Source: Phoronis australis (taxonomy: Eukaryota; Animalia; Phoronida). From it: 64,000 bases of DNA. Below, one piece after another: positions 1 to 64,000 of the stretch. Position 1 is the first letter of the stretch. Every line of letters starts with the position of its first letter. The notes beneath the pieces were generated by a model, which was not told where the DNA came from, did not search any database, and saw only the letters and a list, made by a program, of their open reading frames with translations. The stretch spans positions 62,001-126,000 of the forward strand of contig NMRA01000292.1 in assembly GCA_002633005.1 (NCBI GenBank). The letters run 5' to 3'. The translations under genes and the position numbers were made by a program.

Positions 1-530
1 TTCCAACTCGAACAAATACTCCCGTTATGAAACTTTTTCTTCGAGCAGTCCCTATTTCAGTTCCCAAAATCGTGAACTCAACTTTTTTATACTGCGCACG
101 CTCCAATTCATGACCTCAATCTTTAAATAGGCCAAAGGTGAGCCATTGCGGTTTTGGCAGTCAAATGTTCGTTTCCAAAATGCCACCACTTATACTTGTC
201 TTTAATTGGCGTTACTTGAAACTGATTGTATTTCAATGAATCATTGTTTGTATTTGATAAAAACAAATGCTGTTGATATGACATTTAATAGTCTTTTTGC
301 ACATATTTGACATTTTAATGTTTAACAACACGGCAAATGCACGGCTGGTTCCCGGCAGCACGTACGCGAAGGGCGGGAACTTCAGCTTTCAAAGTTCGCC
401 GGTAGGTCCGCAACTTCTGACCTTCGGCCTGGTTAAAAAAATGAAAAAGTTGAGTTCACGATTTTGGGAACTGAAATAGGGACTGCTCGAAGAAAAAGTT
501 TCATAACGGGAGTATTTGTTCGAGTTGGAA
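1..530. mobile_element. MITE-like foldback element, left end cut by the window edge
   Basis: Positions 1-87 are the exact reverse complement of 444-530; the interior is non-coding. Confidence 0.7.
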
Positions 531-918
531 GGAATTAAACACATCGACAACCTCCTAAGGTGTTCCTCTATGCGCAAAAGGTATTTGTAACAACGTGACT
601 TTGATGGTTTAGTCGGTGCGAGGTATAATTCGCCGAAAAGCTTCCGGCGTACAGAGCGCCTATAGCCTCTACATCGCCTCTGCTTCGGGCCAACAGAGGC
701 GATGGTCATTGCCTATAGAGCCTCCTGTCCTTGGTAGAAAGCTCGTTATTAATTCGTTTTCAACTGATTTCAGTACCCAGTAAAATTTTGAAAACCAGCT
801 ACAGTAGTACAGTAATTGTCTCACTTTCGAGCCGTTTCAGTTCGGATTTTTAGATAATTTATTACACTATTACAGCACTTAACTTTGAAATAATAAGTAA
901 ATTGTTGCTTATCTTACA

Positions 919-1324
919 CACAGGCGTCCTCAGCTTCTGATCGTCCCCAATACACTATATATAATACTACAAGGTATGACACTCCCGACTAGAAATTCCA
1001 CGGGTGCTTCACTTCAGCCGTCCATAGCAAACATAAAACTCAATAAATTTACACAAAACAGGGGCTCAACAAACCATGAAGAATTGTTCTTTCTCCCAAT
1101 ACCATTCACGGTGTCCTGTTACGGCGACTTCGTAAGAAATTCGCAGTCAAAGAACAAAAATGTTCACAAAAAGCCCCCACACATGTCCTCCCTGGGCCCG
1201 TCGAGGTCAAGGACAGTACGGAAATTGCCGGTGAGTTACGGAAGTAGCGACATCGTGACTTTACGCGACAAAGCGGCAATTTCCGTAGTGTATTGGGGAC
1301 GATCAGAAGCTGAGGACGCCTGTG
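919..1324. mobile_element. MITE with 39-bp terminal inverted repeats
   Basis: CACAGGCGTCCTCAGCTTCTGATCGTCCCCAATACACTA at 919-957 and its perfect reverse complement at 1286-1324. No convincing TSD. Confidence 0.7.
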
Positions 1325-1793
1325 ATCGTACACAATGACAGTGTTGCTGGTTTATCTTTGCACCAGTTCTGAAAGTTGTGGAGCAGCTGGTTGATATGTG
1401 AATCACTGAAGGAATTTTGGTTGAGTTAATCTGCCTGGCCTGACCTAGTTATATGCCCTAGATAAACAGTAATTTACGAAATATATAAATTTTTAATCAA
1501 AGCAAAAACTTTATGTGGTGATATTAGAAGTGACCAAGAGCACATTTTGCTTATTCTGTTTGACTATAACGTCAAGAATTTAGATGTAAATGCAAACCAA
1601 TTTATATTAGTTGGGGATCACTCCAACTAGTGCGAACAAAAAATGTTTTATTATCAATATAGTACAAGTAATTTCATGGAAAACAATTAAGAATAATAAA
1701 AAAATGTAAGTATTTACTGCAGTCATAATTTTTGAGAGGTATGGTGCCTTTTTGCAACTCTCTTGATATTCATGTGTACGCCTTATTCCTCAG

Positions 1794-8086
<6,293 letters not shown>

Positions 8087-8880
8087 AGACGAGCGCAGAA
8101 GATACTACCGAGTTGAGGATACTATACTCTTACAGTAGATTCACCGCAGCTGCCTCCGCGTTCTCTGTTGATGAATGGCAATACTGTATTTTCACAGTTG
8201 TGACACATCTGTCCCAGGATGCTTTGACGGGAATTTAGAATATCATTTTTATCATCGGGATGTAATGCTTTTGTATTTTTCTTTTATGTAGCAATAACAG
8301 GAGATATAATTTAAGTTAAATTACCACTTTGTGAAATAGTCGTTTGTTGTATATTCGATGCTCATCGGAAATGTCTTTGTTAAAATACCATAAGTCAGAT
8401 TCAATGGCGCTTAGGAATTCTATCTGAACGGCCGATTGCATGAACTTGACAGTGCCACAGAACTTTGTCTTAAGTTAAGCAAAAGTTCAACAAATGTGCG
8501 TTCTCCCTATATGGTTTTAATGTAGTCTTTGTTTTGAAGTCAATACGTAAATAAAACAACAAAAATGGATCGCTGAAATTTTCGTATATAATAACATCCT
8601 TCGTCAACAGAAACAGAAAAAAATGTTTATCCACGAGGGTTAATGTGGTTAAGGTGTTACCATACCATTTAGAAGTTGACTGGTATGTATATATATATAT
8701 ATATATGTGTGTGTGGGTATATAAGAAGCAGTCGGAGAATATTGTGAAGTTCAAACAAAATTGAGATAACTGACTATACGTGGATTGTTGCCTGCAGCTG
8801 AGCATTAACATGTTAGAATAACATTTAATTGTAACTTCTCTTCTTCATGTGTTTATTTTAAATTAATGTACAGTATATGA

Positions 8881-8886
8881 AATAAA
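8881..8886 (+). promoter_or_regulatory. Candidate polyadenylation signal of PDCD6
   Basis: AATAAA about 800 nt after the stop codon, followed by a T-rich tract. Confidence 0.5.
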
Positions 8887-10180
8887 ATTTTGAACGACAA
8901 CACATTTCTTTATTTCACTGTCATCGAAACTTGCAGCATATTTGTTCTTGGGGCATTGTAGTGCTCAGCTCTGTTTCGATTCCTTTCAGTTAGTTGTGAA
9001 TATTTTCATTTCCCTCAGCTGTTACATGTATCTATCACTCTACTGGGAAACAATCCTAGAGGGGAATGAAAAATAAAACTGTTTTAAATCATCTTAATAA
9101 GATTAAGTTGATGCAAATCCATGTGATCAGGTTGGCAAACGCAATTTTGCCTTTAGGTAAGCATAGAGTGGTCCCCAATTCACTGAATTTACCGTTGGTA
9201 TAATTTGGATGGACTTCAGTATTACAAATCCTAGGTTCTTGGATTCGATTGATCCCCATGCTTGCAGTGTCTTTTCAGAAAATCCAGTGTTTGCATTACG
9301 TACTTCTGGTTTAGCTCATTTTACAACTGGGCGCGCGAAATTGAAGTGAGTTTTCCTTATATTCGGTTTCAAAAACAAATAAGAAATTCGTTTTTAACCA
9401 GCTATTTCGCATACCAGGACGTGAAATGAAAATGGTTTCCATTCCAAACAAACACAGGACGCCATTCGTGGCATCGGAAAGTATCGCCGTCAAAATACAT
9501 TTTCAGGGTTCACTAATCCTTCCGAAATATGATTGGTACCTTGATTTCTTTTGGTGATACAAATCAGCGCTCCTAAAACAAGGATTTTTTATTTTTTGGT
9601 TGAATTGCTAATTAGTATATATATAACAATTGTTATTAAGACTAAAAACTGACACCTGTTTGATTGAAGCTCGGATTCAAGTAGCGAGTCTTGAGCCTCG
9701 CGTGCGGATAACCCCTTCGGGAGTGTGCATTTAAGTGTCAAGGTCTGAAGATACAAATATTACTACACAATAAATACAGTTGACCATATTCGTTTTCAAT
9801 GTGGGCATGTTAGTAAAATGCAGAAAAAGGTATGTAGTAAACAAAATTCCCAACAAAGTGGGACCATTGCTCAACAATCCACGACACATGTACATTTCGT
9901 ACGCACAGATCGAAGTAGGAAGTTCATGACATATTGTAACGCATTCCCCACGATACTAATAGCATCATGCTCAATTTCTACAAACACAGTAAGGGAATAT
10001 GGAAGTCAGCGAAAATTTGTGTTCTGCGTACATCAGATCATTGGATCTCCAGTTTTAAGGGAACTGCCTTATATGTTTTAAAATTATTTTACTGTAATGT
10101 TTAAAATCACCACAAACACACCGTAGTTTAACATAGACCTCATGAAACAACACACTTAGATATAGATTATTGCATGGCGA

Positions 10181-10304
10181 AGTCGTTATCCCCATATTCT
10201 AAAGCCCTCGTGGATTTTGAAGTATTATCACCCGAGGGGCGTTAGCCCCAAGGGTGATAATTCTCCAAAATCCACGAGGGCTCTAGAAAAAGGGAATAAC
10301 GACT
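10181..10304. repeat. Imperfect palindrome / hairpin repeat
   Basis: AGTCGTTAT...AGCCCTCGTGGATTTTG...ATTATCACCC-GAGGGGC loop GCCCCAA-GGGTGATAAT...CAAAATCCACGAGGGCT...ATAACGACT. Confidence 0.7.
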
Positions 10305-12149
10305 GAGAACATGTAATATATACGTAAAACCGTAACACAGAGTTGTGTTTGAAAGAGGTTTTCATACATTAATATACAGCTACATTGGAACTTCTATAAA
10401 CAACACATAGTGACTAAATTAGATGTCAATAACTTTTAAAACATCGCTTATGATCCAGGGCACGCCGAACTACTTTACTCGAGGAGTAACACACTAACCG
10501 GGCGACTGATATTCGCGGAAATGCGACAATTTCGATAGTTGGATTGTTGTTGTAGTTGTAAAGGAAAGCACGCACGAGAACACAAGATAGATAGCTTTGT
10601 AGTGAACGAGGTAGTGCAAACAGTGGATGAGGTTGGTCGGTGGCGAGAGCTATGATTTCATTTTTATGACTGAGGAAAAGCTAGCTAGAATAGTTATGTA
10701 GTTACTGCAACCAAAATTCGTCCAGCCTGAGATCGATCCAAATCCTCAGTTTGGCTATCACCATATTTGCACTTATGTATATATTTTATGATTTGAGTTC
10801 TAATAAAGACTGAAATTGAACTAATGACGCGAGTAGTAGTGTTTGCTGTGACCGCATTTTGGTGTAGCTGTAATCTGGAAAAGTCGGGGATGGGTAACTG
10901 ATTTCTAAATTGTTTTGATACTTCGTTTAAAACCCGGCAAAATAAACCCTAACTCAGTGGTAAGAAAAAAAAAACAGACAGGAATATTAAAAATAAAGTA
11001 ATGAAAACAGGTATGAAATATATTTAAAACCAACGTTGGGATCGAAGAGGTCCTTTGTCAAGATCAACGCAAATTAACTTTTTAGTCTTTTTGCAATATT
11101 TAAAATGTACCTAGTTAAATTACTCTCCACATTGCAGGCTTTACTTTGTGCAAATGTCAAAGAAAACCAATTTGGGTGTAATAACAACCACCATTGTTAA
11201 GAAAGTAATGCTAGCTATTACCTTCGACTTCATTAGCTCAGATCTACATCAATGCAAAGGGCGTGTTGAATAGCCATTGTAAAAGTTGTCTGGGGCTTAG
11301 GGAACCGGAGCGGTAACCAATGTAAGCGAGAAATTCTCCACATGCTGACCTTGACCCGGAAACTCGGTTCCCTTGATCCGATAGGGAAACTAGTCACAAG
11401 CTCGTTGCATAGAGACCGGTAGAAAGGCGCAATGGCTTAAATGTGGCTCTATGAAGGATGTATGCTTTTTCTTGTGACTCAAGGTTTTTGTGGCAGACAT
11501 TTTTTGTTTTGCGATGTACCTGTACTAAATCGTGAATAGAAATTGCAGGTTAACATGGTAAAGCTACACAAGTAGCATGTGTAACAATAACTACTAGCAT
11601 TATCACCTACTTTTTGCCGCAAATCAGTTCTAGTTTTGGTCTGTTTTGCAGAACCAATGCGTGAACCTAACTCATTGGACTCAGTAAGGACGGCACCGCT
11701 GTCTCCAAATTTGTTTGTCAACTAATAGATGCGTTTCTCGTTCCCAGAGCACATTCGTTCCCGAAATGTCTTTAAACTCAAGACCAGTCTGTGTAATAAC
11801 TGACCAATATTCATGGCTTTACAACTCTTTCTCTCATTTAAGAGAAGCAAGCAATTTTCCAAAAAAATAATTCCAAGTGCGTTTTAGAACATATTTGAAT
11901 ACTACGATACATTTAGAAATAATTTTGGACGGAACAGTCACGACTTACGACTATTACCTCTTAATCAGAATGGCTGATATGAGGCAAATGTGAAAGACTC
12001 GTGCTTTGCCTTGTGAGAGAAGAATCGAGGAAGTGACGAGCAGTTGAGTTTTAAAACTAAACGAAATATGCTTTGACATCAGCAGACATTCAAAATCTTT
12101 ACAAACAAACCGTAAAAATACCTGGTGAGCGTTCCAGGCTTCTTTAATT

Positions 12150-13568
12150 CACGGGTGAGAAACAACATGACCGCCGGTCCTCTAAACAGGACCTCCGGGG
12201 ATCAAAGGGGACCGCCGCACCAGAAAATGGGACTGACGCACCCAAAAACATGACCGCCCCACCACAAAACAGGACCGCCGGGGACTAAAACCGCAACAAC
12301 TAACAGGCTAAGATTTATTACCGTTAGGCCTACACAGATCATACAATGGGGCTATATACGTATGCATATGCAGGTCTTGTGCCGATTAATCCACCGAAAT
12401 CTTTTGTGAGCAACAAAGGACACTTCGCTTTGTAATACGCGGCGCTTTTGAGTTTTACTCATCACCAGGCTCCCGGCTGCGGTATGTGACTTATAAACAG
12501 TTGAAAGGTCAACATTTAATAAATCTAACACAAAACAACCTCGTTGTACGCTTTTGAGCTAAATAATTATAATTTTATCCACTGCATAAGTTTTAGAACA
12601 AAATGAAAATCATTTTCTCCAATTTGACGTTTAAAGTTAGTCAAGTAAAAAAACGGACGTTCTGGTTCTCGGGTGAAGCATCATCATACTAGCTGCCTTT
12701 GTGCGGCAAAGCTGTACATTAAATGTACAGCTTTGCGCCGATGTGGGTAAAAAACTGAACATGTAAAATCTTTACCCGGCGAATTTTTTTTAACGACACT
12801 CTTCCTTGAGTAAACTAAATTATTTCATCGGCGCTCGAGAGAAATTGTCGTTCTGTCGTTATTCTGCGTTCTCTTAAGTCGGCTTACATTGGCCGGTTCC
12901 TTTTCCCCCGATTCTTCAGTCAACTGTCCTTCTACAAGGTTGCGTACCTGGCACAACAAATTATCGAAACTGGTTTCATTTCGTTATAAGTTTTCAGTAC
13001 TTTAATACCAGCAAACCGAATTTCATAACAAACCTTGTTGCCGCCAAGTTGTCATCATCTTTCGAAAGATGTCTCAAAATTTTTCTGAGGAAATGGCGCG
13101 TGCACATGTCACTTATTATTACAACAGTTCATTAGATTGTTTTTCACTCAAGCGGTTGCAAACTGCAAGGTGAGTGTTGGTTGACGCCTAGATTTTGCAT
13201 GCGCCTGCATCGGTCGCGCGCTCTACTACATGTTGATGTAAGTTCCACGACGAGGTGACGAGCAGAACTACCCGGGCTGTGGGCAATGTCGGGGATGTAA
13301 CGGAGCTCAACAACGCAAGGCTGTCAAGCTTTATTTTGGCGATAGTCTTTACACAGCTATCTGACCGGTTACGTCATAACCCGCAGTATCACACAAAGGC
13401 CTTAACTACTCAGTCCCCGGCGGTCCTGTTTTGTGGTGGGGCGGTCATGTTTTTAGGTGCGTCAGTCCTGTTTTGTGGTGGGACGGTCATGTTTTTAGGT
13501 GCGTCAGTCCTGTTTGGGTGAGTCGGTCCGATTTAGAGGATCGGCGGTCATGTTGTTTCTCACCCGTG
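12150..13568. mobile_element. Non-autonomous DNA transposon with CAC...GTG ends and 5-bp TSD (Transib/CMC-like)
   Basis: TIR CACGGGTGAGAAACAACATGACCGCCG at both ends, mirrored subterminal repeats (12150-12287 and 13411-13568), and TAATT on both flanks (12145-12149, 13569-13573). Confidence 0.8.
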
Positions 13569-13764
13569 TAATTGGAACAATACAAGTTCCATGTTGGGAT
13601 TAATGAATGGAACCTGGATGTACACCTGCATGTAACGGTTCCTAGATATACATTATACGCTTTGGCAAGCTTCTCTAAATCAGCCGGGAGAATAGGTGCA
13701 TTAACGCGGACATTATCGTTCTTGCAGCCGACAAATGCATGCATTCTTATTCTTCAAGCCATGT

Positions 13765-16700
13765 TCACTGAGGTTCTCCCTCGGGGAATACGTCGTTGCA
13801 CAGAGTTTCATTATTGCTATTCAAGTGGTGATAGATTGCTTCCATCCGAATACCATGTTCAACACCGTACGTCTGAGGTCCTGGAGGTACTAGATGATTG
13901 TATCGACCAGAATGGACCACAGCAACACGGGCATTGTCCTCTGCGTCGCCGACCAATCCTGGAGATCCAGAACTTCCAAAGGTCATTTTCTCACTCGCGT
14001 GGTACAGAGCTTCATCCTAGACAAAATGTACAATTCTCATGCGAAAACTGATGGAAATAATCCCAGCTAACATTCAAACAAATCATACGTGTAACTTGGG
14101 GTTTGCATTGCGACACAGATTTACGGGGATTCTTAGTTTCATCAACTACATGTATGTCAGGATTGATTCTGAACTTAAATTTATTCACGGTTGCCAGGTT
14201 AGTTTACACAATTAAAATTCCACGTTGTCTCATCTAAAGCCACACTGCTGTTGGCGCACATCATGTAACTGACGCAGTCATCCATTCACAGATGCTGGGA
14301 ATGTCCGAGAGGGACATTTTCAAGCTCTGCCAACAGGGGCTGCATAAACTGAATTTGATTGATAGCATGAGGGCACAATGTATTAGTGAAAATAATGAGT
14401 GTAAAAGATTCTGGCCAGATGTCTGGGATTTTGAAAAGGTCCTAGTTTTCGACAACCCCTGATGAAAAAGCGGAAAAAATACAAATAACAATCAGATCTT
14501 TAATGAATGGGTTACATCTTAGCTTTTACTGTTGTTTATAGTTTTCATTATTTGTTCATCTAAGCAGTGCAAATCGAACGTAGGTGGTGAATTGTGAATA
14601 CTTATATCTATCAGTATTTGTCGAGTCAACTGCCTATTATAATCAGGAGGTAACAGGAGAACTAAAACAGGACTACAATCGTAGATTTGTTATAGTAACT
14701 TACCTGGCCCGCCAGAGGATGGTGTACTACTGAGCACAGCATGTCCACTACTTTGGCTTGACCATCAGGGTGACCAGCGATGTGTATCTTCTCGTGTCTA
14801 CCTAACTTTGTAAACTTAGTCAAAGCTTGGGGCAACTGACTGTTTGGTTCAACGAGGAGCTCTAGAACGGCGTAATCCAGAGCTCTGTCATAGATGGCAA
14901 CAGAATTGGGGGCAAGATGGACTGACCTCATGCTCGCTTCGTCACCGTACTGGTACGGTCTGTCAAAGTGGAATAGGCATAATCGTGTATTTTGCCTTCT
15001 TCTTTCTTCGTCTGCAAACAATTTTGAAGCAATCAAGTGAAACAACCGTTGTACTTCAAATCTTTTTATCCAAGAATTGAAAACTAAACTTGCAATCTGC
15101 TCAGTCTATCCGCGGATCAGAGGAAAGACCTATAACTTTGATATCATTGAAAACGTTTCACATTAAAGGGAGTTGTATTTAGAGTGTATAGATCTAGAGA
15201 CAGTTTGGCTAAATGACACTTGTTTAGTTTAAATGTCCTTCAAGGGAAACTGGCTTGAAGCAGCAATAAACCGTCGAAGAAACTAAGATTTGATTTAGAC
15301 CACTTACCGCTAAAATATATTCTCAACTTGTTCCCGACACAGATGGGAGGTGATTTTTGTCTTGCAAAGAACAGACACCTCGGTAATCCTCGAGGCCGTG
15401 CTCGGTGAATAAAATGACACGCTAATGGCAATTCATCTTCTACTCAATATTATGAGTACATTGAACAATTTGAGACCAATTTATTCCAAAACGGTAAGTG
15501 GTATTATTTTTGTGGCGGAAGGTGGTTTTATAGCCGCTTTGAAAGTGTAGGATTTCCAAAGCTGGGTTCTGGATCGGCAGATACGCAGAGAAGGTGGTCA
15601 TGCTAACTTGCTTGTGGATGTTGGCAGTGTTGGAAGTCATATTCATAGGGCAGAACAACAGGCCAGGAAGGCAAACATTATTGGGGGGAGAGACACAAAG
15701 CAATTCGACTTCGCCAAACTACCCCCACCCCCTCCTTTTGCCACCACTTCCGCCTCCACCCTCCGTATGCCGCCATATTTGTACCGAACCCCCCCCCCCC
15801 ACATAGGTGGGGAACTGTCCCGGGAATGCAGCCATCAGGATTTGAGTAACCGTGAACGAACAAAGTTTTGCAGAAAATAAGAATGGGCCTAAGGCCAGCG
15901 CACAGACAGGTAGCTGGGAGCTGCCTCACGTAATTGTAGCTGAGATCTCACAGTGTGAAAATACAAAATTCGATGAACTGAAGCTAGTCGCTGGTCAGCT
16001 CAGCTATGATTCACTTAAGACAGGCAGCTTAGCACGAACCTATCCTTCTCATGCGCTGGTTCTAAGGTCAAAATTAGTTTTATAGGATCCAGTTTCGGGA
16101 AAAGTTCATTTCAATGATAATGGTCACTCCTTTAATGAATTTTTGGAAAGGTCCCGAGGTCCCCGGTATAGTGCCTTTGGGCTGTTTCAAAATCTCTTGT
16201 TGAAAAACGGCCGGTAGTCCAGTTTCTGGTAGCTAGGGAAAATGATGCAGTGTGTCCCAAAAAATGTACACAATGTCTGGGGTTCAAATTCAATTCCCAT
16301 GGATCACTGAGATTCTACGCGGGTCTACTGCATGATTATACCAGTCAGTCATGACGGCTCCGTCTGTGTAGTATGCACGGGAATGGCAAGCAAACAATTC
16401 AGTTTCGAAGAACTAAAATTTATTGCGCAATACTACTGAAACTAAAACCATCAAGGAAGTGCAAAGACAACCTTTCCAAGTTAATGAGCAATGAGTTTAT
16501 TTTTATTTATTTAAGGACTTAAACTTCTTTTTCGATGTACTGTTTGTGACTTTAAACAATAAATCTAGTTCCTACGTCAATAAAGAATTTTTCACATTCA
16601 CCAGTATCCTTGAGACTTAGTGTAGGCCTACTTTGATATTTGGGCATCTGATGAAAGATCGAATTTTCTCAATGTCAGCCTGCAACTAAGTTCAGTGGAG

Positions 16701-19275
16701 CATCGTCATTTCTTACAAGATTTGCTTCTAATTGTTAAAAATCATCTATCAATCAGTCGATTTTATCATACATAAACATGTAAATCAGAAACCAACAATC
16801 GATTCCATAATTTAATGACTTAATTTCTTTTGGATCTCTTGTTTTGGGAGTTTAAATGACAAATCTTGTACCTACCGGTAAGTCAAAAAGCAATACATTT
16901 ATTGCCACTTGAATTGTGAGTATACTTTTGGGAACTGTCCAAATTTCATCAATGTCTTTAGAGTTATTTTAGGTAGGCAAAACCCGTCTAAGTGTACTTC
17001 ACTATTTGGGGATCGGATGATAGAAAATTTTCAAACTTCAGACTGCAACTAAATTCACTGAAACATCACCAATTATTACAAAATTACCTTCCAATTGTCA
17101 AAAATCATTTATAAATAATGTCGATTTTCGTAGATACATAAATCAGAAACCAACGAATTTGTTCATGAAAATGGAATGTTATAAACAATTTCCGCAGGCA
17201 TGTTCGCAGATTTTTGATGGGTAACCGGGGGAACATGAGTTAAACTTGAACTCCAAGGAACGCTGAAATCTTTGTTTATTTTTGCGAGTACTTCGAGTAC
17301 CCCCGTTCGACACTGCACACGGTCATTACAAATCGTAGCCCCGAAAGTCTTTTCTACATGTGCGAATTCCTTACAATTCACGAATAGGGGTCTTCACGTT
17401 TTACAAAATTTCATCTTTTTGATGGCAGTCAATCCCATTGTAATTTTCACATTTTTGGTTGTTCGGGTAGAATGTCTTGATACTGCTGTGCTGTGCACGA
17501 ATGTTTTGTTTTTGGATGAATTTTGGAATCTTAACTTGGCTGTGTCGGATTTACATGCATAGAAGGACAAAAAGACAATTCCCCGAACCGCCCTCCCCCC
17601 TCCGAGAGAGGGTCTCGTCTGAAACGGGACACCTTAAGACGAAAGACTAAACATCATCAAGCGTGGAAAAGAGTGGCAGTTCATTCCATCGTCGTGTGAC
17701 CCTGCAAGAAATGACCTTCCTCAACATAAAAGCCGGTTGTACGATTTCACAAAGAAAAACAAACAAAAATAGAGATAATAGATTCCAACATTGGACCCTC
17801 TCTCGGTAAGCGGACCCTTAAGAATTTGTCAATAAAACACGAAAAGGTTAGCTGGCCCCTTGAATGTCATCAATGAATCCCCTTCAAAGGCTGGGCCCCT
17901 AAATATGAAAATATCTATATTTTCGAATACCCATAAATGCGCAGAAATTCAGTTCATCAATTTTTCTCAAGTGATATACAATTTTCTAGAAAAAAACGTA
18001 CGGAAAAATAGAGCGATAGTTGTCTCCGTCATCCCTTGCCAGAGAGGGGTCTCTGGAAAAATACAGTTTTGCATTCGTAAAATTGTGTTGATGAATTTTA
18101 AAATCCAGTGCCGGAACTGCTTCGCTCCGCAAAAGCTTTGTTTCACAAATTTTCTCGATTTTTCGAAATACATGAATGAATATGTGCACGTTTTCAAATG
18201 CGTTTAGACGACCTATTCTGCATAAAACGGAGACGCTCCCAACAATTAATGTCCTGGCCAGGGCCCTCAAAGGGTAAACCATGCACTGATACTGAGTTAT
18301 CAAATGTTCTCTTGGATTTTCACTCTTATCTGTATTCGTGGTCTTTCTTTTCTCGACTGTCGCCGGCCCTACGCCTACGTCGGTTGTCACGGCTTAACCC
18401 TAACGCCTGCATTTTTTTGGGATGAAGCACGTGCTCCCCGGCCACCGCTTCTTCCGGCCCGGAACAGTACAGATGTTGTCCTCAGTACTTACCAATGAAG
18501 TTAATCGGGAAGCGTGGCCCGTTATTGCAGCTGAAGCGATCAGTTTAGAGGAAAGGATAGAGAATGGCGTTTACGTGCGCAGTGTACTACGACAGATTTA
18601 CGATAGGGGCTAGTACCAATTGTCGTCTACGGGACAATAAGGATGTTGTCAAACCAATGTATTTCACAGGAAGGACGTTTAGCGCCTCAGTCGAGCGATC
18701 TGTCTCTGCAGTGAAGTGGCTTCCAGGTTTGAAACATTAGGACAGTTGTATGACCAAGCGCGCAGCATCAGCTGTCAATCTTCAAAAGGTGCTACAGAAG
18801 GATCACATGTGAATTCATTTTAAGTAACTTATGTTGATCAAATCATCTTTAAACTAGAGTTATTTTCTTATGATTACTCTGGTTGGTGCAGGAAATTTTT
18901 TTTTTGTTTTCCACAAAAGAAAAAAAACGAAGCGTCACAGGCTGAATGGCCGTTCAGCTATGTTAGCCGGATTCGAAGCCACGTGTAGGATCTTAATTGA
19001 CAACACTCAGTTTGGTCCGAAATATTTCTCCGTCACTTATCATATTGTTTACCTTGAGTTAGGGCGGCATCTTCACGCACCACGTGGTAGTTTGTCATCA
19101 GATAACGAGAGCCAACTCGAAAGCCTGAACCACTGATACCATTTGACCACGTGACTTTGGCTACAGACGAGAATGCCTGTGTCAAAGATCTCATGAAGTG
19201 CCCAGATACTGTGTCCTTGCCTCTCTGACAAAGTACTTCAGAGTCTTGTCCAAGTGCGGATGTGCTCACTTTCTG
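13765..19275 (-). CDS. FAM111-like serine protease domain exons
   Basis: 19275-19053: SGSGFRVGSRYLMTNYHVV (His). 15011-14704: LDYAVLEL (Asp) and IAGHPDGQAKVVD. 14016-13765: TFGSSGSPG (Ser), VAVVHSG, EHGIRMEAI...DVF. Motif order and spacing resemble the FAM111A/B protease domain. Confidence 0.85.
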
Positions 19276-22200
19276 CTAACAAGAGAAATCAGTTATATTA
19301 AAGGCGAAGACAACCTTTTTTCATGTCACTTTTAGCAAAAATAAGGTTCGTTGATTATCCTAGACACATTTTTTACTTAATTACAGCTTTTCGTAATTTG
19401 ATTAATTTCTCGTCCTCTACTCCGGAAGTGACGTTTTGGGAGGCAAGAGTTTCGCGCCAATTTCTTTTCATTATAGTCTGACTGTGAGAGCTGTCGAGTC
19501 AGTCATTGTTCTACCTCGGCTGTGATAAATTCGGTCGTCGTTTGCTTTTGTTTACAAGTCAGTCAACATGCCACGCTGTTGCTGCGTGCCAGGATGTACT
19601 CATTATCGTCTCACACGCGCTTTGGGTACCTTGCGTCGCTTTCTGAAGATGACACACTTCGCAGTACTTGACTAACTCGTTCATGTGAAGAATGCAGCGC
19701 TACCCGTCCACGCAACGTACAAAGCAGTGGAGGGTTACCGAGTGTGTGGCAAGCATTTTCTGCTGTCAGATTATGACAGATATGTACGCTGAATTCATGA
19801 AGGTCCCTGCGAAACAACGCCTGAAGAAGGGTACCATACCGTCGCTGTTGATTGCCGGCAGTGCCCTGTCGCCAACCCCGAGAAGTGCGTTTTTGAAGCG
19901 AGAAGCCTCGCGAGCTGTGGCCACTATATACAGTGATTGAAGGCACTTCATCTACTGTCACCCGTGCCTCCGAACGTACCCCATTGCGTGCAATTCCGGG
20001 AACTAGCAGTGATTCGCCCTGTGTTGTTGTCTCTAGCTCCGGCAGAGCCTGTAAGCAGCCCTGCAGCGATGTTGAGTAGTGGGAGTGAATACAGGCCCAG
20101 TTCGACACCCAGTGAAGAGGACAGTTCTTCATCCAATGAACAGATCGGTGAGCCTATGTTTGATAAGTTTATTGTGGACTTGTATTGGAGCTATTTGGAA
20201 GGTGCCAGGTGGGTGACGAGAGAGTCACACGGCGGGATGTAAGCAGTTTTGGTGCTCAGATCACCCTCCAGTGGGACAGTTCTTCCTCTGTACGTGAGAC
20301 GATAATGAGTACAGCCCAGTACGCAGCAACAGCGTGGCATGTTGACTGACTCGTAAGAAAAAGCAAACGACGACCGAACTTATCACAACCGAGGTAAAAC
20401 AATGACTGACTCGACTGCTCTCACAGTCAGACTATAGAAAAGAAATTGGCGCGAAATTCTTGCCTCCCAAAACATCACTTCTGGAGTAGACGACGAGTAA
20501 TTAATTAAATTACGTAAAGCAGTAAATAAGTGAAAAGTATGTCTGGGATAATCAACGAACTTTATTTTTGTTAAAAATGACATGAAAAAAGGTTGCCTTC
20601 GCCTTTAAGCTCTCAAACAAAAAATCCAGTCGTGTTTTCAACGAAGTTGGTGCTAAAAATAGAAGTAAACAAATAAAACTGTGCGCGAGCACGCGCAGAA
20701 TAATAATCAGTAATTGGATCCATAAATGGGGTGACGCTTGAGTACTCAACCCGCCATGAATAGAATCCTACGCTGGTACCCTCACCGGTCGGGCAACATG
20801 ACCGGTTCGCTATAACCTTAAAATCCGCCGTCATCTTCAAAGAAACCATCCAGCTTCAACTGATGTCGTTCTCTGCAGATTAGCTTAGATAGTAAGGCTC
20901 GATATTGCACATCATAAACATGATTGTAATGGCTGCAGTGCCACAATAGTATTTTTTGTAAAATTGAAGAGATCCTGCGAAATAATGTAAACTATAAATC
21001 CGAAATGATGATAGTTCCTCAAAAGCTTGTTAGTACCTTCTGAGACATCGCTTAAATAGGTTGAATATGCATTGTCTTAACTGCGACGGTTTGGTGCACT
21101 TAAAAGTGCACCCATAGCCATAAAAAGTAAAAATAAACGCATCGTAAAGAAAACGTTAATTTGTTGAAAAACGAAAATGATCCGTTTCCAATTCACCTCT
21201 GAATGGATCCTGTCAACCGCAACCACATCACGTCTCTTTGGTACCGGGGATTCGTACAGCGCACCAATCACACCTAGAAAGTATAGGACGTTTCACCATA
21301 CAGATAGTTTTTTTAACCCAGAGTGCTAACATAAAGTACAGGGACGGTAATAAGCAACAAGAATATTGTATACGTGCACCAGAAAACGCAACCCTGTTAC
21401 CAGGAGTGAAAATACTTTCAGTATCAAAGAGCTCAGGTTGTAACATTTGTACTCAAATTCAACCTCGAAACTTTTTTCTCATTTCTACGAAATCAAGATA
21501 AGTGTCTTTTTATACTCTGCATGAGTACAAAGATTAGACCCTGGCCCAGGTCTTTCAAGATAAATCACGTGTTTGATAACGACTAGTTCTGACACAAGCC
21601 GGCGTTCTCGACATGTTTAGAATTGAAAAGATTGTTCTTCGCTGCATTTTTAGCTGTACAGCAAAATGCAGTATGTATACTAAATGCACGTTTCACAGTC
21701 AGTAAACTGTCAAAATATTATTCAGTACACTAAAGTTCACAGGAACGGAAAAGATCACTAGCTGGTCTGAGATAATCGAATTTGTTTCTATAAACCGCGC
21801 CACACGTGGACGATTAATTGGCAGAAAAAAGCAACACACCTCTTGGAATGACCACGTCTACTGGCACCTTCTTGTCGATACTGTTCTTACACGGCAGATA
21901 CTTCCCCAGCTTTCTTCTCGGGTGTAGCAACTTGTTAGCCGGAAACCATGAAGGTGACTTTTGGCTGCTGATGAGACAATGAGGGCACATGTACAGCATA
22001 TCGCATGGAGCACCAGGCCATTGTTTCAAGAGGTTAACAAGCTCGTTGTAGGCGTCTTCAAACTGCGACCACAAGGTCGTGACATTATGGCCCCTTACAG
22101 ATAATGCAACAGAAATGTCCCCTCCGTCCGGTCTTCTGGTTAGCAATACTTTGTCGTCATCGTCGTGTAAATAGACACCATTTTTCCAAACAATGACATC

Positions 22201-25200
22201 TTGTGCCAATTCCTCAAAATGGGTAAACTGTTGGTGCAATATGACGACAGCACGTTCAAAGAAACCAGTGGGGCATTGTACTGGAAAGTTGAATTTCACT
22301 TCATAAAGATACTCATTAGGCGAGGGGGCCAACCACTTTTCCTCCTTAAGAGCAGGTGGTTCGTCATTGCTAAGAAACCAAGGAAACAACAGGCATCTAG
22401 CTCCATCATTTTCTGACACAGTGAAACAAAGGGAAAATTTCTCCAAAAGATGAATCATGGTTCTGGACATGCCCTCGTCTGTAACAAAACGTTTTACTAA
22501 GCAGCGTAGAAGTTTAGACGAAATCCTACCATATTGCAATAAATTTTCTTTTTCCGTTTCAAAGATAATCTTGGTGAAACAGGCTCCGAACACAGAATTG
22601 GTATGGTCAAGTAACGTGTCCATGTCATGATGAAAAACTGACTTCAGAAAGTTTACAATCATTTCTGGCCTGTGGAAAACGCATTGCTTTAGTCGACTGT
22701 CGTCTTTGAACCACAAAAAACCTCCACACCGATGCTGATACGAAAGGAGGGCTTCAGCAGTTTTATATGCCTGGTCTGCTTGAAAGCCAATACTGGATAA
22801 CCCTCGACGCACAATATTGCAAAATTCGCCATACGATATGTAAAGTTTGGCCTTAACATCTTCTGCATTCATTCGGTCTTCTATCGACAGCCAAGAACCT
22901 GGAAGAGTCACGGCTTTTTGCTCGCAACATCTTATCAATGCACGACGAAGGTCAGAAATACCACTCATGGATGCACCAGAGCTTACTACAAACACGTGTT
23001 CAAATTGAATAAAATTTGACCGCAAACACTGCAATTCTCTGCTTTTCGCGGCATAGATGTCTTCGAGATATCTTGAATAACTCTGAAGTTCATCACTTTC
23101 ATCTTCAATGGCGGTCTGCAGTTTCACCTCAATGTTGCTCAGCTGAGATTGCACATAGTCTGCAAACCTGGTCTGTTGGTTTCTGATCTGATCTAAAATG
23201 TCTTTTCTTGATTTTCGAATTGACTCCTTGCTACAGCAGTCACTGTGAGTACAAACTACCATCAGTGTAGACTTTGGCGACATGAACAATATCGAATTCA
23301 CCCAACGACCGACCAAGTCATGGTACTTATCACTTGTATACTGATACAAATCAACAGTTAGCAGTGCAATAACCTCAGAGCACAAAAAGAAGTTGTGTGC
23401 CAACTCATATATTTGATGGCCACCAAAATCTGTGATATGCAACTTCAAGAAATCCTTTACAACCCAGATGTATTTCTGTAGTACATGAGTGCGATCACTG
23501 CTATCAGTTAAAGAAGACCTTCCGTCCTTCAACGTCAATGCCAGGCTAGTTTTACCAGCACCAGTTTCACCTAACAGTACCACCTGTTGTTTGCGAAGGG
23601 AACATTCAGTTTCTCGGAGATCTTTGAAATACTGGAATACTACTTTTGGCCCACAACTGCAAACTTCGAGTGGTGGTCTTGTTAATGGGTTACCGCTGCA
23701 CTTTATGTCTGTCAGAGAATCACACAGATCAAAATATAATGGAAGTTGGTTTATCTCATTATCACGGATGTCGAACACTTCTAATTTGTGAAGTTGTCCT
23801 AACTCTTCAGGTAATCTAGATATCTTGTTGGTTGAACAGTGTAACTCAATTAAATTAGTGCATTCACAAAGACTATTTAAGTCTCCAATCTCGTTGAATG
23901 AAAGATCAATATATTGCAGCTCCCCTAACTTCCTCATACCAGTTGGAATTGTCACCAACTTGTTGTGTGACACGTTTAACCTCTTCAGCTTTGTACATCC
24001 AACAACTGCTGTTATGTCACTTATTTTATTACCGGATAAGTAAACATCCTTCAGCTCTCCTAGTTCCCCTAAATCACTAGGAACATTCTTCAAGTTGTTA
24101 CGATTCACCTTTAGAACATGCAGCTTTGTACAATCAGCAGCAGCTGCAATATCAGTTATCTTATTATTGGATAAGTCAATATGCTTTAGGTCGTTTAAGT
24201 TCCCTAATCCAGTAGGGAGATCCGCTAACTCGTTGGACTTTAGCTTTAATACCTGTAGCTTTGCACATTCGACTACCGGTGAAATGTCAGTTATCTCATT
24301 GAAGGATAAATCTAGCTTCTTCAGTTCACTTAACTTCCCTAAGGAAGTAGGAAGTTCCAATAAATCGTTAGACTTAACCTTTAGCACCTGAAGGTTTGCA
24401 CATTCAATGACAGGTGCAATATCAGATATCTCATTGTAAGATAAATCAAGATCTTTTAATTCATTCAACTTTTTTAGCCCTGTAGGAAGATCCTCTAACT
24501 TGAGATACTTCACCTTTAGTACCTGCAATTTTGAACACTCAACAACAGGTGTAATCTGAGATATCTTATTGTGGGATAAATCGAGACTTCTCAGCTCACC
24601 TAACTTGCTCATCCCATTGGGAATACACTCTAGCTTGTTGTGATTCACCCGTAAGCTCTGCAGTTTTGCACATTCAACAACATGTGCAATGTCAATCACC
24701 TTATTGTGGGACAAATCAAGCTCTTTCAGTTCACATAAATCCCGTAACTTAGCAGGAAGACTAACTACTTTGTTACGATTCATCAATAACTCTTCGAGCT
24801 TTGTACAACCAACAATTGGTGTAATGTCAGCTATCTCATTGCTGGACAAATCAAGATTTCTCAATTCACCTAACTTGCGTAACCCTATAGGAAGACCTAC
24901 TAACTTGTTACGATTCGCACGAAGCTCCAAAAGCTTTTTACATTCAACAGCAGGTGTAATGTCAGTTACCTTATTGTGGGACAAATCAAGCTTCTTCAGT
25001 TCACTTAACTTGACCAACTCCGCAGGAAGGCCATTTAACTGGTTGTCATTCGCCTTTAAAATCTGCAGTTTCGCACATTCAACAACAGGAGTTATGTCAG
25101 TTACCTTATTGTGGGACAAATCAAGCTCCTTTAGCTCACCTAGCGTGGCTAACCCTGCATTAAGGCCCTCTAACTTGTTGTGATTCGACTTTAGTACCGT

Positions 25201-25743
25201 CAACTTTTTACATCCCAAAACAGGGATAAGATCAGTTATCATATTATCAGATAAATCAACGTCCATCAACTCACTTAAATTTCTTATATCAGTTGGAATA
25301 TCACTTAATCTATTTCCAGCTATCCATAACATTTGCAGATTTGTACATGCAGTAACTGGTGACAGGTTACTTATTTCATTGTAACTTAAATTCACTTTTT
25401 CCAGGTGTGTTAACAATTTAATATTGCTTGGGATGACTTGAATGCTATTTAAACAAAAATTCGCATATTTCAGGCTCAAAAGTGAGAATGTCTCCTTCGG
25501 AATTGATACCAGATTGTTTGACGACAAGTCAAGATGTACAAGGTTTTGGCAAGACGCCAGTCTTAGTGGAATTTGATCGTCACTTAAACCCAAATCGCAT
25601 AGGGATGCTGACTGAAGCTTCTCAAACTTCTCTACTGTCGCAGAGTCCGTCAGGTGAGCCTTAACTTCTGAGAAGTATTCCAAAGTTTCGGTTCTCTGCA
25701 AGGCTTTTTCTCCTTGCAAAGCTGCTGCCCATTTGGTTTCCAT
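13765..25743 (-). CDS. Roco-protease fusion: MFHAS1-like LRR-ROC-COR joined to a FAM111-like trypsin-fold serine protease (about 1587 aa, 5 coding exons)
   Basis: Minus-strand exons 25743-21840, 21273-21197, 19275-19053, 15011-14704 and 14016-13765, all GT-AG, junction phases 1,0,1,0 match, total 4764 nt open to TGA. Confidence 0.72.
19302..20604 (+). mobile_element. Kolobok-like non-autonomous DNA transposon with decayed THAP ORF
   Basis: TTAA|AGGCGAAG...CTTCGCCT|TTAA; about 310-bp imperfect TIRs; frameshifted THAP motifs MPRCCCVPGC (19568), YRVCGKHF and RLKKGTIPSL. Confidence 0.8.
21840..25743 (-). CDS. Large exon encoding LRR array + ROC GTPase + COR (MFHAS1/MASL1-like Roco)
   Basis: 1309-aa ORF with about 28 LRRs, P-loop GETGAGKTS, G3 DFGGH, FFL, G4 VCTHSD, a COR region and an MFHAS1-like C-terminal CPHC...FP...C segment; candidate splice donor AG|GTGTGT at 21840/21839. 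Confidence 0.93.
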
Positions 25744-26190
25744 GTGTTCTACCAGACCTGCACATTTCCTAAAGGAAACAAAGTGAGGAAGCTATGGCAA
25801 CAAATTCGCTCAAGACTCGACGCTCACTAGAGGGCGTCAGTGAAGAAAGCTCGAAATTAGAGAGATTGGGAAATCAAGCGTGGAGGCGTTTGTGAAATAA
25901 GGGCTCTTCAGGTATTTTGGGATAGGTTCTACAGACGCAAAAAATCCCGAAAAGAAGATCACGCAAGACTAAGTGAACTTATGCGAGTGAAAGGCGACTG
26001 ATTTCGCGATTATGCCCGGGCGCCTGTACCTAGCAAAATGGTGACAAGTGAAGAGCTCTGTTGGTGATTGTGTTGAATCATGGGATAGAATACAGCCGGG
26101 GCCCGAGTGGGTTTGTAAGGGTTCGATCGAGCCCCCGCGGAAAAGGTCCAGCCCTAGCCTATCCGATAGGATAAGATGGGATATAGATGG

Positions 26191-26222
<32 letters not shown>

Positions 26223-26236
26223 AACAACAACAACAA
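26191..26236. repeat. (ACA)n microsatellite
   Basis: Visible trinucleotide run with one interruption. Confidence 0.9.
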
Positions 26237-28989
26237 AATTGTTGCGGCTACTGGCACTACTAACCACAATCATAACCAAGTTCATGTTAATTTTAAATTT
26301 GCTTCCGATTCAAATTGCTTCACATAATCATCGGGCCATACCCGGCCAGAGTGATATTTGCGTAGATGACAGGATCGTGCAGACGATTAGAGGAGGCTTT
26401 ATGTTATTCATCGGCACTGAACGCGCGTGGTCGCTACATAGGGTAACAAGCGAATCTAAAAGTAAATGTCTCTACCTAGCCAAGCTATATAGCATCGAGA
26501 GAGCTCCCAAAAAGTAATGAGATGTGAATCCCTTAAATTGAATCGACCAAGAAATAAAACAGCAGAAAATGGGGATGTTATCTCCTATTTTGACTTGCTA
26601 ACATAGTATAAAAAGTGCATGCATTTTCAAATTTCGAATTGACAGTGATCGTCAAATATGTTGTTCATCCAGTGTCCACTTTGATTCAGTGGATTGGTGG
26701 AATGACATGCATGCGTGTAGACATGTGTGCGTTTCCATTCTTTTAAATTCAGTACACGCCGACGGTAAGTTCACTGTCTACACTGTCGCTTCTCAAAAAT
26801 CAGACATTAATAACCGTGTTTTCTTGCACTGGGAAATCCGTGCAATGCTGGCTACGAGCCTGGAATGCACTATCTCCGTTCCTCATGAAGACGAATTTTG
26901 TAACTGGGGTTAGCATATCTCTCTAGTCTCTATAATTATCATGAAGAAAATCACCTGACGAGGCCAGGTGTTTTACGACGTGTAGTTCACGTGCTGTGAC
27001 AACTGGACTACAACGACTACGCTGAACTCGACCGTCACATCGATACATGTACAAGCAAAATACTAATGACCATAAATTTTTACTGTACTTTGGTGTAATA
27101 GGCGTTGATCGAGGTAGTGGTTTTTAATGCTCTTGGTTTCGTACTCGTCGACATCACCTTTAATTTTCTATTCTTTTTCTCCAAGTGTGTCTCATCAGAG
27201 CTGTTTGGCAACACATAAGGTTTGCAAGCCGCAATATTGATCAGATAAGATAAGACGCAGGTATCACTTAAGTTTGCTCGGGAATTTTTTTTACACCGGC
27301 GTTTCTGATTGGGTGGTCGAATTCTCAACAGGCAGCGCTTTACGTAAACAAACTGGCATGTCTGATGGAGGAAGTGTAAATGGGGTCTGTTGTACAGACA
27401 AATTGATGCTTAAAATTCATGTTCAAGAAATGTGAATCCCAGAAAATTGTGGTTGCGCCTTTTCGGAGTGCATCTTTCTACTGTCGCTGACTTTTGTTTA
27501 CGTATTCATAATGTAGGAATAACCGTCACACCGTAGTTAAACCAGCCAGATGACGGCGTTTTTCATGCACGCACCAAGGGGGGGGGGGGCTCGAATGAAC
27601 CCCCCATTTGGCGAAGTGGGGAAAAAGGTCCGAGAAAATGAGACAAAATCCACTAAACAAGCACAAACGCGCAATTCACAGTGGTGCTCCCGTTTTTTTT
27701 AGTCCGCCCGCTTTTTTGTTACCAAAAGGGTCCACAACTCCAGCAATTCATGCCCCCCATATTGAAGGCTGGGTGCGAGCATGTGTTTATTGTACGTGTG
27801 TGCTTCAGGCACGCGTCTATTAAACATTACTGCAGAAACGAAATAATTGCTGCTGCGACACTTGACAAGCATAGAAATCGTTTGTAGTCCACCATTTTCC
27901 CACTTTGTTATATAGCTAACCAACGACTGACGAGGTTAAATCAACCAATGATAAAGCGCGTGCTACTGCGTGATACCTGCGTGCTGACTCGGCACGCAGG
28001 AAACCAGCCAGTAGCCAATGCGGCATACCAGCGCCCTCTGTCACGTACATCTAAGCACCCTACCGCTATTGTGTGACTGAATTTTGTCGCGCAGAAAGAT
28101 CATTTTTGTCCTATGACAATGAAAAATTCTTCTAAAACTGAAAAGATGGCCATTTTCGATAACACTCAAGATGGCGTCATCGTTTAATCAATGAATTCAA
28201 GAGAAATTTCAATTTCTTTACAATTACGAATATACCATATATTTATTCTATCACCATTTCTGGAAAGCGTGAAACCCATTAAATTTAGTAACTCTGCCTC
28301 AAAAAGTTAATCCACGGGCCAAATTTTTAGGAATACAAAAGATCGAGCTTTAGATAGATCAATGTGCGATCCGACATTTGTCTTATAAGCACTACAGAAA
28401 TGTATTAGTATTATCTGCTTCACAATATCCTTTTTACGATGATAATCGACAGTCTGTTGCATAACTTCAAGTATCTTGATTCAGCATACAAAAACATAAG
28501 CGCTTTCTGTAAAACTGGTTTTACTTAACTTACAAAGCTGGCTGTAAAAGCTTGCGCTGCTCTGACGTGGAACAATCCAACATGCTCTCCAAAACGAGCT
28601 GCATGACTAACACGTATAGCGAAGGTCAAGATCGATAGCAAATCTTAACTTTTGCTGTGTGGGGACAAACGGTTTTGCCGACTTTTTTCTTAATTTACGC
28701 GAGATTTTCTTAATTTAACCACGGAATATTCAACTATTTTACTCGAATCTTAGGGTAACTGCTTCCCTGATACGGGCATCATTTTAGCCAGGTCGTGAAA
28801 CTTATTGTTCAGAAATTGCAAATTGGCTCACGATAGTCTGACTATTGAGCAGGAAAGACCAGATGGGTAGTGTACTGGGTGTGGTGCTCAGCGAGATTAA
28901 TAAAAGTGGTTCATTATTAATTTAATTCAATGTTTGACATATTTCCATCCTTCAACACTACTGTAATTTTGTGACTCTCGAGCTATTAA

Positions 28990-30490
28990 AGGAGAAGGCA
29001 ACCTTTTTTCATGTCATTTTAGTAAAAATACGGTTCGTTGATTATCCCAGACACATGTTTCAATTAATTGCAGCTTCCCGTAATTTTATTTAATAATTGT
29101 GCCCTATTCCGGAAGTGACGTTTAGGGGTTTAAAAATATGCCGCCACTTTGTTACTGAGTTTACTGTGAGGATCTGTTCTACTGTTGTTTTCGTCCTGGT
29201 TTCCTGACTTTGCCGTCACCACTTCCCCTCGACGAGTATTCTACGACAAGCTAGGTTGTTAGAGAACTTATTAACGTTGGGTTTTGAGATCGTTTAGTTT
29301 GTAATCGCCGGAAAACGGGGCTGGTCGTGTCGGCAACCCATATCACAGACACGGTGACGTAGTGACGAGGATTTTTTTCACGAGCAGTCTGTGGGTGGAT
29401 ATATGTTTGAGCCCAAGTTTAATGAGGCAGAATAAGCACAGGCAGCTGTTGAGAGGTATGAGGCAGAGGCCGAGGACAGACGTGGTGATACGTCTTGGTC
29501 CAAATGCACGGTGCGCACTGTTATGTCAACCTCAATGGAATGCCTATGCTGTTCCCACTGGACGATGACTTGAGCACCCAAACCGCTTACATTCCGCCGA
29601 ATTTTATATTCCCTTGCCACACACCTGGCACCTTCTAAATAGCTCCAATACTTTAGTCAAGTCTACAATAAACTTATCAAAGTTTGGCTCACCGGCCTGT
29701 TCACTGGATGACGAACTGTCCTCCTCACTGGGTGTCGAACTGCCCCCGTATATACTCCTACTACTAGACATCTCTTCAGGTCTGCTTGCAGACTCTGGGC
29801 TGGAGACAACACCAGCATAGTGCAAATCACTGCCAGTTCCCGGAATTGCACGCACGGGTTTCGTTCAGAAGTACGGGTGACATTAGATGAAGGGGCTCCA
29901 GTCACTGTAGAGGCCACAGCTCGCTTCAAAAATGCACTCCTGGGGAAGCGATGGGACACTGCCGCGAATCAACAGCCTTGTTTTGCAGGAACTTTCATCA
30001 ATTCCGCGTACATATATCTTTCGTAATCCGACGGCAGAAAATGCTTGCCACACACTCAGTAATTCTCCACTGCTTTGTACGTTGCGTGGACGGGTGACAT
30101 TTTCACACGAACAAGCCAAGTACGGCGGAGTGTGTCATCTTTCGGAAACCGATATATAAATGGCATACCCAAAGTGCACGTGAGACGATAAAAGTGTATG
30201 TCTCGGTACGCAGCAACCTTGCGGCGTGTTGACTGACATGCAAACAAACGCAAACGACGACTGGACTTATCACAACCAAGGTAAAACATTGACTGACTGG
30301 ACATCTCACACAGTCATGCTGTATGAAAACAAAATGGCTTGACATTCTTAACCCCCTAAACGTCACTTTCGCAGTAAGGCATGAGTAATTAATAAAATTA
30401 CGGGAACCCTTATTAACAGAAGAATACGTCTAAGGTAATAAACGAACCGTATGTTTACTAAAAATCCCACTACAAAGGTTGCCTTCTCCT
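28990..30490. mobile_element. Internally deleted Kolobok-like transposon: THAP/transposase 5' relic on -, KolX/P2X7-like Cys-rich relic on +
   Basis: TTAA|AGGAGAAGGCAACC...GGTTGCCTTCTCCT|ATAA; same TIR family as 19302-20604. Minus strand RVCGKHF and DKFIVDLTKVLELFRRCQVCG; plus strand 29397-29553 GYMFEP...RRGDTSWSKCTVRTVMSTSMECLCC with an in-frame stop. Confidence 0.8.
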
Positions 30491-30679
30491 ATAATAAGAC
30501 TAGACAATGTATCAACCCCGGTTTTTCATGATTCCTGGATGTAAACATTAGGGATCCTCATAAAAGTGCTTTTTCGGAATGGCTCAAGGATTCCGATAAG
30601 TCTGAACACTTTCAAATTAATAAATATTTTATTCAAAATTAAAATAATATTCACGAATTTTTTAACCACTACACCACAA

Positions 30680-30905
30680 AGACATCGGTGTAGTGGTTAA
30701 GGTGCTGGACTTCAATTATCTGTAGCTTCAGAAGTCGTGGGTTCAAATCCTGCCTCGGACAAAAAATCACACCATGTGCCACATATCCCTGCTCGTTCTT
30801 GTAAGGACGTGGAAACACCTGACGATGGCCGGAGAATAGACCGACGTCGTGACAGTGTAAACAGACAAGAGGTCGGTGTAAATAGACCAAGACATTTTAA
30901 TAATA
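30680..30905 (+). mobile_element. tRNA-derived SINE-like element
   Basis: A-box-like GGTGTAGTGGTTAAGG and B-box GGTTCAAATCC followed by a non-tRNA body; no clean acceptor stem. Confidence 0.55.
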
Positions 30906-31117
30906 GTTGTAACACGCCACCACCTCAGAGCGGTTTTAGAAAGTCAAAATCGAATTTCCCGTGCAAACGATACTTCGGTACAAATTTAACTGTTTGGGCG
31001 ATCCCGTCAAACTTTAAAGCGCTCTGCATACTCACTGCGTTTTTAGCACTTTCCGTTCATTTTACAATAGATCATAAATCGTCGACTTTGTACAAGTTTC
31101 AAAATAATTAATACATG

Positions 31118-31783
31118 CGAGACATTATTCCGCATATCGACTTCGACCCTCGGTCTCGGTCGATACGCGGAATCATGCCAAGTGACTGGGATATTACTTC
31201 ATTTACGCCAATCGAGGTAAGTTTTGAATTCATCCCATACGCTTCGAATTCCAAAGTTTCTTTTTTTCGCCAGATTTTTGGATACTTCACCCAGACTATT
31301 CACGTGGCGGATCACATCTTATATGCATGTACTCGCGCGTTAGGTTACAAGTTTTGTCTAGTAAAAGAAACAGTTTTAAATGAAACGATTCATTACTTGA
31401 AAAGAGATAACAAAGATGAAAACAACGGTAACTGTGCATTGAACTTGGAACATTTCCGAGGAATCGGCGCCTGAGTAGCAGACGACATATTATTTAGCAA
31501 TTAAAAATTCAGACAGAAGTGTCACATAATTAACAGTTTTGTACCAGATGTTATCTTTGGGACCTGGTTGCTTGTTGAATGTTATTTATACTGCTGAAAT
31601 TATATTACTTTAAACTATTTTCGAAAAATTTGATGATCGAACCAGCTAACGAAGTCGAGTTGTCATTGACCTACCATTTGAACTTTCCTTGTCAAAGGGC
31701 ACTGTTGAAGTAGTGCGAGAGGTGAATACAGAAAACAATTTCACATGGCCGTATTGCATTCGACTGTTTCAACGCACATGGGA
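31118..31783 (+). repeat. About 670-bp interspersed repeat, copy 1
   Basis: Aligns by eye with 35281-35969. Confidence 0.8.
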
Positions 31784-32962
31784 AGAATAACTTATTCACT
31801 TTCTGATAAACATTTCAGTTGTGCTTGAACTGAAATCAAATTGATCTCAAGATCACGTGCGCTTAAACTTGCATCCTTGAGTTCACTCTGCCAGACTCTA
31901 TATTATACAGAAACAAGCTTTATACGAAGCTTTCAAATCATGACGCTTTTTTGTAACCTTAAATCTAACAAGCACGATCGCTAACTCAATCTTGAAATTG
32001 CCTTACAAAAATTGTCTATATTTCAACTTGTAATGAATCTCACGTTTACACAGAAAACAATTGTTCACTTACCGGAACATGCTTAATCTAGCTTACCCCA
32101 ATTTCTTATCATGCCAACTAGAAGCCATCATGCCCGTCCTTCACTGAAGCGCCAATGTCAACTCACGAAGCACCTGCAGAACATGATAACACCATGATTA
32201 AATCAAAAATTTGCCGAGAGAATACAACATGACATGGGCTGCGCAGCACTGAAAAAAAGTGTGGGAGTGGGCGGCACAGCCCTCTATGGTACGCCGCCAA
32301 TGCATGAGCGAGAAGCAGAGATTTTTTTGCACGCAGCCACAAAAAAATGCAGATTCTCCATTTATCAGGCCAAGTGCATCTTTCTGCTATCAATGACAAC
32401 AAATGTTCCTAGGACAAACATGAAGGAGGACCGTTGTTTACAGTTCCCGCGTACTGAGTGCTCGGAGATAATTGCTTGGATGACATGTCCACCCATCTAG
32501 TTTCATCAGATCTCACCATTATATTCTTCCTCACTAAAGTCGTTCATGGTGACGTTTTCACTTGTCATCTGGGATGAGTTGCATAAAGCTTCAAAAATTT
32601 ATCCGCTGGAAAAGTTTGGTTGTTTTATTCCAGATGGACCTGACTCCGTTTGTTTGTGACCTCTTGAGTTCACTTTTTGCTCTTACTGTTCTTGAAACCA
32701 TTTATCTCCACTGTCTTTCTTTTTCTTTTCAGTACTTCTTATAATAAATTATCCAGTGTCATATTGTTTGAAATTTTTTCTCACTTTTGACAGGCTTATG
32801 TAAACATAAATAAATACCCAAGTTACGTTTGCGTTTTGTTGCTCGGTCTCATTTTTATTTTTAATTATGTTATGCTATGTAATATGTAACAGTGCAATAC
32901 AGTGAAACAATTTCAATATTTATTTTATTGTTGACCACTCTCTATCAATTTAAGTACTTTAA

Positions 32963-33400
32963 AGGAGAATGTCACCCGATTTAATTAGTCTTTTTTATCG
33001 TCTTAATCGGTCTATATCCACATCGCTTCTTATATGGTTGACCTCACCTTGCCGAGAGGTGTCGCGTTAACCTGTGAGGAAGGTGAGAAACGACGCGGCG
33101 ACGTCAGTGGTACCGGCGTCTGCAGAGTGAATGCCGCTATACTGCCGTGCATCGTTCCCGCTTGTCCGAACTATGAAGCTGTGAAGAAAGCGGGTATATC
33201 GTTTTTTCGACTTCCTGAAGAGCCCAAAATGCTTTAGAAAGTGGCTCGAGGTAGTGAAGAATGAAAGGTATGCTGTTAATAGCAAGTAATACTATATGAG
33301 GCCGTGAAACATCTCCGTGTCTGTGGCCGGCATTTCGTCGACAGTGATTTCTCTGACCAATTCCGGCTTACCAAGGAACTATCCATACGTTCCGTTGCCT
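32963..33400 (+). mobile_element. Truncated THAP-bearing (Kolobok-like) transposon end
   Basis: TTAA|AGGAGAATGTCACC terminus, then frameshifted CIVPACPN...ISFFRLP...KWLEVV...LRVCGRHFVDSDF. The other end was not found. Confidence 0.6.
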
Positions 33401-35280
33401 GTGCATGTTCACGGCGCCTCTCTAATATTTCTTGATCAGTGTATTCCGGTTCGAACTGATAGCCAGACCCGACCCGTGAACTTCGTCGTCAAAATGAATT
33501 ATTCTCATCCAAACCAATGCTTTTATAAATCTGAAACAAAGTGTGTCTCAATAGATACAATTTGTTATGCCTTTGCAGCATTCGTGAGTGCAAATGTTGA
33601 GAAGCCAGCATTTATAAACCACTGCGTTACCGGCTTTTGATGCCGGCAATAGTTGACCGGGCACCGAGGCCGTGTCACGGTGAGCGCATGCTAATTCAAT
33701 GTTTGCTGACAGAAAGCTGTTGTGAAACAATTACTCGGTTTTATGTGCCATGGCCATATGTTAGGGGAATCTTTGTTTAGAAATACAAATACATTATTCA
33801 AATCATGGTTACTGTACAACCTTTGCCCTAACGGTCTGTGGAAGGGGAACCCGATTTCGCGGCCCCTGATAAGTAAGTAGATTTTCAGTTTCGTGGCTAA
33901 TTTTCACAAATAATTACGTGCACCTTATTTCTTTGGCTCACTATTATAGTCTTTTCCAACTCCATCTGGTTTGTGTTTGTGCCAGTCACGGCGGCCGCGA
34001 TAGGCTTGATTGGGTTCCGAGCCACTGGCCCGGATAACAAGCGTTTAGTGCGTTAGAACTAAAAAAAAACACACACACACACACACGCACACACAAATCT
34101 AAAGAACACAGACCTCGATTCTCCTGTCTGTATTTCTCGGAAGAATACTTCGAATTTATCTCCGAACAGACTCCACACTCCTGTAACGGACCTTGGTAAA
34201 TTGGCCTGCCGAACTTTCTATGCTACGGTGGGTCCAAACACCAATAAATCCGTAACAGCGAAATAAAACTACACGTTTTTATAAGAACTCAGTGTATTTT
34301 TAAGCGTTTTACATCGAAATTTAATGATTTATTGCTGTTAAACGATGAATTCAAGCGATGAGCTGACACCAGTAAACCGTGTTGTGAACTGTTGAACAGA
34401 CTGCGTATGAAACCAATGACGTCATTGGATAATTTCGACACCTCCGTCTGCTGTCAGATGTCAGGTAACGCAACCGAACGAACCGTTATCGAGTAGAACT
34501 ACTCGATCTAATAGGTTGTTTTTTGGGTGGCATTCTCTTTTAATTTTGTTCAAATAAATCCAAAATGCCTGGACCGAAACTTTCAGCATTATGTTGAACT
34601 CTGCACTGTGTTTTGCAGAAAAAGACAAGTGGACAACATTTTGATGGCCAATGCGTGGGCCGAAACTGTTATGCACCAAGCGTGTTGCATTTGTGTGCAG
34701 AGTTTTTCCTTCCGCCTTATATATTTTGCTACTGCATGGGATAAATACATTGCATATTCAACAATCCCTGGGTTATTTCTTTCTTCCGTCTGAAGAAAAT
34801 ATAATTCCGAAAATATCTTCTGGAAATGAACAAAAAAGTATTAATAAAATCTACAATTCTTTAATTGGTTAAAAAACAGTTTCGTTGGTGCATATCTCTC
34901 CCGATAGGTTAGTATCCAATGAGCTATCTGTATTTATCGCATTCTAATAAGCAGACGACCATTCTAGATTGGAACGCTAAGTCCCGCGTAGCTGCACTGC
35001 ACGCGAAAGAAGATGTCGGACGACCATTGGAGCCTGACGACGATAGGTATACCGACGATATGAAGAGGAGCGTGGAGAAAGATCTAGACGTTGAGACACT
35101 GCAGGGCGTAATGAAATGTCACGAGGAAGTGATCGAACAGCGAATTTCAGCGAAAAGTCAGTTCGGAAAACACGGCGTCGGAGAAAAATATCCAAAATCA
35201 CCTGCTCCAACCGGTCTCACTGAAAATACATACACAAAACGTACCGAGAATGGCGTACATGAAGTAAATTAAATATCCCA

Positions 35281-35969
35281 CGAGACATTATTTCGCGTAT
35301 CGACCGAGACCGACGCGAAATAAGGTCGGAGTGGGATATTACTTCATGTACACCAGTCGAGGTACGTTTTGTATTTATCCCATGCGCTTCGAATCTATAA
35401 GTTTCTTGCATTTTTCGGCGAATTTTTCAAATACTTCATCCAGACTGTTCACATGGCGGATCACATCCTATATGTATGTACTTGCGCGTTAGGTTACAAG
35501 TTTTATCTTGTAAAAGAAACAGTTTTAAAAGTAAATTTCTTGAAAAGAGGTAGCAAAGATGATGAAAAAAAACGGCAACTGAGCAGTGAACTTGTAACAT
35601 CTCCTGGAAATAGTTAAAAAAACAATATTTGATATTTTAATTTCCTAGGAATCGGCGCCTGAGTTGCAGACGATATGCTTTTCAGTAATTGAAAACTGAG
35701 ACATAAGTGTCTTATAATTAACAGTTTTTCCAGATTTTACGTTTAGGGTCTGGTTGCATGTAGAGTGTTAGTTACACTGTTGCAACTGTGTTACTTTAAA
35801 GTATATTCGGAAAGTTTGATGATCGAACCGGCTGAAGACGTCGAATCGACATTGACCTACCTTTTGAACTTTCCATGTCAGAGGTCGCTGTTGAAGTAGT
35901 GCGGGAGGTGAATACGGAAAACTTTATTTCATGGCCGAATTTCCCTTGACAGATTAAATGCACGTGGGA
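35281..35969 (+). repeat. About 670-bp interspersed repeat, copy 2, with palindromic head (35234-35372)
   Basis: Aligns with 31118-31783; ACAAAACGTACC...GTACATGAAGTAA...TTACTTCATGTAC...GGTACGTTTTGT forms a hairpin. Confidence 0.8.
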
Positions 35970-38314
35970 TAAACTGCAATATTTTGCGATATCTTACGAG
36001 CGGGTCGTGCCTTTCTAGCGAGGTTCTAGCGTTATTAAATTGTTCCCAGGTGTTGGTAAGAAAGGTGGCTAAAGGGGCTAGATTGAACAAAGAGAAATAA
36101 CTGACCAATGAAACAACGAGTAGTGAGGTGTATGAACAAAAGTAGCACGTGGTGGATGTAAATGAAATGATTAATATAAAATAAACCACAACGGTGAGTG
36201 ACAACCATGTACCGGAGCACTACTTGAAGGGTTCGGTAACTGGTAACTGTTCCGAAGGGGCGACGGGGCAGTATAAAGACAACCAAATTTCGTGAAAACC
36301 TTCTACCGGAGCACTAAGGGTTCGGGCCCTGCGCTACTGGTAACTGTTCCGAAGGAGCGTCGGGGCAGTATAAAGACAACCAATCAGTAGCATGACAGCT
36401 GTTGCCAACAAGCAGGCTTCATGCGAATCAAACTCTAAGCTGTTGCCATCAAGCCAGCTTCACACCTAAGATGTCAATAACGCTGTTGCCAGCGTCTCGT
36501 CTCCAGAAGAAGATCAAGAACACCACCTCTACCACCACCATGAGCCTACCAGGTCCTGGGCCTCGATCCACGTCCACACCAACCACAGCAAGGACAGAAG
36601 GCGAGATCCTCCGATCTTGCGAAGCTGTCTGAGGGCTTCGCCCTCATCTACTCTACTCATTCTCAGTATGAAAATAGAAATGAGCGAATTCATTTCAAAA
36701 GTTTAATTTATCACACACAATAGGCCCTAATCGTGTGTTTCACAATAGCACCACGTACGTCATAAGACGTAAACTGCCTTTAATAGCTAACGTTGTTTGA
36801 ATGGCGTCTAATACTTGCTCAGTCTTCTAAGTGGGTATTAAACATGGCCACAATTTCTCATGAAAAATGTTAGTTGTACCCTCAGTCACATATGGCGAAA
36901 TCTGCAGTTACGGCATGTTATCATCTCAAAGCTTGAAATCTACACGCTGTCTACTTGATCAGACGTCTAATTGTTTGTGACCATGTGGAAACGAGTTACC
37001 ATATGTTCAAGTCAAGTAGCAAGTCCGATAAATAAACACTGGATATCTCCCTAGGTTGGCAACCGTGTTCCCGATGAAGAACGAACAAGTCAACCTCACA
37101 ACCCCGTAAAAAACGCAGTTCACGATTAAAATTGCAGTAATACGGTCGATTATATTTGTAAATTACCAACTATTGATTCCTAACTCCGTTTCACTTTCGT
37201 TATAATTACGTAAACAATACAATTCCTAGGTCGGTGGGAGGATATCAAAATGAGTCTTATAGAAATGTGTGTGAAGTTTCCATTGACAAGGTAGTTAGTT
37301 TGAGTATTATCGGATACGTGTTTAGTGACGGATACTTTTTATGTACCTTAATGGTTCACTTACCTGAGCTGCTATCGAAGACCGAAGTCAACGACAGCCG
37401 GAATCGCGTTCCCAGTTTGCCGTGTGTCAATAGTAATGACCTCGTCTCAAGACTAGACGTATTAACAATGGAATGTTTTTTGTCAATATGCTCAATGGCC
37501 GGGGCTATTCGACACGGTGTCGCTGCTGTACTAGTGGGGACTGAATTGCGCATGCGTCGCTGTCTGCACTTAAACAACTGGTAAAAAGATGGAATTGTTA
37601 TAAAAATTCGTCGTCGCGCCAAGCCTCATTAGTGCCATTTTCCCGAATGCAAATCTTCAACTTTATAAAGAAGCAGCACAAATGCACTGTATGGGGCTTT
37701 AAAATTGAAGAAATATTGTGGTTTGAATAATTAGTGACAAACTTGCCTGTTGAAAAGTTTATTCGATAATCAAAGTGTAACATTAACGGGTTTTTACTGA
37801 CAAGAAGACATTCAATGCAGTCACTGAATGTCATTTCCGCATAATGCGTACCAAATTGAAAAGTTTTTACCATTAGTATAAAGCCTTTCTTCTGAAAGAA
37901 AAAGTTAATGTCACTCAGTGAGACAGGTATTTACACCAGATGCTTTTGTTTTTCATTTCACTGGGATCGAGTTTGAATGGCCTATAGAAGCGCTTGTAAA
38001 AAAGGTCCAGTTTTAGCGAGGGCTTTCCTTCATGTAACCTCATTCAGCTTCAATAACGTTCACAATTAGACCCTTGAAGGTAAACACAACATCATATTAT
38101 TTGACTCGCGTTGTGCCCAAAATCTGACCCTGAAGTAGTCCGGAGTGTTACTATGTCTTCTTTAGCTTCAGTCCGTCATGTTTCTTCCAGGAAAGGAAAT
38201 AAGCCATTGTTTTCCACACATGACTCTTTGCATATGAAAGGGCATCCTCACCAACGATGCTGGCTGGTGTAGCAGTCAGATATAGTTCCTCCTCACACGC
38301 AAACAATCCAGTGG

Positions 38315-40985
38315 CAGTGGCGGATCTACGTTTTCAGTAAGGGGGGATTCCCCCGCAAAGGTCGAATCCGAGGCGCGTGGCGCCGAGCGCGGGGGGGGGG
38401 AGTCGGGAGGGGGGTTTCCCCTCTCCCGTGTAAGACAATTTTTGTGATTTTGTAGCCAAATAGTGAAATTTCTATTAATTCTTGTAAGTTTCTGGCACTT
38501 AACATGTCTCTTGAGTTTTTCTTAAGATAATTTAAAACCCTTGTCGATTTCATCACATCATTAACGTGGCTCATAAGTTTCGTGAAACCATATTTGTTTA
38601 CATCTGGGTATGAGTCACTCCACCAGCAAAAAAATTTGTTGGAACATCTGCTTACACTCACCTTTTTAGCATACGGAAATTCGTATACGAAAAAGTGTGG
38701 TGTGTGTGGGGGGTTTAGACAACTACCAAATATTCAAGAGCATAAGGAGCACCGTCGGGGCGAAAAAAATGAATATCAGATTGATGGCGTAACAGCAGCC
38801 TAAAGTTGTTTAAGAACGAAGACCTGTACTGTAAGTCTGGAAATAAACATGTGTTCTGTCTCGTTACAAGAAAAACTGGCGAACGATGGTGCTCTCAGCT
38901 CATAGTCTATAGTGACAATAAATAATTAATTATCACTATATTAAGCAGAATTACGTTGGCAACAATTCAAAAACGTCAAATGTATCAGGAAACAAATCAT
39001 CTGAAAACAGTTGTACGGCCGTGGTGAAAAGATGTACAGGACCAGTTCGCAAAGGGACCAGATGTACACTGAGAGTACACGAAAAGGCTGGCCTGGTCCG
39101 TCACGAGACCAAAAGTACACCTGTGTTTATTATCCCTATAAAAATAGTCGATCTGTCGCGGGACTAAACAGTACTGACTGAGATAAATAGTTTTACAAAG
39201 CACACTTTGGTAAAAAAACATCACTAGTTCGCCGAGGGACCAGAAGTACACTGCAACTCAATATCTACACAAATCAAGCTGGCCTGGTCCGTCGCGAGAC
39301 CTAAAGCGTATTATGCAAAAAATTTTAATTGAAAACTTCTCTCTAGACACTTTTTAGTGCCCTGTGGTTGCTCATACGAGTATTTTAAACATCTGGTCGT
39401 CAACTGCTGCGAGAAGTTGTTTAGGAAGGGTTTTCGCACCGTTCTGTAGTACTCACTGGAAGAAACAAGTATTGAGTACAAATTTAACTACGCACTTTCG
39501 TGAAACAGATATGAAGCAGAAAGAGCCAGGTGGAAATACAAACCAGAATCAGTTTCTGTGCGCTCGTAGATCCTCTGCTGTACTGGGTAAATTTGGCATG
39601 ACCAAAACTAATTTCTATTTCGTTTTCATTGTACACCAGCATAAATAAGCGACATTATGTATAAACTGTGTAGAATTATAACTTATTACGTGGGTGTTTC
39701 CCCAGGAACATTAGTCCTATCCTGCTGTTGTCTGGACTGCCGAGGCCAATCCGTACATCGGATCTAATGGTTTGCTTGTCTTGGAACCATTCCACCCAGA
39801 TATCTTCAATATTTGTTCCCAACACTTGCACTTCGTCAACTGCTGTGTCAATGAGCTTGTAAGCCTCAACAATGTCAGCATCTCGTTTCGCAGCTCAAAT
39901 GGCACTAAGCCCCTGAGGTTGCCAAGTCCATTCAAAAGACGCAATTAAATTTGATCCGTTCATCATGATCTACTTCAAACCTAGACGATGTATCCCAGGA
40001 CATATTTGCATCTCTTGCAATTTTCGGAATAAACGTCCCTATGTCTGAACGCTTGAAACCCCAAGTACTAACATCAAATAAATGCCCATGGGCATGGGCG
40101 TTTCACCGGGTGGGCCTTTCTGCGGAAATTCCCAGTATAGCAGACGGCAGTGGTGCTTATTGCAGGTAGAAAGACGGTAGGTGTTGAGGTCGGAACTAGG
40201 GCTCCTTAGGAGACCTATTGAACATCGCACGAGTCCCGCAAGACTTTTGCTGTGATAATACAGCCTCCCCGCAATTTCTGGTACTGTACACTGTTCGCAA
40301 ATGCGGTCTCTGTGTCACTGTGAGTGACCCCTCGGTCATTCTTTGTATAGACATAAATTGTTAGAGTGCATCTTTAAGCGGACTCGCGACCAGACCACGG
40401 CTCTTACGACAATAGCAATTCTTCGGAAAACGAGTTCTTTTCAAAAATATTACATGTACATGTACACTGTATGACATTGCCCAAGACAACTTTACTATAC
40501 ACCAGTCAAATTCGAGTTACAAACGTGTGGAGTATAATGGAATGACATGGCATGACAGATGAGGTAAAAACGTTGCACGTTAATTCGCCTGAATATCGGG
40601 GTTGCCCCCTGATTAAATCAAAACATATTTAAGAGTAAAGAAGCTATATAGTTACCTAAAGAAATCAGCTATAGAGCTGCTCTTTCAGCGGTGGTTACAT
40701 CTAAAACGCTTGGCTACTTCAGAAGTGTCGACGGAAGCACGTTTTGCCGATGAGTCACGAAGAATCGAAATGCGTTGATTTTCTTAAAAGCAATTCACAA
40801 TGCAAAAATTATATTTTCAAAGTGAACCCTCCCTCAATTTTTTCCAAGTTAGTTACTTGGGGTTTACACATGCTGGCGGTGTCGTTTTGTTTTGCTGGAT
40901 ACGTTTTTGTTTTTTTTTTTCATTTTTGGGTCCTGGCCCAAGGGGGGGTTTAAACCCCCTGAACCCACCCGTAGATCCGCCACTG
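38315..40985 (-). mobile_element. Decayed hAT-family DNA transposon
   Basis: 16-bp perfect TIR CAGTGGCGGATCTACG; AGTGG on both flanks; minus-strand relics KRDADIVEAYKLIDTAVDEVQVLGTNIEDIWVEWFQ and QQQDRTNVPGETP (about 39690-39895) resembling PRKRIR/ZMYM1-type hAT transposases. Confidence 0.7.
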
Positions 40986-43102
40986 AGTGGCTCATTTTCT
41001 CAGTATGGTAACTTAGTACTGCGATTCACATTTCTCCAGGACCACTGCTGTTGTGTGAATGACATGCTGTGGGAAGAGAAAGAAGTAACAAAGCTTGCCC
41101 ATGTTACGGCTTGAAGTGGCCTTTAAAATGTCACTGAAGCTGGAAGAAATATTGAAACATGAATAACTAAGGATTTCAAGTTGGGTAAAAAACAATGCCC
41201 TTGCTTTTCAAAAATATGATGTGGTATCTGCTTTGCAATTTCACACAAAATTAATTAATTATTATTTCCAAAAATCAAAGGTGTATATAATATAAGTATT
41301 GATTTGTACAAAACTGCGTCTATATTTTTCATTCCTAGCCATAACAATTTTTTAAACGCATCACATGTCTGCAAAATATGCAAGTTATCTGAGACAAATT
41401 CAAACCTTTGTTACCTATTTTCAAGCCTTTTGATTTTGACACTTTCAGCAATTTTAAACATTGATTACAGATTCATGGGTCTGTCAAGAACACTTCTGGT
41501 CTAAGGCTGAGGGAACCGTTTCTCAGACTTTTTATTTTTCTTCTAATAGAAGATATGAAGACTTGGGTCATTTATAAAATGATGGATAATCTTTCTATTG
41601 TTTAAGAGTAATTAAAAATCCTAAAACATCATTTCTTGCATATTGTCAGTAAGAGTAGTATGTTCAAATACGACCTCACTCGGATGTTCACATCAAAAAT
41701 ACAATTTTTACAAAAAATCATGGCAGTCATATGAAATTATAAAACGACTTGCTACATTTCAAGGCATGAAGTAAGACTGAAAATTCAGAAAATATAACAA
41801 GTTTCATGGGTTTACAATGGATAGCAAACAGTTTCCTGAAACTTGAAAGAACCTCATGAAGGTTAAGAATCACCTCACCATGCTCTTTCCCCCAGACATT
41901 ATTAGGCCTACCTGTTATTTCCATACATTCATTTTACAACCCCAACCCCCTATGCCAATTAACCTCCCGCTAAGGACCTGAATAAGTAAATTAACAAAAC
42001 AACTTACACGCCTTTCTTTAGAAATAGCTGTCCCTTTTCAAAGGCTTTGTTCTTTGTCTCCGATGTAGAAAGTAGGCTTTGACAACAGATGGATAGCTGG
42101 TTAGCTGCAGTCAACTGCTTAAAACCAACGGACTGGACTAAAAATAAGGCTAAAGATACAAAAGTAATATATGGAAGAGAGAACAAAACAATTAGACAAA
42201 GCGGTAAACGGGGAAAAACAAGAGACACGGAGTGAAATGAAATTATTCATAAGTAAGATAATGAAGGAGGTCGATAAAGACACCGTAGAGTAACAACATA
42301 AAAAGCTTAAAATGTCACAGAGGTTATACATGGCCAATTCTAAACCATAAGATAACATAAGGTATGAGATACAAATGGCTAACAGAATCTGATGCACCGA
42401 TGTTGACGATATAAACAAAATAAACAGGACAAGTGAACCGGTGAATGAAACTAAACCTAATAATACTGTACGAAATAATACAAAATGTCTAACAGACACT
42501 TAACTCCGGTCTGAGTGGAACATTGACGTAAACTGCGAAGTTAACTGAACCGCTCATACTGGCTTCGATATTTAACGGACATCGAAGTAATCGCAAGGTA
42601 GCGCTACACGTAGTATTTTGTTGTATAATGTTGTCAGAGGAACTGTAAGCTCTCTTGCTATTATCTTGATCATTTTATTGGTTTGGTACCGTCGTTTTTT
42701 TTTTTTCGTCGATGTTTTCTATATGTCACAAAGGTGTTCTAATGTTCTGTTTGGTAATTCGGGAAAGTTTGTTGTTGGTGCTATGTGACTCTTGGCGGAG
42801 TTTTGGATTCCTTTGAGTGGATGGTGGGGTATGATGATTGTTTTACCTGTCTTCGAATTTTGTATATTCGCTAGAATTTTTGGAGGGCATTGTTGATATT
42901 GGAGATTAAATTTTCATCTTATAGTCTTGTTTTGTCTCTTTAATTAGTTCTCTAACAGCGGACGTTCATTTCCAAGTTTCTACGGTACTGTCACTCAGAT
43001 CCATCAGATTCGTAACTAACATTAGCTGTGCTCTTTTCATTACCAACACGTATGTCGAAGATCCATGGACGAACTTGGAGGCCGCAAATTTGTCATTAGC
43101 TG

Positions 43103-43252
43103 GCCAGTGTTCGAACTTCAGCAAATAATTGTGCTGGCCCGCCGGACCGGTTAGTCTAAAAATTTACTGGCCCTGGTACACCGGACCAGCGGCCCGGATG
43201 TTGTAGCTGGCGCTATAATTAGCAATGCGCACCAGTCCAGAATTCAACACTG
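43103..43252. mobile_element. Small MITE-like element
   Basis: CCAGTGTTCGAACTT...GAATTCAACACTGG imperfect TIRs with internal GGACC/GGCCC repeats. Confidence 0.45.
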
Positions 43253-45106
43253 GTGTGCTTTCCTGAATAAAGAATCATCAGGTGAATTTTACGGAGAACC
43301 ACCAGGCATCTTGACAGATATTACAGTAGACGTGAAGAAAATCACAAAATTTACACAAGGGAAGCCCTCAGTAGTCAGGTCTGTCAAACGCAACCATGCT
43401 CTCTTCAGTATGATCGCACACGACAAATTTCCAAAAGATTTCCTAAATAATTAATACATGGTAAAGACAAAAAACTAAAATTGGTGCAATAAATCGGTCT
43501 GAAAATTTTATGCCATATGATGCTTTCTTCAGTATGAACACATGTGTCTACATTCAGATGATTCCAGATTAAGGGTTTTGTCGAATAGGGACTCGGGCAC
43601 CAAAAGATACGGAAATAACCTAAAACCGGGCAGGTGCCGTCGTATTCTTCATAGAAAGTTATTTCGCAAATTCCCTGAAGAAGTTAACTGCAACTGTTAA
43701 CTGCGGTCCATATCGTTTAGTTTGTAGTAGCCTCAAAATGGCTGGCCGGGAGTTGGCGTCCCATGTCACAGACACAGTGACGCCAGTGACAGAGACATTG
43801 CTCATAGAAGTGGTGAGCAAAACATTTGAGAAACACTGAAAGAAGAATTTGTGAAATAGCATGTGAGTGACGATTTAATTACACAAAAAGCAATAAATGG
43901 TTGATAAGGCCAAGCAGCATATTATTGGTTCCTATTGGAAGTTAATGCGGGGTGCGGTATTTTTTAGTTGCCTACTTTTTCATCAAAAAAATGAAATGAG
44001 TGAAAATGATATCCGTTTTTCCTTTATTTTTCTACTCCACGCAAACCAGTGGACAGTGAGTGGTGGGACTCTTGTACGTGCGGGGCAGTTCATCGCTTCT
44101 GCCGGTAGAGGCGCGACTCATTTCACGGCGCTATGATTTGTGCGCTGGCATCACTATCATTACTACTACTATGATCTAAGCTCCTTTTGTGTGAAGCAAG
44201 GCAATTACTGGCTGAAATAATATCGTATATTGTAACTAGTGATTTTTCAAACTGTATGGCTTCTGAAGTTGAATTTCTCGTTAAAACTTCGGTTAAGTCC
44301 ACCAAAGAAATGCAATAAAAATTAACCAAAAGGCGATGTAGATGGATTCGGTTTGTTGACCAGTAGGCCTAGGAAATTGGGACACGATACGAGACAAATG
44401 ACAGTGTGAGGACTAGGTTAATATCTGAATTTGTAAACCTCTCTCGTCTTAGTTGAACCCTCCCCCGTACTATTGGTGATAGCAGGGATGCGTACTGCTG
44501 CCGCTGTGGTGCATTTTGTTTTCTCGCAGACCTATAAATTTGAATCGCCTTTTCACCATTTTTATTTAACCGTAAATTTGATGTGCCAGTTCAGAAATGG
44601 TTGTCAAAATGAGGCGGGAGACTCAAAATTTTTTATTGATATAGGTTTTTGAACTCGGATAATACTTTGCACGGTATGAATACTGAGTGATTTTAAATGG
44701 TCGGCGAATTCAGCGAGAATTAGGTTCATTTTTTTGCAAATGAGCTATAAATGGGGTACAATTCTAAATTTTGGTATTAACGTGGTCGCACGTAGGATCG
44801 CAATTTTTCATATAAATCGCCTCAGGTTTGCCAACTTACCCTAAAACATGATTGCCTCCCCTGGCGTTAAAACTAAACGAGAGATTAGAGCTTTGTAATG
44901 TCTGAAACTAGTTGATGTTGACAAATAATCGGCATTAGTGCACACGAACTAAGACCAAGACTGGCCGGAACTCCTATGCTGTCCTTTGAAGTACTGCGTA
45001 TACTTTCACTGTTCACCAGAAATAAGTCTAGCGTAAATATGACAGTTTGAAAAAATATCTTACATGCTGAAGTTCTCTGATACGCACAATAGAGGTCAGC
45101 ACCGAC

Positions 45107-48100
45107 ATGTCCACCATTTTGTCGGCTGCTACTCATCCAGTCAAGGTCTTTGCACTTTCTACGAAATTTATTATACTATCTTCCTGTGCAATGGTATGCA
45201 CATTCATGACTATATGCAAACTAATCGCAGTGATAACTTTTTCATGTTCACCTATGGCCCATACTGACGAAAATACGGCACGTTTGGCATCAAATTACGT
45301 GGAAAGCGGTGTTATTCTCGGTGTTGTGAAGCCCGGAGATTTCGGATTATTTCATCTCTCACTGCGCTTTCTTGGACATCACCCCAACAGCACAGTGGGA
45401 AGCTATCCAAAAGTTTTTACTGGCATCAATTCGTCACTGATTTTCACCTGCAATTCTTCTGATTCATTTGATGCGACGACATTTTGGATGTTTAATGGTC
45501 TCACAAGTGGAAATCGGTCAACAGTTCGGATACCATTCTGTAGTGGGAGCGGCTTCGTGACAAAAAGAATGAATCGAAACAAAGAGTGGTAAGATTGGAG
45601 GGTTCTCTATCTTTCATGTGCGACGTAGCACTGAAAAAAGTGGGGGACTATATAGCCCCCCCCCCCCCNACCTACTTGTTTATGGTCCATAGCGTTTGCG
45701 CGCGAAACCTACTTCTTTTTGTAATGCTTATTACACTTTTTATATTTTGTGCAATCAGTTCGTAACAAATTTGTTGTATTTAAAATACTTTTCAATTGCC
45801 CAAAAGACCAAATCCGTTTTTTGTGTTGGCATTAATGACGCGATTGTTTTGGAAATCGTCCTAAGTTAAGGTTTGACAAAGAGAGAATTATGAGTTTCTG
45901 AATGATTCACTAAGGCTTCGATTAAAATTCACATCTTACCGGCAGCTTCTGTTTTTTCATCGTCACTCAGATTCCATTTTCTTAAAAAAATGAAGTAATT
46001 TTCTTTTGCACAGTGGAGCAGACGACGGAAACGGAGTCGTAGTCCGCAGCGTCACTACCGGTCGCCTGGGATATCGCGGGAGAGCCTATACTTAGCCATG
46101 GTTCCGTTACGATTGAGCCGTGTTCCGAATTTGACACTTGAAATTGGATCTGAGCCCCCCCCCCCCNTTCCCTACTTTATTGCTGTTTTATTTTTTGCGG
46201 CAACCGGGGGGGCCCTGCCCCCCCTAAATCCGCCTATGAAATACTGTATAGACCTGCCGCCCATGCGCCTATTTTCGGAGCCACATGTGAGAGTCTAACA
46301 AAAAAGGCGAGAAACAGGACAGCAGGACCATTTATGTCGATGCTGGCATATGGTCGTATAGTAGGCCTACAGGACCGGTTTCCCAAAATCCGTTCGGAGT
46401 TACAGTATTTGGGGCCCTAGAAAGGTTAAAAAACCCGGCGTATACCAAACATGCGTCCTGGAGCCTACTATCAGAAACTCTCGGTACCCGGCCAGACGTA
46501 CAAGTAAATCGACAGATTTGGTACCGAAAAATAATAGCCAAGGAATTTAAAAAGACTGGAAGATCTGTCTCACCCGAACTCAATGTGTTCTTAAAACAAT
46601 ACAAAAATAAAGTATTATAGTTTCATCGCTTGCATGGCTGTTGCCTTTTGGTTTGACCTAACAGTTCAAAAGGTAATAATCAAGTAAACTACCTGAAAGT
46701 GCTGATAACTGTTATAACGTGAGATTCGAATTCTAGGTGTATGGAAGGGATAACAGACAACAATACTCGTGTAATTTCTAGTAACGTCCAGCGCTCTCAG
46801 GAAGGAATTCTGAAATGCGTGCTGGCTACTGCTGATAAAAGTCAAGTGCTGGCGGAAGCTCGTGTGGACGTAAATGTTATAGGTAAAACGTGTTTTGTTA
46901 TTTATAATCAGTGGCAAAAACTCAGTGACTAAGGGGCATAACTTTAGTTAGCTAGGTAGCAAACATGATTTTCTGAGATTTAAAGATGCATTTTGCCCTG
47001 TTTAGCTAACTAAAAACGAAAATTGAATCAGGACTTTTAGTTTCATGGTTTGCCCCATACTGTGATATTATTCTGTTTCCGTACCAACAAGAACATCGAA
47101 GCCATTAGCGACTCAAGAAAACGCTTGAAGCTTATTGGAGTTGACCGGCAACAATAAAATTGCGCATGTCGCATGTACGCCTTGCCTGTGACTGGAGTTG
47201 ACAACGGAAACAGGTCTGCAGTCATATCCCATTAAGGAATATTTGAGACCATTTTCGATTTTTGTTTTTAACAGTGCGAAATGTTGTTATAAATTTAGAA
47301 TTAGAAAAGAATTTTGGCCGCCATAGATCGTTTTTTCAGCTATTGCTCTATATATTTTTTTCTTGATAATAGACAAGGCCTATAACCACAATGCGTTTTA
47401 AAAAATCTTTTTGCTATATACCGCCAGGTCCAAACCGGGCTAAACAGTTTATGAAACAATTATTTCACTATAGGTTCATTTATTCTTATTTTATCATTTG
47501 GAATCAAAAAAAATATATCTGGAGAATCAAGAAAATTAAGTTATCGGATATTTTACATTTACTGTAACTCGCGTAAAAAACATAGTTTAGATCCAACAAC
47601 TGACTGATTTTAATTCTGTAAATACAAACCAATAATATTTTTTGGCAGATTACCACAAACAGTAGTGTCCTTGCTGGTAATTCATTGCGAATTCGTTTTA
47701 ACTGAACTGCTGGTAAGTGAACATGACGCAAAATTAACGATTGCGAGGGATTTCATTGATTTTGCACTAGTCTCACTTTACAAAATGAAACACACATTTC
47801 AGCTCAGCGTATTCTCTGAATAAAACTTTGCTCCTGATGATTATGTGATGTTCAATTCGTAGATAAATGACATCAAGGCAAAAATATTACGTATGTTTGA
47901 CATATGTATCGATAGACTGTAGGGCTCTACTAATTCTTACATGTTGCACAGATCCCATTGAAATAATCAACACCATGCCAAAGACTATACTTGTTCCCGT
48001 CGGAGGAGTCATCAACGTATCCTGTGGCATGACCACGTGCCCATTCACTACATTCACCTGGTCAAGGTCCTTCCACAAGTGCGTATACTGTCTGCTATTA

Positions 48101-51100
48101 CTTAGCAACATTCCTTATTGTCTTCATGGGGGTGAAGAAGGACAGACCAGTGTCCCATTAACGCGGATCTGGGTGGCGCAACAGTCCGGCCCATCGGTTT
48201 TTGACCTTATGTAGTGTTACAATCCTTTGTCAGACACCACATTTGACTTTAATTCTGGATCCAAGCCTGTATCACTGTCAACGTTCTAAGAAGCCCCAGC
48301 TGTTCACGGCAGGGCTATTGATATTTTATTTTACATTCATTATGCTTTGAGGAATTTCGTTTCTAATCCTGTCTTACTGTTGTGTATATTTGAATTTTTG
48401 TTTCTCATACTTACACTTCGGAAACGTGATCCCATCCCAACTGATAGACTTCGCTTCAGTTTCATGAAAACTTTTATTCACACGCGAAATTAAAACGGGA
48501 TCACCATCGCGTATAGCACCCACCTATACTGACTGATTTTGGAATTATTTTCAGTCTGAACTCTGTGGACTGGCAAGTGATAGGAATACTGTTCAACTAT
48601 CTCGAAGACGGAGCTAGTTGGCGTAACCAAGGGTGGTATCGATGTGTAGGAACCAATCCCATTGGATCACTGGCGCAAACGACGCGTGTATTGGTCCTGG
48701 GTAAGTATCGGTCAGAATTATGACACTGGTAGGCCTAATATAATATTATTTACCTACAGAATATTAATGTGGACACTAGAGTGTTCGACGTTGCATGGAA
48801 AATTATTATATTTTATTTTCCAGCAACGATGTTCGTTTTCCTTTTGGAGTGTCACTGTTTTAGACTTGTTACTGGATATGCAGACGTTTTGTTTCTGTAA
48901 TTAGTGCACCTAGTGTTGTTTTGTTGCTGTTGTTAGTGTAGCTAGTGCTGTTTTGTTTCTGTTGTTAGTGCACCTAGTGTTGTATTGTTTCTGTCGTTAG
49001 TGCACCTAGTGTTGTTTTGTTTCTGTCGTTAGTGCACCTAGTGTTGTTTTGTTTATGTCATTAGTGCATGCACCTAGTGTTGTTTTTCTTGTCCTTCTTT
49101 GCTGATACTAAATGTTTCAGCAGTCACTCATTCCATAACCCGTGTCGTCATTTCTTAGACATGATATGAAACTTCATTGTAAACACATTGTTTAAAATAC
49201 ATATAAATACGCCGTAGAAACAGTTGATGAATTAAAACTATGCTAAACTGAAAATGTAAAATGGGAACAAGTCTAACTATATAAACCATATAACTACGCA
49301 TTGCATTTAAATAATGTATTATAGTTGCACCAAAAAGCCCGGTATGAACATATCTGGTGCGAAGGGAAGTCGAATTAGCCTTCTGGTCACAATCATAACT
49401 CTCCCGGGCAATGAGAATCACGGCCGCAGCTTTTGCGCTTGGTTTTGTACATGGCGCTAACGTATTTCAGGACCTCCCGACTCTGTTCATATGGGTCACA
49501 TAAAATCACTGAGGAGAGCAGAGGTTCATATTCACTGGTATCAGCCCCAGGAAAACAATGGAAAGGTGTTGAGTTACACATTACAACTCTACTTTGTGCA
49601 CACACACTCGTTTGAAATGATGGAAAATATAACATTGAATGCAGCTAAGGTAAGATAAATGGTATATATTTGGTTGTTGATTCTACTTCTGTGGACTGAG
49701 GTAAATGAATAAACACTTATCACGCTAATAATGAGCATTTTCATATTTCCGCGCGCCGGTGTTTGAATACATACAGTGTATCATGAGGACTTCGGAATTT
49801 GATGTGAGCAAAATAATAAAAACTGATAAAAGTAAAATGAACGTACCCCAAGCGAATTGTTGGTGTGAGAGCCCCAACTGAGTTGGAATCGTGGTCCGTT
49901 GAATAGTGCAAGAATTTTGGATACGTTGTACTTTTCACACCCGACGTGTACGTTTATCTGGTGGGGCGCATTTTACTCTTCCTGCAGTGACATTAAGACA
50001 TTCAGAAATCTGCCAATATTCGTACTCCCCTCTCTTAATTTAGAGGATGTATACTTTCGGAAACTTAAACAGTACTGGCACATACCAAGTGCGCATGTAT
50101 GCTACAAACAAGTTCGGGGACGGGCCAGTCGCCTTCCAGTACTTCACGGGCTACACCACTTCAACATACGGAGCCGACAGCAACGAATCGTTCGCACTCA
50201 AGTCAAATCAGAGTAAGCTTAAAAATTTTGGAGTGGTACTCATGTAACAATGGCACTGTAATCACTTAAGCTTTATATGTTTAGTGTTCATATTATTGTA
50301 CAACGCTCGGGGTTACCTTCGGACCGCTACATAGCACTTATGTCTGTTCATGCATTGTCCACTGATTCCTCCATTTGGTCTTGATCCTGAATCCACGCCC
50401 TGATTTTTGTATGATTAGCGGGAGGCTTTTATAAAACGATGAGGGATCCAACTTGTTGGTATTTTGAACTGTGGTAAACGCCATACGCCATCGCATGCAA
50501 CTACGTGCAGTACACAACAGCTTTGCGAATGAGTATTTGACATAGGCCTAATTCCACGTGATGCAAAATATTCGAATATTTTTACGGCTGAAAATACAAA
50601 GTTTTTCACACTGTCGTCTAATAGCACCAAATTTTCGTCCCAACGGGAGCGGCATAATTTTACACCACATGACGACTTTGTGCTGCTCGTCAATATATCC
50701 CTGTATGTTTCAGGCCATGTCAACACTAGTACCAAAGTGTTGCACACACTTTCCCAGATTCCTCCCGTAGTTTTTGTGGTGGGCGCCTCTGTGGTCGCGG
50801 CACTGATAGTGATACCGATGGTGACATGGTACTGCCTGACAAGGAATCGATATGTGCCCGGGCAGCCAGCTGAAGCGGTCACGTCTTTCAGAGGTAGGCC
50901 TAATCATTCTTTCGTCATACATTTTAACGTTCACAATTTACAATGTCTATAACTACTTATGCATCCATTGTTAACATATGTAATGTGTGGGCAGAAAAGA
51001 AAAGAGACATGAAATGTATAAAACATCATAGAGTTGGCATCAATGCAGTAACATAACTGCTACGTTTCCCTCGCATGCTTCTACTAGTAAGTCTCCCTTA

Positions 51101-51357
51101 TTTTACAGCACGGTTGTTTTATTTTTGCTGCATTACCTCTTCATGAATATGGTGAGATGCAGGTAAAATATCTTACACAACACATTTAATACATTCCAGA
51201 GAGAGTCTGGCGACTAGTCAGTGGAGAACAGAACCATTTAAATTTCGCAAATCCACTGTACGAGCTAAGAGCCGATGACTCGATGGTTGAAGTGAACGAC
51301 GCCAGCACCAACACAGAGGAAGGCATGTACCCACTCACAGAGACGACACAGTTGTAG
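45107..51357 (+). CDS. Type I membrane Ig-superfamily protein: 2 Ig + FN3 + TM + short tail with NPxY and PDZ-binding motif
   Basis: Exons 45107(start uncertain)-45588, 46737-46882 (NVQRSQEGILKC), 47952-48078 (VGGVINVSC...FTW), 48555-48700 (NQGWYRCVGTNPIGS), 49471-49649 (WYQPQENNGKVLSY), 50044-50212 (NLNSTGTYQVRMYATNKFGDGP), 50714-50893 (TM VVFVVGASVVAALIVIPMVTWYCL), 51200-51357 (NFANPLY...ETTQL*). All junction phases match. Confidence 0.8.
48901..49085. repeat. Intronic minisatellite, about 31-32-bp unit
   Basis: About 6 copies of TTAGTGCACCTAGTGTTGTTTTGTTTCTGTCG. Confidence 0.85.
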
Positions 51358-51395
51358 TCGAGGACAATCACTTATTCATGGTCCTTCGTGCGGAA

Positions 51396-51751
51396 NNNNN
51401 NNNNNNNNNNNNNNNNNNNNNNNNNNNNNNNNNNNNNNNNNNNNNNNNNNNNNNNNNNNNNNNNNNNNNNNNNNNNNNNNNNNNNNNNNNNNNNNNNNNN
51501 NNNNNNNNNNNNNNNNNNNNNNNNNNNNNNNNNNNNNNNNNNNNNNNNNNNNNNNNNNNNNNNNNNNNNNNNNNNNNNNNNNNNNNNNNNNNNNNNNNNN
51601 NNNNNNNNNNNNNNNNNNNNNNNNNNNNNNNNNNNNNNNNNNNNNNNNNNNNNNNNNNNNNNNNNNNNNNNNNNNNNNNNNNNNNNNNNNNNNNNNNNNN
51701 NNNNNNNNNNNNNNNNNNNNNNNNNNNNNNNNNNNNNNNNNNNNNNNNNNN
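51396..51751. other. Assembly gap flanked by a 418-bp duplication (50978-51395 = 51752-52169)
   Basis: Run of N; the flanks differ by about 5 substitutions and both contain the terminal exon of the Ig/FN3 gene (second copy 51974-52131). Confidence 0.95.
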
Positions 51752-54700
51752 ATGTAATGTGTGGGCAGAAAAGAAAAGAGACATGAAATGTATAAAACAT
51801 CATAGAGTTGGTATCAATGCAGTAACATAACTGCTCCGTTTCCCTCGCATGCTTCTACTAGTAAGTCTCCCTTATTTTACAGCACGGTTGTTTTATTTTT
51901 GCTGCATTACCTCTTCATGGATATGGTGAGATGCAGGTAAAATATCTTACACAACACATTTAACACATTCCAGAGAGAGTCTGGCGACTAGTCAGTGGAG
52001 AACAGAACCATTTAAATTTCGCAAATCCACTGTACGAGCTAAGAGCCGATGACTCGATGGTTGAAGTGAACGACGCCAGCACCAACACAGAGGAAGACAT
52101 GTACCCACTCACAGAGACGACACAGTTGTAGTCGAGGACAATCACTTATTCATGGTCCTTCGTGCGGAACTGCAGTCGTATATAGTGGCGGATGTGGCTA
52201 AATAATGGTCATTAACGGCGCGCATCCGGAGAGGCCCGGTCGAAACCCCTCAGCGACGATATGGCGTAATTTTATCCCTCGCCCGTTAAGTGCACACAGT
52301 TGTTGGACTTATTCATTGCCTGCTGTTGTGTGCAAAATAACAATCTTCGATTGTGAGTGAATTTCTCAGGCTTCCGCCAGGTCTGTCCCTGCATTAATTT
52401 TACTTGAAGGTCACGCATTTCCAGGAAACTTGGTACATGGCGTTCTATAATTCTCTTTGTTTTCTCTTAATCCCACTGTGAACATGATCCTGGACCCGCA
52501 CTTGGCGGTACATCTTCAGTTAATATTCACTGAAAGCTGCAGACGCTCAAGTAAATGACCAACTTTCCGAACAGCTTGTTGCCAATAAATGTACATAATG
52601 CATATTTTTGGACAGTGGTTGTATCAAGAATATGGTGCATCTTTGAAGAACTGCATACAAGTATACTATGCCCTATTTCCAACGAAATCGAAATTCATTA
52701 ACCCCTTGCTCGTATAAATTGGCAGTTCGTTCAAGATAGATGTTCACTGGTATCTGTGATAAACTGAACTTGTGGCAGCTGTTTGAAAACACTTACTATA
52801 ATGATTATGAATTCATATTTTCAGATTAAACATCTATTAAATATGCTATTCCAGGTGAGGGCAATCCTTCAATACTTTGTGTTTATAACCAATCTCCCTC
52901 TCCATCTGCATGGCGATCCTAAACATGGGAGTTCAATGTTGAAGGGAGTTGCCTTTAGTTGTACTCTTTTGTGATACTACTTCAAAGTTTTGATGTCTGT
53001 CCAATAAACAATTTAATGATCCACGTAGGTTTTTCCAGACAACACTTTTTTCGCAGGAGGTGATATGAGGGCTGGGTTCCCAAGACACAAGGATCTTGCC
53101 AGAAAGCAAGATCTCACAAGACCAAGCAAAAACATGCGAGTGAAAGGAGAGTGTTTTGCAAGTATGTTAGGGAGCTTACTATCATACCCTAGCAAAATGG
53201 CAGCCATTGAAGGGATTGGTCGGTGAGGCTGGAATGTTGAATTATGGGATACAATTCACCATTTCCATTACATGAGCAAAGGTTTCTAGCCACAAGTACT
53301 TCGCTGATGTCTTGGACCTATGGAACATACACAAAACATTTACCATCAAAGAAAATAACAAGAAATGCAGATTTCCAGGTTTTATAAATTCATAACTGTA
53401 TTTACAAATAGGACAGTGTGGACCCTACGAAATAAAACACTAGAGATACAGAAGAGCATTGCTAAGCACCAAGCACAGTTAAACTACAGCTACAAGACAG
53501 ACTTTCGATAAACTCGGATGATGGTCAGTGGTCAGTTGTTCTAGACTGTGCACTTGGCTCTTCAGATAAGTCGGATTTCACCTTAGATGGATAAAATCTG
53601 GGTCTGGTTGGCTCCAACATATCCTCACAATTCAGTTTGCAACATTCAGTCTGGATCATGGTAAAAACGAGTGTGACAGTTAAAACTCTACAATCTAACA
53701 AGTTCAATACAGTAACAAATGAAAGAATCTCCAATCAACAGTAGTCAAAATCTACGTACAAATTCTTAAAAGGATACTAAACGCTGTTTTGTCAATTTCA
53801 AACAATCCTCACCATATCTCCTGCTAATGCATCATTGGTGTCTCACTTGTGGACTTGATTGATAAAAGCAGGATTCAACAAAAAACAGTGTCCCAGAATG
53901 GAATTATGGTTCTTGGTAGATGGTCTTTACCTACAACTGTCCTGTAATTCCCTTAAGCAAAGGTCATACTTCACTATTAAGCACACTTTGGAAGGAGTTC
54001 TTAAAAATTGCTCCAAACTTTTGAGGCTTGACGAAGGTTAAAGGGCATTATTTTGTTTCAGAGATATGGATGGAAAAACCAATATTTGTTAAAAGGCCAA
54101 AATCGGGCTAAGTATACTTTAACTCACAATTTTACAATGAGCCTGAGATTTCACTTTGCTATTTTGATAACTTTGCCAATGTCTAATAATCCATAACAAG
54201 TCATGAGCATAGCAACAGTTTGCAAAAATAAAATAAAATCAAACACTTAAAAACTAGAATTAGGTCCAACCTTAGTAAAACTAACAAACCACAAAGGAAG
54301 GTTCACTCATATCTCTAGACAAGGAACGTGTAACATGGACATAAACTACGATTTCCAAAATTGGATGACTGATAATTATGGTTCATACATGTATACTATT
54401 TACAAATGTTCTAATAAAAGTGACCAGTCAGCCTATTTAAGATACAACACTGCTCTCAAATACGCCATAAAACCTCACAAATTTGAAGACCGAAGAAAAT
54501 CAATATTTTCACCAGCAGTAGTTTAAATTTTTTTCTCACAGACTACAGAGACAATGAAACTTCAATTTCACAACATTAAATTTCTCTGAACACAAAAGTG
54601 ATAAAAATACTTGTACGAGCTTGACCCAAGAATAACCCGATGCAACTTCTAAATTCACAGAGTGTGCCAGAGATAAAAAATAGAGACCTGAGCAAGGGAT

Positions 54701-55041
54701 GGATAAACATCACTTTTTGCACTTCAAGAGTCATGGAATAAAAATAAATCATCTTTTGACATTTTGAACCCCGTCTTCAAAAATCATCATTTTGGTATAT
54801 GTCTTGGGATGGAACACTTTCAAATAAAAACACCAAGGACCAAATAGAGTTCACCGACTGACTCCTGAAAAAACAGGAGCATCAGTTACAGAGCTCAAAA
54901 CTTGAATCAGATGCACATCTCTTGTCAAACATACATTCTTCTGTCCACCTGAAAGGTCTTGTTGGATGATGATTAAATTAACAATAGACAGACGTTGCGG
55001 CATGGATGAGATGACCACAGAGTTCACAGTTGATTACATAT

Positions 55042-58000
55042 TCATAACTTGAGCCACGGATGAGATTCTATTGAGCTTTTACTTCTGTCGCCGTAGTCAT
55101 AAAGAAGCTCATCACCAGATGCAATGTCTTTTGCAGCAACAAGGATAAGATAAGGCCTGTCATCAACACCTACTAGCTTTGTTGTGCAGTTTCCCTTTGT
55201 GCTGTGATTCAATAGACGACCCAGCTTACCACTTTCAGCAGTAGCGTCAATACTGCAAGTGAAAAAATTTATGGTTAAAATCTACCACTCAAAATTCCAG
55301 TTTACCTATCTTTCGGAATTTTGGATTTAAAAATGCTTATAAAAGTAACTTTTAATAAAAATCACTCAACACAATAAAACAAGTCTCAACTTGCGATTCA
55401 TTTGATGTGCTAAATGAAACATGGCTGCTAGGATCATGGGACTTACAAATTGATGCACTGGGACAAAAACTAACACATTTTTCAAGTCAAAGCCTGATTT
55501 TGTTAATAAAAACTAAAGACTTAGGTTGAACTTCAAACAGCACAAGATTGACATTGATTTTATGCATGTTATTAATCTTGAAAATGAAATTAAGACACAA
55601 CACTAGCTATTAAATCAGAGACATACATTCAGAGAACTGTAAATCATACCAATAGTTTTTGTTCCTGAAATTGAAATAGTACATGTAGCACCCGATGTCT
55701 GAGTCTTGACTGTATTGGAGCTCACGTTCCTTTGCCTCAGTCACACTAATGAGATCTCCAGCGTACTCCACCACAAAATCCCCTCTACCAAATGGCTTAC
55801 TGGCCACGACCCCGCGTCCTTTGCCCTCAATATCCACGACCTGAATCAAAATGAAAAAAATGTATGTTGTTTCACTTTGCTGAAAAATAATATAATGGTA
55901 ATGATTATTGAAAAGAAGAGGTTGACAATTCATGTCTTGATACAAATTCTGCGCCATTTAAAACGCAGAATTACACAAATAATTTGCTTTTGAGCAAAAT
56001 CTAAAATGTGTAGGGCTTGCTGACCAATCAGTCAGCGAAGAATTTGCTATGATTTATAACAATAATACTTAAAATAATTCACACTATAAACAGCAAACGA
56101 ATTCATTACCTTTAATCCCTCTTCACAGCCAGACAATATGGCTTCACGCAATTCCGTCTCTTTATCCTTCTGCAACAGACAACACAACACTTTAGAACAT
56201 TAGGCAAATATAGCATAACTGGTTCTGGTCTGCACCTGATTCCCTTTGAAACCTGCACCTCACTGTTTCAATAAAACAAAAGCAACACAGAGCATTGAAA
56301 TGTGCCTAACCTGTGATTACTATTTCAAACATTCCCAAAAAAGGGACCAACGCTATTAGACTTAAAATACACTCTAGGGAGTGAATAACAAATCAACAAT
56401 GCTCTCACAAATAGGAGCACACCTGCTAAGATCATAAAAAATAGAACCAGAACTTAGGGGGCATAGCTGTATTTGGATACACCCAAAAGCCATTGTCATC
56501 CATTGTCACATTCATAGAAATACACTTGCCAAATTCCAAAGATCCAGCAGAGGTTTAAGGGAAACAGTTGTGGATGTGGAAAAACAAACTGCCATCAGGG
56601 AGCACCAAAAAAGTTGAAATTGTCAATGAAAGTTATGCTCTTCCCAGCAGGAACTCATACACCATTTTTAATGATTCTTCGAGTGATTTGGCCCATAAAG
56701 AAATATACACTAAACTAAAATACATACAAATAATAAAATGGCGATTAGAAGGCATACATTACGTCAAAGCCAACAGAAAAATTCTCCATTAATGGAGACC
56801 TATTTGCCAATTAAAATTCATCAAGGAACTCCAATGATAGAGTGAAACGAGAAAAAATAAGGGCCACAGCGATAGTTGGATCCATCCAAAAGTCGTCATC
56901 ATCCGTTTACACCTTCCTACAAATACACTTGCTCAATGTAATAAATATCCAATAGAGCGTTTAAGAGGTAAAGCCACGAACCAAAAAAATGCCACTAGGA
57001 GGTACCACTGTAGTCGGAGCCATCAACAATCATCGCAGCCAGTAGGGACATTTCATTTTTATTTGCCTGATAGATGAGCAGATTAAAAAACAGTAAAAAT
57101 GATCACTAGGGGGTGCAAAATACATCAAATTCATCCTAAAACCTGAAGGTGGCGTAATCTCACTAATAGATACCTAACTACCAAATTTTACCAAAGGGAA
57201 CTTCACACATACAGAGGTAAATGAAGAAAAGTAAAATTGCCACTAGAATGCACAGCGTAGTTGAATCCCTTCAAAAATTCACACATGCAACCCCATCCAT
57301 GACAGGAAATCTAATCGGTGGACTTCATTCAGCCCAGTGCATTATGTATTTAGGAACACTAACTCAACATATTAAAGAAGCCAAAGCAAAGAGTTGGACA
57401 ACAAAACATGAACCAAAACAATAGTTTTCAAAGATACTGCTGCAAGGGGCTTTAATTACAAATTTTCCCACTATTTTGTTAAATTGTAGCACTTTTGGAA
57501 CTTGGGAAACATTTACTGAACTGTAAAAAAAAAAAATTGCAGACTTTCTGGTACATGTTGTACCAGACATGCGCAGGCCGCGCATGTGGGTCCATTGTAC
57601 TGATCACCGGGAACCATTTTTATGCTTTTACTAAATTATGTAGTTAAAACCAAGCTGAGGAGCTAGAAACCTGACTCAAGGGTCTAGCAGTGTGGCCCAG
57701 TGGGATTCGAACCCACGACCTTGAGTAAAGAAGGCGGGCACCTATCACAATGGGCGACACTGCCTCCTCTTTATTGAACTGAAATCTATCTGAAATATAT
57801 CACAACTAAGTTGCGAACAGATAAAAATAAAGCAACAACACTTCATTTCAAACATCTTAATGTCTAAGTGAATGTTCCTACTTCGAGTACAGAAAAAGCC
57901 TTCAACAGAATCATTAATGAATTTCTAAGACAGTATGGGACAGGTTACCTTAACTTCATTCCTTGTTCGTCTAACACTGCGCCGTACTGGAAAGTAATCT

Positions 58001-60493
58001 GTGACCATATGATTCACTGGTTCAGCAGGTCTAGAAAACGAAAAAATTTACAATTACAGATGAACTATAGTCAAACGTCAGATCATACTGGACTGAAAAA
58101 TCCTTATCAGCCAAATCAGTAACACTTAGCTTAACCCAAAAAGCAAACAGGACTTGACGACTGTGAAAAACAAGCTCCAGCAACAAACATACATGCAAAA
58201 TTATGTAAACGATAACTTAGTGGAGTACATGATGGCAAGTGATGTCCATGGCACCAGTTGTCAAGGGTCTGTTTCAGGACAAGTGACTTAAGTATCATGC
58301 TCCACACAATTATTTCTGAAAAGCATTTAAATCTCACCTTGGCAAAAAACGGCCACTGAAAATATACCATAACTTTCTGAGAAAATTTGGTATAAATCGT
58401 TTCTAGGTTGTGATTTACTAATAATCACATAAAAAGTTAGGCAGAAGCGTAAGACCAAATTTCACTCCTTGTATCAGCAATCATGCAGCTTGGTAAATGA
58501 CAAACGCAGCTCAAGTAGAAAGGTATTAATCCGTACTTTTGTTTTGCAGTCTTTGCCCGAGGCTGTGATGGAGTTGTGATCTTTTTCTTTTGTTTCCGTA
58601 CTCCAGATCGCCCCTTCTTCACTGCAGTCTTTGCCGACTCTTTAACAGTATCAGAGTAAGGTTCTGTTGCAGATGGTATTGTCTGTAAATTCATCACAAA
58701 TGAAAATGAGAGACGTAGGGTAGATAAATGGCCAAACACAGCACCTTCACCCATTCCCTGAACCTGAATAATCAGTCCCTTTTAAAACTAAAATGAGAAT
58801 ACTGCCCATTTTTGGGGATTAAAAATAAGACAGTACATGAACACTTGACACTGTATTTCAGGAATAGAATTTGTGTTCACAAACTTGGATTTGGTCGCAT
58901 AACACTTCAAAGCTTAGCTGTTGGATATGTTTGCTTGCTGCATGATGTCAAGTGAATTGCTCCAACAAGAGAAACGTGACATCATGTGACAATGCCATGT
59001 CATTGTTAATATCCAGCACATGACTTTTATGCAAATGGACTATGGGTACTGCCAGGGTTCCTGCATAGCAGGCATCATGGTCTGTCCTTGGTCTATAGTG
59101 CACGAGTGATACATATTTTATACAGATTCGCCACATCAAAGTGGTCATTCCTCGAAAAAGAAAAACAGAATACAAAACTGTAATAGGAACATGTAAAACA
59201 TCAACTATGCAGGATTCCTGGACATCAGGCAAAGGACTGTGCACACATAATAAACAATTCAACACACTGCCATCTTTACCATTTAACATAAGTTCTGGGA
59301 GAATCCATGACAGAAATTGGGGAAAAAATGAGCAGGTACAAAACAGGCCAAACATGTCCCCAGGCGCTTTTTTAAAACTAGGAAAGTGTTTAATACAGAA
59401 ACTACAAAGAGCAGATCCAGGGAAACTTCTTGATTATGTGGACAACTGACAGTAAAGTGTGAAACAAAGCAGTTATTATAAGAACCTAGATAGGGCACAA
59501 AAATATTTAGCCAACAAACATGAGGCATTTTGTTCTTTGACAGACATATTTCCAGCCCCTGGGATGGAGCCGCGTAATACACCCATGACAGTGTTTAGTT
59601 TACATGGGAGGCACATTTAGAAAAATCACAATTTGATGTTACTAAACCACCATTGGTTGATACTAACCTCGGCATTCAGCTTTTCTGAGGCCAAATCAAT
59701 CACAACTTTTGCAGATGGCCTCCGAGAAGCATCCTTTTTGCTTTCATTGTGCTTTGGAGGGGTTGAAGTGGGTGTCAGAAACGGAGAGCTCAAATCAGAC
59801 TTTTCAGTGTGCTTGTCTGAAAATCAAAAGCTGTTCTTATTATCAACAAATGGACACTCGAAAAAGTTGAGTTTAACACGTGTTAAACAAATACTGAACG
59901 CATTCATCACTACAAACAAGAATGAAACATTTTGGCTCTAGACTAACTTTGCTCAAGGCTTAGAATGAGCAATGATAAAAAAGAAGAAAATTTTCCAGGT
60001 GATGTATCGTTCCACAAATAAATAGGCTTGTGTTTATGCATGAATAAAGTAAAAATAATGATAAAAATAGCAAAAACAGAGGAAACTGTAAATCAAATAA
60101 AAGGAAATGAAAACCAAAAAAGAGGAAATTGACTTAAAAGAGGAAAATTCCAAGCCCTGTTTGGTGTAACACAATCACCCGTTCCAGTCCTACTTACAAT
60201 TGGCCAAAACATCTTGTAAACAAGTGCGCATTTAAAAAATTACCCAAATTGTAATCATTAACAAACCGTATCTGTTTAATATACTATAGAGAGTAAATTC
60301 AAACACTAGTAACAAAATAATGTCAACACAGGGACAAAATAATGTCAACACAGGGACAAAATCAGTAAACAATATAGATGGAACTTGGAATTGCCTTTTC
60401 TTGAACTCTTTTGGACATCTGGTGAAAAATAAGTTGTAATTTTGTCAGTCTTCTTGGTCGGAGTCTTCAGTGTATCTGCCATGTTGCTGTCAC
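55042..60493 (-). CDS. KMT5A: Histone H4K20 monomethyltransferase KMT5A (SETD8/PR-Set7)
   Basis: Exons 60493-60395 (tentative), 59816-59668, 58682-58537, 58030-57949 (PIP-degron NHMVTDYFPVRRSVRR), 56169-56110 (ILSGCEEGLK), 55840-55650 (IEGKGRGVVA...FVVEYAGDLI...GCYMYYF), 55252-55042 (IDATAESGKLGRLLNHS...GDELLYDYGDRSKSSIESHPWLKL*). Confidence 0.93.
57660..57768 (-). mobile_element. tRNA-derived SINE head in KMT5A intron
   Basis: B-box GGTTCGAATCCC on the minus strand, degenerate A-box upstream and SINE-like body (CTAGACCCTTGAG) downstream. Confidence 0.5.
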
Positions 60494-60929
60494 CTGCAAT
60501 TTAATAAACATAATATATGCACATGCTTAATACATAGGAAAACCAAAATGAAGAGTGACCGCACTTTTTGTAACCCCAGCATTCAAAGATAACTACACCT
60601 CCCCTGCGCTTGGGATGAGGTCTCCTTAGACAGTAGAGATGGTGATGACCCCATAGGCACTTCATACGTCAGAAGCTTTCGGTGAATTATGCTTCACACT
60701 GATTAAACCATCAAAGTCACGTCGCTATAAGTACCATTTGCCCATAGAGGGACACCTTAGGAGGCCACCAATGTCTTTACCATTATTCTTTCCAACTCAA
60801 ACTTTTTTCCAAGCAGTCCTTCATTCAGTTGCCTATATCAGCAACTGGATATTTTTACACTGTACACGTCAGGCGATGAGATGTCATATTTGGTGTATGA
60901 AGGGCCTATGGGAGCATCACCTTCTCGAC

Positions 60930-61100
60930 TGCTGTGTGTGAACTTGGAATCCTGCCTAATCTCAAGATCGCATATGCATGAACTTGGAATAGAATATTTA
61001 ATTAAAGCAATAAAGTAAATTCTTCGCTCAGTGTTAAGAATTTTTGTAATTATTGGCCTAACAATTACCCATTTTCTCCTTGACGTCAACTTGTGTCACA
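60930..61100 (-). repeat. Dispersed repeat family, other copies at about 7700-7850 (+) and about 61725-61780 (+)
   Basis: Shared core TTCCAAGTTCA...GATCTTGAGATTA..GCAGGATTCCAAGTTCAC. Confidence 0.6.
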
Positions 61101-64000
61101 CAATTGGGAGGAATATGTGAATAATTGTTTGGTGAACAAGATCGCCAATACTTGAAAAATTAGTTAAAATTTACAGTCAGTTTATAATATAAGCATGTTA
61201 TTTGATTTAGTCATAGTCCATGATTTAGTGCATTGCAAATTTTTATCAAGCTGTAGTAATAGTAATCGCTGAGATTACGACCCAACCTGGGAAGCGACCC
61301 AGGGACCCCCATAAAACCGGCAAGCGTGCTAACCATTCAGCTAATGGACAATTGCCTGTTAGTGAGTAGTTAACAGAGGCTCATATGATTCACCGGAAGC
61401 GCATCTACAACATTTTCCCTTTCCTAAGGAACAGGCACGCCACCAGGAAGGTGAACACCAAGAATGTCTCGCATACAGGTCATCAACGTCCCTTGGTACC
61501 TTTACCACCACAACACAGGTGAACACAAGGTTGTCTCTCATACAGGTCCTCGACTCCTGGAACTTTTTACCATCACCATGCATCAATGCGCGCCGTTCGA
61601 GGTCCGCGGGTACTAGATGGCAGTGCTTCATCGGACGGTAGATCATCCGTTTGCCGACTACGCCATTCATTTGCAGTAATAGCCGAGATTATCGGAGTGA
61701 ACTTGTCAAGTTTCCTCGTGTGTTCCATACGCGATCTTGAGATTATCGCAAGCAGGATTCCAAGTTCACGCACAGAAGTGGCACTGTCTAACTGCGCTAG
61801 CGACGTCAACAACTGGTCAACAGGCTGCCAGAACTGACCAGCTGAACAACGCCAACGGAAATGCCTCGTCCCCGATCTAGTGAAACAGAAAATTTGTAAA
61901 TCGACACTTGTTCACTACACAAAGCACAAACCTTATAAGCAACCAGAAATAGACGCCAAGATGCTAATACAAGAAAACACACAATCAGAATAAAAATCTT
62001 TCGTCAGGACGGCACAAACCAACCAGAGAAACAGTGAACATGCACTCAACTGATTGCCTCAAAGAAATTTAAATACCAGACGAATGTGTATTTGCACTTT
62101 GACACAGTTTTGTTTTTGGTGAACCTGATTGGTTAACAGCTACATGACCAGCAATCCAGCTTTTCTTTTGTCTTTTAAAACATGATAGTGTTACAACAAA
62201 AACAATTTTCATGACTTTTAAGTTATATTTATACACGTTAATTCTTTATAGAAACGTTTGACGTCATATTGGAAAAAATTCAAATATTGGCCTTACATTT
62301 GTATTAAGTCGGCTATGTAAGTGCATGTTGGGATAGAAATTAAAATGGCGTAAAGAAAGCTGTGTAGGAAGTCTTCTCTTGTAAACATGGACAATAACGC
62401 GGAAGTAGGCATTTATGAATTTTCTTATCAATGTTTTTGTAATACTTAGCCATTGTTTTTTCAGTTTTGTATTTTTCAAAAAATTCTCTATTGTCTAATA
62501 TTAAATTTCAAGAGTTCACATCCTTGTGTGTTTATGGTTGGGAACTTCAATCTCTAAGTACCGTGTTGACTAACGTCCACGGACACTGCGGGCCACACAT
62601 TCACTTTCGTTTGGAGGTAAACGCAATTGCACAAGTGGCATCGGGCGGTCACTGTGTGCAATAGCTTGTTCTTGATAAAAGAAGCTGTTAAGCGTTTTAG
62701 TTACATACATTTACGAGTTTTCTTTTTTGTTAAAAGAAAAACAATGCCCTACTCCTTTAGCCAGGATTAAGTGACTTCTTGGAAAAGTCAGTGCGTGGGC
62801 AACTGAGACTCAGGATAAGGCTGTTTTGTTAACAACTCCAGGTATTGTGTACATATTGTGTCTTCTAATCCTTGCACATCCAAACAGTGCTGGACTTGTC
62901 AAAGTTAGCTCATACTTTGGAAAAGACTAGGCCAGATAAACATGTTTACGGTCCCTGTCTGCGCTGAAAAATGTGCCAAGTCGATTTTTTTCTTTTTTTT
63001 CGAAAATAACCATTTGCAAAAGTCAGTAATTACATTTGCAGAATGTGGAAGTATTCGCCCTGTTTTAGTATGGAAATTCATCTGTCACCGGCTGTGTGAC
63101 AGAGTGGTACATATAGGAACAGCTTGACCTGTTGTCTGTGCTGCCATGCATCTTGGGTTGATTGACATGTAATTCCTTAAAATGGCACTTCAGGAAGGTG
63201 TTTGCTTGCAGCGAGGCAAATACATGATATGATATTAAGTGTATATGATAGATTCAGGCAAACACGGACCCTTATGGCAGCCTTCGCCGTGAGGATCTGT
63301 GACACCTCTTCTGGCGACGTCATCAAAACAAAAAGTATTAAGTGCCTCCTTGCGTCAATTTCTTGGAGATAAACATTTTTTTTATCTGGTGTTATAGTCT
63401 GTTTCATTTTGTCTAAGTTGATTGCATCATTGTCTGATTGGATGGTCATAATTTGATTTTTTTAATTTACTCAACATATAGCCTATTTATAATATATATA
63501 TTGGCTCAATTTCTGTGTCAGTCATTTTTCTGGTCACCTTCAGGTGTTGCTCAGCCTAAGGAAGATTTGTGAGGGGGGTTGTGTCGCGATTCTCAAAAGT
63601 AAAATGGATTTCATAATTCATGACTGTTTTTTTAATTTCATGGATCATGACAGATATTTGTTTCTGCCTTGGTCACCATCATTTTTCCACCGTGCCTTAA
63701 CCCATTGTCAAAATCAAATTTTAAATCATAGTGTAATTTTTTCTTATATTCTTTCTGAGAAAGTTTTAGAGATCAATACAATTTTCTCCTTGACTTAGAT
63801 GTTCTTTTTTAAAAAACAAAAACTTAGAGGAAAAATGCCCGAGTTTAGGCAACTAAAAAACTTAATTATTACGTACTGTAAAATTGTCAAAAATTGTACA
63901 TCTATAAAATATGTCTCTTAAAAAGTATTTCTGGTGATGAAGATATTCTGTCTCAGTTCTGGATAATTAATTTTGTTTTTATTTCATCTGGCTCATTAAT

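Follow-up and report, generated by a model that had tools for sequence, protein, structure and literature searches.

Roco proteins with a C-terminal protease have already been published for bacteria (PMC8195603) and for brown algae and other SAR lineages (PMC11378527). The bacterial LRR-AP-GTPase-COR counter-invader systems carry a variable C-terminal effector, which can be a trypsin or a caspase; their role in conflict is a prediction (PMC8195603). In the group 3 ROCOs of brown algae and in further SAR ROCOs, a PA-clan peptidase, IPR009003, comes after ROC-COR; the same work tabulates about forty domain combinations of animal Roco proteins (PMC11378527). The human group-1 Roco MFHAS1 (MASL1) also has the order LRR-Roc-COR, no kinase and no effector domain (PMC6337361). 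It has been linked to TLR signaling (PMC4658032), and loss of GTP increases MASL1 toxicity (PMC3995007). On the protease side, FAM111A is dimer-dependent and self-dimerizes with nanomolar affinity (PMC10920703).

Here we describe a Phoronis australis gene located within a window of 64 kb, the whole stretch of contig NMRA01000292.1 that was analyzed. It joins an LRR-Roc-COR protein and a FAM111-type protease in one spliced, expressed five-exon animal gene. The AP-GTPase-type layout of LRR, Roco GTPase, COR and variable effector is matched here and throughout the clade of this protein, whereas the bacterial systems are prokaryotic and the brown-algal and SAR proteins belong to another lineage. 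Like FAM111A and FAM111B, the protein has a Trypsin_2 domain with the triad, the GHP motif, S1 residues and an α1-equivalent helix; unlike them, it lacks UBL1 and UBL2 and is fused to a Roco. NLR/STAND proteins combine a repeat sensor, a nucleotide switch and a proximity-activated effector. The likeness to this sensor-switch-effector logic is an analogy only, because the nucleotide switch here consists of a Ras-like GTPase plus COR instead of a STAND ATPase.

An earlier note on this DNA, made from the sequence, knew of no animal case in which the architecture had been characterized and made no firm claim of novelty. We found no paper on an animal FAM111-type Roco-protease, and the similar lancelet and oyster database proteins are uncharacterized; these gene models do already have the architecture, which rules out that it is unique.

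Gene structure and expression

The corrected coding model is an open frame throughout, and its four introns are all of the GT..AG type with phases 1, 0, 1 and 0 (Table 1). Exon 1 alone holds the LRR cap, the LRRs, Roc, COR-A and COR-B and ends in the phase-1 donor. A probable splice acceptor, the AG at 25770-25769, lies 25 nt upstream of the ATG in an open frame, and a further exon, coding or noncoding, is likely upstream of exon 1. Introns 3 and 4 are 4041 and 687 nt long, and the transcript continues past the stop in exon 5 to at least 13637. Transposon-like inserts lie in intron 2, which contains an inverted-repeat element (19298-20608), and at the 3′ end of the gene.

Table 1 Features of the Roco-protease gene, in positions of the window.
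Feature	Position	Strand	Description	Basis
Probable splice acceptor region upstream of ATG	25744..25770	-		sequence, inference
Exon 1, coding part	21840..25743	-	3904 nt, residues 1-1301	ORF, Pfam, RNA junction
LRR array, 28 units	23599..25542	-	residues 68-715; 22/23 aa alternating	
Roc GTPase domain	23239..23583	-	residues 721-835	Pfam
COR-A	22387..22902	-	residues 948-1119	Pfam, 41.7 bits (cut-off 35.3)
COR-B	21847..22302	-	residues 1148-1299	Pfam, 47.8 bits (cut-off 27)
Read-through tail with stop codon, used if intron 1 stays unspliced	21814..21839	-		ORF
Intron 1	21274..21839	-	566 nt, phase 1	RNA
Exon 2, linker	21197..21273	-	77 nt, phase 1 to phase 0	RNA, both junctions
Intron 2	19273..21196	-	1924 nt	RNA
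Exon 3	19053..19272	-	220 nt; linker end, α1-equivalent helix, catalytic His1390	RNA
Exon 4	14704..15011	-	308 nt; catalytic Asp1446, GHPDG motif	RNA, PDB match
Exon 5, coding part	13765..14016	-	252 nt; catalytic Ser1519, stop	RNA

RNA evidence came from four public runs of two studies, with 15 of 61 joints listed; X1 consists of contigs and was judged to be RNA from its spliced joints, no matching run being recorded as RNA, and X2-X4 are raw reads, with a low depth of 1-4x sampled from ~19% of each run. The donor AG/GTGTGT that had been proposed at 21840 is used: junction 1 (21840>21273) was found in one X1 contig, with 0 differences in 429 nt, and in 2 X2 reads. Judged from the letters, the 77-nt exon was ambiguous, with 158 AG..GT pieces that leave the frame open, seven of them with a fair pyrimidine tract and donor; the RNA junctions select 21197-21273 from these candidates, the very bridging exon of the earlier note. 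Junction 2 (21197>19272) occurs in one X1 contig and in 6 X4 reads, all with one start. Its acceptor is the second AG of a NAGNAG, 3 nt away from the predicted 19275, and the predicted coding sequence of 4764 nt, open as modeled, becomes one of 4761 nt and 1586 aa. Apart from the acceptor at 19272, contigs and reads cross both junctions of the path 21840>21273>19275 on which the note had staked the fusion.

The two remaining predicted junctions differ in their evidence. Junction 3 (19053>15011) is contained in one X1 contig, with 0 reads from X2-X4 in the listed row, and junction 4 (14704>14016) in a variant X1 contig only, in which 14 letters at the joint differ but stay in frame (701 - 14 = 687, the length of intron 4); this contig stems from a paralog or a divergent allele. 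The exact window sequence of junction 4 was not among the 15 of 61 joints listed, and tblastn found no second Roco or protease copy within the window. Reads in the bins of exons 1, 2 and 4 have nearly all one orientation, corresponding to minus-strand RNA, and expression is low in each of the three raw-read runs. Coverage amounts to ~2.2-2.6 per exon base for the COR end, exon 2 and exon 4 and falls close to zero in intron 4.

The donor GTGTGT departs strongly from the consensus and the raw reads are few (2 at junction 1 and 6 from a single start at junction 2), which would suit a plain LRR-Roc-COR protein stopping at 21814 as the main product and the fusion as a minor isoform. We regard this as very unlikely: coverage per exon base differs little between the two sides of intron 1, consistent with an empty intron, a sequence scan of 21000-21840 found neither AATAAA nor ATTAAA, the X1 contig spans the junction without a difference, and the fusion is repeated in lancelet models.

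The LRR, Roc and COR regions

Pfam placed LRRs, Roc, COR-A and COR-B, each over its curated cut-off, on the long ORF, as the earlier note had read it. The count of 28 LRR units comprises 25 found by pattern and three inferred from double-length spacings. At the DNA level, the array is a 135-nt double repeat in 10 copies with 64-77% identity to the reference copy, which suggests that it is young or recently expanded. The Roc domain has the P-loop GETGAGKT (725-732), DFGG (772) and THSD (832); these G1, G3 and G4 motifs are intact, with columns nearly invariant across 67 aligned sequences. A long helical hairpin follows Roc, and three nearly invariant cysteines mark the C-terminal end of COR-B.

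The Roc-COR structure model reached a pLDDT of 90.9, with LRRK1, LRRK2 and C. tepidum Roco as top folds; sequence identity to the bacterial Roco is ~14%. Pfam gave no NACHT or NB-ARC match in the protein, the GTPase fold being Ras-like, and no membrane segment was found in its 1586 aa. An arginine follows G3 in M. barkeri Roco and may be the dimer arginine of PMC6337361; the phoronid protein lacks it, as do 56 of 56 COR-bearing proteins, and we draw no inference from this. By its order of Roc then COR and its intact nucleotide-binding motifs, the protein is a member of the Roco family.

The linker and the protease

Between COR-B and the α1-equivalent helix (residues 1352-1364) lies a linker of ~50 aa without a death fold. 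Exons 3-5 rebuild a full protease, as had been predicted, with the triad His1390 (19086-19084), Asp1446 (14877-14875) and Ser1519 (13971-13969) intact. Exon 3 matched Pfam Trypsin_2 (E 0.0013) and on its own gave no PDB match under E 0.3; exon 4 had FAM111A as its best solved relative (PDB search, E 0.0013), and exon 5 alone had no Pfam match. A profile of the protease scored 87 bits on FAM111A and 33 or less on other proteases, which bears out the proposed FAM111 likeness and excludes an HtrA or V8 identity. Its best named sequence relatives are FAM111A/B-like proteins of acorn worm and lancelet (~28-31% identity), and in the protease tree it falls inside a 126-row non-bacterial clade.

Mapped by eye at ~28% identity, the S1-lining residues F538, H556 and E573 of FAM111A correspond to F1516, H1538 and E1556. 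FAM111A dimerizes through helix α1 and the sensor loop L4. By the same mapping, V347 of the FAM111A dimer corresponds to M1354 and the salt bridge E415-K348 to D1417-R1355, a pair that the lancelet fusion P0020 lacks; because V351 is replaced by Thr and the E416-K345 pair is lost, the FAM111-type dimer interface appears to be kept only in part. The two vertebrate-type UBL domains are missing, as only ~50 residues separate COR-B from α1, and we therefore class the protease by sequence as a FAM111-type domain, not a FAM111A ortholog. Invertebrate FAM111 members also lack UBL domains (PMC9798293).

Long branches in both trees (see below) and the transposon-like inserts described above might point to a fusion in decay, with enzyme domains that have lost their function. 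We consider this highly improbable for a gene that is expressed, has 4761 nt of open frame, an intact triad and G motifs and a confidently predicted Roc-COR fold.

Relatives and the slot after COR

The protein belongs to an MFHAS1-like clade with N-terminal LRRs and no kinase (30 rows, support 100/98); its nearest Roc-COR relatives bear the database name MFHAS1 homolog, and none of the fetched relatives exceeds ~32% identity in Roc-COR. By its relatives and neighbors, the gene is judged to be of animal origin. The order LRR-Roc-COR-protease recurs in lancelet gene models, and oyster models also join Roc/COR to the protease: among 91 long protease relatives, 21 have Roc/COR (12 from lancelets, 8 from oysters and one bacterial-type). 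The lancelet proteins P0020, P0022 and P0025, named MFHAS1 homolog or uncharacterized, share with the phoronid protein the Roc-COR clade, the intact triad and the order LRR-Roc-COR-A-COR-B-protease without an intervening death fold; they differ in their far fewer LRRs and a linker of ~110 aa versus ~50 aa, at ~27-29% identity. In many other lancelet fusions a Death domain separates COR and protease.

The list of 100 Roc-COR relatives included Death (22), CARD (4), caspase (3), glycosyltransferase (6) and Trypsin_2 (3) domains, and proteins with PYRIN, Death, ankyrin or LRR regions also carry the FAM111-type protease. The effector after COR (Death, CARD, caspase, the glycosyltransferase GT4 or protease) is interchangeable within the MFHAS1-like clade, and the sensor-switch-effector analogy drawn earlier fits the family. 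A phase-1 signature directly after COR-B was present in 18 of 37 short-tailed and 7 of 74 long gene calls, counts whose rows are not independent. Exchange of effectors via the shared phase-1 intron is likely, and it was probably by exon shuffling at this clade-shared intron that the Roco exon acquired the protease exons. A profile search of cluster representatives gave 2401 matches, and among the best 150, of which 137 were new, none of the new ones combined Roc/COR and protease by our own profiles; as the search profile is lancelet-biased, this is weak evidence on the distribution of the fusion. Pfam, run on 32 proteins, gave P0195 weak COR-A, Death and Trypsin_2 matches.

Topology tests rejected one shared origin for all Roco-protease fusions of animals in the protease tree (AU 6e-33; 26 of 47 rows, labeled by our own profiles and Pfam lists) and in the Roc-COR tree (AU 0.02; 7 of 37 rows). 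One clade of the window protein and the lancelet fusions was not rejected in the Roc-COR tree (AU 0.25) and marginally rejected in the protease tree (AU 0.03). Both tests used LG+G4 without mixture on trees that contain long branches, and the trees were built without named vertebrate MFHAS1 and SAR sequences. In both trees, the bacterial-type fusion P0168 is placed among bacterial rows and away from all animal rows, which speaks against descent from a bacterial Roco-trypsin fusion; because of this placement, the bacterial and animal designs look convergent.

A non-immune signaling or protein-quality-control enzyme, for instance one whose regulated intracellular proteolysis serves development or genome maintenance, would agree with the low expression in all three raw-read runs and with the work of vertebrate FAM111A at replication forks (PMC9798293). 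We think this unlikely, since the sister effectors are death-fold, caspase and GT4 domains, the vertebrate UBL domains have no space here, Roc-COR identities of at most ~32% among the fetched proteins suggest fast, conflict-type evolution, and the young LRR array and diverged variant transcripts point the same way.

Proposed mechanism

We propose, at about even odds, a cytosolic innate-immune sensor-protease that is off as a GTP-bound monomer and switched on when Roc-COR dimerization pairs the proteases. At rest, the oxyanion hole of the monomer would be disordered. A microbial or damage-derived ligand, bound by the LRR array, would trigger GTP hydrolysis or release and COR-B dimerization, and the ~50-residue linker would allow the α1 helices to pair, as in FAM111A. 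The protease may then cut on the C-terminal side of aromatic residues, its target being either a protein of the invader or a host death or signaling protein. The earlier note had suggested that LRR sensing and the dimer cycle could switch on the protease and had left the direction of the switch open; GTP is assigned to the off state because it gives monomers in bacterial model Roco (PMC5714945). Against this proposal, the monomer-dimer cycle is borrowed from a bacterial Roco at ~14% identity, human MFHAS1 hydrolyzes GTP very weakly, the dimer interface is kept only in part, and FAM111A self-dimerization could make control by Roc-COR unnecessary. Evidence of an immune-type expansion goes no further than the variant junction contigs in X1.

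A sensor-protease in immunity or stress could also do without GTP as the on-switch: ligand clustering or self-cleavage in the linker would activate it, with Roc-COR as a scaffold. FAM111A cleaves itself just N-terminal of its protease domain without needing to dimerize (PMC10920703), and the GTPase activity of human MFHAS1 is very low (PMC6337361). The Death domain between COR and protease in many lancelet fusions and the occurrence of the same protease on GTPase-less carriers, which implies independence from the Roc cycle, lean the same way. G1, G3 and G4 are nevertheless intact and nearly invariant in the 67 aligned sequences, and the linker from COR-B to the protease is short and has no death fold; we rate activation by clustering or self-cleavage as somewhat unlikely. 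We tentatively suggest, with more doubt than confidence, that invertebrates may possess an overlooked class of NLR-like immune receptors based on a Roco GTPase, in which one large LRR-Roc-COR exon offers a phase-1 socket for the swapping of Death, CARD, caspase, glycosyltransferase or FAM111-type protease exons; the phoronid protein would be the single-chain form, with a GTP/GDP dimer cycle that directly gates a dimer-dependent protease, and would have kept an ancestral role of FAM111 as an immune effector.

Significance

The gene brings together two modules of medical importance, and how they are regulated is under debate. Should proteolysis follow the state of Roc-COR, a simple peptide assay would reveal how an animal Roco cycles between monomer and dimer, which has long been asked for LRRK2 and MFHAS1. 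Simple gene callers end such genes at the intron after COR-B, so animal Roco proteins probably carry more kinds of effector than have been counted. The finding also bears on the role of FAM111 proteases before they came to act at the replication fork, as the domain occupies the effector slot of sensor-like proteins in this phoronid as well as in lancelets, oysters and acorn worms.

Gene structure and expression

A Roco protein (Roc GTPase plus COR) carrying a FAM111-type protease in its effector slot is real and expressed in Phoronis australis. A long ORF on the minus strand (21814–25791), with the ATG of the LRR-Roc-COR ORF at 25743, had been joined in the earlier note to four downstream exons. 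All introns of this five-exon model are GT..AG, with phases 1, 0, 1 and 0, and with an acceptor at 19275 the frame is open over 4764 nt. From the sequence alone the bridging exon is ambiguous, as 158 AG..GT pieces in the span keep the frame, 7 of them with plausible signals.

We mapped four public RNA runs from two studies onto 12500–27500 at 88% likeness, the three raw-read runs (X2–X4) being sampled at about 19%. Among the 15 listed of 61 splice joints, junction 1 (21840>21273) was found in one assembled transcript contig (X1) and two X2 reads, and junction 2 in one X1 contig and six X4 reads, all with one start. Junction 2 skips 1924 nt, which places the exon-3 acceptor at 19272 and yields a protein of 1586 aa. 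An X1 contig of 669 nt (record 5) shows no differences from 21835–22263; this size, together with the depth common to the two joint rows, is compatible with one contig that starts in COR-B, crosses exon 2 and reaches exon 3. Among the same 15 joints, junction 3 (19053>15011) occurs in one X1 contig, with a second, diverged contig spanning the same place, and junction 4 solely in a contig that carries 14 in-frame letter replacements. The exon layout is therefore common to at least one paralog or divergent allele. Thus, junctions 1 and 3 of the earlier model stood, its third acceptor moved from 19275 to 19272, and its last junction was recovered only from the variant contig among the listed joints.

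Almost all exonic reads share one orientation. Per exon base, depth reaches about 2.2–2.6 for exon 2, exon 4 and the end of COR, declining toward the LRRs. Transcripts ending at the 21814 stop, with separately expressed protease exons, were not seen at this thin coverage, and 21000–21840 holds no canonical poly(A) signal.

Domain composition

In a Pfam search from the ATG, LRRs, Roc (721–835), COR-A (948–1119) and COR-B (1148–1299) all matched above the curated cut-offs, bearing out the proposed Roc and COR domains. The 28 LRR units alternate between 22 and 23 residues; their 135-nt double unit is present in 10 copies of 64–77% DNA identity, a recent internal expansion. Across 67 aligned sequences the Roc motifs, intact here, and three cysteines closing COR-B are nearly invariant. 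The predicted Roc-COR structure (pLDDT 90.9) matches LRRK1, LRRK2 and the C. tepidum Roco. Because no 19-residue window of the protein exceeds a hydropathy of 1.5, a cytosolic location is likely.

The catalytic triad is His1390, Asp1446 and Ser1519. FAM111A was the best solved relative of exon 4 searched alone (E 0.0013), and a profile built from lancelet domains and the window's exons gave it 87 bits vs at most 33 for other proteases. Among named sequences, the best-matching relatives are FAM111A/B-like proteins of acorn worm and lancelet (26–31% identity), and a quick tree of 136 rows put the domain in a non-bacterial clade. A by-eye transfer of FAM111A numbering shows conservation of the S1-lining residues, of V347 (here Met) and of the E415-K348 salt bridge (here Asp-Arg), but not of V351 or E416-K345. 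The exon 4/5 boundary (14704–14716, 14016) sits in a loop far shorter than in most relatives and replaced in frame in the variant transcript, possibly a specificity loop.

Relatives and previous descriptions

Best identity over the whole Roc-COR region is about 30% among 100 relatives (719–2291 aa), whose listed domains include Death (22), glycosyltransferase (6), CARD (4), caspase (3) and Trypsin_2 (3, all lancelet). LRR-Roc-COR is fused to caspase in the relatives P0039 and P0043 (lancelet) and P0091 (bryozoan), and other lancelet members bear a conflict-type GT4 glycosyltransferase. The protease profile retrieved 91 proteins (894–2550 aa), 21 of them combining Roc or COR with Trypsin_2 (12 lancelet, 8 oyster, 1 bacterial-type); other carriers place PYRIN, Death, ankyrin, LRR, Ig or kinase domains N-terminal to the same protease type. 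In P0237 (acorn worm) a FAM111-like protease is fused to PYRIN. The architecture thus already exists in lancelet and oyster gene models, untreated in the literature we found.

Bacterial LRR-AP-GTPase-COR proteins carry at least 24 effectors, trypsin included (PMC8195603). In the matched parts of that study, source file 6 holds one direct trypsin fusion, and source file 4 names Roco-caspase and Roco-Death proteins from animals and Death/TRADD-N-trypsin proteins from lancelets, with no animal Roco-trypsin. ROCOs with a peptidase are described from brown algae and further SAR lineages in PMC11378527, which also gives about 40 animal domain combinations that may include this one. Passages of PMC9798293 describe FAM111-like proteins lacking UBL domains from a coral and from a lancelet, with Roc unmentioned. 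In line with the earlier note, which knew of no characterised animal case, none of the top 15–40 matches displayed per literature search, all from papers available without subscription, dealt with a Roco-FAM111 fusion in an animal. The protein is a new variation of a known design, unremarked in lancelet and oyster annotations.

Possible mode of activation

FAM111A activity requires alpha1-mediated dimerisation (PMC10920703), C. tepidum Roco is a dimer when empty or GDP-bound and a monomer with GTP (PMC5714945), and toxicity of MASL1, a human kinase-less Roco, rises on loss of GTP (PMC3995007). On these grounds, the simplest model, to which we give an even chance and in which we infer everything beyond the gene structure, would have an inactive GTP-bound monomer at rest; ligand binding by the LRRs would be followed by dimerisation through COR-B, pairing the protease domains. 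The chief alternatives, both less probable, are activation of the protease by clustering or self-cleavage and, slightly less likely again, a non-immune role of the protein.

Other features of the window

Features located in the window
Feature	Position	Strand	Evidence
Terminal-inverted-repeat element	19298–20608 (intron 2); second copy 28984–30496		
Second element, inverted termini and 21-nt subterminal repeats	12146–13573		
SETD8/KMT5A histone methyltransferase exon	55613–55957	minus	E 2e-23 to human KMT5A
Exon-like stretches of membrane protein (Ig-like pieces, Thr-rich stalk, hydrophobic segment)	45071–50952	plus	
Near-identical direct duplications	5460–6114; 50978–52169		

The intron-2 element, which resembles a non-autonomous Kolobok-type transposon, has terminal inverted repeats of about 315 nt (90–92% complementary). 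It is flanked by TTAA on either side, encloses a THAP-like remnant with frameshifts, and ends about 25 nt short of the exon-3 acceptor. The two copies are 75% alike, and the element is highly repeated in the RNA runs. The second element begins about 190 nt past the gene's stop codon and contains the first AATAAA 3′ of the gene (13335). Three ORFs scanned in the membrane-protein region gave no Pfam match. Both direct duplications, one of 327 nt and the other of 418 nt around an N gap, match at 99% and are possibly assembly artefacts.

Evolution of the fusion

In the Roc-COR tree, the protein falls inside a 30-row MFHAS1-like clade (support 100/98) that holds Death, CARD, caspase, glycosyltransferase and Trypsin_2 effectors. 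This clade excludes a second lancelet group and the oyster fusions. Grouping in the protease trees follows host lineage, not carrier. A single clade of all animal Roco-protease fusions was rejected on both the Roc-COR and the protease domains, so the fusion arose or was remade on more than one occasion. Many unnamed gene calls in the MFHAS1-like clade end a few residues past COR-B in Gly followed by Lys, Glu, Arg or Gln, which, judged from the protein sequences, looks like read-through of a phase-1 donor. This ending occurs in 18 of 37 short-tailed vs 7 of 74 long-tailed gene calls, a comparison of related rows at the protein level only. Its agreement with intron 1 of the Phoronis gene suggests that a phase-1 intron past COR-B serves as a common socket for exon shuffling.
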